A DNA stretch of 61,018 nt, filler included. It is 5 parts of 5 records of this genome, joined end to end, with 100 filler letters (N's around TTAATTAATTAA, not from the genome) between each part and the next. Parts side by side here need not be neighbours in the genome. Positions count along the whole stretch, not along the records: positions 49,303 to 54,912 come from SRR20825010_6418; 4 more parts are not named here. One strand, written 5' to 3'. Positions 1 through 61,018 of the stretch are shown in pieces. The notes below the pieces were generated by a model. It saw nothing but the letters and a program-made list of their open reading frames with translations, made no database searches and was not told where the DNA came from. The position numbers were made by a program, and so were the translations under genes. How positions within the stretch are numbered: position 1 is the first letter of the stretch; every line of letters begins with the position of its first letter.

Positions 1-1
1 C

Positions 2-1318
2 AGCCATTCCGGTTTTCAGGAGCCGGACGGAGCGTATGGTTCGATCATTATCGAACCCAAAAAGCGAGAACCGTTCAAGTTCGACCGGGAGTATGTGGTT
101 GTCCTGAAAGACAAGCACCCGCATTCCGGCGCACGTATTTTGCGCAACCTCAAAATGATGCCCGATTATTATAATCGCAACCAACGCACCCTTGGCGATT
201 TCATCAGTGATGTCTCTGAAAATGGCTTCGGTGCGACGTTGTCGGAACGTGGTGACTGGGGCAGCATGCGCATGATGCCGACCGACATCGAAGATGTTCA
301 GGGATTTGTCGGTCTGATCAACGGAAAGTCACCAGAGCAGAACTGGACAGGCCTGTTCAAGGCCAATGAACGTGTGCGCCTGCGCTTCATCAATGCATCT
401 GCCATGACTTACTTCGACGTCCGCATTCCGGGACTTGAAATGACTGTTGTGCAGGCCGACGGCAACAACGTTCAACCGGTCAAGGTTGATGAATTCCGCA
501 TTTCGGTTGCAGAAACATACGACGTGATTGTTCAGCCGACAGCTGAAAAGCCGTATGCAATCATGGCCGAATCAATGGGACGCTCGGGTTATGCATTCGG
601 ATCGTTGTCGCCGCAAGAAGGGTTGAAAGCTGAAATGCCAGCCAGACGCATGGACGCTCCGTTGCTGACAATGGCGGACATGGGAATGGATCACGGTAGC
701 ATGGCCGGAATGGATCATTCTTCGATGGGCAGTGGTAACGAGAACGGTATGGCTGGAATGGACCATTCGAATATGGCCGGAATGGATCATTCTCAGATGG
801 GAATGTCCAAAGATGATCCCTTCTATGCCGCTGGAAGTGGTTTGACACCAAAAGCAGCCAATGGCGGAAAGTTCCTCTCCTATGCCGACCTGAAGGCACA
901 GAAGCCTTTGTACCCTGAACGGCCTGCAACGCGTGAAATTGAACTGCGCCTTACCGGAAACATGGAACGCTATACGTGGTCAATCAATGGCGTCAAATAT
1001 GAAGATGCAGAACCTATCCGCTTGAAATATGGCGAACGGGTGCGCTTCAAGTTCGTCAATGAGACCATGATGTCACACCCGATGCATTTGCACGGGATGT
1101 GGTCAATCCTCGATACTGGCAACGGTAAATGGGATCCGGTTAAACACACCATCAATATCAACCCTGGCATGACCGTTTATTCGGAAACCGAAGTTGATGC
1201 ACCTGGGCAATGGGCTTTCCACTGTCACCTTAGCTATCACATGGCTTCTGGCATGTTCCGAAAAGTGGTTGTAGAGGGCGGTCCAGCCGTCGCGGCACTT
1301 GAGAATGGAGTTCAATAA
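2..1318 (+). CDS. copA: Copper-resistance multicopper oxidase CopA/PcoA family (5'-truncated by window edge)
   Basis: Frame is open from base 2 (SHSGFQEPDGAYG). Contains Cu-binding motifs HPMHLHG and HCHLSYHM and Met/His-rich MAGMDHS repeats; followed by copB. Confidence 0.93.
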   Translation, partial: SHSGFQEPDGAYGSIIIEPKKREPFKFDREYVVVLKDKHPHSGARILRNLKMMPDYYNRNQRTLGDFISDVSENGFGATLSERGDWGSMRMMPTDIEDVQGFVGLINGKSPEQNWTGLFKANERVRLRFINASAMTYFDVRIPGLEMTVVQADGNNVQPVKVDEFRISVAETYDVIVQPTAEKPYAIMAESMGRSGYAFGSLSPQEGLKAEMPARRMDAPLLTMADMGMDHGSMAGMDHSSMGSGNENGMAGMDHSNMAGMDHSQMGMSKDDPFYAAGSGLTPKAANGGKFLSYADLKAQKPLYPERPATREIELRLTGNMERYTWSINGVKYEDAEPIRLKYGERVRFKFVNETMMSHPMHLHGMWSILDTGNGKWDPVKHTININPGMTVYSETEVDAPGQWAFHCHLSYHMASGMFRKVVVEGGPAVAALENGVQ

Positions 1319-1320
1319 CA

Positions 1321-2043
1321 ATGAAAACACTAACTTTGGCCGCGATTGGTGGTGGTGTTCTTTCCACGATCCTGTCCTTCTCGTTCACTGCCAAAGCAGA
1401 CAATCACATCTTTTATGGCATTCAAATGGAGCAGTTTGAATACCGCTCTGGTGACGAAGGGGAAAATCTTTTCGTTTGGGATGGTGATGCATTTGTTGGC
1501 ACCGATGAACTGAAGTTACGTTGGCAAGGCGAAGGCGAGCGTGATCTCAAAAACGACCTTTACGAAAACTTCGAGAACAGACTGGTCCTGCAAACACCAA
1601 TCAGCGACTTTTTCGATGCCAAAGCCGGTATTCGTCTGGATACGCCAAGCACAACAGATCGTTGGTATGGAACCGTTGGAATCATGGGGCTTGCTCCTCA
1701 ATGGTTTGAAGTCGACGCTGATCTGTTTGTCAGCGAGACCGGAGACGGCAGTGCGCGGCTTGATGTTGAGTATGAAGGCTTGCTGACCAATCGTTTAATC
1801 CTCACACCTTCGCTTGAGCTGAATGCTGCGTTCTCTGACGATCGCGAGATTGAGGTCGGACGCGGGTTTTCAAGCGCAGAGATCGGACTGCGGCTTAGCT
1901 ATGACCTCATCGACCGTGCCGTTGCACCGTATATCGGGGTTGCCTATGAGCGGAAACTCGGCAAAACCGCAGACTTTGCAAAAGATGACGGCGAAGATTA
2001 CGAGGCAACTTACCTCGTAACCGGTCTCCGCCTTCTTTTCTAA
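1321..2043 (+). CDS. copB: Copper resistance protein B (CopB/PcoB)
   Basis: Signal peptide, GLAPQWFEVDA and GLRLSY motifs, C-terminal Phe; directly after copA. Confidence 0.9.
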   Translation: MKTLTLAAIGGGVLSTILSFSFTAKADNHIFYGIQMEQFEYRSGDEGENLFVWDGDAFVGTDELKLRWQGEGERDLKNDLYENFENRLVLQTPISDFFDAKAGIRLDTPSTTDRWYGTVGIMGLAPQWFEVDADLFVSETGDGSARLDVEYEGLLTNRLILTPSLELNAAFSDDREIEVGRGFSSAEIGLRLSYDLIDRAVAPYIGVAYERKLGKTADFAKDDGEDYEATYLVTGLRLLF

Positions 2044-2052
2044 GCATCACAC

Positions 2053-2083
2053 GACAGGGAGGACTTTCCTCCCTGTCTGTTTT
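2053..2083 (+). terminator. Probable intrinsic terminator after copB
   Basis: GACAGGGAGGA-ctt-TCCTCCCTGTC stem followed by TGTTTT. Confidence 0.55.
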
Positions 2084-2112
2084 GCCGAACCTTCTCAAGG
2101 AACCTAACTACA

Positions 2113-3312
2113 ATGATGGAAATCGTCCACGATATGGGGCATCGCTTGACGCACTACATATCAAGCGATGCACACTGGTGGGTTCATCTTGTATTCCATT
2201 TGGTGGTGTTTGGGGTGCCGGTTGCGCTAATTATTATTCTCAGCGCGACGGGATACAGGGCTTTAAGACGCCGCAGATCTGTTCTTGCGCAACAGGCTCA
2301 AAAGCCCTCGGCAAAGAGCGGAACAGCGCTCCTGCAGTACATATTCAGAGCTTCATGGAAGCGGCAGATAAAACTGGGGCTACTGGCGACGGCCTCTTTG
2401 CCGGCTCTTTACATGAGCCTCGAGCTTCCGAAGTTGATCATCAACAACGCCATTGAGTCAGGACATTTTCCAGTTACCTATTTAGGAATGGAGTTCTCTC
2501 AAACGATGGCTTTACTTACTCTCTGTCTGCTTTTTTTATTGGCGATTGGCGTGCATGGCTGGCTGAAATATCAGGTTAATTTGCAATCCGGTGCGCTGGC
2601 AGAACACATGTCACGCCGCCTACGGCTTGATATTTCAAAATTCAGCTTTCGAAAGCCATCCCCCAAAGGAGGGGAATTGATTCCGGTTATTGTGCAGGAG
2701 GTAGAGCCCGTAGCTGGATATGCTGCAGAGTCGATTGTGCTGCCTTTGTTACAAGGCGGTACATTCCTGACGATTCTGACTTTCATGCTCGTGCAAGATT
2801 TGGTTTTGGGCATCGCCGCAACCGCACTGTTGCCGCTTCAGATTTTTGTCATCCCCAGATTCCAGAAGAAAATTAATGCTTTGTCTCGAACGCGGCTGAA
2901 GGAAGTCAGAGTTCTCGGCGAGAAGATAGGGAACATCTCAAACGATAACCAGCCAGGTGCCCGGGATATTTACGGGTCATACAAGCGACTTCACGACCTT
3001 CGTCTCTCTATCCACAAGAACAAGTTCGTCATGAAGTCTTTAAACAATTTCATATCACAGATGACGCCCTTCTTCTTTTACACAATTGGAGGGTATCTGG
3101 TGATAAAAGGCGATCTCACGCTCGGGGCTCTAATCGCAGTATTAACTGCATACAAAGACATGGGCGCTCCGCTAAAAGAGCTCTTTCGCTACTATCAGGC
3201 GCAAGCCGATGCTCACGTCAGATACTCCGAAATCAAACCTTACATCTCAAAGGAAATCAACAGTACGGACAACCGGCTTGCAGATGTAACGGTTCTGTCT
3301 GAAGTCGGTTAA
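2113..3312 (+). CDS. ABC transporter transmembrane-domain protein lacking a nucleotide-binding domain, with His-rich N-terminus
   Basis: ABC_membrane-type helices (PFFFYTIGGYLVIKGDLTLGALIA); no Walker A/B motif before the stop. Confidence 0.75.
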   Translation: MMEIVHDMGHRLTHYISSDAHWWVHLVFHLVVFGVPVALIIILSATGYRALRRRRSVLAQQAQKPSAKSGTALLQYIFRASWKRQIKLGLLATASLPALYMSLELPKLIINNAIESGHFPVTYLGMEFSQTMALLTLCLLFLLAIGVHGWLKYQVNLQSGALAEHMSRRLRLDISKFSFRKPSPKGGELIPVIVQEVEPVAGYAAESIVLPLLQGGTFLTILTFMLVQDLVLGIAATALLPLQIFVIPRFQKKINALSRTRLKEVRVLGEKIGNISNDNQPGARDIYGSYKRLHDLRLSIHKNKFVMKSLNNFISQMTPFFFYTIGGYLVIKGDLTLGALIAVLTAYKDMGAPLKELFRYYQAQADAHVRYSEIKPYISKEINSTDNRLADVTVLSEVG

Positions 3313-3401
3313 AAAAAACGTCCCCTTAATTGAGGTAGGTCAACGTAACTCGATATTTAAGGGCATAAGTGTTACGTTACTGCCCAAAGGAAGTTTGATC
3401 A

Positions 3402-3719
3402 ATGAATGCACAGCAAGCACTAATACGCGCCGTACTGATCCTGCTCGTCGGGATTAGCGCTATAATGCTTGCTCCCCATATTGCAGTCGCGTCGACTGGA
3501 TCTTTTCCTGCGCATTCTGCAGAACTCAATGGTTTTGACGTTGAACACCAGCATGACCTGGCTTCGTGCTGCCCTCAGGTTTCTTGTCACTCCACATCAG
3601 CGGTCCTTACCGAGATTATCCTACCGGTTTCCGAGTTTTCTCCTGTACAGAACGGGATAGAAGAAGTGTCCCTTCAGCCGGTATCTCGGTCATGGATTTT
3701 CCAGCCTCCCATATCCTGA
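3402..3719 (+). CDS. Small exported Cys/His protein (DUF2946/CopL/CutF-like)
   Basis: Signal-like N-terminus, HQHDLASCCPQVSCH, C-terminal FQPP; lies in the Cu cluster. Confidence 0.55.
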   Translation: MNAQQALIRAVLILLVGISAIMLAPHIAVASTGSFPAHSAELNGFDVEHQHDLASCCPQVSCHSTSAVLTEIILPVSEFSPVQNGIEEVSLQPVSRSWIFQPPIS

Positions 3720-3863
3720 TCCTCCCGAACAAATAGCGAATAACTGTTCTGGGTTCTGCACCTGCCGATGGCATGCGTACAGATCGAGCCTTGGTGTTCT
3801 GCACCATGCTGCTTTCAGACGGAACAGTCATACCTAAAGGTATTTATGGGATGGCGAAGAGAA

Positions 3864-4199
3864 ATGGAAAATATTCTCAGTTGGTTGCTTTGGGGAGCCT
3901 TCATCATATTGATGATGCGCTTTGGTTGCGGTGCTCACATGTTTGGGCACAAAAAGCACACCCACAATAAGAAACAAGCGGACGGTCAGGCTGAGGCAAT
4001 CCGATGGGAGCACCCTCAGTCCGCCGTTGACCCGGTTTGTCATAAAACTGTCGATCCGCGCATCGCCAAAACAGCCATTTATGGCGGTGAAGTATTCTAC
4101 TTCTGTTCAGACACCTGTCGTTCGAAATTTGAAGTGTCGCCAGATACCTATGTCGATGGCAGCGCAATTAGCCGACAAACTCACGTATCGCCAAGCTAG
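3864..4199 (+). CDS. YHS domain membrane protein
   Basis: N-terminal TM helix with MMRFGCGAHM, then DPVC...FYFCSDTC YHS motif; ATG 3864 chosen. Confidence 0.8.
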   Translation: MENILSWLLWGAFIILMMRFGCGAHMFGHKKHTHNKKQADGQAEAIRWEHPQSAVDPVCHKTVDPRIAKTAIYGGEVFYFCSDTCRSKFEVSPDTYVDGSAISRQTHVSPS

Positions 4200-4309
4200 T
4201 TCAGCGAAATCAATAGGCGGCAGCAACAGGACCAGGGTTGACTAGTTCCCTTGGTCTCACGTGTCTTCGAATATTTGATACATACGCATAAAACAAAGGC
4301 CCGAAGAAA

Positions 4310-4759
4310 ATGAAAAAACAAATCAATTGGCCAAAGTATTTGGTTATCGGTTTTTTCGCAGTAGGGATCATCGCCATGACCCTGAATTCGTTTCTGCCCG
4401 GGAAAGATGACATCAAAGATCTTGAACTGACCGATAGCGGAATTGCGCTCCCCAGTTTCAGCAAGGAAGCCATGGTAGGAAACCAGCTTTTCGATATGAA
4501 CTGTGTTGCTTGTCACGGAGGCAATGCAACAGGCACAGAGCAAGGCCCGCCGCTGATGCACAGAATCTACAATCCGGGACATCATTCAGATCGCGCATTC
4601 TATCTAGCTGTTCAAAACGGGGCAAAACAACATCACTGGCCCTTTGGCGATATGCCAGCCCAACCTCAGGTAAGTTCGGAACAGGTATCGCGGATCATTC
4701 GTTATATACGCGAGCTGCAGGAAGCAAACGGCATTATGTACCAACAACATCAAATGTGA
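4310..4759 (+). CDS. Cytochrome c
   Basis: CVACH heme motif, N-terminal anchor, HHWPFGDMP distal Met. Confidence 0.88.
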   Translation: MKKQINWPKYLVIGFFAVGIIAMTLNSFLPGKDDIKDLELTDSGIALPSFSKEAMVGNQLFDMNCVACHGGNATGTEQGPPLMHRIYNPGHHSDRAFYLAVQNGAKQHHWPFGDMPAQPQVSSEQVSRIIRYIRELQEANGIMYQQHQM

Positions 4760-4766
4760 GGCAGGG

Positions 4767-6104
4767 ATGGATCATCAATCAGAATACAAGAAAAACAGTA
4801 TCTCGCTCGTTGGCGCGATATCCATGGGCACCGGTGTTATGATCGGGGCAGGAATTTTTGCTTTAACGGGACAAATTGCCGAACTTGCAGGAAAGTGGTT
4901 CCCGTTGTCGTTCCTATTTGGCGCACTTGTCACTGCTTTTAGCGCATATACATATATAAAGATGTCAAATGCTTTCCCGTCCGCGGGTGGGATCGGAATG
5001 ATCCTTCAAAAAGCATACGGGTCAGGAGCCATAGCAGGTGGCGCAGCATTACTGATGGCCTTTTCGATGGTTATCAACGAGAGTTTGGTGGCAAGAACAT
5101 TCGGAACCTATGTCTTGCGCGCATTTGACTTGACAGAGCTTGAAGTTCTTATACCGGTCTTGGGTGTCTGCCTGATCATTTTTGCATACGCTGTCAACAG
5201 AGCTGGGAACAAATCGGTTGGTGTGTTTTCAATGGTCATGGCCACACTGAAGATCGGTGGAATTGCTTTGTTTGCAATTGCAGCTCTGTGGGCTGGTGGA
5301 TATTCGTTCGAGCCGTCATCAACTGACGGCGCGAGTTTTCCTCTAGCCGGTTTTGTAGCATCAATTGCTCTTTCAATTCTAGCCTTCAAAGGATTCACTA
5401 CGATCACGAATAGCGGCGCTGAAATCGTGAACCCTCACAAGAATGTTGGCCGTGCGATCACGTTCTCAATCCTGATTTGCGTTGTCGTATATATTCTCGT
5501 GGCGCTCGCTGTTGGCTCAAGTCTTGGCTTGGATGAACTGATAAAAGCCAAAGACTATGCCCTTGCCGAAGCCGCAGCGCCTGCATTGGGCCCTACCGGA
5601 TTTTATCTGACTGTGCTGCTCGCAGTCGTTGCGACGGCCTCCGGTTTACTTGCAAGCGTGTTTGCTGTCTCAAGAATGCTCGCGATGCTGACTGATATGG
5701 AGATGATCCCACACAGTCATTTTGGAATGTCCGGTTCAATCAAAGACCACACGCTTGTTTACACGGTTGTCGTGGCAGCGCTGTTGACAATCTTTTTTGA
5801 TTTAAGCCGGATCGCTTCACTTGGAGTGTTTTTCTATCTCGTCATGGATGTGCTCATCCACTGGGGATGTTTTAAGTATCTACGGCAGGAAATAGGTGCA
5901 CGCGGCTTTGTTATGATTACAGCGATTGTCTTTGACATCATCGTATTGCTCGTTTTCGCCGGCATGAAATTGCAAAGCGACCCATCCATTGTTCTCATTG
6001 CAACCTTGATGATTGTTGCTGTGTTCATTTTTGAACGTTGGTTCCTGTCAAACCGGATAAACCAATCGGCCAAGGCGCACAGTCACGATCACTCAGGACA
6101 TTGA
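4767..6104 (+). CDS. APC family permease
   Basis: GTGVMIGAGIF TM1 motif, about 12 TM segments, His-rich C-tail. Confidence 0.88.
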   Translation: MDHQSEYKKNSISLVGAISMGTGVMIGAGIFALTGQIAELAGKWFPLSFLFGALVTAFSAYTYIKMSNAFPSAGGIGMILQKAYGSGAIAGGAALLMAFSMVINESLVARTFGTYVLRAFDLTELEVLIPVLGVCLIIFAYAVNRAGNKSVGVFSMVMATLKIGGIALFAIAALWAGGYSFEPSSTDGASFPLAGFVASIALSILAFKGFTTITNSGAEIVNPHKNVGRAITFSILICVVVYILVALAVGSSLGLDELIKAKDYALAEAAAPALGPTGFYLTVLLAVVATASGLLASVFAVSRMLAMLTDMEMIPHSHFGMSGSIKDHTLVYTVVVAALLTIFFDLSRIASLGVFFYLVMDVLIHWGCFKYLRQEIGARGFVMITAIVFDIIVLLVFAGMKLQSDPSIVLIATLMIVAVFIFERWFLSNRINQSAKAHSHDHSGH

Positions 6105-6146
6105 TAAACCGCAGTGACATTGAGGCATAACAGCAGGAAGCAGACC

Positions 6147-8513
6147 ATGTCTGAGCATCATCATAAAAAGCACCAGCATAATCACAGAACGTCGGATCAA
6201 GCAGAACATGCAACCGATCCTGTTTGCAGCATGTCGGTCACGCTGGATTCCGATACACCACGCTCACCGTACGGCGATGAGACATATTACTTCTGTTCCC
6301 AGAAATGTAAGAGCAAGTTCGATAGCTCTCCTGAAAGCGTATTATCCGCAAAGGAAGAGACATCTGCTGCAAACAGCGCTTCGTCATCCGCTTCTCGCCG
6401 CTACACCTGCCCGATGCATCCGGAGATCATACGATCCGAACCTGGTTCCTGTCCGATCTGCGGAATGGCACTGGAACCGATGGATATACCAACAGAAAAT
6501 GAGGAACCAAACCCCGAGATTCAAGACTTCAAAAAGAGATTCTGGTTAGGCGCAGCTCTTACGGTGCCGCTGATTGTCCTAACGATGGGGCCCTTTGTTG
6601 GTTTGGGTTTCATCCGAGAAATGATTGGAGAACGCGTTACTCTTTGGGTTGAGTTAATTCTTGGAACGCCTGTCGTCCTGTGGTCTGGCTTCCCATTCAT
6701 GGTTCGTGGATGGAATTCTGTGGTGAACCGTTCTCTCAACATGTTCACATTGATCGGGATGGGTGTTAGCGCAGCTTATATATTTAGCGTCGTCGCAGTG
6801 ATTTCTCCTGACATTTTTCCTGATGGATTCAGAGATGCACAGGGACATGTCGGTGTGTACTTCGAAGCTGCAGCTGTCATCGTTGTACTTGTGCTTCTTG
6901 GCCAACTGTTGGAATTGGGGGCTCGGGAACGAACCGGTTCGGCAATCAAGGCGTTATTGGGTCTTGCTGCAAAAACAGCCCGCATTATTGAAGATGATGG
7001 TTCTGAACGGGAAGTTCCTCTTGAAGATGTGACCGTCGGAATGAGCTTGAGAGTTCGTCCAGGTGACAAGATACCTGTCGATGGCGTTGTCGTTGAAGGA
7101 CGATCGTCAGTTGATGAATCCATGATCTCGGGTGAACCCGTTCCAATTGAAAAGAATCCAGATGATGATGTAACCGGAGCAACAATCAACGGGAATGGCA
7201 GCCTGATTATCCAAGCCAAACGGGTTGGCAAAGATACTGTCTTGAGCCAAATCGTTGATATGGTCTCTAATGCTCAGCGAAGCAAAGCGCCAATCCAAAA
7301 GGTTGCAGACACGGTTGCAGGCAAGTTTGTGCCTGCTGTTATCCTGGTTGCTTTAGTTGCCTTCGTCGCTTGGGCCATCTGGGGACCAGATCCGTCATTG
7401 TCATACGGGCTTGTCGCAGCAGTCGCTGTTCTGATCATTGCGTGTCCTTGCGCTCTTGGTTTGGCAACACCAATGTCAATCATGACCGCTACCGGTCGTG
7501 GTGCGCAAATTGGTGTGCTCATTAAAAATGCAGAGGCCCTGGAGCGATTAGCGAAGGTCGATGTGCTCATCGTCGATAAAACCGGGACTTTGACAGAGGG
7601 TAAACCGAAACTAGCAGGTGTAATCGCTCAATCAGACTATCAGGAGGAGGAAGTTCTCTCTGTCGCTGCGGCGCTCGAAAAAGGATCCGAACATCCATTG
7701 GCTGACGCCATTGTTAGTGCTGCTCAGGAGCGCGGCTTGTCCCTTGATAAGGCAGAGGACTTTGAAGCTGTAACCGGTCAGGGCGTCACCGGAAAGGTGG
7801 ATGGCAAGTCGGTTGCCCTAGGTAATAGTAAACTCCTTCAGACTCTCAATATCGATCATTCTGCTGTTGATAAAACAGCAAATGATCGGCGAGATATGGG
7901 GGAGACGGTAATGCATGTCGTTATTGATGGAAGAATTGCCGGGCTCATTTCCGTAGCCGATCCGATCAAGGACACGACGTTGGAGGCTTTAAAGGCGCTC
8001 AAGAAGCAAGGCTTCAGAATCGTCATGGCAACCGGTGACAACCAACGAACAGCAAAATCCGTTGGCAATAAACTTTCCATTGACGAGATTCGGGCCGATG
8101 TCTCCCCAGAAGACAAAGCCAATTTAATTATGGAACTCAAGGCTGAAGGCCATCAGGTAGCCATGGCAGGTGATGGCGTCAACGACGCCCCTGCTCTTGC
8201 TCAGGCTGATGTCGGAATTGCGATGGGTACGGGCGCTGATGTTGCAATTGAAAGTGCTGGTTTCACCCTCGTCAAAGGTGACTTGAGCGGGATTGTTAGA
8301 GCCCGAGAACTCTCGGAAGCAACGATGCGCAATATCCGGCAAAACCTCTTCTTTGCGATGGTCTATAACGCAGCCGGTGTGCCTGTTGCTGCGGGTCTGC
8401 TCTATCCGTTCTTTGGCATTCTCATCTCACCAATGTTTGCAGCTGCAGCCATGAGCTTATCCTCGGTATCAGTCATTGCGAATGCACTGAGGTTACGTCG
8501 AGCAAGTTACTAG
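6147..8513 (+). CDS. Cu(I)/Ag(I)-translocating P1B-type ATPase with YHS and heavy-metal binding domains
   Basis: DPVC/YFCS YHS motif, YTCPMHP, CPC in [21 protein letters not shown] and MSLSS motifs. Confidence 0.95.
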
Positions 8514-8532
8514 CATCCCAATATTGACTGAT

Positions 8533-8596
8533 TGGGCGAGGGGTGAACCAGACAAGGCTGACTTTAATACAGGACAGTTCACCCCTCGCCCATTTT
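8533..8596 (+). repeat. Perfect 16-bp inverted repeat with 28-nt loop downstream of the ATPase (possible terminator)
   Basis: TGGGCGAGGGGTGAAC (8533-8548) and GTTCACCCCTCGCCCA (8577-8592), followed by TTTT. Confidence 0.6.
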
Positions 8597-8845
8597 AAAT
8601 GACATACCATCCAGCACTCAGAACTTTAAATCTCTTCTGATCCGTTCCCAAAATTCATCTGTCGACTTTTTACACTTGGTAGCCAGAAATCTATTTTCAT
8701 CGAATTAGTGTTGATGCACTTATCTTCTAACCACCTATATAATTTGACTGAACAGTTTTTGTGTGAACAAAAATAATAATATATTTGTATTTACTCTTTT
8801 AAATCAAAGCTCTGAATAATAACAAACTATATTAAATGTAATATA

Positions 8846-10012
8846 AACAATGACGGATGCGCGATCGCGCGTAGCGACGAGGCGAAAGCGCTGGGAATCA
8901 AAATGGGCCAACCTTTGTTCGAGATCCGCGACCTGGTACGTCGGCATAATGTGATCGTCAAATCGAGCAACTATGCATTGTACGGCGATATCAGCCGTAG
9001 AGTGATGACACTGGTTGCGAGTGAGGTGCCTGACAGCGCGATTTACTCGATTGATGAAATATTCATCGACCTCGACAATATGTCGATTAATCACGATCAA
9101 TGGGCGCGTGATTTAAAGGCGAAGATCCTGCGTGAAACAGGCATACCGGTAGGTATTGGCATATCCACGACAAAAACGCTGGCGAAGATCGCGAACCGCT
9201 TGGCAAAGAAATCATTCAAAGCTGATGGCGTACTGATGCTGAAGGATCAGAAGTGGATTGATCTCGCCCTCGAACGAACCGAAGCAGGCGATGTCTGGGG
9301 CGTGGGCCGAAAATTCGCCCAAAAGCTCGCCAGCATCGGAATTACCACTGCCCTTCAGCTCCGCGACATACCGGATCAGGCAGCACGACAAATGATGACA
9401 GTGGGTGGCTTGAAAACCGTGCGGGAGTTGCGCGGCATATGCTGCTCGGATCTCGATGACAGCCCGGCACAGCGGGAAACTGTGTGCGTGTCCCGATCAT
9501 TTAGCAAAGAAATTGACGACAGGGAAATGTTGAAAGAGGCGCTTTTGTCTTTTGCCGGTCGGGCCTGCGCAAAACTGCGTCGTCTGGAACTGGTGGCGTG
9601 CCGGCTTCAGCTTTTTATTCTGAGCAACCGCTTCAGAAGTGATCGACCACAATTCTCGAAAGGGTGCGAGTTGACATTAACCCCCGCAAGCAACGACACC
9701 CGGCAGATCTGCAAGCATGTCGGCGAGAATATTGGTCGGATATGGCAAAACGGCCTTCAGATAAAAAAGGCGGGGATTTTGCTGCTGGATCTGTGTCGGC
9801 CGGAAGATGCGCCCAGAGATTTGTTTTCAGGTTCATGCAGAACGGAAAACCCTCTCATGCAGGCACTCGACCAGTTGGAAGTCCGGTTTGGCAAGGAAAC
9901 AGTCATGACCGGGCGATTAGCCAGGAGAAGCGGCCCGGACTGGTTCATGACGACAGATAACAGATCCCCGAACTATACGACGCGATGGCAGGACATTCCG
10001 ACAGTTCGATAG
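8846..10012 (+). pseudogene. umuC: Y-family DNA polymerase V catalytic subunit UmuC/RumB, 5'-truncated
   Basis: In-frame NNDGCAIARSDEAKALGIKMGQP starts at 8846. SSNYALYGDIS, YSIDE and C-terminal SPNYTTRW are present. The N-terminal catalytic D-x-N-x-F-Y segment is absent and replaced by AT-rich DNA. Confidence 0.85.
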
Positions 10013-10109
10013 CCTTCAAGAAAAGGGGCACCTAATGTAAACCCCTTTTCTATCTTACCATAGCCAAGATTAAAATGATTAGGGAGTGCTTCGAAAATAA
10101 CCGAAAGAT

Positions 10110-10760
10110 CTAGGCTCCCTCCTGCCCCCCCATCTTCTTCTTCAGCTCATCAACAAATCGCTTTGCCCAAGGCGCACCACTCATCACGACATCCGGATCT
10201 AGTGCTCCAAGCAATTTAAAGGAATGCTGCCCCTTGCCATATTGAGACTTAGTTCTGCAATCTTTAGTAGCCTCAGAGAGAGATTGGAACACCTGCGCCT
10301 TCCTCACTTTTTCCGATGGATTCTGAACTGAGGGCAGCTTGCCTGCCTTGAAATCCTGACCGAAGAAGTCCTTCAAGCATTTTCGATCCACCAAAAACCA
10401 GCTTTCCATACATTGGGTCATCAAGTGGCAATCAGTGTCCTTCACACCGTCTGGCTTGTCCCATCCGTCCCCTTCGCGAAGCTTCAAATGTTTCCAAGGC
10501 TGCCAAGTATCCGGATTCCCTGCCTCATGTTGAGGTGATACTTCAGTTTCACTGTCTACAAGCAGAACGGCATCTTCACCGTTTGAGACCGCCGTACAGT
10601 AGGACTCATAAGCATTCTGACGACCACCACAGGCAACTATGCGAGGTTTTTTTCCATCAAAACCTGCTTTACTAAGAAAGTTTGAGAAACTTTGGCGACA
10701 TTCGGCTTTTAGCGCTGAGACGTCGCCTCCCCCCTCTACATATAACTTTACAGTTACCAC
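10110..10760 (-). CDS. DUF4276-like (TOPRIM/RloB-like) putative nuclease
   Basis: LYVEGGGD, LLVDSE and MESWFL motifs; overlaps the stop of the upstream ATPase. Confidence 0.75.
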   Translation of the reverse strand: MVTVKLYVEGGGDVSALKAECRQSFSNFLSKAGFDGKKPRIVACGGRQNAYESYCTAVSNGEDAVLLVDSETEVSPQHEAGNPDTWQPWKHLKLREGDGWDKPDGVKDTDCHLMTQCMESWFLVDRKCLKDFFGQDFKAGKLPSVQNPSEKVRKAQVFQSLSEATKDCRTKSQYGKGQHSFKLLGALDPDVVMSGAPWAKRFVDELKKKMGGQEGA

Positions 10761-11932
10761 CGTGTTCCCCCAATTTCACCACGCGTCCAAAGCTGGCCTA
10801 ATCTGTACTTTTCTAACCAAGGCTTCAGTTTTTCGGCATTAAGACGCGTTAAAGAGGTTCCACTGTCGGTTTTCTCCGCAACAAGAACTGACTCCGGAGT
10901 ATCTGACATGGCATCAACCAATACATCGGAGTGAGTCGTAACAATAAGCTGCGTACGGTTCGATGCCTCTTTAAGAAGCTCCGCCAACTTAGGTAAAACA
11001 TCTGGATGTAACCCGAGCTCCGGCTCCTCAATACATATTAACGGAGGAGGATTTGGATGACACAAGATAGCTAACATGCAGAGATATCGAAGTGTTCCGT
11101 CGGAAAGCCTCGTTGCCGGAATTGTAAAACGTCCCTCATGAAAGAATACCTGTACCGTCCCGCCCTCAATCTGCACATCGAAGTCATCAATTCCGTCATA
11201 AAGGACACGCAAAGCATCAAGGAGTTTCCTTTTCATCTCCGGCTCCCTGCGAAGGCGATTCAGAACCAATCCAAGATTACTACAATCAGCCTCTAATAAA
11301 TCATTTGGCAAATCAGCCTTCTGCGCTAAACGAGGAGGGGTGTAACGGCCAAAACTCCACTCTCTATAAAGACGCATCTTGGCGAAGTTATTGCCCAGAA
11401 AAGTGAGTTCAGGGTATTGGTCAGGGTCTTTACGTTGTGAGAGAATTGAAGCCGTTGGATCAATCTCCTCGTACTGCAAACGTCGCTCATTCCCCTTCAC
11501 GTTGAGGACCCCATGACCGTTCTCAAAGTGGTAATAAAAATAAGGCTTCTCGTGACCCGCATCAGGCTTCTCGTTCTCAATTCTCTCATCAAGAATTTCG
11601 AACCGCTGTCCGACCTCAGTAAAGCTTAAAACATATCGTAGATTTGTCGGTCCTTTGGGATATTCAAAAACTGCATCAATTGTTGCAACGGGAAGTTTCT
11701 TTATAGCCCCTTTCCAGAGCCAATCACGCACACCTCCACCATCGCGAATTGGTGTAAGCAGTTCCTTTGGCGCAGATCGAATTAACTCAATCGCTTCGAT
11801 CAGATTAGACTTTCCAGAACCATTTGGACCGACTACGACGTTTAACGGCCGGAGTTGGATCGCTTCGCTTGAAGTTCCATAGCTTAAGAACCCGGTCAAA
11901 TTAATGGATTTGAGCAAATTAATTTCCTCCAA
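10754..11932 (-). CDS. ABC/AAA_21-family ATPase
   Basis: Walker A GPNGSGKS, signature LSDGT, Walker B IEEPE-GLHP, H-loop TTHS. Confidence 0.9.
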   Translation of the reverse strand: MEEINLLKSINLTGFLSYGTSSEAIQLRPLNVVVGPNGSGKSNLIEAIELIRSAPKELLTPIRDGGGVRDWLWKGAIKKLPVATIDAVFEYPKGPTNLRYVLSFTEVGQRFEILDERIENEKPDAGHEKPYFYYHFENGHGVLNVKGNERRLQYEEIDPTASILSQRKDPDQYPELTFLGNNFAKMRLYREWSFGRYTPPRLAQKADLPNDLLEADCSNLGLVLNRLRREPEMKRKLLDALRVLYDGIDDFDVQIEGGTVQVFFHEGRFTIPATRLSDGTLRYLCMLAILCHPNPPPLICIEEPELGLHPDVLPKLAELLKEASNRTQLIVTTHSDVLVDAMSDTPESVLVAEKTDSGTSLTRLNAEKLKPWLEKYRLGQLWTRGEIGGTRW

Positions 11933-12107
11933 TCAGTGCAATGCCGTTAAGTTCGGTCATATGCGGATTCCCTCTTATTAAAAAAGCACTCAAAGCAAAC
12001 CGCCAGAACAAAAGTATTCGGACATTTTGCGGGCTCGAGTTCAAATGACTGGAAAATGTCTCGACACGATCGCCGTCGACAGAAAGCAGCATTCATCGTC
12101 TTACAGA

Positions 12108-12662
12108 CTATTGTTCAGAGCTCCTCGGAGCCCATCCCTGATATTCAGTGTGTCGCTTTTTAATGCCAGCATAAACTGCAAAAATCAGCAGGAGAAGCAA
12201 GAGCATCGCGGGAGAGTCGAAAAGGATTGCAATGGTAACGACAAAAATGCCTAGAAAAATCATCGGGGCAAGTACCGAGCCTTTCAGATAAACCTTGTAA
12301 GCCCCACACATATGGCAAGTTGTAGCACCGGGGTTCAGTTCGGATTTGCAGTGAGGACAAAGTTCTTCCCGGCCGATAATCGGCTTCACCTCTGAACCAG
12401 CCATAGAATAGCCACGAGCCCTATTGTGCAACTGGTCCAGCTTTAGCTCGTTTATCAAACGATCCTTGTCAAAGGAGCAACCATATTGCTCTGCAAGAGC
12501 AACCAGTTCGGCCGGATCAATACATGCGTTATGGGTTGTACCTTCCTCAATCAATGGCGTAGCAGCCCCGCGCTCGAAAACCTGCAGAAAAAAGGTTTGG
12601 AGTGGATTGTCCCACCCGATCGCGACTTCGTATTTTCCTGAGTCCAGGGTGCAGCGGCTCAT
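12108..12662 (-). CDS. Hypothetical protein with zinc-ribbon and C-terminal TM helices (possibly two fused modules)
   Basis: N-terminal GWDNPLQTFFLQV, then CPHC...CHMC, then two hydrophobic segments. Confidence 0.55.
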   Translation of the reverse strand: MSRCTLDSGKYEVAIGWDNPLQTFFLQVFERGAATPLIEEGTTHNACIDPAELVALAEQYGCSFDKDRLINELKLDQLHNRARGYSMAGSEVKPIIGREELCPHCKSELNPGATTCHMCGAYKVYLKGSVLAPMIFLGIFVVTIAILFDSPAMLLLLLLIFAVYAGIKKRHTEYQGWAPRSSEQ

Positions 12663-12687
12663 TTCGTATTACTCATTACAGGATGTT

Positions 12688-12966
12688 CTATCGATAGAAT
12701 TTGGCGTACATCGCATCTATAACAGCGTCGGTTCTGCCAATCTTGCGCATGTGCTCCACTATCCACATGGGAACAACACTTTCCCGCTTAACCCCTCGCA
12801 GCTGAATGTGTAGTTCCTTCCATTTTTCCGGGACAGGAGCATCACTTCCCTTCGTCACCCAACTCTCAAACTCTTTACGGTCATCTCCCTGCAGCGCATT
12901 CCATAGAATTGTTCTCGCCGGGGTCCAAGCAGTAGGAGCAAAGGCTCCATTATCGGTGTCAGACAT
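12688..12966 (-). CDS. Hypothetical protein
   Basis: 92-aa ORF co-oriented with neighbours, with a GAGGG RBS-like sequence. Confidence 0.5.
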   Translation of the reverse strand: MSDTDNGAFAPTAWTPARTILWNALQGDDRKEFESWVTKGSDAPVPEKWKELHIQLRGVKRESVVPMWIVEHMRKIGRTDAVIDAMYAKFYR

Positions 12967-13148
12967 AATTCGCCCTCTGGCTTAATACTAGAATTATGCA
13001 AAGCATGAAATCGTGGCGTCTCATACTGCAAAGTGGGTACAGCTTTAGTTTCCCACTGACCTCAAGTTATCTTTTTTCGTTTAGCCAAGCCTTAAACTAC
13101 AAACGGAGTTAACAACATTCCCAAAGCAGTCAGCCATATATTACACGG

Positions 13149-13556
13149 CTATTGACACGGAAATTGGTCCCGAAGTCCGATATAAAGCACCATTGGAACA
13201 AACGCCGAATCAATTTCAGGATTACTAGGCCTCTTCGCCGTGACCGCGTTGTAAATTATCGAATAAAGACCGTTATGGTCCAAATATAGTTCATCTGGAA
13301 TGCAGAATTTTGGATCCCCAGAGTATTTATTAGCAATAAACACCCCCTCAAATACACCTTGCAAGTAATCTATAATTTGTGCCTTTTGGGGTGTCATTTG
13401 AGAATCTGAATAAATCGAGAAAAATTGACCCACACGAATTGAAGCATCGGCATTTCTTGATATTCCAACAACAAACAACGACACGATAAAAATCGCTTTT
13501 ATCAACTGAAAAGTAGCCTTAACTATCGACTTTTCTATATAATATTTTCTCATCAC
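13149..13556 (-). CDS. Rap1a/Tai-like exported immunity protein
   Basis: Signal peptide, YLQGV, FCIP and terminal FPC motif pattern. Confidence 0.6.
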   Translation of the reverse strand: MMRKYYIEKSIVKATFQLIKAIFIVSLFVVGISRNADASIRVGQFFSIYSDSQMTPQKAQIIDYLQGVFEGVFIANKYSGDPKFCIPDELYLDHNGLYSIIYNAVTAKRPSNPEIDSAFVPMVLYIGLRDQFPCQ

Positions 13557-13597
13557 ATCTTTCTCAGCAGAGGAAAACGGCTGGCAGCACTCAGGGG

Positions 13598-14848
13598 TTA
13601 ATTAAGCGGAAAAAATGTTCCCTGAAGAGGCAGCACCAATCTGTCGGTGATTTCAATTCTAGACCCAATCCTCTTTGATGTGCCTTTCTTCGATATAACC
13701 TCAACCTCTCTGGATAGAGCCAATTCCTTAATTGCGGAGAACAGATCTTCGTTGGTTGCGGCAGTCCGATTGCCGATCATTCTTAAAAAATGCTCCACGG
13801 GTAACTGGCGTTCTTTCATATGTATGCTGATCTCTCGGGGTACCTCCCCCAATAATTCTTGGATCATTTTTTGTTTATCGTGTGCGGCAAAGTTAAACAG
13901 AGCATCCTTTGCCTCCAACAATCGAGTATCAAACCCCAATGAAAACAAGCTTCCTCTTCCTAAATGCCTGAAACTGTTTTGTGCCTGCCAATGTACTCCG
14001 AGCATTTTATCTCTCGCAGCTTGGTGCCGGGACAGGTGCGCAAACATCATCCAGCGGCTGTCTGTTGGCGACCAAAGCATGAAAGGGGTGAAGTAATCGG
14101 CCCCGGATCCCATTTGAATGTTCGCCATCAGAGCACGCTGAGAAATCAACCTTCCCAATGCGGGGTCGTGCTTATTTGCATTCCACTCAGCAATAAAATG
14201 ATCGTCTATCCCGAGTTGGCGATACCGCTCCAAAGTGGAGGAGTCTTGCTGGAGATAATTTAGAACACCATCAATGGCAAAAGTCAGAAGAACTTCAGGG
14301 CGTTCAAGTTGGGAAAATATTAATCTGATGCTTTCCATCGGCACGTCAGTGTAGCCAAACTGGTCCAACACAAAAATGGACCGTCCTGCACGCTGGACTG
14401 CTTTAATTGAGGTCAATATGTCGGGAAGTTCCTCTGAGAACTTTCCCTTAATAACAGTTATTTCTCGCCCAATTTGAGGAGAAAAACCCTCATGATGTAG
14501 CCGCTCATAAAGGGCGTCTATATGGTTCTTTTTATCGTCAATGAAGAAAAAACGGGCGTTAATCTCTAATGGTTTCTTGCGGTTGCGGTTGAGCCGTTCT
14601 CTGGCACGTTCGACTGCATGCAAAAGAACTAGCGGGCTACCATCTGCAATTTCATCTCCATTTTGATACGCTCCACCACCAGCAAAACCATCAACCAAAG
14701 TGATATTTAGGCAATCCAGCCTAGGATCTGAAACAACCGTATCAAAGTACACATCAAGATAGTCTCTGAGCACGTCCAGCTTTCTGAGGGTGTGCCTCTC
14801 AATTCCAGGAAGCGGTGCCCCCGGTCTCCAGCTGAAATTATCCTGCAT
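13598..14848 (-). CDS. tcmP: Three-Cys-motif partner protein TcmP (SAM-dependent methyltransferase-like fold)
   Basis: HTLRKLDVLRDYL, VDGFAGGG, DGSPL and VLDQFGY motifs; directly downstream of DUF5131. Start uncertain (14848 or 14914). Confidence 0.8.
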   Translation of the reverse strand: MQDNFSWRPGAPLPGIERHTLRKLDVLRDYLDVYFDTVVSDPRLDCLNITLVDGFAGGGAYQNGDEIADGSPLVLLHAVERARERLNRNRKKPLEINARFFFIDDKKNHIDALYERLHHEGFSPQIGREITVIKGKFSEELPDILTSIKAVQRAGRSIFVLDQFGYTDVPMESIRLIFSQLERPEVLLTFAIDGVLNYLQQDSSTLERYRQLGIDDHFIAEWNANKHDPALGRLISQRALMANIQMGSGADYFTPFMLWSPTDSRWMMFAHLSRHQAARDKMLGVHWQAQNSFRHLGRGSLFSLGFDTRLLEAKDALFNFAAHDKQKMIQELLGEVPREISIHMKERQLPVEHFLRMIGNRTAATNEDLFSAIKELALSREVEVISKKGTSKRIGSRIEITDRLVLPLQGTFFPLN

Positions 14849-14969
14849 TTTCCCGTCCGCTAAGAAGTCATCCCCATTGGCATCCTCCCCTGCTCCGGCA
14901 GGCTGGAAACACAACCTACGGCGCAGATACCATATCCACTAATATAGGGAAAATTTGTAGAAGACGACT

Positions 14970-15749
14970 CTAAATAGCAAATGCTTGTGGAGGCATGTAA
15001 TCCCAAGTGCGTCCACGATAAGTGCGACCATTCGCCTTTTTAGGGCGTTTTTTATTGTCTGCCCCCCAAGTTCCCCATTGTTTGAAAAAGAAAGCTGTAT
15101 CGTGAATGCTACACTGATCATAAATCTGATCAATCCATTCCTCGCGGATCGGCCGGGCATTAGGACCGCTCTCCCCGCCTACAATTGCCCAGTGAATATC
15201 ATGCAGGTCAATGTTCCCTACGGGGCCGATCAAGGGCTCAAATGAAATAAAACGAATTGCGGCAGGCACCTTGCGAAGCGCACCAGCTCTGTTAGTCACT
15301 TTGGCATTCTCAATGCTAGTCCCCAGCCAAACATTTGGAAGAGGCTGTTTCTTCCATCCAATTAACAGATCATGCATCCGCTCCGGACGCTTGGTTAGAA
15401 TCTGATAATGGTGATGTGGTGTGGCTGCCATAATCTCCCATACTTGCTCAACGAATCTGTCACTTACAGCATCATGAAACAAATCACTCATGGAGTTTAC
15501 AAATATCTTGCGCGGCTTTTTCCAGGAAAGAGGTGTTTGCAACGATCCATGATCCTCATGAATCTTTCCCGTCCAAACAGGTTGACCATTTACTGTTCGC
15601 GTAAGGCCTGAATATTTTTCCATCCCCATCGCTTCGAGGCGCTTGGCCATCCTCATCGCATAACAGTTAGTGCAACCGGCCGACATAACCGAACAGCCTG
15701 CAACCGGATTCCACGTCGCATCGGTCCATTCAATTTCTGTTTCTGCCAT
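14970..15749 (-). CDS. DUF5131 (phage Gp37/Gp68) three-Cys-motif protein
   Basis: IEWTDATWNPVAGCSVMSAGCTNCYA, FVNSMSDLFH, ILTKRPER, GGESGP and FFFKQWG motifs. Confidence 0.92.
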   Translation of the reverse strand: MAETEIEWTDATWNPVAGCSVMSAGCTNCYAMRMAKRLEAMGMEKYSGLTRTVNGQPVWTGKIHEDHGSLQTPLSWKKPRKIFVNSMSDLFHDAVSDRFVEQVWEIMAATPHHHYQILTKRPERMHDLLIGWKKQPLPNVWLGTSIENAKVTNRAGALRKVPAAIRFISFEPLIGPVGNIDLHDIHWAIVGGESGPNARPIREEWIDQIYDQCSIHDTAFFFKQWGTWGADNKKRPKKANGRTYRGRTWDYMPPQAFAI

Positions 15750-15926
15750 TGCCGTCCCCCAAATACCTTCATCCAACTAAAAAAACAAACCGGCAATATC
15801 TTGCCGGAAATCAGTAAATCAAACGTGTCTATCAGAGATAGACTGTAACCAAAAATTGCAATCCTCCTTGCAATTCGGTCAGTAGACGAACCAAATACTA
15901 GTATCCATGCACGCCGAAAACAGCAC

Positions 15927-15970
15927 TAATAAGAAACTTTAAAAATGCTGTATTTATACTAATTCAATAC
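15927..15970. repeat. 11-bp periodic AT-rich repeat array A (candidate centromere/operator)
   Basis: TAATAAGAAAC TTTAAAAATGC TGTATTTATAC TAATTCAATAC. Confidence 0.5.
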
Positions 15971-15978
15971 CGTTTTTA

Positions 15979-16251
15979 TTATAAATCTTTGGCTTTTTCC
16001 AGTATCGCCCAACGGATGAAATTGTTCTTGGAGCGACCGGCTTTCTCAGCAGCCTCCTCAAGGATTTCCCATTCAGCCTGATTGAATGGAAGGCTGATTG
16101 CCTTATAATCTCGTTTCTTGCCGGGAGCCTTCGGCGGTCGCCCCATGCGGCCGGGCTTGGCAACATCATCCACCCGGCTCGCAAATTCTTCGATCTTCTC
16201 GGGATCAACGTTAGGGATTTCCGCGTTCTTCTGCTCGCGTCGTTTGACCAT
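15979..16251 (-). CDS. Small ribbon-helix-helix (ParG/CopG-like) partition adaptor
   Basis: Coupled to parA; C-terminal ISLPFNQAEWEILEEAAEKAGRSKNNFIRWAI is an RHH pattern. Confidence 0.75.
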   Translation of the reverse strand: MVKRREQKNAEIPNVDPEKIEEFASRVDDVAKPGRMGRPPKAPGKKRDYKAISLPFNQAEWEILEEAAEKAGRSKNNFIRWAILEKAKDL

Positions 16252-16880
16252 CAGAATATCCTTTGCATGAGAGCATTGATCTCAGAAGCCGCTTTGGGAT
16301 TGTCCATCTCGACGACACCACGTCCCTCCGGCAGGGCATCCCGATAAACCTTGCGCTCACAGATAACCTCTGCAAGCAACTTGATCTCGGGAAAGTCTGC
16401 CAGATATTCGCGGGCCTCTTCGCGTTCACGAATGACTGGATTGGTCGGCACCATCGTCATCAGGCCATGGACCTCAAGCCCGGGATTGAAGTCGCGCGCC
16501 TCGACAATGATTTTTTGCAGGTCATCCAATGTATCGAGATCCGCATTCGAGGGCTTGAACGGCACGATCAGCTTATGGGCAGCTGTCATGCCTGTGCGAA
16601 GCTCCCGGCTGTCCTTGCCTGCGGCATCGACAATTACATACTCATATCGATTATTCAGATCGATCAGGGTATCGCGAATGTTATCGTATTTCTGGATGCA
16701 GTGAACCTTGGGAAGGTCCGGATTTTCGTCCCGGTCCGTCACCCATTTGGCTGCGGTGCTTTGTCGATCGGCATCAACCAGCACAACATCTTTTCCCTGC
16801 TTTGCGAGAGCGGCACAAACATTTACCGCTGTCGTCGATTTTCCACATCCGCCCTTGCGACTTCCAAACATGACAATCAC
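16251..16880 (-). CDS. parA: ParA family (type Ib) ATPase
   Basis: Deviant Walker A KGGCGKST, LVDADRQ, IVDAAG; 209 aa with no N-terminal HTH. Confidence 0.92.
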   Translation of the reverse strand: MIVMFGSRKGGCGKSTTAVNVCAALAKQGKDVVLVDADRQSTAAKWVTDRDENPDLPKVHCIQKYDNIRDTLIDLNNRYEYVIVDAAGKDSRELRTGMTAAHKLIVPFKPSNADLDTLDDLQKIIVEARDFNPGLEVHGLMTMVPTNPVIREREEAREYLADFPEIKLLAEVICERKVYRDALPEGRGVVEMDNPKAASEINALMQRIF

Positions 16881-16896
16881 AGCATTGCTCCTGCAT

Positions 16897-16951
16897 TAAA
16901 TCAATACATAATCGGTATTGGAAATATGTTTATTAGGTACCAGTTCGGTGA
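16897..16951. repeat. 11-bp periodic repeat array B upstream of parA
   Basis: TAAATCAATAC ATAATCGGTAT TGGAAATATGT TTATTAGGTAC CAGTTCGGTGA. Confidence 0.55.
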
Positions 16952-17439
16952 TTAATGGTGAGGACTGCACGAGCCGGCCTCGCCGGTTCTGGCAGCGGTG
17001 AAACTGATCGGTCATCAGGTTCCGGATTTGCTTTCTTGCGTCGCATCTTTTCAAAGCGGCCCAAGGCAATCTTCCGGGCATGTTCGCGATTGTCATCCGA
17101 CACAGGATCATCCACAGATCCGTCAAGGCGATATCTGTGACTGCCATCAAGCCCCAAGGCCATCTGGTATCCGGTCGCCCCGGTATATCTTTGTAAGGCC
17201 AGTTTCAACTCGACAGGTGTTGTGTCGGCTTTCGCCAGGTCGTCAAAGAGAGCGCGAACGCCAATCTGAAACGGCTTGATCTGGTCTGACAATGTTGCAG
17301 GCAGGATTGAAATCTCCTCTCGCAACAAGGATTGCAGCTCTTGTGCGGCCCTTAGCTCAAATGCCCTCGCCGTGATCTTTCGATCTGCTGACCAGATTGA
17401 ACTCTGGGACTTCTTGTGTTCGGTCACTTTGACCTCCAT
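16933..17439 (-). CDS. ProQ/FinO family RNA chaperone
   Basis: KPFQIGV...LKLALQRYT...YQMAL...RYRLDGSVDDPVS...EHA pattern. Confidence 0.8.
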   Translation of the reverse strand: MEVKVTEHKKSQSSIWSADRKITARAFELRAAQELQSLLREEISILPATLSDQIKPFQIGVRALFDDLAKADTTPVELKLALQRYTGATGYQMALGLDGSHRYRLDGSVDDPVSDDNREHARKIALGRFEKMRRKKANPEPDDRSVSPLPEPARPARAVLTINHRTGT

Positions 17440-17462
17440 TCGAACCCGCATTGAAAATGTTC

Positions 17463-17586
17463 TTAAAAAATACCGTTAAAGTATCTTATTGATATTTAAT
17501 TGATACTTATTCAATACTATAAACATACTGCAATTGCAGCCTGTCGCAAGCACTAATTCGGTACTAAATAAGTATTTTTTCAATGT
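17463..17586. repeat. 11-bp periodic repeat array C (6 + 3 units)
   Basis: TTAAAAAATAC CGTTAAAGTAT CTTATTGATAT TTAATTGATAC TTATTCAATAC TATAAACATAC; then TAATTCGGTAC TAAATAAGTAT TTTTTCAATGT. Confidence 0.6.
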
Positions 17587-17614
17587 TTTTTTCTGCCGTC
17601 AAAAAATGCGCCGA

Positions 17615-18226
17615 TCATTCAGACACATTGCACCATCCGCCTCGCTTGCCGCCGTCGTAAGGGCGCGCCACTCCATCCCCGATCAGCAGATCATGCAGCC
17701 AGATATTGCCGATTGCGACCCAAGCGACCACACGGCCGCCATACCTGCCCCACTCGGGATTGCAGAATTGAACAGGGGTATTTGTCAGGTCTGCTTGATC
17801 CAGTAACGCGCGCACTCGATTACGCGCCGCTATGGCTGCGGATTTTTCCGCCTCACATGCTCCCCGGATCTCGGGCGTGTCGATGCCGGCTACGCGGACT
17901 GACATTCTTGCTATCGGATCAGGCAGCCCCGGCATCTGGATATAGATCGTATCGCCATCATAGGCGTAGCTGCCTTTGCTTTCGCGCAACGGCCATTGAT
18001 AGCAATTGTAAGCGCTGGCATCGGCGGGGCCGCCACCACAAACCGAAACCAGAAAAAGACCTAATAAGTATTTATTCAATACCAATTTAGTTCTGCTTCG
18101 ATATTTATTTGGTCTGGTATCCGCACCACGCTTGGGATGATTGCCAGAAAACACACATTCCCTCGCGCATGTCAGAACCGGCAAAATTTTGCCGGTTATC
18201 CTTGATACCATTCCTGTTTTACTCAT
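17615..18226 (-). CDS. Thermonuclease (SNase-like) family protein
   Basis: YDGDTI, VRVAGIDTPE, GRYGGRVVA and GVARPYDGGKR motifs; ATG overlaps the SprT stop. Confidence 0.88.
   Translation of the reverse strand: MSKTGMVSRITGKILPVLTCARECVFSGNHPKRGADTRPNKYRSRTKLVLNKYLLGLFLVSVCGGGPADASAYNCYQWPLRESKGSYAYDGDTIYIQMPGLPDPIARMSVRVAGIDTPEIRGACEAEKSAAIAARNRVRALLDQADLTNTPVQFCNPEWGRYGGRVVAWVAIGNIWLHDLLIGDGVARPYDGGKRGGWCNVSE
18061..18115. repeat. 11-bp periodic repeat array D within the 5' part of the nuclease ORF
   Basis: CTAATAAGTAT TTATTCAATAC CAATTTAGTTC TGCTTCGATAT TTATTTGGTCT. Confidence 0.45.
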
Positions 18227-18960
18227 ACCGTTCCCTCTTTGCCGACGGGGGCATAGTTCGCCCCGCTACATGCTTCTTCACCACAAACAAGCTTAAGTTC
18301 CGGTTTACCCCAGACTTGGGATAAACAGGATGGGCAGCGATATTTGACGCGATTGGAGCCGTTTTCTTTGATGGTGGGGTTCACAGCGGCGAGAGCGCCA
18401 GCATTGGCGCAACCGCCTCTCTCGACAGAGACCGGTTCAATTGGTGGAAAACGATCGAACCAGGACAAGGTATATTCTGTCGTCATCAGATCCGCGCAAG
18501 CACGATCAAAAAGGCCGTCATCGATGATGTAATGTGTCATCTGCTCACCAACCCTTCGACCGCCCGGTTCCCCCGTATTGCTGGGCATCAAGCCGATCCG
18601 CTCCATGAAGTCGGCCCATTGATGGTTATGGTATCCACGACGGCCCGGCTTGCCGTAATGGTATTGCCACTGATGCACCATTTCATGCACGAGGGTCGAA
18701 AGTGTTTCCCGGATCGTTCTGGCAACGAAGTAACTCGGGTTCATCGCAATCTCGGCGGTAAGCTCTCCTGTCTCCCCACAAACTAACCGGTCGTGGGAAT
18801 AATAACCATAGGTCCTCTTGTTCCGCTGAAGCGTGATCAGACAGGCCGGAAGCTTGCCGTCAAATATCCTGGCATTGAAATGATCGAAGGCAGCCTGAAG
18901 CTCGGCATAGGTTTCGACCGTGGGCGTCTGGATCGAACTGACCGGATGAATGTTACCCAT
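18223..18960 (-). CDS. SprT-like zinc metalloprotease
   Basis: TLVHEMVH...YH motif, FDHFNARIFDGKLP, C-terminal CPSC/CGEEAC; ATG 18960 follows GGAGG. Confidence 0.88.
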   Translation of the reverse strand: MGNIHPVSSIQTPTVETYAELQAAFDHFNARIFDGKLPACLITLQRNKRTYGYYSHDRLVCGETGELTAEIAMNPSYFVARTIRETLSTLVHEMVHQWQYHYGKPGRRGYHNHQWADFMERIGLMPSNTGEPGGRRVGEQMTHYIIDDGLFDRACADLMTTEYTLSWFDRFPPIEPVSVERGGCANAGALAAVNPTIKENGSNRVKYRCPSCLSQVWGKPELKLVCGEEACSGANYAPVGKEGTV

Positions 18961-19513
18961 TGCCACCTCCCAGCGCGGGGAGATAGCGCGTTGCCCGATC
19001 CATGAATTGGGTTTCAGCCTTCTGCGGGCTCCAGGGCAGCATGTATTCCGGGTAGGGTTGTGTTTCTCCCGGCCGGAAATCCCTGACCACCAGCTGATCG
19101 ACAGCATCACGGTATTCAGTCGCCTTCAGCCGGTGATCGATCTCTTCGATCTGAGCGCAGATCTCCGACGGACACGGCCATTCAAGACCGGCCGCAAGTG
19201 TGAATTTTCGCCGGATCGGCATGACGACATGGGTTTCAAACTTGTCCCAGATACCCAGCTCTCGCATTCGGTGCTTGATCGGCGTAATCAGATCCCCGGT
19301 TTCATCTTCCTCGATGTCATGGAGGAGGATGTAACTTTTCACTTCCAGCGGGGCACGATCGCAAGCATCGACCAGATGCTGTGCAACGGTTACGTCACTG
19401 GCACCATTCCAGCGGCGGAGCCGGGAGAGGGCGCGGGCTTTCGCCTGAAACATTGCGATACGCCCAACGCGAGTGTGGGGTAGGCCGCACTCAGGTGAAA
19501 CCAGATCAAGCAT
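18953..19513 (-). CDS. HD-domain phosphohydrolase (YfbR-like 5'-deoxynucleotidase)
   Basis: LSRLRRWNG, VAQH and LLHDIEE..TGDLITPIK motifs; ATG follows GGAGG and overlaps the repC stop. Confidence 0.8.
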   Translation of the reverse strand: MLDLVSPECGLPHTRVGRIAMFQAKARALSRLRRWNGASDVTVAQHLVDACDRAPLEVKSYILLHDIEEDETGDLITPIKHRMRELGIWDKFETHVVMPIRRKFTLAAGLEWPCPSEICAQIEEIDHRLKATEYRDAVDQLVVRDFRPGETQPYPEYMLPWSPQKAETQFMDRATRYLPALGGGNG

Positions 19514-20585
19514 AGCCGCCCTCCTGACTTTCAAGGGCGCGAAGGCTATGGCGCACCGTATCCCGCAGGCGAGCAGCTTTGAGCATGGAATAGAGATAGC
19601 TGGCTGGATCTCGAACGCCTTGCCGATCGACAGCGACGACAACAGCCGCGAGTGCCGCCCATCCGTGTTTGTCAAGCGCCACGCGCCAGACAGCTGGCCT
19701 GAGTTTCACCTGATTGGTGAGGATCCATCTAACCGCGGACACGACGGACTGGATTGCGGCACCAGAGGGCTCCGGGCCGACCAATTCGCAAAGTTCTGCT
19801 GCGCTAAGCTGCTTTTGAAGGGACGGGGACGCCTGAACCATCAGGAACAGGATCTCCGTATCCACATCAATGTCGGAAATCGAATTGTTCGATCCCTGCC
19901 CAAGCGTAGCTTGCGAAGCCCCGCTTTGTACAAGGTTCGAAGAACCGGGATTTAGCTTGTAGGATTTACGGTGGACAGAAGAGTCCTCCCCCCCGGACTC
20001 TTTTTGCTCTTTGTTCTGACTGTCCTGTGCCTTCTTGCGGGCTTCCAGTCGCGCCAGATCGTCACGTTCCTGCCTCTTGCGTTCACGAGACGCTTCTATT
20101 TTTTCTTCAAGGAAGTTTTCCGCCTGTCGCAACTCATAGAGCCGAGCTGCAACCGGGCGCAGATCGATGCCGGCATTGCCTGAAGCACGGGTATTCGTCT
20201 CTGTGTAACGGCGAATAATCCAGTGATTGGCTTCAAGCAGGGCCAAAGCTCTGCGGATCGATCGTTCATTCTTGCCAGTGATTTCGGCAAGACGCTTGTT
20301 TCCAGGGAATACGGTGAGCCTTCCGGAGCGCCATGCTTTTTCGTCATAGACATGCTCTATCAGAACAATAAGCAGACGAACGGAAAGGTCTGTGAGGCAG
20401 GGTGATCTCTGGGCAATGGCACGAGAGACCAGCCCGACGACGGATGCTGTCGTGACATCGTTTGTGCCGTTAAAGCTGTCTGCGAGAGACAAGAGGTCCT
20501 TATAGGTATCTGTCCGTTCGGCGATACCTGTCCGGATTGCCTCCCAACCGGCATTGCAGCCGGATATGGATTCGGTCGTTGTCAT
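19506..20585 (-). CDS. repC: RepC-like replication initiator (winged HTH)
   Basis: VFPGNKRLA...RSIRRALALL...IIRR...GIDLRP N-terminal pattern and C-terminal VRDPASYL, typical of alphaproteobacterial RepC. Confidence 0.75.
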   Translation of the reverse strand: MTTTESISGCNAGWEAIRTGIAERTDTYKDLLSLADSFNGTNDVTTASVVGLVSRAIAQRSPCLTDLSVRLLIVLIEHVYDEKAWRSGRLTVFPGNKRLAEITGKNERSIRRALALLEANHWIIRRYTETNTRASGNAGIDLRPVAARLYELRQAENFLEEKIEASRERKRQERDDLARLEARKKAQDSQNKEQKESGGEDSSVHRKSYKLNPGSSNLVQSGASQATLGQGSNNSISDIDVDTEILFLMVQASPSLQKQLSAAELCELVGPEPSGAAIQSVVSAVRWILTNQVKLRPAVWRVALDKHGWAALAAVVVAVDRQGVRDPASYLYSMLKAARLRDTVRHSLRALESQEGGYA

Positions 20586-20633
20586 TCATCTTCGGCGAAG
20601 GCATAAAATCGCGATGTTTTGGCGCATTTGCGC

Positions 20634-20661
20634 TTGACAAAGCGGTCCCGTCACCTAAACT
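20634..20661 (+). promoter_or_regulatory. Sigma70-type promoter for antisense ctRNA
   Basis: TTGACA-N16-TAAACT pointing away from repC, within its leader. Confidence 0.6.
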
Positions 20662-20666
20662 GAAAC

Positions 20667-20731
20667 CCATATTTGACGTGGGCAGTTTAAGCCTTTCAAA
20701 GACCCGTTGGTGCCAGCCGACGGGTTTTTTG
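20667..20731 (+). ncRNA. Counter-transcribed RNA (ctRNA) antisense to the repC leader
   Basis: About 65 nt between the promoter and terminator ACCCGTTGG-tgccag-CCGACGGGT-TTTTT; same arrangement as repABC ctRNAs. Confidence 0.6.
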
Positions 20732-20873
20732 CTGTTTATAAGCTATTGAAATCGTTGGGATAAAATAGCCTCGTAGGCGCCGCCTCCTCTATAGGGCGAC
20801 GCCTCCGGGCATTTTTCTCTTGTCGGTAGAATCCCTGGAGTCTATATCTAAGACTTTCCAAGGAAGAGAAAAG

Positions 20874-20903
20874 TGGTTGCGGGGAGAGGATTTGAACCTC
20901 TGA
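20874..20903 (-). tRNA. 3' end of tRNA-fMet (T-arm, acceptor strand and CCA); partial gene or att duplication
   Basis: Reverse complement is TCAGAGGTTCAAATCCTCTCCCCGCAACCA; cut by the contig end. Confidence 0.8.
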
Positions 20904-21003
20904 NNNNNNNNNNNNNNNNNNNNNNNNNNNNNNNNNNNNNNNNNNNNTTAATTAATTAANNNNNNNNNNNNNNNNNNNNNNNNNNNNNNNNNNNNNNNNN
21001 NNN
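20904..21003. other. Artificial contig spacer
   Basis: 44 N + TTAATTAATTAA + 44 N. Confidence 0.99.
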
Positions 21004-22904
21004 GGTCGGTACAGAGCGGAGGTGGCGATAATATCTTCGAACTTGTCCGGTTTCATTTTGGTCAGCAGGTCACGCATCCCGCCACTTTCCAGCTGGAAGA
21101 TCCCTTTGGTTTCTCCTCGCTGGAGCAGTTCGAAGGTTTCTTGATCATCCAGGGGGAGCTTATGCGGGTTGATATCGATACCGCGATGTTTTTTGACGTT
21201 TTGAACGGCTTTGTCCAGAATCGTCAGGTTGCGCAGACCCAGGAAGTCCATCTTGAGCAGCCCCACCGATTCGACGGTTGGACCATCCCATTGTGTAATG
21301 ATGTCGGTCTTGCCGGTAATGGACTGCAGCGGAACAACTTCGGAGAGAGGCAGGTCCGCCACCACGACGCCTGCCGCGTGTGTGCCTGCACTGCGGCATA
21401 GACCTTCCAGCTGCATGGCGAGATCGAGCAGTCGTTTGATCTCTGAATCCTGGTCGTAGGCAGATTGCAGATCGGGGCTTTCTTTTAGCGCGTCTTTCAG
21501 TTTGATTCCCAGTGATTCCGGGATCATCTTGGCGATCTCATTGACCCGTGCCAGGGGAACCCCGAGGGCACGCCCTACGTCACGGATCGCCGCTTTGGCT
21601 TTCAAAGTCCCAAAGGTGCCGATCTGTGCCACACTTTTCTCGCCATACTTCTGCTTGGTGTAATCGATCACCAGCTGGCGTCGGTCACGACAGAAGTCGA
21701 TATCGATATCGGGGGGTTCCGTACGACTGGGATCAAGAAATCGTTCAAACAGCAGGTCATACTTGAGCGGGCATACCTGGGACATCCCGAGTAGAAATGC
21801 GACGATGGCGCCACACGCTGATCCACGAGCCGTACAGGGGATTCCTTCGTTTTCGGCAAACTGTACGAAATCCCAGACAATCAGGAAGTAACTGGAATAG
21901 CCCATTTGTTCGATCACGCCGAGCTCGAGATTGAGTCGATCCCAGTGTGCCTGCGTCAGTTCGTCACCGTATTTTATTGGGAGACGCTCTTCACAGAGTT
22001 TTCGCAGGTATTGGGTGTCGGTCAAATTATCTGGTGGCTGGAATACCGGGTAGAACTTTTTATCCGACATCTGGATGTCGACCCGTTCCGCCAGTTCCTG
22101 TGTTCGGGCGACCGCATCTTCAAGTCCGGGGAAGGCATTATACATCTCTTCCTGTGTCCGCACAAAGAACTGGTCGCCGGTCATCTTCATGCGTTTTTCA
22201 TCGCTGACAACGGCACGTGTACTCACACAGAGTAAGACATCCTGCGCTTCGGCATCTTTTTGATCGACATAGTGCGCATCATTGGTCGCGACGAGAGGCA
22301 GTCCCATGCGGTTAGCCAGATCGACGGTTCCTTCCAGGCACTGTCGCTGTATTTCCAGACCTGCATTCTGTATTTCCATATAGACCCGGTCGCCAAACAC
22401 TTTTTCATACCAGGCGCATAATTTTTCCGCTTCTTCCCAGTCTTCTCCCAGAATACGGTGTGACAGTTCACCGGCAGCACAGCCTGTCAGCAGGATCAGT
22501 CCTTCACTGTGCGCCTCCAGAATTTCCTTGTCGATACGGGGTTTGTAATAGAAACCTTCCAGGTAGGATGTGGACGAGAGTTTGATCAGGTTTTCGAACC
22601 CCTGTCGATTCTGTGCCAGCAATGTCAGGTGAAAACTGGCTTCTTTCATCCTTGAAGCCCCTTTTTCGAAGCGGCTCCGGGGGGCGATATACGCTTCCAG
22701 TCCCAGGATGGGATTTACGTCCTGACTGCGGCATTGGTGATAGAAGTCCATCGCGCCATACAGGTTTCCGTGGTCGGTGATCGCGAGCGCATTCATGCCC
22801 GCCTCTTTGACTTTGCTCACCATTTCGGGGATGCGGCTGGCGCCGTCCAGCATACTGAAGTGAGTGTGACAATGCAGGTGAGCAAAAGGTCTGGGGTCGC
22901 TCAT
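21004..22904 (-). CDS. dnaE: DNA polymerase III alpha subunit (3'-truncated by contig end)
   Basis: HLHCHTHFSMLDG PHP domain, ARGSA, PDIDIDF, LLKMDFLGL. Confidence 0.97.
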
Positions 22905-23203
22905 ATTGTTCCGTGCTCCCGTTTTTATGGATGCCATCCAGGCAAAATACAGCTCAGGCTGTGAGAGATTTGTGATTTCAGGAAGCTGGAGAGGATTCTG
23001 CTACAGCATTCCATTCCCTGAGTGTATGGGGATTATCTGGTTTGTCAATCTACCAAAAGGCTCTTCACTTTTGGTTTTTGATATGTAATTTGATTGATGG
23101 CAGCAGGCTTGTATTTCACACCTTCGTTGCAGAAGTTTTCAGAAGAAAGAGGTGAGTTGCCACATCGTTCATCAAAGCTAAAACCAGCTTAGCGTCGATT
23201 TTT

Positions 23204-23494
23204 TCAACCGATCCAGAGATTGATATACCAGTTCACTCCATCCGATAGAGGGGGAATCAGGTCACAGGCTAACAGGAGTGGTGTGTAGAAAGCAGCGAAG
23301 AAAGGCGAACTCATTGAGTTAAATGAAGCGTACCACTTCCAGAATAAAGGGCCGATGGATAGCACATACAGGAGGAGAAAGACAGTGACTTGAATCGTGG
23401 AAGTGATAATGTACCGCCGCCATGACCACGGTTTCTGAACAGATTGCTGTTGATGGTCTGAATGATCAGGTGGCTGCATTTGTGTATTTTCCAT
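23204..23494 (-). CDS. Small membrane protein (planctomycete-type)
   Basis: LLYVLSIGP...FYTPL...YINLW pattern. Confidence 0.6.
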   Translation of the reverse strand: MENTQMQPPDHSDHQQQSVQKPWSWRRYIITSTIQVTVFLLLYVLSIGPLFWKWYASFNSMSSPFFAAFYTPLLLACDLIPPLSDGVNWYINLWIG

Positions 23495-23597
23495 GGATAC
23501 TATTCTAACTTTCAGCAATGGGGCAGGTCAATTGCCGGATTCCAACACTCAGTTGCATTCTCATGGATTTTACACAGAATTCTTACGCGGGGATGAA

Positions 23598-24602
23598 TTA
23601 TGGTAATTTATGATGAGTGCGAAACCATTCGATTGTAGCACTCATCGACTGCTGAAATGTTTTTTGTGGCTGATAATTCAGTTCCTGTTGTGCTTTTTGC
23701 GAACTGAAATCCAGGTTCAGTCCCAGGAACTTGATACGCGCCTGTGACAGGATCGGGGCCTGTTTTTTTCCCAGAAATCTCCAGAGGCCTTCCATCACGC
23801 GGGCCAGGTTTCTGGCGACAGGCAGGGGGACTACTTTCTCGGGTGGCTGGTACTCGGCCAGTTCTGCGATGGTGGAGATAAATTCGCGTTTACTGACCAG
23901 CGAGACATCTGTGATATTGTATGTCTGACTCAACGCGTCTTCATTGAACAGAGCCAGGAATATGGCATCGACCAGATGTTCGACGTAGGTATTATTCATC
24001 AGCTTTTCGGGACTGCCCAGGTACGCGAATCGACCGGATTTTAATCTCTCCAGGATGCGGGGCAGAACAGTCCGGTCACGGGGGCCATAAATGAATCCCG
24101 GACGTAGAACAGTGTAAGGAATGGAATGCTTCCGCAGCAGTTGTTCGGATTCAATTTTGCTTAATGTGTATCCATCGATGCCGGCAGCATGGGGAGGCTC
24201 TGTTTCGTCAGTGCCATAATGATCGCGGGCTTCGTAGACTCCCAGCGAACTGATGTGAATCAAATGTCTGATCAGACATTGTTCTTCGAGTGCCGTCAGC
24301 AGATTTTCTAAACCCTTGACGTTGGTGTTACGATATTCGTCGACAGTTCCCCAGTCACCTACTTTTGCTGCCGTGTGGACGACGATCGTTATGCCTGTCA
24401 GGACATCGCGCAGTGAATTTTTATCGGTTAAATCGCCTTCAATCAGCTCTGCGTCGAATTCTTTCAGGTACTTTGCCTGATCGAGAGAGCGGACCAGCGC
24501 GACCGTTGGTATCCCTGCCTCTCTTGCCCGTTGAATGACATGGCTGCCCACCAGACCTGTTCCCCCAGTCACAAGCAGTTTTTGTTCCGATTGAACGGTC
24601 AT
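23598..24602 (-). CDS. NAD-dependent epimerase/dehydratase (3-beta-HSD-like)
   Basis: VTGGTGLVG, YTLSK and LRPGFIYGP motifs. Confidence 0.9.
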   Translation of the reverse strand: MTVQSEQKLLVTGGTGLVGSHVIQRAREAGIPTVALVRSLDQAKYLKEFDAELIEGDLTDKNSLRDVLTGITIVVHTAAKVGDWGTVDEYRNTNVKGLENLLTALEEQCLIRHLIHISSLGVYEARDHYGTDETEPPHAAGIDGYTLSKIESEQLLRKHSIPYTVLRPGFIYGPRDRTVLPRILERLKSGRFAYLGSPEKLMNNTYVEHLVDAIFLALFNEDALSQTYNITDVSLVSKREFISTIAELAEYQPPEKVVPLPVARNLARVMEGLWRFLGKKQAPILSQARIKFLGLNLDFSSQKAQQELNYQPQKTFQQSMSATIEWFRTHHKLP

Positions 24603-24649
24603 GATTCTTTTCCTGTTTCAGAATTGGGAGAAGTCGCGAATTGAAAAAT

Positions 24650-25171
24650 TCAGAATGATTCCGTTTGCAGTTGGGCGATGATCTGTTTAGAACGTGGCCC
24701 CTGCCCCTGGAACCGAAATGTGCGAGCCGTTTGTGACGAGTGCTCTATATTGATTTGCAGCAGATCAGCAGGAAGGACTTCTCTGACTTTGTCGGCCCAT
24801 TCGATCAGACAGACGCCGTTCGAATATAGCAGGTCATCGGCTCCCAGTTCGAGAAACTCATCGGTATCCCGCAGGCGATAGGTGTCGAAGTGATACAGGG
24901 GTAGTCGTCCCTCGTATTCCTGAATCAGGACAAATGTCGGGCTGGTCACTTCCGCCGGATCTACGCCGAGTGCAGTGGCAATCGCCTGAACCAGACGGGT
25001 TTTGCCTGCTCCCAGGTTACCATTTAACGCGATGACTGTTCCCGGGGTCAGGTATTCTGCCAGCTTTTTTCCCAGGCGTTGTGTATCGAGTTCACTGGTT
25101 GATTCAAAAGTCCACTCAATTTCAGATTGCAACGATGATTCTCTCGGTAAAGATTTATTTTGAATACTCAA
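24650..25171 (-). CDS. tsaE: tRNA t6A biosynthesis ATPase TsaE
   Basis: GNLGAGKT, VTSPTF, HFDTYRL and LIEWA motifs. Confidence 0.95.
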   Translation of the reverse strand: MSIQNKSLPRESSLQSEIEWTFESTSELDTQRLGKKLAEYLTPGTVIALNGNLGAGKTRLVQAIATALGVDPAEVTSPTFVLIQEYEGRLPLYHFDTYRLRDTDEFLELGADDLLYSNGVCLIEWADKVREVLPADLLQINIEHSSQTARTFRFQGQGPRSKQIIAQLQTESF

Positions 25172-25350
25172 TGATTCTGATGGTATAGCTGGTTTTTGCA
25201 GATATCACAATACAAGCTGTTGCATGCGATACCAGGAAATGTATCAAAACAGCGGGACCATCCTGAGCAGGCGATTCGCATTCTGGTAACCTGCTCGGTA
25301 GAATACCAGCTGACTTCTGACTTGAATTCCTGCCTTGAAGCTTTCCTGAA

Positions 25351-26547
25351 ATGTCCCATGCCTATCGTAGCCTGATTTGCCTCACACTCACGCATATCAT
25401 TGTTGATGCTTCAGCAATTGTGGTGGGCCCTTTGTGGGGAGAGCTGGAACGGGTTCATGCCCTGACAGAGAATTCACTATTCCTCGTACTGACCATTCAT
25501 GCGCTGGCTTCTTCGCTGGCCCAGCCCGTGTTTGGGTACATCCGTGACCGATACCCTATCAAATCCATCTTATTGCTCGGACCACTTCTGGGGGCAGTGA
25601 TGATGCCGCTGGTCGGGCCGGCGAACAGTATCTTTCTGCTGTGTGTCGCTTTATTGCTGGGGGGAATCGGCATCGGTTCTTTTCATCCGGAAGCGGCAGT
25701 GGTCGCAGGTTCCCTGATCCCGGAACGACGTACGCGAAGTCTGTCGCTCTTCATGTTTGGTGGTGCGATGGGACTGGCGATCGGGCCGATCATCTGCGGT
25801 GCGATCGTTTCCACCTGGGGTCTGTCAAGCGTCTGGGTTCTGGCGCCTTTGTACGCCGGACTGATTCTTCTGCTTTATAAGATTGGTAAACCACCGGCGG
25901 CGTTATTTGAGCGAGATCGAAAAATAAAAGCGCAGTCGCTGTCACAAATGCTGGAAGGACGCGTGCCGCTGGCGCTGTTTCTGTTTATGGTCTGCTCACT
26001 CAGACTGGTTCCGAATATGGCGATGGATAAGCTGATTTCCTTCATTCTGAAAGACCAGGATGTATCTGCATTTCAGATTGGATTGATTCAGTCCGTCTTT
26101 CTGTTTTCTGCCAGTGCCGGGATGTTGCTGATGGCATTTCGATTCAAATCCGGACATGAGAAGTTATTCATGATTGCCTGTCCCCTGCTGGGAATTCCCC
26201 TCATGCTGGTACTGGGCTGGGAAGGATGTCCGACCTGGCTGATGACTCTGTTACTGATTCCCAGCGGTCTGATTTTGTGGGGGACGAGTCCCGCGATGGT
26301 TTCCTATTCGCATCAGCTGTTTCCGAAAGGAGGAGGTGTGGCGTCTGCGATTACCATGGGAATGGCGTGGGGTGGTGGCGGCATGATTCAGGCGAAGATC
26401 ACGAGTCATTTTGTCGCACTGGGGATGCCTCAGCGGGCATTTCATGCGATCATACCCTGTCTGTTGCTGGCAACGGTGGGGGCGATGCTGTTGCCTTCCC
26501 TGTCATCGGCTCGGAATTCTAAGACTGATACTGCCGAAAGCGTGTGA
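25351..26547 (+). CDS. MFS transporter (Fsr-like)
   Basis: QPVFGYIRDR and GIGSFHPE motifs; 12 TM segments. Confidence 0.88.
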   Translation: MSHAYRSLICLTLTHIIVDASAIVVGPLWGELERVHALTENSLFLVLTIHALASSLAQPVFGYIRDRYPIKSILLLGPLLGAVMMPLVGPANSIFLLCVALLLGGIGIGSFHPEAAVVAGSLIPERRTRSLSLFMFGGAMGLAIGPIICGAIVSTWGLSSVWVLAPLYAGLILLLYKIGKPPAALFERDRKIKAQSLSQMLEGRVPLALFLFMVCSLRLVPNMAMDKLISFILKDQDVSAFQIGLIQSVFLFSASAGMLLMAFRFKSGHEKLFMIACPLLGIPLMLVLGWEGCPTWLMTLLLIPSGLILWGTSPAMVSYSHQLFPKGGGVASAITMGMAWGGGGMIQAKITSHFVALGMPQRAFHAIIPCLLLATVGAMLLPSLSSARNSKTDTAESV

Positions 26548-27015
26548 TGAAAGATGCACTCGACACCTGAAAAAAAGTGTTTTGAAGTTGTTTTCAACTT
26601 TTTTTCGAAAATGTGGGAGCTTAACCTCTGAATCCCTATTCGGAAGTGGATGGCGACACAACATGTAGTATGCGGGTCTGCTGAGACTGAAATATTCGCT
26701 CAAAATGATCGATTCGCTGGACAGCATGCTGGGGGGGCACTAAGATCCGCTCACTCAAGTGATTTGAAAAGTTGAAAATACAAATCATTTGGAGTTACTG
26801 TAAATGATCAGTAGCAGACGGACCGAAGGAACGGACCGCTAAAAGAGAATGGATTCTATTTCAAAACGTTCGATCAGGGGGGATTTTCATCCGCTCGAAC
26901 GCACTTCGAATGCGAATCTCTACGCAAACCGCTTCCTTCCATCCGCTGAATCTGGGGAATTCCCGTTATCCCCCATTTGTTTTTTGACCGCACAGGAAGT
27001 GCACTGAAGTGAAGG

Positions 27016-27789
27016 ATGGATTCGATGTCTAAAAAACCCTTGATTGGAATTACTGGAGACTTTCGCCCCGAGCAAAAAGAGTCTCAGGCTTTAAGCTGGT
27101 TCTTTACCGGATACTATGATTCTGTAACCAACGCCGGTGGTATTCCCGTGATGATGCCTCCCCTGGCAGATGACGATGATTTGAAACAGTTTCTGGAGCA
27201 GCTGGATGGCCTGATTCTTTCCGGTTGTGCGTTAGACCTGGATCCAATCCGTCTGGGATTTGAAAAACACCCCGCTTCCCGCGCCATGCCTTTACGCCGC
27301 GAAGACTTTGATCGTCGCGTCTGCACAATGGCAATGGAAATGAAAATGCCTCTGCTGGCGATCGGTTCGGGAATGCAATTGATGAATGTCATCAGTGGCG
27401 GCACACTGCATCAGCATGTGACCGAAGATGTTCCTGGTGCCATGTATCATCGTGATGGTGTGGAAGCCAACTTGCGTCATATCATCAATATCGAGCCTGG
27501 TACCCGTGTTGACAAAATGTACGGTCCTGGTGAAATTCGTGTGAACAGCCAGCATCATATGGCTGTGAAATATGTTTCAAAAATGTTTGTTGTTTCGGCA
27601 ACTGCTCCGGATGGTGTGATTGAAGCCATTGAAGTTCCCGATGAAGACTGGTTCTGCGTAGGCGTGCAGTGGCATCCCCAGAATCATTCCGCGTCCGCTC
27701 TGGATATGCAGGTCTTCGAAAACTTTCTGTCTGCCTGTGAAGAACCCGAGCCACAAATTCTCCAAATGCCTGTCCGCAAAGCTGCATAA
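27016..27789 (+). CDS. Gamma-glutamyl-GABA hydrolase/peptidase C26 family glutamine amidotransferase-like protein
   Basis: LDGLILSG, VNSQHH and GVQWHP motifs. The nucleophile region reads AIGSGMQ instead of GICRG. Confidence 0.85.
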   Translation: MDSMSKKPLIGITGDFRPEQKESQALSWFFTGYYDSVTNAGGIPVMMPPLADDDDLKQFLEQLDGLILSGCALDLDPIRLGFEKHPASRAMPLRREDFDRRVCTMAMEMKMPLLAIGSGMQLMNVISGGTLHQHVTEDVPGAMYHRDGVEANLRHIINIEPGTRVDKMYGPGEIRVNSQHHMAVKYVSKMFVVSATAPDGVIEAIEVPDEDWFCVGVQWHPQNHSASALDMQVFENFLSACEEPEPQILQMPVRKAA

Positions 27790-27878
27790 CCCACAGATGG
27801 GTTATCGGCGGCGTTCCTGTCTATTGAGGGTAGCCGGGAGTCGCTTCAGCTTTGTGTCATCGTGATACGATGAACTCG

Positions 27879-27913
27879 AAATCGGCAAGTCATTACGACT
27901 TGCCGATTTTTTT
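27879..27913 (+). terminator. Intrinsic terminator
   Basis: AAATCGGCAAGTC-attac-GACTTGCCGATTT followed by a T run. Confidence 0.8.
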
Positions 27914-28115
27914 CTTTAACGGTCAGGCAGTCGGAAAATTTGAACTTGTACCGGTTATTCTGACGATAACGATAGTATCCAACTCGAAATTTAACGGGAA
28001 CTGACGACGAATTTAATTCGATCCCGTTTCGAGGATATTCTGTAACCCGCAATGAGAAAACGGTTTAATGCTACTGCCAGCGTTCGTTTTCCACGACTGA
28101 GCCCGAAATAATCAT

Positions 28116-28979
28116 ATGACGACTGCCCAATATAAGGTCGATCTCAATCTATACAGTGGTCCATTGGATCTGCTGTTATACCTGATTCGGCGGAATGAGC
28201 TGGACATTCTCGACCTGCCTGTCGCGTCCATTACGGCTTCGTTCAATGACTTTCTGGATGTGCTGGAACTGATTGATCTGGATCTGGTGGGTGATTTTAT
28301 CCTGATGGCCAGTACATTGGCCGAAATTAAAAGTCGGATGGTTCTGCCTCGTGCGGAAGAAGAAGAAATCGCGGAAGTCATTGATGATCCACGCAGTGAT
28401 CTGATTCAACAACTGCTGGAATATAAAAAATTCAAAGACGCCGCCAATGCACTGGAAGAACAGGCCGCGGAATGGCAGGAGCACTATCCCCGACTCTCAG
28501 ATGAGCGTCCCAAGTCAGGTAAAGATCCTTCAGAAGACCTGATTAAAGAAGTCGAGTTATGGGACCTGGTCAGTGCACTCGCACGTGTGGTCAAACGCAA
28601 AGAAGTGGAAGAGCAGTCAAGTATTACGTATGACGATACTCCCATCTCTACCTATGTAGAACGAATTGGTTCTCGTGTTCGTGTCGAACAACGCGTTACT
28701 TTCAGCAGTTTCTTTGAAGGTGAAAAAGTTCGCAGCCGGATTATTGGTATCTTTCTGGCGATTCTGGAATTGTTGCGACATCACCACTTTCGGGCAGATC
28801 AGCCTGTTGAGCATGGAGAAATCTGGGTACTGCCTCCCCTGGACGATACAGCCGAAGCGACCGAAACTACCCCGGATCAACAGGCGACTGAGGAAGAAGC
28901 AGACGTTACAGAATCTGCTCCTGAAGCTCAAATACAGCCGGAAACACCTGCAGAAGACGAATCGGAGCCGGAAGCGTAA
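28116..28979 (+). CDS. scpA: Segregation and condensation protein A
   Basis: YSGPLDLLLYLI, EIKSRMVLP and FLAILEL motifs. Confidence 0.93.
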   Translation: MTTAQYKVDLNLYSGPLDLLLYLIRRNELDILDLPVASITASFNDFLDVLELIDLDLVGDFILMASTLAEIKSRMVLPRAEEEEIAEVIDDPRSDLIQQLLEYKKFKDAANALEEQAAEWQEHYPRLSDERPKSGKDPSEDLIKEVELWDLVSALARVVKRKEVEEQSSITYDDTPISTYVERIGSRVRVEQRVTFSSFFEGEKVRSRIIGIFLAILELLRHHHFRADQPVEHGEIWVLPPLDDTAEATETTPDQQATEEEADVTESAPEAQIQPETPAEDESEPEA

Positions 28980-29150
28980 TCCGTTTTCCAGGTGTCCTTT
29001 TGCCAGAGTCCCACTTCTTTCACCGCAGTACAGTCGGACCCTTTCTTAATAGTACGTCGACGCTCTACAATACAGACTGAGAGTCTATTTTCCGTCTGTG
29101 TGCCCGGTCAGTTTTACTGCAGTGGCTGAATCTGGAGACTGCGAGCGAAC

Positions 29151-31196
29151 ATGTCTGTGTTTCAACTGAAGAGTGAATTTCAACCCTCGGGCGATCAACC
29201 GGCAGCCATCGAAGGACTGGTTAAAGGGATCAAAGCAGGCAAATCAGATCAGGTTCTGCTGGGGGTTACCGGCTCTGGTAAAACTTTTACCATGGCGAAT
29301 GTCATTGCCGAACTGGGCCGCCCTGCCCTGGTGCTCTCGCATAATAAAACGCTGGCAGCGCAACTCTATTCTGAATTCAAAGAGTTTTTTCCTGAGAATG
29401 CAGTCAGCTACTTCGTCAGCTATTACGATTATTACCAGCCGGAAGCCTACATCCCGCAGCGCGATATTTACATTGAAAAAGACGCTTCTATCAATGATGA
29501 GATTGATCGTCTGCGTCTGCTCGCGACCAGTGCCCTGGTCAGCCGTCGTGATGTGATTGTGGTAGCGAGCGTGAGCTGCATTTACGGTCTGGGGTCTCCC
29601 AAAGATTACCTGGAGATGATGATCCCTCTGCGGGTGGGGGAAGAAATCGACCGCGATGAAATGTTGCGAAAGCTGATTGATATACAGTATGACCGCAATA
29701 ATGTTGAATTAGCACGGGCCAAATTTCGGGTGCGTGGCGATGTCGTAGAATGCTGGCCCGCGTATGAAGAGTTTGCCTTTCGGATTGAATTCTGGGGGGA
29801 TGAAATTGAGAACCTGGCGATTATCGATCCGCTAACCGGCGAAGTGCTGCGGACTGTCAAGGAAGCCTATATTTATCCAGCCAAGCACTTTGTCCTGCCG
29901 CAGGAACGGATTGAATCAGCGATTCAGGAGATCCAGACAGAGTTGGATGAACGCATCCAGGTGCTGCAGAGCGAAGGGAAACTGCTGGAGTCGCAGCGAT
30001 TGAGTGCCCGGACCCGCTATGATATGGAATTGCTGGAAGAAGTCGGCTTTTGCCCGGGGATCGAGAATTACAGTCGTGCACTGGCGGGCAGGAAGCCAGG
30101 CTCTCCCCCTGATACGCTGCTGGACTTCTTTCCGGAAGACTACCTGCTTTTTGTAGATGAATCCCACGTGACTTGTTCTCAGGTGCGGGCTATGTATGCC
30201 GGAGACCGATCTCGAAAAACGAATCTGGTCGATCACGGTTTTCGTCTGCCGATGGCGCTGGATAATCGGCCATTGACGTTTGATGAATGGAATGCCCGGA
30301 GAAAACAGACTGTTTTCGTATCTGCGACCCCGGGCGACTGGGAACTGGAACGGGTCGAAGGTGAAGTGGTGGAACAGGTCATTCGTCCGACCGGGTTGAT
30401 CGACCCGGTGATTCGCATTGAACCCGCCCGCGGTCAGGTGCCACATCTTAAGGAAGAGATTCTCAAACGGGTTGCCGTCAACGAACGGGTACTGGTGACG
30501 ACACTGACCAAGCGACTGGCAGAAGACCTGGCTTCTTATTTTCAGGAAGAGGGGATTCGTTGTGCCTGGCTGCATTCGGAACTGGATGCGTTTGAACGCG
30601 TGGAAATTCTGCGTGGCTTGCGTGAGCAGAAATACGACGTGGTGATCGGAATCAATCTGTTGCGCGAAGGTCTGGATATTCCTGAAGTCTCACTGGTGGC
30701 GATTCTGGACGCGGACAAGGAGGGGTTTCTGCGAAGCGAGACCAGCCTGATTCAGACGATCGGCCGTTCCGCCCGACACGTGAATGCGGAAGTGATTCTG
30801 TATGCGGATCGCGTGACTCCCAGTATGCAGAATGCCATGGATGAGACCGAGCGGCGGCGTGTGATTCAGGAAGCCTACAACCGGGAACATGGGATTACTC
30901 CCGAGTCGATCAAAAAAGCCATCAAGCGGGGGATTGAAGAGGAGATTGAAGCACGTCAGTTCGTACGAGAGTCTGTGGGGTTCAAAGATGAGTCGGAATA
31001 TATTACTCAAGAGTTCCTGGGAGAACTGGAGCAGGAAATGCTGGAAGCAGCAGAGAAGCTGGAGTTCGAACGGGCTGCGTTGTTGCGAGATCGAATAGAT
31101 GATCTGAAGAATCAGCGAGGCACTACAGGTAACCAGGCTCAGAAGAAGTCTTCTCGCTCCGGGAAAAAGGGGAAACGCCAGCGGAAAAGACGGTAA
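29151..31196 (+). CDS. uvrB: Excinuclease ABC subunit B
   Basis: [22 protein letters not shown] and C-terminal UVR domain. Confidence 0.98.
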
Positions 31197-31212
31197 TGTC
31201 GCCTGTTTGGAC

Positions 31213-33831
31213 TTATGAAAATTTCTGATTGAGTGCCATGGCTGTATATGATGTGGGGTGAGTGGCGATTTCTGCTGGCGTGCCTATTGCTACAATGCGA
31301 CCACCCCCTTCTCCTGCTTCCGGTCCCAGGTCGATAATATGATCTGCTGCGCGAATCAGATCGAGATTATGTTCAATCAAAATGATCGAATGGCCTGCTG
31401 TCAGCAGATAGTGGAAGCAGTTTAGTACATACTGAATATCCAGAGGATGCAGGCCGCGCGTTGGTTCGTTCATCAGGAACAGTGTTTTGTTGCGGCTGCT
31501 GGTATTCAGATAGGCGGCCAGTTTCAAACGCTGGCATTCCCCGCCTGAGAGTGTCGGGAGAGGCTGGCCTAGCGGCAGGTATCCCAGGCCGACATCTTTC
31601 AGCTGTTTCAGTTTTTTTTGTAAGGCCGGTTGACCTCGAAAAAACGGAAATGCTTCATCCACCGTCAACTCCAGGACCTCTGCGATATTCAGTTTTCGAT
31701 GCTTGATTTCCAGCAGTTCCCGCTGATACCGTTTGCCGTGACATTCCTGGCAGTCGATGGTTAAATCTGCGAGAAACTGCAGGTCGATGTCGATCTTTCC
31801 CGTTCCTTTGCAAACCGGGCAGCGGCCGCCTGACTTGCTGTTGAAACTGAAATGTCCCGGGGAAAGATTACGAAGTCTGGCATCAGGTGTCTGGGCGAAA
31901 ATCGCGCGGATTTCGTCGAACAGATTCAAGTAAGTTGCCGGGATACTGCGCGGATTCTGTCCCGTCAGAGAGTGGTCCAGCAGGATGACTTCATCGATCT
32001 GTTCGGCGCCGGAAATCGACTGGCAACTATCATTCTGGCTGGTTTCGGTCCCGGTAAGTTGTGCTGCGAGGAGGGGAAACAGTGTCTGCTCGATCAAACT
32101 GCTTTTCCCGCTGCCACTGAGCCCGGTCACAACGCATAATTGCCTCAGAGGAAATTTCACAGTGATGTTCTGCAGATTATTTCGAGTTGCTTCGGTCAGC
32201 GTGATCCACTCAGAAGTTGGCTGGTCGGGTTCTGACTTCAGAGCCCTGTTTTCTGCTGCATTCAAGAGTCTGCCGGTTGGTGAGCTATTACTGGTAATCA
32301 ACTCCGCCAGTGGACCAGAAAAGACAACTTCTCCCCCCGCCTTGCCTGCTTCGGGACCCAGTTCAATTATATGCTCTGCAGCACGAATAAAGGCGGCATC
32401 ATGTTCGACAATGAGCAGTGTGTTGTTTAACTGTCGCAGTTTCTGCAGAACGGAAATCACGCGATGACTGTCGGCGGCGTGCAGTCCTGTGGAAGGCTCA
32501 TCCAGTACATAGAGGGTGTTGACCAGATTGGATGATAACAGGGAAGTGAGAGCCGTCCGTTGGATTTCACCGCTGGAGAGTGTGGAACGTGTTCGATTCA
32601 ATGTGAGATAGCCCAGCCCCAGTTCGTTCAACAGGGAGAGTCGTTCCCGGATCTCGCGTAATACGGGAGCCAGTGGTTTTGCTTCTGTTGCTGTCAGTCC
32701 TTTCGAAAATTGTTCCAGCCAGGCGTCTATCTGCTGGATCGGCAGTTGACCGAGCTGATCAATATTGGATCCATTAACGCGAACTGCTAAAGCTGACGAG
32801 TTCAGGCGGCTACCCTGGCAGTGAGGGCAGGTTTCTAGAGAACGGACTCCGGATGATTCTGTCGAGATCAAGCCTGATCCCCCGCAATTCGTGCAGACGC
32901 CGCTGGGGCTGAAAAAATTAAAGAGTTGTGGTTCTGGTTGAACAAATTCCCGCTGACATTGCGGGCATGACATGTCTGCTGAAAAATCAAATCGAAACGA
33001 TTGCTGCTGTCCGATTTGAAAAGGAACGCCTGTTTCCTGGTTGGAAAGAGGTTCCATCACCAGGAGAGTAACCTTGCCTGCTGATTCATCGAAGGCGAAC
33101 TCCAGACTTTCCAGAATTCGTGAAGCGTCTAATGTTCGAGTTGAAAGACGATCGAGTACAACCAGGATTTCATCTTCATCAGTGTCGAATTGAGATGGCA
33201 GTACAGTCAGGTCGTCTGAGAGTTGGTACTCTTCATGGTTCAAAATCACCCGATTAAGCCCCTGATGTTTCAGTTCCTGAAAGATTTCAGAGGGTGATTG
33301 CTCTGTCGGCGTGACCGGATAACAGATCTGAAAACGTAAGCCTGTGGGTAAAGTATTTATGAACCCCAGCACGGTTTCTGGTGACTGCGGAGAGATTGGA
33401 ATCTCGCAGTCCGGACAGAAAATCTGCCCTGAAGCGGTAAATAGAAGTCGCAGGTAGTACTGGATTCCCGATTCAATACCAGCGGTCGAGTCCAGGCCTC
33501 TGGATGTAAAGTGACGCTGACTGGAATTCTGTCTGAGGGCAATTGCCGGGGGGATTTGGGTGATCTGGTCCGCATCCGGCTTGGGGAGCTGGTTTAAATA
33601 CTGTCGGGCCGAGGGGGACAGGGTTTCCAGATACCGTCTCTGGCCTTCCGCGTAGAGCGTGTCGAAAGCGAGGCTGGTTTTGCCTGAACCGCTGACGCCA
33701 CAGACCGCAATTAATTGATTCAAGGGAATATCAAGATCGATATTTTTCAGGTTATGAACCCGTACTCCACGCACCTGAATCATTGACGAAGGATGATCGG
33801 AAGCAGTCTCGTCTGGCAGATGTGTAGTCAT
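31213..33831 (-). CDS. uvrA: UvrA-like excinuclease ATPase (divergent paralog)
   Basis: Two ABC ATPase modules (GVSGSGKT and GLSGSGKS), Zn fingers and DLGPEAG; the second Walker B reads MNEPT. Confidence 0.85.
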   Translation of the reverse strand: MTTHLPDETASDHPSSMIQVRGVRVHNLKNIDLDIPLNQLIAVCGVSGSGKTSLAFDTLYAEGQRRYLETLSPSARQYLNQLPKPDADQITQIPPAIALRQNSSQRHFTSRGLDSTAGIESGIQYYLRLLFTASGQIFCPDCEIPISPQSPETVLGFINTLPTGLRFQICYPVTPTEQSPSEIFQELKHQGLNRVILNHEEYQLSDDLTVLPSQFDTDEDEILVVLDRLSTRTLDASRILESLEFAFDESAGKVTLLVMEPLSNQETGVPFQIGQQQSFRFDFSADMSCPQCQREFVQPEPQLFNFFSPSGVCTNCGGSGLISTESSGVRSLETCPHCQGSRLNSSALAVRVNGSNIDQLGQLPIQQIDAWLEQFSKGLTATEAKPLAPVLREIRERLSLLNELGLGYLTLNRTRSTLSSGEIQRTALTSLLSSNLVNTLYVLDEPSTGLHAADSHRVISVLQKLRQLNNTLLIVEHDAAFIRAAEHIIELGPEAGKAGGEVVFSGPLAELITSNSSPTGRLLNAAENRALKSEPDQPTSEWITLTEATRNNLQNITVKFPLRQLCVVTGLSGSGKSSLIEQTLFPLLAAQLTGTETSQNDSCQSISGAEQIDEVILLDHSLTGQNPRSIPATYLNLFDEIRAIFAQTPDARLRNLSPGHFSFNSKSGGRCPVCKGTGKIDIDLQFLADLTIDCQECHGKRYQRELLEIKHRKLNIAEVLELTVDEAFPFFRGQPALQKKLKQLKDVGLGYLPLGQPLPTLSGGECQRLKLAAYLNTSSRNKTLFLMNEPTRGLHPLDIQYVLNCFHYLLTAGHSIILIEHNLDLIRAADHIIDLGPEAGEGGGRIVAIGTPAEIATHPTSYTAMALNQKFS

Positions 33832-33843
33832 GTGCTGTCAGTT

Positions 33844-34395
33844 TCAGGCAGCGTCTGAAGCGTCCAGGTAGTTGCTGATCCGGCTTTTGGGAGAAAGCCC
33901 GGGAGCGAAATCCTGTTCAGAGCGTTCGAGCCGGTACTGCAGGACGTAGGCATCTTCGCCTGCATCTTCGAAGTAGTTTCGCAGTACGGAAACCGCACGG
34001 AAATCCATTTTGCGGAAGAACAACTGGGCAGGCAGATTGGTTTCTCGAACTTCCAGAGCGATCTCGCGACGGCGCTGCTGCGATAGTTTATCAACCACGC
34101 GTTGTACCATCTGGCGACCTATTCCCTGCTGGCGGAATTCGGGAGCGACGGCAAAGTTGAGTACCTGTATCATCGATTTATGGAGTTCATAAATCATGAA
34201 GCCGACGATCTGATGATTATGCTCGGCCACCATACCGATGCAGTTTCGCTGTCTCAGGCAACTTAGAAAATATTCTTCAGACCAGGTGTATTCAAAGCTT
34301 TCTTCTTCAATTCGAAGAACTTCTGGCATGTCTCGGCGGATCAGCCAGCGAATTTGAACCATCAAGTCCTGATTGGGGGGTTGATTGAGACTCAT
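33844..34395 (-). CDS. rimI: Ribosomal protein alanine N-acetyltransferase RimI
   Basis: GNAT motif A (RQQGIG), LEVRETN and RNYF..EDA. Confidence 0.85.
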   Translation of the reverse strand: MSLNQPPNQDLMVQIRWLIRRDMPEVLRIEEESFEYTWSEEYFLSCLRQRNCIGMVAEHNHQIVGFMIYELHKSMIQVLNFAVAPEFRQQGIGRQMVQRVVDKLSQQRRREIALEVRETNLPAQLFFRKMDFRAVSVLRNYFEDAGEDAYVLQYRLERSEQDFAPGLSPKSRISNYLDASDAA

Positions 34396-34746
34396 AGTCG
34401 CCTTCCTGCTACTGATAAGTTCTTCAATAAATGCCGTGATCTGTTGCCATTTTCATCCTGAAAAATTCCGCAGCAGTCCGGAGTTAAAGTGGATCGTTAA
34501 GGTTTGGATCAGGCGTCGAAACAGGTGATCATGATTGTGGATGTGATTCAGGGATTAGGACGCTCGTATCGCGAGGTTGATTCGCGAAAGTTATCAGAAG
34601 TCGAAAACGGCGCACAGGGGAATTTTTTATTTTTTTCAAAAACTCATTGAAAGCAGATAGAAATGGCGCACTCAAAAAGATTTAAGCGCAATCGCACACT
34701 GAGTCTTGTACGCTCTCGACAGGGATAAACGAACGCTTAAAATCTC

Positions 34747-35061
34747 TCAGCCTTTTTTGGGCAGAGGCATCCGTCGTTTAATGAGCAGGTGATTAATCAC
34801 CTCTTCGATTCCGGTCAGGGCCTGGATACGTTTGGTAATATCCGGGCATTCGCCATCAAATTCCAGAACACCTTTCAGGCAGACACCATTTTTAGTGCGG
34901 TGAACAACCAGGGAATTCAGGCAGACGTCAGCATCTTCTGTCAGTGCATGCTGGATTTCACATTCCAGAGAATGAGCAGCATTGAATTGCATGGGAGCAG
35001 ATCGAGCAGCCGTTTTTGTGGGGATTCTGTTTGTTTCGTGGGCGAGTGTTTTGTTTTTCAT
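34747..35061 (-). CDS. Small BON-domain-like protein
   Basis: VCLKG...GIEEVINHL pattern. Confidence 0.5.
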   Translation of the reverse strand: MKNKTLAHETNRIPTKTAARSAPMQFNAAHSLECEIQHALTEDADVCLNSLVVHRTKNGVCLKGVLEFDGECPDITKRIQALTGIEEVINHLLIKRRMPLPKKG

Positions 35062-35231
35062 GTGGTTGTTCCTTTCACCACCAGTTAGGTTCGGTCCATC
35101 CTTCAAAGTCTTGGCGGGATTGTCCTTCTAATCGCTATCTTAACATTCAAAAAAGAAACTTATAGATGAAAAACAAAACTTCTTTCTTTTTTATTAAAAA
35201 GGATATTTATTTCAGAAGTGCAGTGATTATG

Positions 35232-36560
35232 TCATTTTGAGGTAGTGATAGTGCATAGCGAATAAGGGATTTTATTGATGGTGTAGATTGCTTCCAGGTA
35301 ATAGGCGACATGGCCTTTTTCTGGTTTGTCTATTTTAGCTAAATATACAGCTTCGTTCGCTGGGACTTCGCTAGCAGTCCATTTTGAATCCCGAAAGTCT
35401 TTGTCATCTGATAGTGCCTGCCATAATCGTACCTGGGCAGGTTTGCTGGAACTGGTGAGCTTCAGTTCATAGTCTTTGGAGTTATCCCAGTCCAGTTTGG
35501 GGAGTTCTTTGCCGGTAGCAGCGTGTATGAAAAAGGCGGCCAGTGTCTGCAGAGCGTATTCCACTCCCCCACCAAGATCATGGCCGGCGTTGGGGACCTG
35601 AAGAATGTATTTGGGGCCTACCAGGTCTGACCAGTAAAAACGCATGGCATCAACCACCCAATAGGGGTCATTAGTTCCATTGATCAGGAGCTTGGGAATT
35701 TTGAGCTGCTGGCGATATGTGTAGGGATCCATCATCAGGCGCAGACGTTTTTCTCGATCCGATTCTTCGCCTTCCACGATCAGTCCTTTACTGGTGTAGT
35801 CAATAATCTGTTCGCTGTATTTTCCCCAGGTATTAATTTGATGTTTCATCTGATCCCGAAAATTGAGTGTATCAATCACGATCGGGGCAGTTGCGATGAT
35901 CCGTTTATCAACCACGGGAGTGAGCCAACTGGTCCAGCCGCGTTTTGAGGCTCCAGTGATGACGAAACCGTCGATGACAAGATTCCTTTTTTCCAAAGCG
36001 ATTTCCTGAATGGCGTCCATCGCTTTGACAGCACTTTTAGCCATCGGGAATAGAAGCGGCCAGCTTTCATCACCCGTTTTCAGATAGCGCAGCCAGGTTT
36101 CTGTGATCAGATCATCTTCTTTTTTTCCATCAAACAGGGGCTGGTTGGGAACCTGGGTGAGCAGTGCGACCCGGGCACCGGTTGTTTTGGCCAGCAGGAA
36201 AGCCGGTTTTAAGCGTTTTTCATTGGGCTGACCACCATTGCTGCCGCCCGTAACAAACAGCAGCACTTTACTGTTGATCTGCACGTTTTCCGGTTCGAAG
36301 ATATAGAGCCAGTGTTTCCAGGTGATCCCCTGCCAGGTCTGTGAAGTCAGTTCAACCGGATACGCGGTGACACCTTCGTACGAGAAAGAGTCATGGATTT
36401 CCCATTTATAAGCTGGTTCCTCGCGTTCGATGTATTTAAAAAAAGCATCAGGAATCTGGCCGGCAGCGTCTGGTCTCACTGGAATATTCGTTTTTTCTGC
36501 CGCAGATGATGTAACGGAAAATGAGAGAGCCAGCAGGGGGATGAATAATTTGAGTCGCAT
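35232..36560 (-). CDS. PhoPQ-activated pathogenicity-related protein PqaA family (alpha/beta hydrolase)
   Basis: Signal peptide; TSQTW, VPNQP, GASKRGWT, GTNDPYW and PNAGH motifs. Confidence 0.88.
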   Translation of the reverse strand: MRLKLFIPLLALSFSVTSSAAEKTNIPVRPDAAGQIPDAFFKYIEREEPAYKWEIHDSFSYEGVTAYPVELTSQTWQGITWKHWLYIFEPENVQINSKVLLFVTGGSNGGQPNEKRLKPAFLLAKTTGARVALLTQVPNQPLFDGKKEDDLITETWLRYLKTGDESWPLLFPMAKSAVKAMDAIQEIALEKRNLVIDGFVITGASKRGWTSWLTPVVDKRIIATAPIVIDTLNFRDQMKHQINTWGKYSEQIIDYTSKGLIVEGEESDREKRLRLMMDPYTYRQQLKIPKLLINGTNDPYWVVDAMRFYWSDLVGPKYILQVPNAGHDLGGGVEYALQTLAAFFIHAATGKELPKLDWDNSKDYELKLTSSSKPAQVRLWQALSDDKDFRDSKWTASEVPANEAVYLAKIDKPEKGHVAYYLEAIYTINKIPYSLCTITTSK

Positions 36561-36672
36561 GTTGTAGTTCCGTGTATCAGTATGAAGAAGCACTGGAAAA
36601 TCACTCGTGACGGCTTCGATCAATGAGGTTATGAAAGCGTTTTCAGGAGAGAGCTTACTACGGTAATTGCTG

Positions 36673-37107
36673 TTATTTTGTTTTCAAATTGATCTCGTTC
36701 AAGTCTGCAGCCTGTCCTTCAGTTGCAGTAACCTTGTGTTCTGATTTATCGGGGTTGGAATAGCGGCCTTTCAGCAGATCTTTTTCTGAACCAGGGCCCT
36801 TTTTCAGCCATTTGAACGTAAGTATGTATTCTCCGGGGGGAACCCCATCCCCTGAGACATAGGTGCTGATGGAAACTTTACCTGAAGCATCGGTTGCTCC
36901 CGAGAGGACACGGTTATTCACTCCTCCATTTACGGGATGGCAAGAGACGGTAACACCTTCTTCTGGTTTTCCATCAACTAACACTGTTCCCGTTAAGGGG
37001 ACTGTTTTTGCTCTGGGGCCTCCCTTGGGTCCAGAATTGCCACAGCCGAAAATAGTAAAAATAATACAGAGTGAAAGGAGTTTTTTTACTGATTTCGTCC
37101 CAATCAT
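36673..37107 (-). CDS. Carboxypeptidase-regulatory-like domain lipoprotein (DUF1559 partner)
   Basis: FGC lipobox, GTVLVDGKP and GVPPGEY motifs. Confidence 0.8.
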   Translation of the reverse strand: MIGTKSVKKLLSLCIIFTIFGCGNSGPKGGPRAKTVPLTGTVLVDGKPEEGVTVSCHPVNGGVNNRVLSGATDASGKVSISTYVSGDGVPPGEYILTFKWLKKGPGSEKDLLKGRYSNPDKSEHKVTATEGQAADLNEINLKTK

Positions 37108-37262
37108 TTGATGAGCTACGTCCTTTTTGCAACTAGAGGTATGCCATTGAAGTACCTCGCCCCGGGGTAATCGGCTCTGTTTTAATTCACGGGGCGAGGG
37201 CAATAGGAGATGGTTCTGTATGTATCATCCATCTCATGTTTAAATGAGAGTTTAAGAGTGAC

Positions 37263-38315
37263 TTAGAATTCTCCGATCGTTTCTCCGCTGGCCCGACTCA
37301 CGAGCGAAGCGAATATGACTCCCGAGAGGTTTTCGCTGAGAAATCGGACTGAACCATCTGCCAGTAAGATGTGTGCGCCTCCAACGTGGTAAGAGTACAG
37401 GCCGGCAGCGAAACGATTGGGATCGCTATGTGTTGAAACAGATCGGGCGTTCGAACAGTTGATGGCGCAGGGGCCGCGGTCAGATGTGCCGTCAAAGAGT
37501 CTACCGGTTAATTGCCATGTCCCATTGAGTGGGTCAGCCCAGGCACCTCCGCCAAACGCTGCCTGGAACAGAGCTTCCGGATCTGAGGAAGCCACTTGGG
37601 TCCCGTTACGAATCAGAGAATTCCGGTTTGCCAGTTCGCCTGTTAAGATGGTGTTGGAGGCCCCGTCGGTCATATCTCTCAGTCGTCCTCCCGAACCTCC
37701 CTGTGTGGCTGATGGTACACCAGCCACGGCGATGATCCCTTCTGCCCATCCATTCCGATCACTGCCTGTCAAGCCTACGGCTGCCAGGAACTCATCCTGG
37801 ACAACGGTCGTGGAGACATAGTCAATCGGACCGGCGTTGGTTAAGTTCAGAGCCTGGGCAGGATTGAAAGAAGTACCCCCGGCTGGAATCGAAACATTGA
37901 TACGATTGCCACCACCTGGAGAAGAAGGACAAATATAGCTGGGGATGAATGTTTGAGTCGCAGCTGTATTGGTTGAGGTCCAGCAGTTGGAGTTAAAATT
38001 GTATAAGTTATATGTATTCGCCTGGTCAACATACGGGAGAATAGCAAGGCCCCAACTGTTTGACGTCATGATTGCCCCCGTCGATCCATTTACAGCGAGT
38101 ATCGCGGGCATGGGAAATCGCGAGTATGTGTCATGGTAATTATGAAAAGCCAGTCCGATCTGCTTCAGGTTGTTTTTACAGGTGGAGCGACGGGCGGCTT
38201 CCCGAGCCTGTTGCACTGCAGGAAGCAGTAGGGCGATCAAAATGGCAATGATGGCGATGACGACAAGTAATTCAATCAGAGTGAAGCCTTTTTTGAGGCG
38301 CGAGTTTGGGTGCAT
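37263..38315 (-). CDS. DUF1559 prepilin-type N-terminal cleavage/methylation domain protein
   Basis: [14 protein letters not shown]...[18 protein letters not shown] and [16 protein letters not shown] motifs. Confidence 0.95.
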
Positions 38316-39013
38316 CTTTTATCTCCTTTGTCACATCGGAATTAGTTGGCTGAGATGGGGATAATTATTGTAAGAATACTTCTCCATTTGACAGGTAAAG
38401 TAAATAAACTCCTTTAATAGAATTTCCGAAGTTATGAGCAAGAATTTGCTGTATTGAAATAAAAACTATCAGCCTTTCAGGCTGCAGGTTCTCTTGGCTC
38501 AAAGCGTCTGGAGAGATGAACGGGTAACGATTGAGTTAACTTCAGGATACCGAGGCAAATTTCCGGAATCCATACCATTGTGTACGAAATAGGTAAAAAT
38601 ACTAATTTTAATTTATGATAAAAATGCAGTGAAAAGATAGTTGATTTTGGTGTTGGATGACCGTTCTGGTGGGTGAGTGGTTTTCGGTTTCAGTGCTGAA
38701 TTTATGCAGGGTGAAGTCGTTGATTGACATGAGGAACGAAACGATACATTGAGTGTCATGCCGAAGCGACTTGCATTGGCTGGTTTGTGTAATATTTACA
38801 AGCCGACTTCTGGAGAGCTGTTTTTTGAATTTCCTGGGTTGACCTGAATCAGAGAATTACGAGAATGCTCCTCACTTTAAGACATATCAGTTTCTGAGCA
38901 AATCCAATTCACATACCTTTGCCTGTTCTGGCTGCCAGGATTTATTCACCACACAATCACACCAGTGAAGTTTCCTTCCGTCATCGATTCTTTAACCTAA
39001 TGGTTTACCTGGA

Positions 39014-40555
39014 ATGCATGGTTCTTACCTCACATCCATGTCATCTTCATCAATCAGCTTGTCACCCGGGACAATAGCCGTCAGTCTCCGATCACTGATT
39101 CCTTCTGCAAGCTTTGTTGATTGTGCTGATGTATATGTGACTTCGATACAATCAGACAGTCGCCGCTGCCAGCCAGGTGATCTGTTTGCCGTCGTGAGCG
39201 GTACCAGAGAGTGTGCTGAAAGATATGTGCCCGAAGCGATTCAAAACGGTGCAAAAGCGATTCTGACGGAACGCCCGTTGACAGGGCTGCAGGCACCGCA
39301 ATGTATTGTTCCCGATGTGCGGAAGGTCTATGCCCTGCTTTGCTCTGAACTGGCGGGTCGTCCCACACGTCATCTGGAAACAGTGGGAGTGACGGGAACC
39401 AATGGGAAAACTACAGTCAGCTGGTTGATTCGGTCTATCCTGCAAAACTCCGGCAGGAGAACTGGCCTTTCCGGTACGGTTGAGTACCACGACAGTATCT
39501 CATCCCGGCCTGCTTCGCTCACCACGCCTGATGCGAATGAGCTCTCTCAATTGCTGGCTGAAATGGTTTGCAGAAAAGCTACACATGCAGTAATGGAAGT
39601 TTCCAGTCACGCGCTGGATCAGAGTCGTCTGGCGGGAACCGCCCTCTCCGTTGGTGTAATTACGAATGTGACGCAGGATCATTTTGATTACCATCAGAAC
39701 TTTGGAAACTATGCTGCCTGCAAAGCCCGCATGATCCAACAGGTCAAGCCGGATGGTACGGTGATACTGAACTGGGATGATCCCACTTGCCGTTCATTTG
39801 CAGCCCAGGTGACATCATCTCAGACACTGTTGACGTATGCGATCGATGGCCAGGCTGATGTGGTCGCTCAAAATCTACAGGAATCAACGGCCGGTGCGGA
39901 GTTCGAAATTCTGTTTAACGGAGATTCTGTTCCCGTGCGAACTTCGCTGATCGGAACTCATAATGTTTCCAATTGTCTGGCTGCTGCCGCTGCCTGTCTC
40001 AGCCTGGGGGTCTCATTATCAGAGATCGCTTTGGGAATCGAACGGCTTGCGACTGTGCCCGGCAGAATGGAACGAGTGGCCTGCGGTCAATCTTTTACAG
40101 TTCTGATTGATTATGCTCACACAGATGATGCATTGAGCCATGTCATTCGATCTGCGAAACGGCTCTGTTCTCAACGTGTATTTTGCGTGTTTGGTGCCGG
40201 CGGAGATCGGGATACAGCAAAACGCAGTCTGCTGGGGATGGCAGGAAGTGAAGCAGATCGAGTCATTATTACCAGTGATAATCCCCGCAGTGAAGATCCA
40301 ACGCAGATTATCAGGGCAATTGCCGAGGGGTGCCGGATCAAAGGTGTTTCTCCTGAGCAGATCATTGATCGACGGGAAGCCATCCACTATGCCCTGTCAG
40401 AGGCCCGCGCGGGAGACCTGGTACTCATTGCCGGGAAAGGTCATGAAAACGAACAGATTATCGGCGATCAGGTAATTCCCTTCAGTGATCGGCAGGTTGT
40501 GGAGAATTATTTCCGAAATCATCTCATCGCAAAATCGCAGAAGGTACCTGCTTAA
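39014..40555 (+). CDS. murE: UDP-MurNAc-tripeptide synthetase MurE
   Basis: GVTGTNGKTT, MEVSSH, DYAHT, DNPR (mDAP-type) and AGKGHE motifs. Confidence 0.95.
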   Translation: MHGSYLTSMSSSSISLSPGTIAVSLRSLIPSASFVDCADVYVTSIQSDSRRCQPGDLFAVVSGTRECAERYVPEAIQNGAKAILTERPLTGLQAPQCIVPDVRKVYALLCSELAGRPTRHLETVGVTGTNGKTTVSWLIRSILQNSGRRTGLSGTVEYHDSISSRPASLTTPDANELSQLLAEMVCRKATHAVMEVSSHALDQSRLAGTALSVGVITNVTQDHFDYHQNFGNYAACKARMIQQVKPDGTVILNWDDPTCRSFAAQVTSSQTLLTYAIDGQADVVAQNLQESTAGAEFEILFNGDSVPVRTSLIGTHNVSNCLAAAAACLSLGVSLSEIALGIERLATVPGRMERVACGQSFTVLIDYAHTDDALSHVIRSAKRLCSQRVFCVFGAGGDRDTAKRSLLGMAGSEADRVIITSDNPRSEDPTQIIRAIAEGCRIKGVSPEQIIDRREAIHYALSEARAGDLVLIAGKGHENEQIIGDQVIPFSDRQVVENYFRNHLIAKSQKVPA

Positions 40556-40606
40556 CAGTAATCGCAGAACAATCATTATCCTGTCTTAGAAAAACGTAAC
40601 AGTCCA

Positions 40607-42019
40607 ATGGATCGTATCTCTATCAACACAATCAGCCAGGTAATTCAGAGGGGGGCAACCAACCCGCTTCAGGAACTGGCTGAAGTTGCGGGGATTTCGA
40701 TTGATTCGCGCACCGCCAAAGAGAACGATCTATTCTTTGCCATTCGGGGGAAGCGATTCGATGGACATCAGTTTGTCAGCCAGGCGTTGGCGCGAGGGGC
40801 AGTCGCCTGTGTTGTGAAACGGGGAGAAGTTACCGATCCTGGTTCTCAAGTTCTGCTTGAAGTCGATGATGTCAATCTCGCGCTGTTGCAGTTTGCCCGC
40901 TGGTACCGCGAGCAGCAATCGGCACGAATCATCGGAGTCACAGGCAGTGTAGGAAAAACGACCACGCGGTCGATGATTTATACTGCATTGTCGTCCTGTC
41001 TGACCGGGATTCAAAGCCCTGCGAATTTCAATAATGAATTCGGCGTGCCCTTAAGCATCGCCGGAATCGAATCGTCTCAACAGTTTGCGGTGCTGGAACT
41101 GGCCGCGTCGCATGTGGGAGAAATTCGAGAGCTGGCTGAGATTGCACTGCCTCAGATTGGGGTGATTACCGCCATCGGTCACTCGCATCTGGAGCATTTT
41201 GGAACATTACAACAGATCGCAGAGACAAAAGGCGAATTATTCGAACAGTTGCCGGCCTCAGGTCTGGCGATCGTCTGTGGCGATGACCCGTTTGCCGACG
41301 ATCTGGCGTCCCGAACCACTGCCAGGACAGTGCGGGTTGGTCTGGGTGAAAACAATGACCTGCAGGCTGTCTCAATTGAGCAGGACCCGCAGGGAATCTC
41401 TTTTCGGGTGAACGGTCAGCAGTATCTGTTACCAGTTGTGGGGCGTCATTTTGTCAATGCTGCGTTGGCTGCGATCGCTGTGGCTCGGGAACTGGGGATT
41501 TCTGAACACGATGTCTCAGAGAGTCTGCGGAACTATTCAACTGTGCCGGGACGCTGTCATCGAATGCAGATTGGCGACTGGACTGTGATTGATGATACGT
41601 ATAACGCCAGTCCCGACTCGATGCAGGCGGCGTGCCAGGTGTTACACGACTATGTCGGAACAGGTAAACGGATCATTGTGATGGGAGACATGCTGGAACT
41701 GGGGCCGGAAACCGAACGCTATCATCGGGAGCTGGGAACCCTGGTTTCCGCAGCAGGCGTTGATCTGTTGTTTGCTTGTGGAAAGCAGGCAGAGTCGGTG
41801 TCGCAGGGCGCCCGATCTGCGGGGATGTCTCATACTAAAATAATAACTGCTGCTGATGTGGAACTGCTGGCTGAGGATGTAACGGAGCATCTTGAGCCGG
41901 GAGACGTTGTGTTAGTGAAAGGATCTCGGGGGATGCGGATGGAGCGTTTATTGCAGCATCTTCAGCAGATTGTTTCAGACAGGGAAACAGCAGGAGCAAC
42001 GAAAATATCATGTGTCTAA
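40607..42019 (+). CDS. murF: UDP-MurNAc-pentapeptide synthetase MurF
   Basis: TGSVGKTTT, NFNNEFGVP, DTYNASP, GDMLELG and VKGSRGM motifs. Confidence 0.95.
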   Translation: MDRISINTISQVIQRGATNPLQELAEVAGISIDSRTAKENDLFFAIRGKRFDGHQFVSQALARGAVACVVKRGEVTDPGSQVLLEVDDVNLALLQFARWYREQQSARIIGVTGSVGKTTTRSMIYTALSSCLTGIQSPANFNNEFGVPLSIAGIESSQQFAVLELAASHVGEIRELAEIALPQIGVITAIGHSHLEHFGTLQQIAETKGELFEQLPASGLAIVCGDDPFADDLASRTTARTVRVGLGENNDLQAVSIEQDPQGISFRVNGQQYLLPVVGRHFVNAALAAIAVARELGISEHDVSESLRNYSTVPGRCHRMQIGDWTVIDDTYNASPDSMQAACQVLHDYVGTGKRIIVMGDMLELGPETERYHRELGTLVSAAGVDLLFACGKQAESVSQGARSAGMSHTKIITAADVELLAEDVTEHLEPGDVVLVKGSRGMRMERLLQHLQQIVSDRETAGATKISCV

Positions 42020-42228
42020 ACTTGTGATTTCACCATATGCTTCGGGTTTGCGGGAATCCAGAGCGCGTCCGCTTCGGCGGACAAATCAGCGTCGGAAATT
42101 GTGATTACTTGGGTCGATCACTCCTCAGCTGTATTATGGTGAAATCATTTCCGGACGTCGGGATTGGGGTCTCGGCGTCCGGTACCTTCATTTTGTAGTG
42201 TTAGACTGTGTCCAGTTTTACTGTAGCG

Positions 42229-42328
42229 NNNNNNNNNNNNNNNNNNNNNNNNNNNNNNNNNNNNNNNNNNNNTTAATTAATTAANNNNNNNNNNNNNNNN
42301 NNNNNNNNNNNNNNNNNNNNNNNNNNNN
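42229..42328. other. Artificial contig spacer
   Basis: 44 N + TTAATTAATTAA + 44 N. Confidence 0.99.
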
Positions 42329-42382
42329 TGTGTTTTCGACCAGCCAGACGGCGGTCGCTTTGGGCATGAGGGGCTGAATCAT
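42329..42382 (-). CDS. DUF1013 (TrcR-like) protein, N-terminal fragment
   Basis: MIQPLMPKATAVWLVENT; not in the ORF track; cut by the contig edge. Confidence 0.8.
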
Positions 42383-42534
42383 ATGGGTTCCTCTGATCCA
42401 CCCGGGGCCACCGGATGAACCCTTGTCTCGTCAATGAGATTGGGTATGGCCGTTATATAAGGTGAAAACGGACCATAGGGAAGGAGAATCCCCAATCCGC
42501 TGCCGATCCCGGCTCTGCCAGCGCCTTATGGGGC

Positions 42535-43530
42535 CTAAAGAGTGAGGATGATCTTGCCGATATGGCTACTTTTTTCCATAAGCGTGTGCGCTTTGGCAGC
42601 TTCGTCCAGCGGGAAGGTCGCGTCGATCAGGGGTTTGACGCGGCCGGTTGTGAGCAGGGGCCAGACCTTTTCGAGCAAGGCCGCAGCAATCGCGGCTTTT
42701 TCCTCAACAGAGCGGGGGCGAAGGGTCGAGCCGGTCAGGGTCAGGCGTTTCAGCATGACCGGCATGAAATTCACTTCGGCCTTGAAGCCGTTCAGGAAGG
42801 CGATGGAGACAATGCGTCCGTCGCGGGCAGCGCATTGGATGTTCCGGTCGATATAATCGCCACCCACCATGTCGAGAATGACATCGACGCCCTGCTTGTC
42901 GGTCAGGTCGGCAATACGGGCGACGAAATCTTCTTCACGGTAATTGATGGCGGCATCTGCGCCCAGTTCCAGACAGGCGTCGCATTTTTCTTGGGAGCCT
43001 GCGGTTGCAAAGACGCGGGCGCCGAAAGCCTTGGCAAGCTGGATGGCCGTTGTGCCGATGCCGCTGGAGCCGCCATGCACCAGAAATGTCTCGCCGCTTT
43101 TCAACGCGCCGCGCTCGAACACATTGGTCCAGACGGTGAAAAAGGTTTCCGGCAGGCCTGCCGCCTCGATGGCGTTAAAGCCGTTGGGGATTGGCAGGGC
43201 ATGGCTTTCATGCGCCAGGCAATATTCGGCATAGCCACCGCCGCCGACCAGGGCGCAGACATGATCACCGAGTTTCCATTTGGTCACGTTGCTGCCGATT
43301 GCGGCGACGGTGCCGGCGACTTCCAGTCCGGGTGTGTCGGGAGAACCGGGGGGTGCGGGGTAGAGGCCCATGCGCTGGATCGTGTCGGGCCGGTTGACGC
43401 CTGCGGCTTCGACATGGATCAGGATTTCGCCTGCGGCGGGGTGCGGGGTCGCGATTGTGGTCGGTTGCAAGACGTCCGGACCGCCGGGCTTTGTGATGGC
43501 AATGGCTCTCATTGTGTCGGGCAGGGTCAC
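42535..43530 (-). CDS. NAD(P)H-quinone oxidoreductase, PIG3 family
   Basis: AAGVNRPD, PGLE, HGGSSGIG, GSTLR and HIGKI motifs. Confidence 0.93.
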   Translation of the reverse strand: MTLPDTMRAIAITKPGGPDVLQPTTIATPHPAAGEILIHVEAAGVNRPDTIQRMGLYPAPPGSPDTPGLEVAGTVAAIGSNVTKWKLGDHVCALVGGGGYAEYCLAHESHALPIPNGFNAIEAAGLPETFFTVWTNVFERGALKSGETFLVHGGSSGIGTTAIQLAKAFGARVFATAGSQEKCDACLELGADAAINYREEDFVARIADLTDKQGVDVILDMVGGDYIDRNIQCAARDGRIVSIAFLNGFKAEVNFMPVMLKRLTLTGSTLRPRSVEEKAAIAAALLEKVWPLLTTGRVKPLIDATFPLDEAAKAHTLMEKSSHIGKIILTL

Positions 43531-43659
43531 GATGCATCACCTCTTGCTAAAAACTGTTGGGTCAAGGTCTAGCGCCGTGTGGCAAGTCCCGCAACAATGC
43601 GCTCAAGGCACCCAGCCTTGGGGGTGGTTCGTGCGAATGCCTGTCGGGAGGATATGTGG

Positions 43660-43860
43660 ATGGCAAGTGATGATCTGGAGCCGCGCAAAAGGCGCGGAGA
43701 GGCGCTGGCAGCGCTGGCGCGCGAGGATCTGGATTTATTGGGTGTGGAGGAGCTGAACGACCGAATCACAGCCCTCGAAGCGGAAATAATGCGCATTCAG
43801 GCCCAGATTGAAAAAAAACAAGGGACGAGATCGGCGGCTGAAGCACTTTTCAAAAAATAG
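43660..43860 (+). CDS. DUF1192 protein
   Basis: EDLDLLGVEELNDRITALEAEI...RSAAEALFK. Confidence 0.85.
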   Translation: MASDDLEPRKRRGEALAALAREDLDLLGVEELNDRITALEAEIMRIQAQIEKKQGTRSAAEALFKK

Positions 43861-43963
43861 GGTGCGAATCGCTAAGTTGCTCAATTCATGTCATTTTTAC
43901 GTTCATATTTGTGAAATTTAGGGTGCGGTCCCTAATCTGAGAAGATGTCAGTTTGTACGCGGA

Positions 43964-43978
43964 TTAATCGTTTGGTAA
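43964..43978 (+). promoter_or_regulatory. CtrA-box-like site
   Basis: TTAA-N7-GTAA (one mismatch to TTAA-N7-TTAA), upstream of the sRNA and rcdA. Confidence 0.4.
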
Positions 43979-44004
43979 TTATGTAACCGCTAGGGTGACC
44001 TTGC

Positions 44005-44101
44005 GTAATCCAGTGTTCCTGGATTTGAGTGGTTCCTATCCACTCTGTTTGACGCCTCCCTGTTAGAACTGAGCCGCGAGCATTCTCGCGGCTCTTTTTT
44101 T
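44005..44101 (+). ncRNA. Alphaproteobacterial trans-acting sRNA candidate (possibly BjrC1505 family)
   Basis: Hairpins AATCCAG/CTGGATT and GAGTGG/CCACTC, single-stranded GCCTCCC, terminator GAGCCGCGAG-catt-CTCGCGGCTC-T7. Confidence 0.7.
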
Positions 44102-44199
44102 ATGTCTCGTGCTATCAAGGGTGGCACTTGGCACGATAGTTGATCCTTTCAGGGCATGGTGTGCCGCCGTGGCACGAAAGTGTTCAAGGGGTTGAGTTC

Positions 44200-44748
44200 A
44201 TGAGCAGCGATAATTTTGACGGCGATGATGTGGTCTTTGCGGATGATGACGAAAATGTCTCGTTGGCTGAATTCATGTCGTCGGGTGTGTTTCAGCGCAC
44301 CTATCGCGAAGGCATGCAACTGGTTGAGGAAACATCAGCTTATCTGGATGGGCCGGGCCGTGAAGCCTCGCGCAATCTTTCACGGGATGCCTCGCTGGCC
44401 TATGCGGGCGAAAGCATGCGCCTGACAACGCGTTTGATGCAGGTGGCAGCTTGGCTTTTGGTGCGCAAGGCCGTGCATGAAGGCGAGATTACACCTGAAG
44501 AAGCACGCTCGGAGAAATACCGGCTTTCTGCCAAGGATATTGCGCGTTCGGCCCGCATGACCGGTGCTTCGGCATTGCCTGAGCGCCTTCTGGATCTGAT
44601 CGGTAAATCGGAGCGTCTTTATGCGCGTGTCGAACGTCTGGACAGCGAGCTGCGCCAGCAGCCTGAGGGTATGCCCGGTGGTCATCCGCTGGCTGACCAG
44701 ATGAGCCGCGTCGAAGCCTTTTTCCGTGAAAGTGCGACACGCTTTTAA
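44200..44748 (+). CDS. rcdA: DUF1465 / regulator of CtrA degradation RcdA
   Basis: EGMQLVEETSAYLDGPGR...ESMRLTTRLMQVAAWLL. Confidence 0.9.
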   Translation: MSSDNFDGDDVVFADDDENVSLAEFMSSGVFQRTYREGMQLVEETSAYLDGPGREASRNLSRDASLAYAGESMRLTTRLMQVAAWLLVRKAVHEGEITPEEARSEKYRLSAKDIARSARMTGASALPERLLDLIGKSERLYARVERLDSELRQQPEGMPGGHPLADQMSRVEAFFRESATRF

Positions 44749-44791
44749 GGGACACAGTGTTTCTTTATGAAACACGTGTCTGAGACTGCCC

Positions 44792-45442
44792 TTATGCCTC
44801 GCTGCGCCGGTTCAGGTTTGTGTTCCGTGCCAGCAGGGCAAAGAGCAGGGCGGCGAGTGCTGCGAGCCAGAGGGCGTTGAGGCCCATTAGCGGATAGACG
44901 GCAGCGCCCATGACGGCACCCGAAGCTAGCCCCAGCCAAAGCGCCAGATAGGGCCACCATGCGAATTTGGCGCGGCCCAGCATGGCACCGGCAAGGCGCT
45001 GGCCCATTTTCACCAATGTTCCCGTCATATAGGTGAGACCGATATGGACATCGTCATTATCGGCGAAAATGGCGTTTTCCGTGCCCATGGCGAGGGCCAC
45101 TGCAATGGCGGCAAGGTTCATATGCCCTGCCAGGCCCAAGGCCGCGGCAATGGCCAGCAATGTGGCAACGCAGATCAGAATGGCGCTGGCCCGGCGTTTT
45201 CCTGCGAAATGGCCCAATAGAGTGCCTGCCATGACGCCGAGGACGAAAACGGCGATTATTCCGCCTGCGGTGAGGGCCGAGCGCGCGCCACCTGCCAGTC
45301 CGACAGCAAACAGGGTGGTATTGCCGCTCATGAAGGAGACGAAATAGCCGCCCAGATTGAGATAGCCCACGGCATCGACAAAGCCCGCAAGGGCTGCGAG
45401 CCCTGCGGCCAGATAGGTGATGCGGCTTTCATATCGGATCAT
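44792..45442 (-). CDS. YoaK/DUF1275 membrane protein
   Basis: AGFVDA, FVSFMSGNTT and TYMTGTL motifs. Confidence 0.9.
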   Translation of the reverse strand: MIRYESRITYLAAGLAALAGFVDAVGYLNLGGYFVSFMSGNTTLFAVGLAGGARSALTAGGIIAVFVLGVMAGTLLGHFAGKRRASAILICVATLLAIAAALGLAGHMNLAAIAVALAMGTENAIFADNDDVHIGLTYMTGTLVKMGQRLAGAMLGRAKFAWWPYLALWLGLASGAVMGAAVYPLMGLNALWLAALAALLFALLARNTNLNRRSEA

Positions 45443-45527
45443 GATCTCAACCCGGCGGAGACTTATCTGAGGAAATGGCGGGACTTATAGTGTCATAGCG
45501 CGCCGTGCGGCGCAGCTTGCGGGAAAC

Positions 45528-45558
45528 AAAAAAAGCCCCGGATGGAACCGGGGCTTTT
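45528..45558 (-). terminator. Intrinsic terminator of rpmE
   Basis: AAAAAAGCCCCGG-atggaa-CCGGGGCTTTT. Confidence 0.8.
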
Positions 45559-45587
45559 GTATTTTTGGGCTGATCTGACAGCAGAAC

Positions 45588-45815
45588 TTAGTTCTGGCCA
45601 CCGAGATTGCCAAATTTCTGTTTGAAGCGGCTGACGCGGCCACCGCGGTCGAGGAGCTGTGTGCCGCCACCGGTCCATGCCGGATGGGTGGTGGGATCAA
45701 TGTCCAGGACCAGCGTGTCGCCTTCGGCGCCGTAGGTCGAGCGGGTCTGGAACGTGGTCCCGTTGGTCATGGTCACTGTGATCATGTGGTAGTCGGGATG
45801 CGTGTCTTTCTTCAT
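45588..45815 (-). CDS. rpmE: 50S ribosomal protein L31
   Basis: [10 protein letters not shown]...HPAWTGG...GGRVSRF. Confidence 0.96.
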
Positions 45816-46080
45816 GGCTCTAACTTCTCAGATACGGGCGAAAGATGGCTCGATGCGCGCGAAAAAACGGAGCGCTGCCTCTGAGGCGCGCCACCAGAAG
45901 GTGGGCTTATAGCCAACCCCTGAAGCTTTTGCAAGGGAGAGAGCGGAGAGAATTATCCCCTTTGCGCGGCCATGCCGCAGGGCTGGCAGGGGAGGCGGAT
46001 TGGCACTTTTGGTCCCTCGTTGCTATATGACAGGGCGTGCCGCCAATTCCCTTGTCCCTCCAAAACGAGCTGGTTCCCTT

Positions 46081-47931
46081 ATGAGCGAAGCGTCCAACCC
46101 GATTGTTGATGGCATCGACGAAGAAGCCCAGCGGCGCAAACCGGCCAAGGCTGTCGGCCCCATCGTCAAGCTGGCGCCGTTTGTGGGTCGCTATAAGGCC
46201 ATGATTGCGGCGGCTCTGGTGTCGCTGGTTCTGGCGACGCTTTCCACTCTGGCCTTTCCCATGGCAGGCGGGCGGCTGGTCGATCTGCTGCGTCGAGGCG
46301 ATGCGCTGGCGACGGGCCGGATGGTCGACCAGTATTTTCTGGTGCTGATTGCCGTGGCGCTGATGCTGGGTGTGGCGTCGGCCACGCGGTTCTATTTTGT
46401 GAGCTGGATCGGCGAGCGTGTGGTGGCGGACCTGCGCGCTGCGGTCTATGCCCATGTGCTGAAGCTCTCGCCCGCATTTTTCGAGGTGACGCGCACAGGC
46501 GAAGTGTTGTCGCGCCTGACCGCCGACACGACACTGATCAAGACGGTTGTCGGCTCGTCGGCCTCCATCGCGCTGCGCAATGTTTTTCTGTTTTTCGGTG
46601 CGGCGGCGATGATGGTCTATACGAGCCCGCATCTGTCGGGGCTTGTGCTGTTGGCTATTCCGATGATTGTGCTGCCGCTTGTGATTTTCGGGCGCTGGGT
46701 GCGTCGTCTGTCACGCGCCAGCCAGGACAGGCTCGCTGATACATCGGCTTTTGGCAGCGAGAGCCTGAATGCCATTCAGACTGTGCAGGCCTTCACGCAT
46801 GAGGATCTGGATCGCGAACATTTTTTCCAGACAGTTGAACGCAGCTTCGAGACAGCGCGTGACCGCATTACCGCGCGTGCGATCCTGACGGCGCTTGTGT
46901 TCTTTCTCGGCATGTCGAGCGTGGTCTGCGTTCTGTGGTTCGGCACCAAGGATGTGATTGCAGGCGACATGACGGGCGGGGCGCTGGCGCAGTTCATTCT
47001 TTATGCGCTTTTCGCAGCCGGTTCGCTGGCGGCTTTGTCTGAAGTCTGGGGCGATGTGCAGATGGCGGCAGGCGCGACGGAGCGTTTGATTGAGCTGATC
47101 ACGACAGAGCCTGATATTGCTGCGCCCACACATCCTGTGGCGCTGCCGCTGCCCGCGCGCGGTGCGATCACTTTCGACAAGGTGACATTTTCTTATCCCA
47201 CACGCCCGCATGTCTCGGCGCTCAACCAGTTCTCGCTGAATGTGGCGCCCGGCGAGACGGTGGCGATTGTCGGCCCGTCGGGCGCTGGCAAAAGTACGGT
47301 CTTCCAGCTTCTGATGCGCTTCTATGATCCACAGACGGGCGGCGTGAGCCTGGACGGTGTGAATGTTGCGGCGGCTGATCCAGTTGATGTGCGTCGTCGC
47401 CTTGCGCTGGTGCCGCAGGAAACGGTGGTATTCGGCATGACGATTGCCGAGAATATTCGCTATGGACGACCAGAAGCCAGCGACGAGGACGTGCGCGCGG
47501 CGGCAACGGCGGCACGTATCGACGATTTCATCACTTCGCTGCCCAAGGCCTATGACACGCAGGTGGGCGAGCGCGGTGTGACCCTGTCGGGCGGTCAGCG
47601 CCAGCGCATTGCCATTGCGCGTGCGATCCTGCGCGATGCGCCTGTGCTGCTGCTCGATGAGGCGACAAGCGCGCTTGATGCGGAGAGCGAGAAGCTTGTG
47701 CAGGCTGCTCTCGAAGGCCTTATGGAAGGCCGCACGACACTTGTCATTGCCCATCGTCTTGCCACCGTGCTGAAGGCCGACCGCATCATCGTGATGGAAG
47801 AAGGCCGGATCATCGCGCAGGGCACACATGATGAATTGATGCGGCAGGGCGGGCTTTATTCGCGTCTGGCGCGTCTCCAGTTCACCGGCGACATTCTTGG
47901 CAACGAACCAGCCAGCGTCGCGCTTCACTGA
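46081..47931 (+). CDS. ABC transporter, fused permease/ATPase (MsbA-related)
   Basis: TM domain plus [17 protein letters not shown] and LLDEAT motifs. Confidence 0.93.
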
Positions 47932-47964
47932 TTTCGGGCTATCGGCCTTAGGGGAAACTTGTCC

Positions 47965-49092
47965 ATGTCCAATCCGGAAACTTCATCGCGACCCATGTCC
48001 GCTCTCAAAGCATGGTCCTTTGTCGCCCTCGCCGTTGTGCTGGCGCTTATGTCGATCACCATGTGGCGGTTTCTCGCCGCTGCGGGTTATTTCACGGCGA
48101 TCAAAAAAGAAGTCACAGCCCAGTGCAGCGCCATTCCGTCGCCGCCCGGTCCGGAGGATATCGAGATTGACCGCTCGCGCGGGCTTGCTTTTGTCTCGGC
48201 CTCCGATCGTCGTCTGCTCAATAGCGGTGCGACGGCAGCGCGGGGCGGTATCTATGTGATTGACCTTACAGCACCTGTTGAACATTGGCAGTTGCGCCCT
48301 GTCACGGCGATGGAGCCTGTTGCGTTCAACCCGCATGGCATCAGCCTTTATCGCGGTTCCGATGGCATGGAGCGTCTCTTTGTCGTCAACCATCCTGCCA
48401 AGGGTCAGCACAGTGTCGATATTTTCGATGTCGCGGCTGATGGCACGCTGACGCTGGTCCGCAGTGTCACTGATCCGCTGCTTGTCTCGCCCAATGATGT
48501 TGTCGCTGTCGGACCGGAGAGCTTCTACGCCACGAATGATCACGGCACGTCCAACAGCACGAAGGCGATGATCGACGACATACTTTTGTCGCGTAATGCC
48601 AATGTTGTCTATTATGACGGTTCCAAAATGAGCCAGGCTGCCGGATTGTTGAGCTTTGCCAATGGCATCAACAAGAGTGCCGATGGCAAGACGATCTATG
48701 TGGCGGAGTCACTTGGTCTGTCGTTGCATATTTATGCGCGCGACGAGGAAACCGGGAAGCTCACACCTAAAGACTTCACGCAATTGGGCACGGGGCTCGA
48801 CAATATCGACGTGCTTGAAGATGGCGCATTGCTGATTGCGGCCCATCCCAAGATCACTTCGTTTATTTCACATGCGGGCGATGCGGCAGAGCTTTCGCCG
48901 AGCCAGGTGCTGCGCGTCGAGCTTGCGGGTGAAGGCGGTGGCGGCAAGGCGGGTACGATCTATCTCAATCTGGGGCAGGAAATTTCCGGTTCGACGGTTG
49001 CCGCCGGTTGGCGCGATCTGATGCTGATCGGCAATGCGTTTGATCCCAAGATCCTTGTCTGCGAGCAGTCGAAAGAGATCAGGGCGTATTAA
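47965..49092 (+). CDS. Paraoxonase/arylesterase-like beta-propeller lactonase
   Basis: GPEDI, FNPHGIS, VVNH, NDVVAVGP..FYATNDH, ANGI and DNI motifs; N-terminal anchor. Confidence 0.8.
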   Translation: MSNPETSSRPMSALKAWSFVALAVVLALMSITMWRFLAAAGYFTAIKKEVTAQCSAIPSPPGPEDIEIDRSRGLAFVSASDRRLLNSGATAARGGIYVIDLTAPVEHWQLRPVTAMEPVAFNPHGISLYRGSDGMERLFVVNHPAKGQHSVDIFDVAADGTLTLVRSVTDPLLVSPNDVVAVGPESFYATNDHGTSNSTKAMIDDILLSRNANVVYYDGSKMSQAAGLLSFANGINKSADGKTIYVAESLGLSLHIYARDEETGKLTPKDFTQLGTGLDNIDVLEDGALLIAAHPKITSFISHAGDAAELSPSQVLRVELAGEGGGGKAGTIYLNLGQEISGSTVAAGWRDLMLIGNAFDPKILVCEQSKEIRAY

Positions 49093-49105
49093 AGGGGGAG
49101 GAAGA

Positions 49106-49202
49106 CCCTCACCCTCAGCTCGCTCCTCCCTCTCCCAGAGGGAGAGGGGAAGAGGCGGGAAGATCATTTAGCGAAGACGTGGATACGCGGGTCAAGCCTG
49201 CG
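49106..49202. repeat. Alphaproteobacterial palindromic intergenic repeats (REP/RPE-like)
   Basis: CCCTCACCC...CCCTCTCCC-aga-GGGAGAGGG, then CGCGGGTCAAGCCTGCG at the contig end. Confidence 0.6.
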
Positions 49203-49302
49203 NNNNNNNNNNNNNNNNNNNNNNNNNNNNNNNNNNNNNNNNNNNNTTAATTAATTAANNNNNNNNNNNNNNNNNNNNNNNNNNNNNNNNNNNNNNNNNN
49301 NN
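49203..49302. other. Artificial contig spacer
   Basis: 44 N + TTAATTAATTAA + 44 N. Confidence 0.99.
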
Positions 49303-49347
49303 GGTAGGAGAACTCTGAAATGATCAAGGCAGTGGGGAGATAGCGGC

Positions 49348-50637
49348 GTGGAAGCATTACTCATTCTGGGAATCATGCTGGTACTGTTGATGCTGGGCTT
49401 TCCGATGAAGGTGCCCCTCATCACCGCAGCATTGGCGGTCCTGCTGATATTTCACCCTGATGTGACTCCTGCTGTGTTGATCCAGCAGATGATTGGCGGG
49501 ATCAAGCCTGCAGCGTTGATCGCGGTTCCCATGTTTATTTTTGCCGCGGATATCATGACGCGCGGGAACTCGGCGAATCGTCTGCTCGACCTGGTGACAG
49601 CCTTTGTCGGTCATCTGCGCGGCGGATTACCCATCGCCAGTGCCATCAGTTGTACCCTGTTTGGCGCCATGTCGGGTTCAACGCAGGCGACTGTTGTTGC
49701 GATCGGCGGACCGCTGCGTCCGCAGTTACTCAAAGCCGGTTATTCCGACTCTTTCACCACTGCTCTGATTATCAATGCCAGTGACATCGCCCTGTTGATT
49801 CCTCCCAGTATCGGCATGATTGTGTATGGCGTTGTTTCGGGAACTTCGATCGGCGAGATGTTCATTGCCGGGATCGGTCCCGGTCTGCTGGTACTGTTGA
49901 TGTTCTGCATCTACTGCTGGATTGCTTCCATTCGAATGCAAATTCCCCTGCAACCCAAAGCGGATCACGCAACACGTCGGACGGCCATCCAACGGGCATT
50001 GCTCCCTTTGGGTTTTCCACTGATCATCATTGGAGGCATTTATTCCGGTATCTTCAGCCCCACTGAAGCGGCAGCCGTTTCGGTACTTTATGCCGGCATT
50101 TTAGAAATCGTCTGTTTTCGAGATCTCTCGCTGAAAGACATTCCCGATATTGCGCTTTCGACCGGCCTGGTTACTGCCGTCGTTTTCATCCTGGTCGGCG
50201 CCGGTGCAGGATTCAGCTGGGTCATTTCGTTTGCCCAACTGCCCGATGCTCTCATTAATAACTGGCTGGGGCTGACTCCCGATTCCGGTTACTGGACGAT
50301 TATGCTGACGATTGCCATCGCCTATTTCATTGGCTGCATGTTCGTCGACCCGATTGTGGTGATCCTGATCCTGACACCCATATTCCATCCTGTGGCAGCG
50401 GCTGCCGGTATTGATCCGGTGCTGGTTGGCATTGTCGTAACGCTGCAGGTCGCGATCGGCTCGGCCACCCCGCCGTTCGGCTGCGATATTTTCACGGCGA
50501 TTGCCGTCTTTCGCCGCCCTTACCTGGAAGTCATTCGCGGCACGCCCCCCTTCATTGCTATTCTTCTGCTGGCGGGTGTCTTACTGATCGCCTTTCCCAG
50601 TATTTCTCTTTTCTTACGCGATCTGGCTTTCAACTGA
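49348..50637 (+). CDS. TRAP transporter large permease DctM (TeaC-like)
   Basis: LIAVPMF, FGAMSGS, LIPPSI, FSPTEAA and TPPFG motifs. Confidence 0.93.
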   Translation: MEALLILGIMLVLLMLGFPMKVPLITAALAVLLIFHPDVTPAVLIQQMIGGIKPAALIAVPMFIFAADIMTRGNSANRLLDLVTAFVGHLRGGLPIASAISCTLFGAMSGSTQATVVAIGGPLRPQLLKAGYSDSFTTALIINASDIALLIPPSIGMIVYGVVSGTSIGEMFIAGIGPGLLVLLMFCIYCWIASIRMQIPLQPKADHATRRTAIQRALLPLGFPLIIIGGIYSGIFSPTEAAAVSVLYAGILEIVCFRDLSLKDIPDIALSTGLVTAVVFILVGAGAGFSWVISFAQLPDALINNWLGLTPDSGYWTIMLTIAIAYFIGCMFVDPIVVILILTPIFHPVAAAAGIDPVLVGIVVTLQVAIGSATPPFGCDIFTAIAVFRRPYLEVIRGTPPFIAILLLAGVLLIAFPSISLFLRDLAFN

Positions 50638-50654
50638 TCAGACAGGTATCGAAG

Positions 50655-51725
50655 ATGAACAGCACAATCTATCTCAAACTGATTCAGTTATGCGGGCTGC
50701 TGATCTGCCTTATTCTCCCCTCTGCCTGTGAGTCACAAGGGACCGCTTCGACAGAAGAGCCGGTTGTGCAGTGGCGATTTGCGATTGAAGAAACGATCGG
50801 CAGCGTGCAGCATCAATACGCGATCAAGTTCAAAGAACTGATTGAAACGCGGTCTGAAGGCAAAATCGAAGTGACGATTTATCCCTACGGCACCCTGGGG
50901 ACTTCCGACCAGATCACCGAACTCGTCGATATGGAAGTCATCCAGTTTGCGATGGCTTCGCCGGGACACCTGGGGAAACTGATACCGGAGGTCCAGGTCT
51001 TTCTGCTTCACTTTCTGTTTTCCGATGACGACGAAATCAATAACAAGGTCCTCAACGAAGACCCTAAACTTCAGGAAACGTTCGATCAGCTTTACGCCCG
51101 CAAAGATCTGAAACTGCTTTCGATTTTCTCCGAAGGCTGGCAGGTCTGGACCACAAAGAAAGATATACAGACACCCGATGATTTCCAGGGAGTTAAAATG
51201 CGAGTCATGACAACACCTCTGTTACTGGCCGCGTATGAAGCCTATGGTGCGAGTCCGACTCCCCTGCCTTACTCCGAAGTTTACTCGGCGCTGCAGCTGA
51301 ATATGATCGACGGCCAGGAGAACCCGGTCTTCGCGATTCAGGAAATGAACTTTTATGAAGTCACCGACTGGATGATCTTTGCGCGACATGCTCCTTTCAT
51401 CACAACCGCAGTCACCAACCGTGAGTTTTTCAACTCCCTCTCTCCAGAAAGACAGAAACTGGTGCTGGGCGTTGTCTCAGATCTGAACGGCTACATTCTG
51501 GACGTACAGAAGCAGTTCAACCGGGAGCGACTGAATCTGATTCGTAAAAACAGACCCAAACTGAATATCGTCAACGAGCTCACGCCGGAAGCCCGCGCTG
51601 CGTTTCGTGAAGCGAGTCAACCTGTTCGCGAACAGTTCATCGAGATGACAGGCGAAGATGGTCGCAAACTGCTGGAAGAAATCAAAGCGACCATCAAAGA
51701 GTATGAACGACAACAGACTCCCTGA
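50655..51725 (+). CDS. TRAP transporter substrate-binding protein DctP (TeaA/ectoine-like)
   Basis: WRFAIEE, KMRVM and PYSEVYSALQL..IDGQENP motifs. Confidence 0.9.
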   Translation: MNSTIYLKLIQLCGLLICLILPSACESQGTASTEEPVVQWRFAIEETIGSVQHQYAIKFKELIETRSEGKIEVTIYPYGTLGTSDQITELVDMEVIQFAMASPGHLGKLIPEVQVFLLHFLFSDDDEINNKVLNEDPKLQETFDQLYARKDLKLLSIFSEGWQVWTTKKDIQTPDDFQGVKMRVMTTPLLLAAYEAYGASPTPLPYSEVYSALQLNMIDGQENPVFAIQEMNFYEVTDWMIFARHAPFITTAVTNREFFNSLSPERQKLVLGVVSDLNGYILDVQKQFNRERLNLIRKNRPKLNIVNELTPEARAAFREASQPVREQFIEMTGEDGRKLLEEIKATIKEYERQQTP

Positions 51726-51787
51726 TCGTCAACTGCTCTACAGTGAATCTTCTTTCTGCCATCCTGCGTTTTCCCTGCGAGATTGCT

Positions 51788-51814
51788 GAACCTTCCCGTT
51801 CACACCGCTGTCTA
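51788..51814 (+). promoter_or_regulatory. ECF-sigma-like promoter upstream of the structured RNA
   Basis: GAACC-N17-GTCTA. Confidence 0.4.
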
Positions 51815-51819
51815 TGCAG

Positions 51820-52445
51820 GAACGATTGTTCGTCGTTCGTCCAGCGGCGTGCAGATCACCGTGTCCGGTTTGATGCTGTACGTGCCGTGTCGGGGTTCTA
51901 ACCGGATGATGACAATTCCAGGATAGCTCAACTGGTAGAGCACCAGACTGATAATCTGGCTGTTACAGGTTCGATTCCTGTTCCAAGGAAGAGTTGGCCG
52001 GAGATCGGCTCTCTCTTGAACGCTGCAAGCGTTAACCCTAAGAAACCGGACGAAGACAGATGTCCGTTGGATCGGCCTGAAGTGATGGACTCCGCGTGGA
52101 TTGCCTGCAATCTGCATGGAGAAAGTGATTTCAGGCAGCACAAAACACCGCCTTGCAGTACGTGGATACCGCTGGCGTCCTTTCAACGTGGAAACATTGT
52201 GAAGCCATGTCCGATTCAGCTGGGATGCCTCCAGGTCCCCAGTCTGAGTCGAGCTAAGTGAAACAATGTGGATGCGCTGGAAGAAGCCTGCTGAAGCGTA
52301 CTCCGCGAAGTGCCTGTGTGATCGGCGAACACTCTGTCTTCGAAAGGTGTCTCTTCGAAACAGTTCGCGATATTGACGTCGCGTTTTATTTTTTGTCTCT
52401 GTTCAATTGTCAAAGCAGAGTTATCAGTCCAGGGACGTTCCCTGA
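51820..52445 (+). ncRNA. Large structured non-coding RNA/leader embedding a tRNA-like domain, upstream of slipin
   Basis: At least ten self-complementary segments, plus a long-range helix (51838-51847 with 52169-52177) enclosing the cloverleaf. Confidence 0.6.
51917..51990 (+). tRNA. tRNA-Ile(GAU)-like element with defective acceptor stem and no encoded CCA
   Basis: TCCAGGA-TA-GCTC AACTGGTA GAGC-A-CCAGA CT GAT AA TCTGG-CTGTT-ACAGG TTCGATT CCTGT-TCCAAGGA-A. D-, anticodon- and T-arms are canonical; the acceptor has a 1x2 A/AA internal loop. Confidence 0.8.
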
Positions 52446-52455
52446 GGAGGTCGTT

Positions 52456-53562
52456 ATGTTCGGTATCAAACGCTATGAAATTCACAGTTACGAAATGGGA
52501 CTGTTCTTCAAGAATGGTGAATTTCAGGGACTCCTCAAAACAGGTACGCACTGGTTTTTCAACCCTTTCGATGAGATTCAGGTCGACATCGTTTCGCTGC
52601 GTGCTCCGTTGCTGATTCACGAAAAGCTGGACCTGATTTTCAAATCGAAGTCACTGCAGGAACATGCGCTGGTGCTGGACCTGCAGGACCACGAACGGGG
52701 ACTGGTCTGGATCGACAATCGGTTCCAGCATATTCTGCCACCCGGTCAGTACGTGTTCTGGACAGAACTGAAAGACGTGCGCGTGGAGATTGTCGATGCG
52801 CGAAAAGTTCGCTTTGAGCACATCGATCTGAAAGTCATCGCGCGCTCTGTCGCAGCACAGCGTCTGCTGGATGTGTGCACGGTAGAACGTGACCATGTCG
52901 GCGTACTGTTTATCGACGGTCGTTTTGTGGACACGCTGGAACCAGGTCTATATGCTTTCTGGCTGGGTCAGTCCCAGGCTCTGATCGCGGAATACGACCT
53001 GCGGGAAACCATGGTCGACATCAGCGGTCAGGACATCATGACTGCGGATAAAGTGACGCTGCGGATTAACGCCGTGGTGACTTACAAAGTTGTTGATGCC
53101 CGGAAAGCAGCTTCACAGACAGACGATGTGCGGCAGGCACTGTACCGCGAAACGCAGCTGGTTCTGCGTGCCGTGTTGGGTGCCCGGGAACTGGATGTCT
53201 TCCTGACAGAAAAGGATGTGCTGGCACAGGACATCGAAGAAAATATTCGACGTCGTGCCGGTGAACTGGGTCTGGAAATCGCATCGGTGGGTATTCGTGA
53301 TGTCATCCTGCCGGGCGAGATGAAAGATCTGATGAACAAGGTCACCGAAGCGAAAAAAGCAGCGGAGGCCAACCTGATTGCCCGTCGCGAAGAAACAGCG
53401 GCGATCCGCAGTCAGGTGAATACCGCCAAGCTGCTGCAGGACAACCCGGTTCTGATGCGTCTGCGTGAGCTGGAAGTCCTGGAAAAAGTCGCTACGGAAA
53501 ACAAACTCAACATCATCCTGGGTGAGAAGGGTTTGACTGACCGCGTGGTAAACCTGCTTTAA
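52456..53562 (+). CDS. Slipin family (SPFH/band-7) protein
   Basis: ATG follows GAGGAGG. Has repeated N-terminal ERGL/PG-x-Y beta modules, SGQDIMTADKVTLRIN, RDVILPGEMK, RREETAA.RS..NTAK and NPVLMRLRELE. Confidence 0.9.
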   Translation: MFGIKRYEIHSYEMGLFFKNGEFQGLLKTGTHWFFNPFDEIQVDIVSLRAPLLIHEKLDLIFKSKSLQEHALVLDLQDHERGLVWIDNRFQHILPPGQYVFWTELKDVRVEIVDARKVRFEHIDLKVIARSVAAQRLLDVCTVERDHVGVLFIDGRFVDTLEPGLYAFWLGQSQALIAEYDLRETMVDISGQDIMTADKVTLRINAVVTYKVVDARKAASQTDDVRQALYRETQLVLRAVLGARELDVFLTEKDVLAQDIEENIRRRAGELGLEIASVGIRDVILPGEMKDLMNKVTEAKKAAEANLIARREETAAIRSQVNTAKLLQDNPVLMRLRELEVLEKVATENKLNIILGEKGLTDRVVNLL

Positions 53563-53586
53563 ACCAGGTTTGCACAATAAAAGAAA

Positions 53587-53621
53587 CCCCGGATCTGAGA
53601 AATCGGATCCGGGGCTTTTTT
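53587..53621 (+). terminator. Intrinsic terminator closing the ncRNA-slipin unit
   Basis: CCCCGGATCTGA-gaaa-TCGGATCCGGGG-cTTTTTT. Confidence 0.85.
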
Positions 53622-53721
53622 CATAATATACTGGAAAGTACTGAACCATTCCTGTAAAAAGGTCCTCACATCAGTATATGAAAAGCGGCTCGCTCTCCAT
53701 CACGTTCTTGAGGTTGATTTG

Positions 53722-54159
53722 ATGTCCATTGCGGTCCAGTGTGAGGAATGTTTTCAAAACTATAAAGTCAAAGAGGAACGGGCAGGCCAGACCCTGAAAT
53801 GCAAATCGTGTGGCAGTAAAATGCGAGTGCCTGCTGTGGAAGAGGAATTCGAAGATCTTTCCGCCGATTATGGCGAGCCGATCACTCCCCCGCGGAAGAA
53901 GAAGCCGACCGCGGCACCAGCCAAAAAAAAGAAAAAGAAGAAGTCGTCCGCTCAGTCTTTGAACATTTCTGCTGGCAAGCTCATTAAAAAAGCGTTCGGT
54001 GCATTTTCGATGGTCATTGGTGTCCTGATCCTGGTGTTAGGCATCTACAGTATTTTTGCAGGTCCAGGCCCTAACGGGGAAAAAGCCCGGCCCGTGTATG
54101 CGGCGCTTGTTGCATCCGGCTTCATCGGCGTCGGTAAAAAATGGATGTTTGATGATTAA
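53722..54159 (+). CDS. Zinc-ribbon membrane protein (planctomycete-type)
   Basis: CEEC...CKSC, Lys-rich linker, two TM segments. Confidence 0.75.
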   Translation: MSIAVQCEECFQNYKVKEERAGQTLKCKSCGSKMRVPAVEEEFEDLSADYGEPITPPRKKKPTAAPAKKKKKKKSSAQSLNISAGKLIKKAFGAFSMVIGVLILVLGIYSIFAGPGPNGEKARPVYAALVASGFIGVGKKWMFDD

Positions 54160-54168
54160 GCCAACTGG

Positions 54169-54657
54169 TCAATGATCCTCAGTATTCATTCCAAATTCTT
54201 CGACGCGACTGTTCACGAAGGCGGCCAGGTTCTCGGCATCATCGGTGCCGACTCTTAAGGTGCCGCGTTTCATCTGAATGGCCACGCAATCGCGGCCCCA
54301 GAGATTCCAGACCCAGCCGCCGCGCGGGCTCAGATGAATTCCCCAGCCTTCCATTAATGTAGTCCGGTCGACATCGGCGCGAAGAACCTCTTCATACAAG
54401 ACACTGCGTTGAAACAGAGGGAGGGGACCAAAAGATATCCGCAGGCGATCGATTTCATCAGCCACCGTCAGATGATGAAAGCCCGCTGCCAGAATCAACA
54501 TCACCAGACCTGTCAGAACGAAGATCAGACTCAGAGTTGACTGGGGTGGTATCGTCCGCACAAACCAGGCAATCACAAAAAACGCAACCGCCAGTCCGTA
54601 CAGAACCAGACAGAGCGGTCCCCGCTGCCGGTGATAATACAGAGAAAGGCTGGTCAT
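54169..54657 (-). CDS. Hypothetical membrane protein (bacterial PH-like C-terminal domain)
   Basis: Two TM segments; GWGIH...WVWNLWG...RVGTDD. Confidence 0.7.
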   Translation of the reverse strand: MTSLSLYYHRQRGPLCLVLYGLAVAFFVIAWFVRTIPPQSTLSLIFVLTGLVMLILAAGFHHLTVADEIDRLRISFGPLPLFQRSVLYEEVLRADVDRTTLMEGWGIHLSPRGGWVWNLWGRDCVAIQMKRGTLRVGTDDAENLAAFVNSRVEEFGMNTEDH

Positions 54658-54911
54658 GTCGGGTTCTCAATCTCGTGAAATAACTGAACGACCTCATTAT
54701 ATTCATTTCCACTGAATTTCGATATCCCCCACAACATGATCGGAATCACCAGCGTCAGTAAGGGAATCGCCCAATGCCCGCGGACCGTGCCTCCCGCAGC
54801 CTCGGCTGTGGAGATGGACCAGAGATAAATGGCGATACCAATCGGGATTCCTGCCAGAGTGGCTATCCAGGAAAACCAGACCGCACGCTTTTCACTCTGC
54901 CGGATTTTCTC
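54654..54911 (-). CDS. Hypothetical membrane protein, C-terminal fragment
   Basis: Open frame EKIRQSEKRAVWFSW...HEIENPT*; its stop overlaps the next ATG (ATGA). Confidence 0.55.
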   Translation of the reverse strand, partial: EKIRQSEKRAVWFSWIATLAGIPIGIAIYLWSISTAEAAGGTVRGHWAIPLLTLVIPIMLWGISKFSGNEYNEVVQLFHEIENPT

Positions 54912-54912
54912 A

Positions 54913-55012
54913 NNNNNNNNNNNNNNNNNNNNNNNNNNNNNNNNNNNNNNNNNNNNTTAATTAATTAANNNNNNNNNNNNNNNNNNNNNNNNNNNNNNNN
55001 NNNNNNNNNNNN
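54913..55012. other. Artificial contig spacer
   Basis: 44 N + TTAATTAATTAA + 44 N. Confidence 0.99.
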
Positions 55013-55013
55013 C

Positions 55014-55088
55014 CCGGAATTCGCCAAGAAATTCCTGAACTTTGTCATTCAGGAAGTCATCCAGCACCACAAGCAACACAAATCCTGA
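55014..55088 (+). CDS. Chorismate mutase C-terminal fragment
   Basis: [19 protein letters not shown]; usual position upstream of rpsP in Rhodobacterales. Confidence 0.65.
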
Positions 55089-55128
55089 CGGGCCTCCCGT
55101 CGACCAAGCCATCCAAAGGAGAATACCA

Positions 55129-55503
55129 ATGGCAGTAAAAATTCGTCTCGCCCGTGGCGGCTCGAAAAAGCGCCCCTTTTACCGTATCGTAGCAGCGGAC
55201 AGCCGCATGCCGCGCGACGGTCGCTTTATCGAAAAGCTGGGCACCTATAATCCGCTTCTCGCCAAAGACAGCGAAGACCGCGTCAAGATGGACATCGAGC
55301 GTATCCAGTACTGGCTGAGCCAGGGCGCCCAAGTGACCGACCGCGTGTCGCGTTTCCTTGAAGCTGCCGAAATCATTGAGAAAAAAGAGCGCAGCAACCT
55401 CAAGAAGGGCACCCCGGGCAAAAAAGCTCAGGACCGCGCCGAGGAGAAAGCCGCCAAAGCCGCTGCAGCAGCCGAAGCCGCTGCAGAGCCCGCCGCGGAC
55501 TAA
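55129..55503 (+). CDS. rpsP: 30S ribosomal protein S16
   Basis: [48 protein letters not shown]. Confidence 0.97.
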
Positions 55504-55647
55504 TCGGGGCGTGCATGTGTTCTGGCACAGGCACCCCTTGGTTCAGGGGTCTTTCTACTGGAAAGACCCCGCCCCGTTCCGGTGGACGGGTTGGTGGGCG
55601 GGCGATGTGCGACAGCACGAGTCCCGTCCCGCCAACCCGACGGCATC

Positions 55648-55791
55648 ATGTTCCGCCTGATCCGCCTTATCATTCTTCTAACCGTGGCGTTCGTCGCGGG
55701 ATTTCTGTATTCCGAGACAACGTGGCATGACCGCTGCGAAACCCGGGGAGGCGAGGCACGCGGTGGCGTCTGTTTCGACATATCACAATGA
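55648..55791 (+). CDS. Small membrane protein coupled to rimM
   Basis: [15 protein letters not shown]...C...GG...C; stop overlaps the rimM ATG. Confidence 0.6.
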
Positions 55792-56312
55792 CTGAGACGA
55801 TCTGCGTTGGCGCAATTGCGGGCGCTTTCGGTGTTCACGGCGAAGTGCGGCTCAAGAGCTTTACCGCCGATCCCTATGCGATCAGCGACTATGACCCCCT
55901 GACCACCGAAGACGGCTCTCGCACCTTCGAGGTTCAGATCCTGCGCGAGATCAAAAACGGGTTTGCCGCCGAAGTGTCTGGCGTCACCACCAAGGAACAG
56001 GCCGACGCCCTGCGCGGCGTCCGTCTTTTTGCTCCGCGCGACCGGCTGCCCAACCTTCCCGATGATGAATATTATCATGCCGATCTGATCGGACTTTCGG
56101 TCTTTGATACCGGCGGCGCACCGCTGGGCAAGGTGCACGCAGTCCACAATCACGGCGCGACGGATCTGCTGGAGCTTCAGGTGCCGGGTGTGTCCCGCAC
56201 CGTCCTTCTGCCCTTTACCATGGCTGCCGTCCCCACAGTCGATCTGACGGCAGGACGCATCGTCGCCGATCCGCCCGAGGGCCTGTTCGACGAGGCACAG
56301 GCGTCCGACTGA
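55788..56312 (+). CDS. rimM: Ribosome maturation factor RimM
   Basis: [25 protein letters not shown] and LLPFT motifs. Confidence 0.96.
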
Positions 56313-56567
56313 CCCCATGGTTGTGTCTACCCAAGGGGGCAACACCACTGGGCGTTGCCGCGAATCTGTCAGATCTTGGCCCTTAGAAAGATAACGCCCC
56401 CGGACACCCTCCGCACTTGATCGCCCCAGGGAAACAGACGCCGCATTTCCGGCCTTCTGTCCCCAAATGCACAACCAGCCCAAGCGATTTAGCGCTTCCC
56501 AGACCACGTTGCGGCCATATTTTCTGTCTAATTTTAGCCGCAATCAAATTGGTTTGAAGAGGTTTCC

Positions 56568-57653
56568 ATGGACGTTCCGGTTTATCGCCTGCTCCTTGCG
56601 GGAGCGGCGCTTTGCCCCGCAGCCCTTTTGGCGGCAGCGCCGGTATCGTCGGCCTTCCTTCCCTTCGGCATCGTCATCGGAAGTGCGGGCGGCCTGCTTG
56701 CTCTGCTGTCGTCATTTCGCCCCGGGAAACCGCGCCGCCGTGGCCCCGCGCTCTTGCGCCGCGCCGCCTTGCGCCGCGCCGGATCGGATTTGCCCACGCT
56801 GCACGACCAAAGGCTGGCCATCGCCAAAGCGCTAGAGGCAGCGGTCGATCTACGGGCCGAACCTGATGCCCCGCCAACTCGGGAAACCGCCATCGCCCGC
56901 ATCCTGACGCGCATTCTGGATAGCTGGAACGCCTCCGACATCGCGGCGCTGCCGCGCGACCTCACACTTACCCTGACACTGTTGAAACAATGCCTGAAAG
57001 CCCCCCCTGGCGAAGCGGGCCGTATCGCACAACTGTTTCAGCGTCCCGACGTCGTGCTTGGCCTGCGCCAGGAAATCGACATGATCGCGAAGGCACGCGC
57101 GTCCTATGACCAGTCCCTCGCGGCCTATCAGGCAACGCGCGAGTTGCAGGCCACCGCCCCTGCCCCCGGCACCCTGACCCAAGCCCTGCGCGCGATGAAC
57201 GCACCTGACATTGACCTGTGGCACCGCATCGTGACAGAGCATGACCCGACGGATCTCGCCCAAAGGGAGGCCGCCCTTTGGTGCGCGACACAGCCGGCGT
57301 GTGATCACGCAAGTGTCGCGGTCTACCTCGCGCGCCTTGCCGATGGTGCGCAGCTACAGAACGCGTACATCGACGCGGACAGCGCGTTTCTCGAACAGGT
57401 GCGTGGCATCATTGCCAATTGCAACGTCGGCATCTACCGACACCGCGGTTTGGTCTATGTGCCCCCTGCGGACGCAGTTATTCGGTTGAAGGCCGAACTG
57501 GACGCGCTGGCCAGCCTCAGCGACAGCCCCCGCTGGCCGGACCCCCAGTGCGTCTTTACGGTGTTGGAGGGGCGCAAACCGCATCCGCGTCCGGCATGGG
57601 ATCTGTCCAGCGGCCGTCTTGTTGCCGCCCCCAACCGTTCGGATTATCTCTGA
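56568..57653 (+). CDS. Hypothetical membrane-anchored protein
   Basis: 361-aa ORF with GAGG RBS, N-terminal TM segments and GC-rich codon usage. Confidence 0.65.
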
Positions 57654-57717
57654 CGGCGTTGCGCTTGCCCCGTGCCCATGCCTCGCGGTAACAGGACATG
57701 GAACAGCAGGACACCTC

Positions 57718-58521
57718 ATGTCAGACAAGACACCTCCCAGCCGGTCGCATGGCCGCAAGACCATCCGCCCCACACTGCAGCCGCGCGACCTGATGGAACA
57801 GGACCCGGAACTGGCGCGCGCCTTTCGCGCACAGATCATCACGCTTTTCCCAGAGGCGTTTCCCGGCACACTGGGCCTGTCGCTGACCGGCAAGGCGCTG
57901 AAGGAAGGCAAGTGGCAACTCAACACCGTGCCGCTGCGCACCTTCGGTGAGGGCAAGCATCGGAACGTCGACGACACACCCGCCGGAGGCGGCGCGGGCA
58001 TGGTGCTGCGCCCCGACGTCATGGCCGCCGCGATCGCAACCGCCCGCGCCAGCCAGCATGCCGGTGCACCGCTGATCTACCTCTCACCACGCGGTCGCCC
58101 TTTTACGCAAGGAATGGCCCGCGATCTGGCCACCCGCCCCGGTGTCACGATGATCTGCGGCCGATTCGAAGGGTTGGACCAGCGCGTGATCGACCAATTC
58201 GACATCGCAGAGGTGTCGATCGGCGATTATGTCCTGACCGGCGGCGAATTGGCGGCGCAAGTGATGCTGGACGCGGTTGTCCGGCTCTTGCCCGGTGTTC
58301 TTGGCAACGCAGACTCTACCGAAGAAGAGAGCTTTTCCGACGGCCTGCTGGAGCATCCGCAATACACCCGTCCCGCCGAATGGCAGGGCCGTCCGATCCC
58401 GCCGGTCCTGCTATCCGGCAACCACGGCGCTGTCGCCGATTGGCGACGCGCGCAAAGCGAAGCGCTGACCAAGGCCCGCCGCCCTGATCTCTGGCAGGCA
58501 TACAAGGACCGCAAAGCCTGA
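57718..58521 (+). CDS. trmD: tRNA (guanine37-N1)-methyltransferase
   Basis: [35 protein letters not shown] and LLSGNH motifs. Confidence 0.97.
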
Positions 58522-58551
58522 CCGCCCTTTCTCAACCAAAGGTTTTCAACA

Positions 58552-59976
58552 ATGCCCATTCTCCGGAAACTTCTCTGCGCGCTGACCCTCTTTTTGCCGG
58601 TTGCCGCCGCAGCGATGGACGCCGAAAAACGCCCTGATCTTGTGCCGCGCCTGATGCAATTACAGTCGATCTATTCAGCCAACTGGGGACCGGGCAGGGT
58701 AAATGAGGGCATTCGTGATGCGACGGTCTTTCACCTGTCGGGTCGGATCAATCCGGGTGACACCGACCGCATTCGCGAGACGCTGCAGTCCACATGGGGC
58801 AAGCTGATCGTGATCGACAGCCCCGGCGGCAGTTTTGTCGAGGGCATCGCCCTCGGGCAGTATCTCAAGGGCATTCTGGAAAGCCAGGATCCCGACATCT
58901 ACGGCATCTTTGTCCTGCGTGACGCGCCGTGCCTGTCCGCCTGTGCGCTGGCCGTGGCGCTGGCCACCTCGACCCGCGACATCGCCTATGGCGATGACGC
59001 GCGGTTTGTCGAACACGGCGCGCAGTTGGGGTTTCACATGGGCCTTTTGCCAGAGGCACAAGCCACGCAGGCCGTCGAGGCCCGACAAATGATGAACGTC
59101 ACCTATGATATCGTGCAGGCCTATACCTCTTTGATCATGGGCGGCGTCGCGCCGCCGATCCTGTTGTCCGAGGCACTGGAACATCGTGAGGCGAACAGCT
59201 TTTTCTATCTGCGTGGCGGCATCCGCACCCATGCCATGCGCCTGACCCCGGTCGGCCCGCCGATCCTGTCGCGCCCAATCCACAAGTCGGCGCTGATGAT
59301 GGACACGGTTGCCGGGCTGTGCCGCACGGCCTTTGTCGCCGCGCCGGATATCCGGCGGTCCTTTGTCGACTATGAATTCGGCTACATCGATGGCAGTAAC
59401 CCGGACCCGATCACAACCAGCCTTGAGGACATGACCAACCGTCTGGGCAGTCGCCGCATCGCGGCCAGCTTGAACGGGGCCGCACATTGCGTAGTGGAAC
59501 TGTTCGATGATGGCACCATCGGGTTAGACATGCGCCCAGGATCGCCGCCCTGTCAGGCCGATGGGCGGCAGTTCTGCGCCTTGCCGGTGGACAGGTTCCG
59601 GCCCCGCGCCGCGCCGGTGGCGCTGCTGGCCGATACCTTTGGCTGCCACTCCGGCAGCCTGACGAAGCAGGGACAGTTCTGGTCCGGCGATCTGAACGGG
59701 GCATCCGATTACGTCAACGAAAACGACCTGACGCAGACCGCCGTCCGGGAGGTCAACATGCGTGCGCAACCCTCGTTGGAGGCCGCTGTCTCCGGTCGGC
59801 TTCGCGCCGAGCAGACCGTCGAGGTCAGCGACTGCCGCATCGTTGACGACGTTCAGGGCGTCTGGATGCAGGTGCGCGCGGACGGTCAAACGGGCTGGGT
59901 CAGTGCACGATTCCTGTCTCCTTACTGGTGGTCCGACCTGCGCCCGCTGATCGACGGCCCCACCCCCGGACGCTAG
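58552..59976 (+). CDS. Exported protein with ClpP/crotonase-like N-terminal domain and C-terminal SH3b domain
   Basis: Signal peptide; IDSPGGS, CLSAC and LGFH motifs; C-terminal VNMRAQPS...W..V...GWVSARFL. Confidence 0.7.
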   Translation: MPILRKLLCALTLFLPVAAAAMDAEKRPDLVPRLMQLQSIYSANWGPGRVNEGIRDATVFHLSGRINPGDTDRIRETLQSTWGKLIVIDSPGGSFVEGIALGQYLKGILESQDPDIYGIFVLRDAPCLSACALAVALATSTRDIAYGDDARFVEHGAQLGFHMGLLPEAQATQAVEARQMMNVTYDIVQAYTSLIMGGVAPPILLSEALEHREANSFFYLRGGIRTHAMRLTPVGPPILSRPIHKSALMMDTVAGLCRTAFVAAPDIRRSFVDYEFGYIDGSNPDPITTSLEDMTNRLGSRRIAASLNGAAHCVVELFDDGTIGLDMRPGSPPCQADGRQFCALPVDRFRPRAAPVALLADTFGCHSGSLTKQGQFWSGDLNGASDYVNENDLTQTAVREVNMRAQPSLEAAVSGRLRAEQTVEVSDCRIVDDVQGVWMQVRADGQTGWVSARFLSPYWWSDLRPLIDGPTPGR

Positions 59977-60003
59977 GCCCGGACGCTAGGCCCGGACGCT
60001 AGG
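59965..60003 (+). repeat. Three perfect tandem 13-bp repeats over a stop codon
   Basis: (CCCGGACGCTAGG)x3. Confidence 0.95.
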
Positions 60004-60113
60004 CAAGAAGGTCGTCGTGGCCCGCTTGTGTCCGTTGGAACGCCCTGCATCGCGCTTTACAGGGGGGCAGAGCCCGTGCAACGCTTGTGCTCTTCATACG
60101 GAGCACACGCGCC

Positions 60114-60470
60114 ATGAAACCATTCCTGCCCCTTTGTCTTGCCGTCCTGATGGTTGGCGCCCCCGCACTTGCATGGGACCGCGTCCAGCAGGGCACCTTT
60201 GTGACTTGGACATTCCAAGGGGATGAAATCACGTCGTATTCCGTTGCAGAACCCGCCTACGACGAAGATCCCGCAGTCCTCAACGTGTCGCTTTGGCATG
60301 CCCAGTCCGGTTCCGTGGGGGTCGCGATAGAATCGGATCTGGGCTTTGGGGATTGCCCACGCATACTCGCCTCTGCCAAGGGCAACGCACACACCGGCGT
60401 GACCCTTGTGGCCAACCTGAACGCCACCACGCTGAACGGTGTCACGCTGCACGAGTGTTCCACCTACTAG
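60114..60470 (+). CDS. Hypothetical exported protein
   Basis: Signal peptide MKPFLPLCLAVLMVGAPALA; two Cys residues. Confidence 0.6.
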   Translation: MKPFLPLCLAVLMVGAPALAWDRVQQGTFVTWTFQGDEITSYSVAEPAYDEDPAVLNVSLWHAQSGSVGVAIESDLGFGDCPRILASAKGNAHTGVTLVANLNATTLNGVTLHECSTY

Positions 60471-60796
60471 GTCCGCCCTTTTGGCCTCGGGCAGGTTCTG
60501 ATCGCCCGGTCCTACGGTCATTCGGGAATCGACCCGGGCAGCCGGTGAGCCCGGAACAGAGCAGGCCAGAGATTGCCGAGGCCACGCCTGCTTTGCCCTT
60601 GATTTGCGACGCGCGCGCATCTACACACGCGCATCTTTCGGTGCTGGGGCGACTCGGCGCCGATTGAGTTTGTGGGACCGCGTACGGGACCACCGAAGAA
60701 CAAACAACAGCTGGCGCATCTCTTTTCCCGGTTGGGAAGAAAGCAATCGCCAGACATCTCCGCGGGAAAACCGCGACGCATATAGGAGAAGGTCAG

Positions 60797-61018
60797 ATGA
60801 ACCTGATCGCACAGCTTGAGGCAGAGCAAATCGCCTCGCTCGGGAAGACAATTCCCGATTTCAAACCCGGCGACACCGTTCGCGTGGGTTATAAAGTGAC
60901 CGAAGGCACCCGCACCCGGGTCCAGATGTACGAAGGCGTCTGCATCAGCCGCAAGCACGGCAAGGGCATCGCCGGGTCGTTCACGGTCCGCAAGATTTCC
61001 TTTGGCGAAGGCGTGGAA
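60797..61018 (+). CDS. rplS: 50S ribosomal protein L19 (3'-truncated by window end)
   Basis: [11 protein letters not shown]...[11 protein letters not shown]...[22 protein letters not shown]; missing from the ORF track. Confidence 0.95.

Follow-up and report, generated by a model that had tools for sequence, protein, structure and literature searches.

A conserved, structured RNA of about 575 nt with a tRNA-like domain upstream of a slipin gene in a Gimesia-type bacterium

What occupies the 730 nt between the end of dctP (position 51725; Pfam DctP, 1e-67) and the start codon of a Band-7 reading frame (ATG at 52456), and what might it do next to a slipin gene that has no RNA ligase beside it? 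We addressed this question in a 61,018-nt stretch of DNA, hereafter the window, in which all positions are counted. An initial annotation had proposed that the gap is non-coding and packed with helices, that it encloses a tRNA mimic, and that RNA and slipin form a unit with its own promoter and terminator. It also mentioned a link between slipins, RtcB and tRNA-like RNAs, and this link is indeed in print (Burroughs and Aravind 2016, as reported in bioRxiv 10.1101/312249): the accessible part of the latter text describes a Band-7, b7a-tRNA and RtcB RNA-repair system as an in silico prediction of 2016, unvalidated as of 2018. Here we find that the unit is a structured RNA of about 575 nt followed by a partner slipin gene, in a Gimesia-type bacterium (Table 1).

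Table 1. Features of the RNA–slipin unit (positions in the window)
Feature	Positions	Strand	Details or basis
ECF-sigma-type promoter motif (putative)	51788–51812	+	−35 GAACC 51788–51792, 17-nt spacer, −10 GTC 51810–51812
Whole predicted non-coding RNA, about 575 nt	51818–52394	+	nhmmer homology, covariation
5′ domain	51841–51894	+	helices 51841–51843/51892–51894 and 51845–51854/51876–51887, then a T-loop-like GGGTTCT segment
tRNA-like domain (b7a-tRNA type mimic)	51916–51990	+	ARAGORN, Rfam, comparative alignment
3′ domain, about 300 nt, closed by long-range helices	52045–52348	+	covariation
Hairpin and U run, terminator- or attenuator-like, between RNA and slipin	52366–52394	+	terminator search
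Hairpin CAGGGA/TCCCTG abutting the Shine–Dalgarno sequence GAGGAGG (52444–52450)	52430–52450	+	six-member clade
Slipin gene, 368 aa	52456–53562	+	Pfam Band_7 7e-31
Closing intrinsic terminator	53587–53623	+	12-pair stem, 8 G-C pairs, then CTTTTTTCAT

A covarying RNA with an embedded tRNA-like domain

The five closest relatives do not preserve the reading frames of this gap: the frame at 52016–52261 carries stops or frameshifts in four of them, and an in-frame extension of the slipin over 52258–52455 is broken in all five, bearing out the view that the gap holds no credible ORF. The RNA itself is genuine: it is conserved and structured, occurs as a single copy and is linked to the slipin. Of 80 related planctomycete loci, 75 gave an nhmmer match over its whole length upstream of the slipin (in three of the other five, less than 200 nt of upstream sequence is available), across families that share just 62–77% slipin identity. 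Each of five genomes holds a single full-length copy, always directly upstream of the slipin gene. The slipin was carried by 25 of 151 sampled Planctomycetota genomes and is thus accessory; the genome behind window positions 1–20000 has no match to the unit, and a search for the slipin among relatives of that genome returned just distant SPFH paralogues.

The plus strand of 51826–52400 folds with −218 kcal/mol (z = −4.0; 0 of 100 shuffles as good), and the minus strand of the same region gives z = −3.3. Compensatory changes occur in 51 of 71 consensus pairs, in 14 helices; 92.9% of cells are paired, whereas shuffles give 81.5% (none of 500 as high as observed) and slid partners 36–47%, and double-change cells number 596 against 165 ± 12 in shuffles. 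The covariation check proposed for the region beyond the cloverleaf thus came out in favour of a larger RNA, with conserved, covarying helices in both flanking domains. The helices of the 5′ domain comprise 13 pairs, 8 of them changed on both sides, with 91–98% of cells paired. In the 3′ domain, helices 8–14 comprise 41 pairs, of which 32 are changed on both sides; long-range helices (52045–52047/52346–52348, 52052–52063/52329–52341 and 52070–52074/52319–52323) enclose inner ones (52075–52079/52132–52136, 52149–52163/52296–52307 and 52171–52176/52286–52291), and the pair 52058/52335 is GC in 39 sequences, AU in 23, GU in 5 and unpaired in none.

All 12 helices that the initial annotation had listed outside the cloverleaf are present where it placed them, but comparative support for them is uneven. 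Support is strong for GCCTGAA/TTCAGGC, which over 67 sequences has 393 of 449 cells paired and 169 double changes. GGATTGC/GCAATCT, ACATTGT/ACAATGT, CGATTCAG/CTGAGTCG and CAGGGA/TCCCTG are supported inside the six-member Gimesia clade, the last with 36 of 36 cells paired and one compensatory change. CGGAC/GTCCG and GCGAAC/GTTCGC, with 52–53% of cells paired in 67 sequences, clash with the covarying helix 52052–52063/52329–52341, which supersedes them, and the other five are unsupported across the 67 sequences (37–59% of cells paired).

The tRNA-like domain is called by ARAGORN as ‘tRNA-Ile GAT’, the sole tRNA in the window, and scores 60.5 bits with the Rfam tRNA model RF00005 (gathering threshold, 29). 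Its D, anticodon and T arms are intact and its ‘anticodon’ reads GAT, but the acceptor stem is paired at 5 of 7 positions, with two adjacent mismatches and U as first base, and CCA is absent; the stem is fully paired (7 of 7) in just 2 of 67 sequences. Orthologous elements read GTT (locus L021) and CTT (L025) in RNAs about 91% identical to that of the window. Among 59 seven-nucleotide loops there are 28 different triplets, with A34 in 19, on a frame that is kept (U33 in 43, R37 in 54 and A38 in 51 of the 59), and the 67 loci include triplets and loop lengths used by no bacterial tRNA. The cloverleaf is therefore a mimic and not a tRNA, as proposed: its acceptor stem is imperfect, its anticodon varies freely among orthologues, and it is embedded in a larger structured RNA. 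Positions 34 and 35 differ in 27% of 15 close pairs, at the 90th percentile of columns, whereas position 36 does not differ in close pairs and the anticodons of near-identical pairs are identical; hypermutation of the anticodon was looked for in the close pairs and not seen. Judged from these alignments, the variation looks like relaxed constraint, not an arms race.

No Rfam family other than tRNA matched the RNA, including the YrlA, GOLLD and ROOL families that had been named for such a search. With permissive filters and E up to 10, cmscan of 51000–54500 listed only tRNA within 51726–52455; models of GOLLD, ROOL, OLE, HEARO, tmRNA, RNase P and group I introns had no match in that interval, and ARAGORN found no tmRNA. 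The extra covarying domains, absent from Rfam, set this RNA apart. No description of the extended RNA turned up in the openly readable main texts searched; Burroughs and Aravind 2016 may already cover part of the RNA–slipin features. Outside the unit, an sroE-like match at 53654–53708 scored 26.5 bits against a threshold of 51.

Promoter, transcript ends and an unlinked rtcB

The GAACC–17-nt spacer–GTC motif is invariant in all six Gimesia-clade loci, in a region that is otherwise 55% identical. Promoters of ECF sigma factors have a GAAC-type −35 element, a spacer of 16–17 nt and a (C/T)GTC-type −10 element; the motif matches this consensus in all three parts and is, by that sequence match, a putative promoter. 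It recurs in 28 of 66 loci (spacer N16 in 13, N17 in 15), always at a fixed distance of 45–69 nt ahead of the CCAGCGGC anchor, against a background of 0.034 per 160 nt. In 32 of the other loci a canonical tRNA ends at most 120 nt away; no locus has both, and 6 have neither. The RNA thus appears to start in one of two ways, from an ECF-type promoter (GAACC-N16/17-GTC) or immediately behind tRNA genes of housekeeping appearance, never both, an alternation between its own stress promoter and attachment to a tRNA operon that suggests a link of tRNA supply to the RNA–slipin module. A sigma-54-like site (TGGCAC-N5-TTGC, up to two mismatches) was not found in 50505–53800.

In the window, the transcript is predicted to start near 51818–51821, and both ends given here for the RNA are those expected from the promoter motif and the U run. 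At the end of the unit stands the strong terminator claimed for it (stem 53587–53614, 12 pairs, then a T run); a conserved RNA–slipin pair with an ECF-type promoter and terminator of its own is thus supported. The interval between RNA and slipin is more variable. In the Gimesia clade and a few other loci, 12 of 67 in all, a hairpin and T run directly follow the RNA core; any terminator-like site is found there in 16, and 51 have none, with a median gap of 101 nt, a pattern that a leader role would explain equally well. The RNA is nevertheless full-length in 11 of 67 loci in which 290–1886 nt separate its core from the slipin ATG, and in one more locus outside that set (L031) an ADP-ribosylglycohydrolase gene lies between the two; such retention despite separation from the slipin is easier to reconcile with an RNA that acts in trans than with one that is just a leader.

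Three RNA libraries, drawn from three studies, yielded contigs that cover 51851–52328 and span both ends of the cloverleaf, a hint that the RNA is expressed, from contigs in which strand, ends and level are not readable and DNA is a possible source. Cover is absent over 51726–51850 and 52376–52440, which is not usable to place transcript ends, and in one run word depth is higher over the RNA than over the gene, which is not usable to rank abundance. One run (X1) contained just a 223-nt piece of the slipin gene, and one (X2) contained two ‘joints’ with sides shorter than 30 nt, from relatives with shorter variable hairpins.

The unit was described as lacking an adjacent RtcB, and tblastn with Gimesia RtcB found none in the window or in 80 related loci with 3-kb flanks. 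Each Gimesia-clade relative searched has one rtcB at another locus, monocistronic and with the same promoter motif upstream, which fits the suggestion that the ligase is encoded elsewhere. The 8-base motif lies upstream of rtcB in three of three Gimesia-clade genomes. Of 12 further rtcB genes, 8 have it within roughly 520 nt on their upstream side, where about 0.11 occurrences per gene would be expected; two of the rtcB matches have odd spacing or position, the motif is short, and the genomes are related and so are not independent trials. A stricter 11-base pattern occurs just 21–22 times per 8-Mb genome. The promoter motif is conserved and common to the RNA–slipin unit and the unlinked rtcB, which argues for a functional link without adjacency, and control of the unit by an ECF sigma factor would follow from the motif. 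No member of the RtcR family was found in five Gimesia-clade genomes. TROVE had no full-length match in five related genomes, with partial matches of about 70 positions at 30–36 bits in three of the five and none at the slipin locus, and no conserved nuclease or toxin gene lies near the unit.

The slipin and its relatives

The slipin (368 aa) is a soluble member of the SPFH/Band-7 proteins, in which three beta modules at the N terminus precede an SPFH core and long helices form the C-terminal part. It had been called a membrane scaffold, which its sequence and model speak against: no membrane segment was found (highest 19-residue Kyte–Doolittle mean, 1.01), and the model resembles the soluble major vault protein (MVP) as well as stomatin. 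Foldseek matched the AlphaFold model (mean pLDDT 83.3) to stomatin and to MVP, the latter with E values of 3e-10 to 2e-9; residues 7–341 align with MVP 324–699 (9z4w_1) with Z 12.2 and an rmsd of 7.3 over 233 residues, at a sequence identity between the two proteins of 12–14%, and among the matches listed the N-terminal modules are covered by MVP chains alone. The model thus has the vault-type order of beta repeats, SPFH-like shoulder and long cap helix, a likeness of fold, not of function. The protein is acidic (pI 5.5) and 63–96% identical in 36 relatives; Pfam and NCBIfam show no recognizable RNA-binding domain in it, and NCBIfam gives just sub-threshold HflK matches. That it oligomerizes, and that the RNA binds it, we infer.

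Over 89–98% of its length the slipin is 33–38% identical to slipins in nine proteobacterial records, which places it, by sequence, in the same family as the slipins of rtc loci. In the two records inspected, from Citrobacter and Burkholderia, the slipin adjoins RtcR, and the Burkholderia slipin has a tRNA-like ‘Phe AAA’ upstream, an element that the body of the window's tRNA-like RNA matches (nhmmer E 7e-8). Two ORFs downstream of the Burkholderia slipin had no Pfam match in the frames chosen. PaFlo8 of P. aeruginosa (PMC13086221) is a further close comparison.

The unit shares with the Band-7/b7a-tRNA/RtcB system a soluble slipin of the same family, N-terminal modules included, a tRNA-like RNA directly upstream on the same strand, and an RtcB gene in the genome (in the Gimesia-clade relatives). 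It differs in that RtcB is never adjacent (80 loci and the window). Unlike proteobacterial rtc loci, it has neither RtcR (0 of 5 genomes) nor a sigma-54-like site, but an ECF-type promoter or a position after tRNA genes; the 5′ and 3′ RNA domains have no sequence counterpart, by nhmmer, in the Burkholderia and Citrobacter leaders.

Y RNAs are several times shorter than the RNA described here. The Ro60/Y RNA system nonetheless offers a parallel: there, too, a non-coding RNA that contains a tRNA-shaped module is encoded next to a scaffold-type protein and has a tie to RtcB; in the accessible text of bioRxiv 10.1101/312249, the effector domain of YrlA mimics tRNA and its partner is Ro60, a TROVE protein. 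The differences are that no YrlA or Y RNA family matched at E up to 10 in Rfam and that the slipin fold is not that of TROVE. With the eukaryotic vault the slipin shares, in its model, alignment with the MVP beta repeats, shoulder (SPFH-like) domain and cap helix. Vaults are ribonucleoproteins with RNAs of about 100 nt held by a TROVE protein; here TROVE is absent as a full-length match from the five related genomes, and the slipin, known from its gene and model, has 368 aa against roughly 800–900 in MVP. GOLLD, ROOL, OLE and HEARO are large ornate bacterial RNAs, often beside tRNA genes. The slipin-linked RNA resembles them in exceeding 500 nt, in its many covarying helices, in its proximity to tRNA genes and in having no assigned function, but unlike them it keeps a set place in front of a single protein gene and includes a complete tRNA-like cloverleaf.

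Possible roles of the RNA–slipin pair

The pair has been stripped of ligase and regulator yet is under strong selection, which makes a function of its own probable. We lean, by a modest degree, towards an RNA that acts in trans as the partner of a soluble slipin assembly, both being part of a stress regulon linked to RtcB, and within this reading the RNA is most likely the planctomycete version of the Band-7-associated tRNA-like RNA. In the Gimesia-type lineage an ECF-sigma-type promoter would drive the RNA; part of the transcripts would probably stop at the hairpin and U run between RNA and slipin, and the rest would read through into the slipin gene. The RNA would most likely act in trans, displaying on a large scaffold a generic tRNA-shaped module, with elbow and anticodon-loop frame kept and the anticodon free, and would sit in or on a slipin oligomer. 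The module would belong to a stress regulon that also holds the unlinked RNA ligase RtcB, and it may have a role in handling tRNA or RNA damage.

A purely cis-acting leader, in which a tRNA-shaped sensor and a platform of terminator and Shine–Dalgarno hairpin tune slipin synthesis, is a less probable reading that draws on the same geography: RNA and slipin share a strand, the median distance from the end of the RNA to the ATG is 101 nt, and an intervening terminator is lacking in 51 of 67 loci; the hairpin and U run of the Gimesia clade and the hairpin at 52430–52444 that abuts the Shine–Dalgarno sequence resemble an expression platform; and in proteobacteria the tRNA-like element sits between a sigma-54-type promoter and the slipin. 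Such a leader would, however, have 575 nt and 14 covarying helices, far above known riboswitch size, and would have stayed intact in 11 of 67 loci behind 290–1886 nt of foreign DNA; the terminator, confined to 12 of 67 loci, is not part of a conserved core, and no alternative antiterminator pairing was identified. We consider it improbable, too, that the tRNA-like module lures anticodon nucleases as a decoy or reports them as a tripwire, its cleavage protecting real tRNAs or triggering a slipin and RtcB response. The kept anticodon-loop frame around varying positions 34–36, the place of 34 and 35 among the faster columns, and a promoter motif common to RtcB, the ligase that reseals such cuts, would suit this role. 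Known anticodon nucleases need specific anticodons and modifications, a specificity that sits badly with 28 different triplets, many of them A-initial; anticodons are identical in near-identical pairs, with position 36 constant in close pairs, a single-copy RNA would make a poor stoichiometric decoy against the cellular tRNA pool, and no conserved nuclease or toxin gene is near.

The linkage of a free-standing non-coding RNA to the slipin might also be historical, its function being unrelated; insertions are tolerated between the two, and where the RNA follows a tRNA gene it is probably co-transcribed with the tRNA operon. We regard this as quite unlikely for an RNA that is upstream of the slipin in 75 of 80 loci despite the divergence of slipins between families, that is present as the sole full-length copy in five of five genomes, and whose pairing of tRNA-like RNA with slipin recurs in Burkholderia. 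Hardly tenable is the view that a standard tRNA-Ile(GAU) gene precedes a long slipin 5′ UTR with which it has no connection: both ARAGORN and Rfam call the tRNA, and 32 of 66 related loci have genuine tRNA genes immediately upstream, but the acceptor stem begins with U, has two adjacent mismatches and lacks CCA, relatives with nearly the same RNA read GTT and CTT, triplets and loop lengths foreign to bacterial tRNAs occur across the 67 loci, both flanks covary, and RNA-library contigs run across both cloverleaf ends.

Beyond the favoured trans-acting partnership lies a bolder proposal, which we hold to be speculative and on balance unlikely: a bacterial counterpart of the vault, in which an MVP-like SPFH cage would form on or around the 575-nt RNA with its generic tRNA-shaped module. 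This particle would be co-produced either with RtcB, through a single ECF sigma factor, or with the main tRNA operon, and would capture damaged tRNAs or pieces of RNA so that they are repaired or removed. If true, large structured RNAs would gain a new class, and eukaryotic vault ribonucleoproteins a candidate evolutionary relative. Few structured bacterial RNAs exceed 500 nt, and every one of them has started a line of research. The RNA described here covaries clearly, has a constant protein partner and comes from a harmless host genus that can be cultured, all of which make it directly testable, and the promoter motif held in common with rtcB provides a concrete regulon hypothesis, as the vault-protein-like build of the slipin provides a structural one. 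The RNA–slipin pair also bears on the role of the Band-7/b7a-tRNA part in RNA-repair loci.

A conserved three-part RNA 5' of the slipin gene

Positions 49304–54911 of the window share 86–88% identity and gene order with two Gimesia genome bins. Consistent with the initial annotation, the gap between dctP and the slipin gene contains no credible ORF, its ORFs being broken in close relatives, and a strong terminator closes the unit. ARAGORN finds one tRNA-like element in the entire window, inside this gap, with an Rfam tRNA score of 60.5 bits; the Rfam check of the gap returned tRNA only, with no other family matched even at E up to 10.

Features of the slipin unit and its 5' neighbours (window positions)
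Feature	Position	Remark
dctM	49348–50637	
dctP	50655–51725	
Promoter motif	51788–51812	
5' domain of RNA	51841–51894	
tRNA-like element	51916–51990	ARAGORN, called 'Ile GAT'
3' domain of RNA	52045–52348	closed by long-range helices
Long-range helix	52052–52063 with 52329–52341	3' domain
Hairpin and U run	52366–52394	3' of RNA core
Band_7 (slipin) gene	ATG at 52456	368 aa; 730-nt gap to dctP
Terminator	53587–53614	

Scanning for slipin relatives yielded 199 confirmed stretches, of which we used the best 80 loci, nearly all from Planctomycetota. We trained an HMM on the six closest upstream regions and iterated it once; it recovered the whole RNA region (approximately window 51826–52350) in 75 of the 80 and, for close relatives, its match extends to the slipin ATG. 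Of the five loci missed, three have less than 200 nt of upstream sequence. The 67 sequences with full coverage of the region were aligned, and their RNAalifold consensus holds 71 pairs, 51 with compensatory changes. Paired cells make up 92.9% of 4750, compared with 81.5 ± 0.3% in shuffles, none of 500 being as high, and with 36–47% when partners are slid; double-change cells number 596 compared with 165 ± 12 in shuffles, and the covariation score is 0.395 compared with 0.183 for shuffles and at most 0.111 for slid partners. Pair 52058/52335 is GC in 39 sequences, AU in 23, GU in 5 and unpaired in none. The architecture is three-part (5' domain, cloverleaf and 3' domain), and the window sequence by itself folds more stably than its shuffles (z = −4.0). 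Of the twelve helices proposed from the sequence, comparative pairing strongly supports one in every lineage and another four inside the six-member Gimesia clade; two conflict with the covarying long-range helix, and the remaining five are unsupported across the 67 sequences. Variable hairpins are poorly aligned in this set, and further helices probably exist beyond those counted.

The slipin unit lies entirely within the single Gimesia-like piece at 49304–54911. The window as a whole is a patchwork of unrelated DNA, perhaps a chimeric assembly or a composite. Its positions 1–20000 match one contig of genome G001 at 100% identity; 30000–42200 is Gimesia-like (84%) and derives from a genomic place other than the slipin locus; ~42200–49300 and the sequence beyond ~54911, which carries rpsP and trmD at a G+C of 0.64, match neither Gimesia genome, and match G001 only weakly. 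A ~160-nt stretch at ~38128–38290 has 40 or more matches in each of two Gimesia genomes (76–83% identity), resembling a high-copy dispersed repeat, perhaps MITE-like. Located 3' of the unit, within the Gimesia-like segment alignable to related locus L025 up to ~54911, a 146-aa ORF (53719–54159) carries paired CxxC motifs and matches no Pfam or NCBIfam family.

A tRNA mimic in two transcriptional settings

The cloverleaf is a tRNA mimic. Its D, anticodon and T arms are retained across the 67 sequences, and the acceptor stem is fully paired (7/7) in only two; that of the window has 5/7 pairs with its two mismatches side by side, carries a U at its 5' end and lacks CCA. The 59 seven-nucleotide anticodon loops contain 28 different triplets, 19 starting with A, and keep U33 in only 43 cases, while R37 (54/59) and A38 (51/59) persist; eight sequences have loops of 5, 6 or 8 nt. 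Near relatives with ~91% identical RNA carry GAT, GTT and CTT. When 15 close pairs are compared, 27% show a difference at positions 34 and 35, which places these at the 90th percentile of columns, and none shows one at position 36, so the triplet is unconstrained rather than hypermutated. The closest genuine tRNAs in one related genome are Met-CAT and Lys-CTT.

Two mutually exclusive arrangements precede the RNA at 66 loci: 32 are tRNA-linked, 28 have a promoter motif, none has both and six have neither. The tRNA-linked loci lack the motif and have a canonical tRNA gene whose end is no more than 120 nt from the RNA's CCAGCGGC anchor; in 29 of the 32 this tRNA, mostly Cys-GCA, ends 26–68 nt 5' of the anchor, and many are the final members of arrays of up to 20 tRNAs. 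A complete related genome contains just 49 tRNA matches altogether, which leads us to regard the linked tRNAs as housekeeping copies. The 28 motif loci, including the window, have GAACC-N16/17-GTC 45–69 nt 5' of the anchor with no tRNA nearby (background rate, 0.034 per 160 nt). The motif, invariant across the six-member clade closest to the window, fits the ECF-sigma consensus, in keeping with the ECF-like promoter first proposed. Of 67 loci, 12 (the window among them) have a hairpin and U run 3' of the RNA core, and 51 have no terminator-like site between RNA and slipin. Three RNA libraries, each from a different study (runs X2, X3 and X6), yielded contigs that cover 51851–52328 and cross both cloverleaf ends by more than 31 nt; as contigs, they could reflect DNA and are uninformative on strand and ends.

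In the planctomycete tRNA arrays 5' of the RNA, a conserved ORF of ~200–250 aa lies in the 650–990-nt gap that separates tRNA-His from tRNA-Trp (L043:1289-1943, L047, L045, L042, L078:888-1649 and others). Its product contains a domain of the HNH endonuclease type (Pfam HNH, 4e-13). The ORF falls into clusters of 13 and 9 loci, and no other protein neighbour of the unit is conserved.

RtcB and the proteobacterial counterparts

As initially annotated, the unit lacks RtcB: rtcB is absent from the window and from within 3 kb of all 80 slipin genes. In relatives the ligase is indeed encoded elsewhere, with one unlinked, monocistronic rtcB in each of three Gimesia-clade genomes. In these three, GAACC-N16-TGTCCA lies 5' of rtcB. 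A stricter 11-base pattern has only 21–22 sites per 8-Mb genome, among them the rtcB and RNA promoters; the reversed control has 12 and 5. The 8-base motif occurs within ~520 nt 5' of 8 of 12 rtcB genes from ten further genomes (two of the eight with atypical spacing or position), against a chance expectation of ~0.11 per gene. Because the genomes are related, the association is suggestive rather than proof that rtcB and the RNA have a promoter motif in common. Both Gimesia genomes also have the strict pattern 19 nt 5' of a tRNA gene (G042:C77:190427-190452 and G043:C7:250091-250116); the reverse complement of the pattern here resembles a tRNA 5' half, and these sites may be chance matches or tRNA fragments. 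Gimesia RtcB (L102:1177-2577; 467 aa) has ~108 residues before the Pfam RtcB match starts, and related planctomycete rtcB frames span 465–579 aa. RtcR was found in none of five Gimesia-clade genomes, no sigma-54-like site was found 5' of the unit, and TROVE gave only short partial matches in three of five genomes.

The window's slipin is 33–38% identical, over 89–98% of its length, to slipins of nine proteobacterial records, two of which were inspected. Citrobacter has the order rtcR, 448-nt spacer, slipin, nucleotidyltransferase; in Burkholderia, the DNA 5' of slipin carries an RtcR gene together with a sigma-54-like site, an additional T-arm hairpin and a tRNA-like 'Phe AAA', and the planctomycete HMM matches this leader only in the tRNA body. 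In the Burkholderia leader (L107:3483-3738), the sigma-54-like element is TGGCAC, and the separate, perfect T-arm hairpin just 5' of the full cloverleaf makes two tRNA-shaped pieces; a T-loop-like GGGTTCT segment occupies the corresponding place in the planctomycete 5' domain. According to a 2026 paper, the rtc locus of P. aeruginosa includes an SPFH gene (PMC13086221). The Band-7/b7a-tRNA system is a prediction, called unvalidated in the Discussion of a 2018 preprint (bioRxiv 10.1101/312249). Our unit belongs to this predicted kind. Compared with the proteobacterial examples, it lacks RtcB adjacency and RtcR control, and adds large covarying domains, ECF-type or tRNA-operon expression and the promoter motif common with rtcB.

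A soluble slipin and its RNA

The membrane scaffold originally envisaged did not hold up, as the slipin (pI 5.5) has no hydrophobic segment. In its AlphaFold model (pLDDT 83.3), three beta modules come first, followed by an SPFH core and then long helices. Matches to stomatin, HflK/C, prohibitin, erlin and flotillin cover residues 130–358 of the model, whereas chains of major vault protein (MVP) alone also span the N-terminal modules (model residues 7–341 versus MVP 324–699: Z 12.2, rmsd 7.3, 233 residues aligned). Slipin orthologues occur in 25 of 151 sampled Planctomycetota genomes, making the unit accessory, and the RNA is single-copy and directly 5' of slipin in five of five genomes.

An intact RNA lies 290–1886 nt away from slipin in 11 of 67 loci, and this retention despite insertions, together with the RNA's sheer size, makes a mere leader of slipin unlikely. 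With low probability, the RNA may act as the decoy proposed earlier. Outside the 67-locus set, a complete planctomycete chromosome has an ADP-ribosylglycohydrolase gene (L031:593-1657; Pfam 1e-62) between intact RNA and slipin. Our preferred reading, held with somewhat better than even confidence, is an RNA that acts in trans as the partner of a soluble slipin assembly, within a stress response linked to RtcB; RNA–slipin binding, assembly and function are all inferred.
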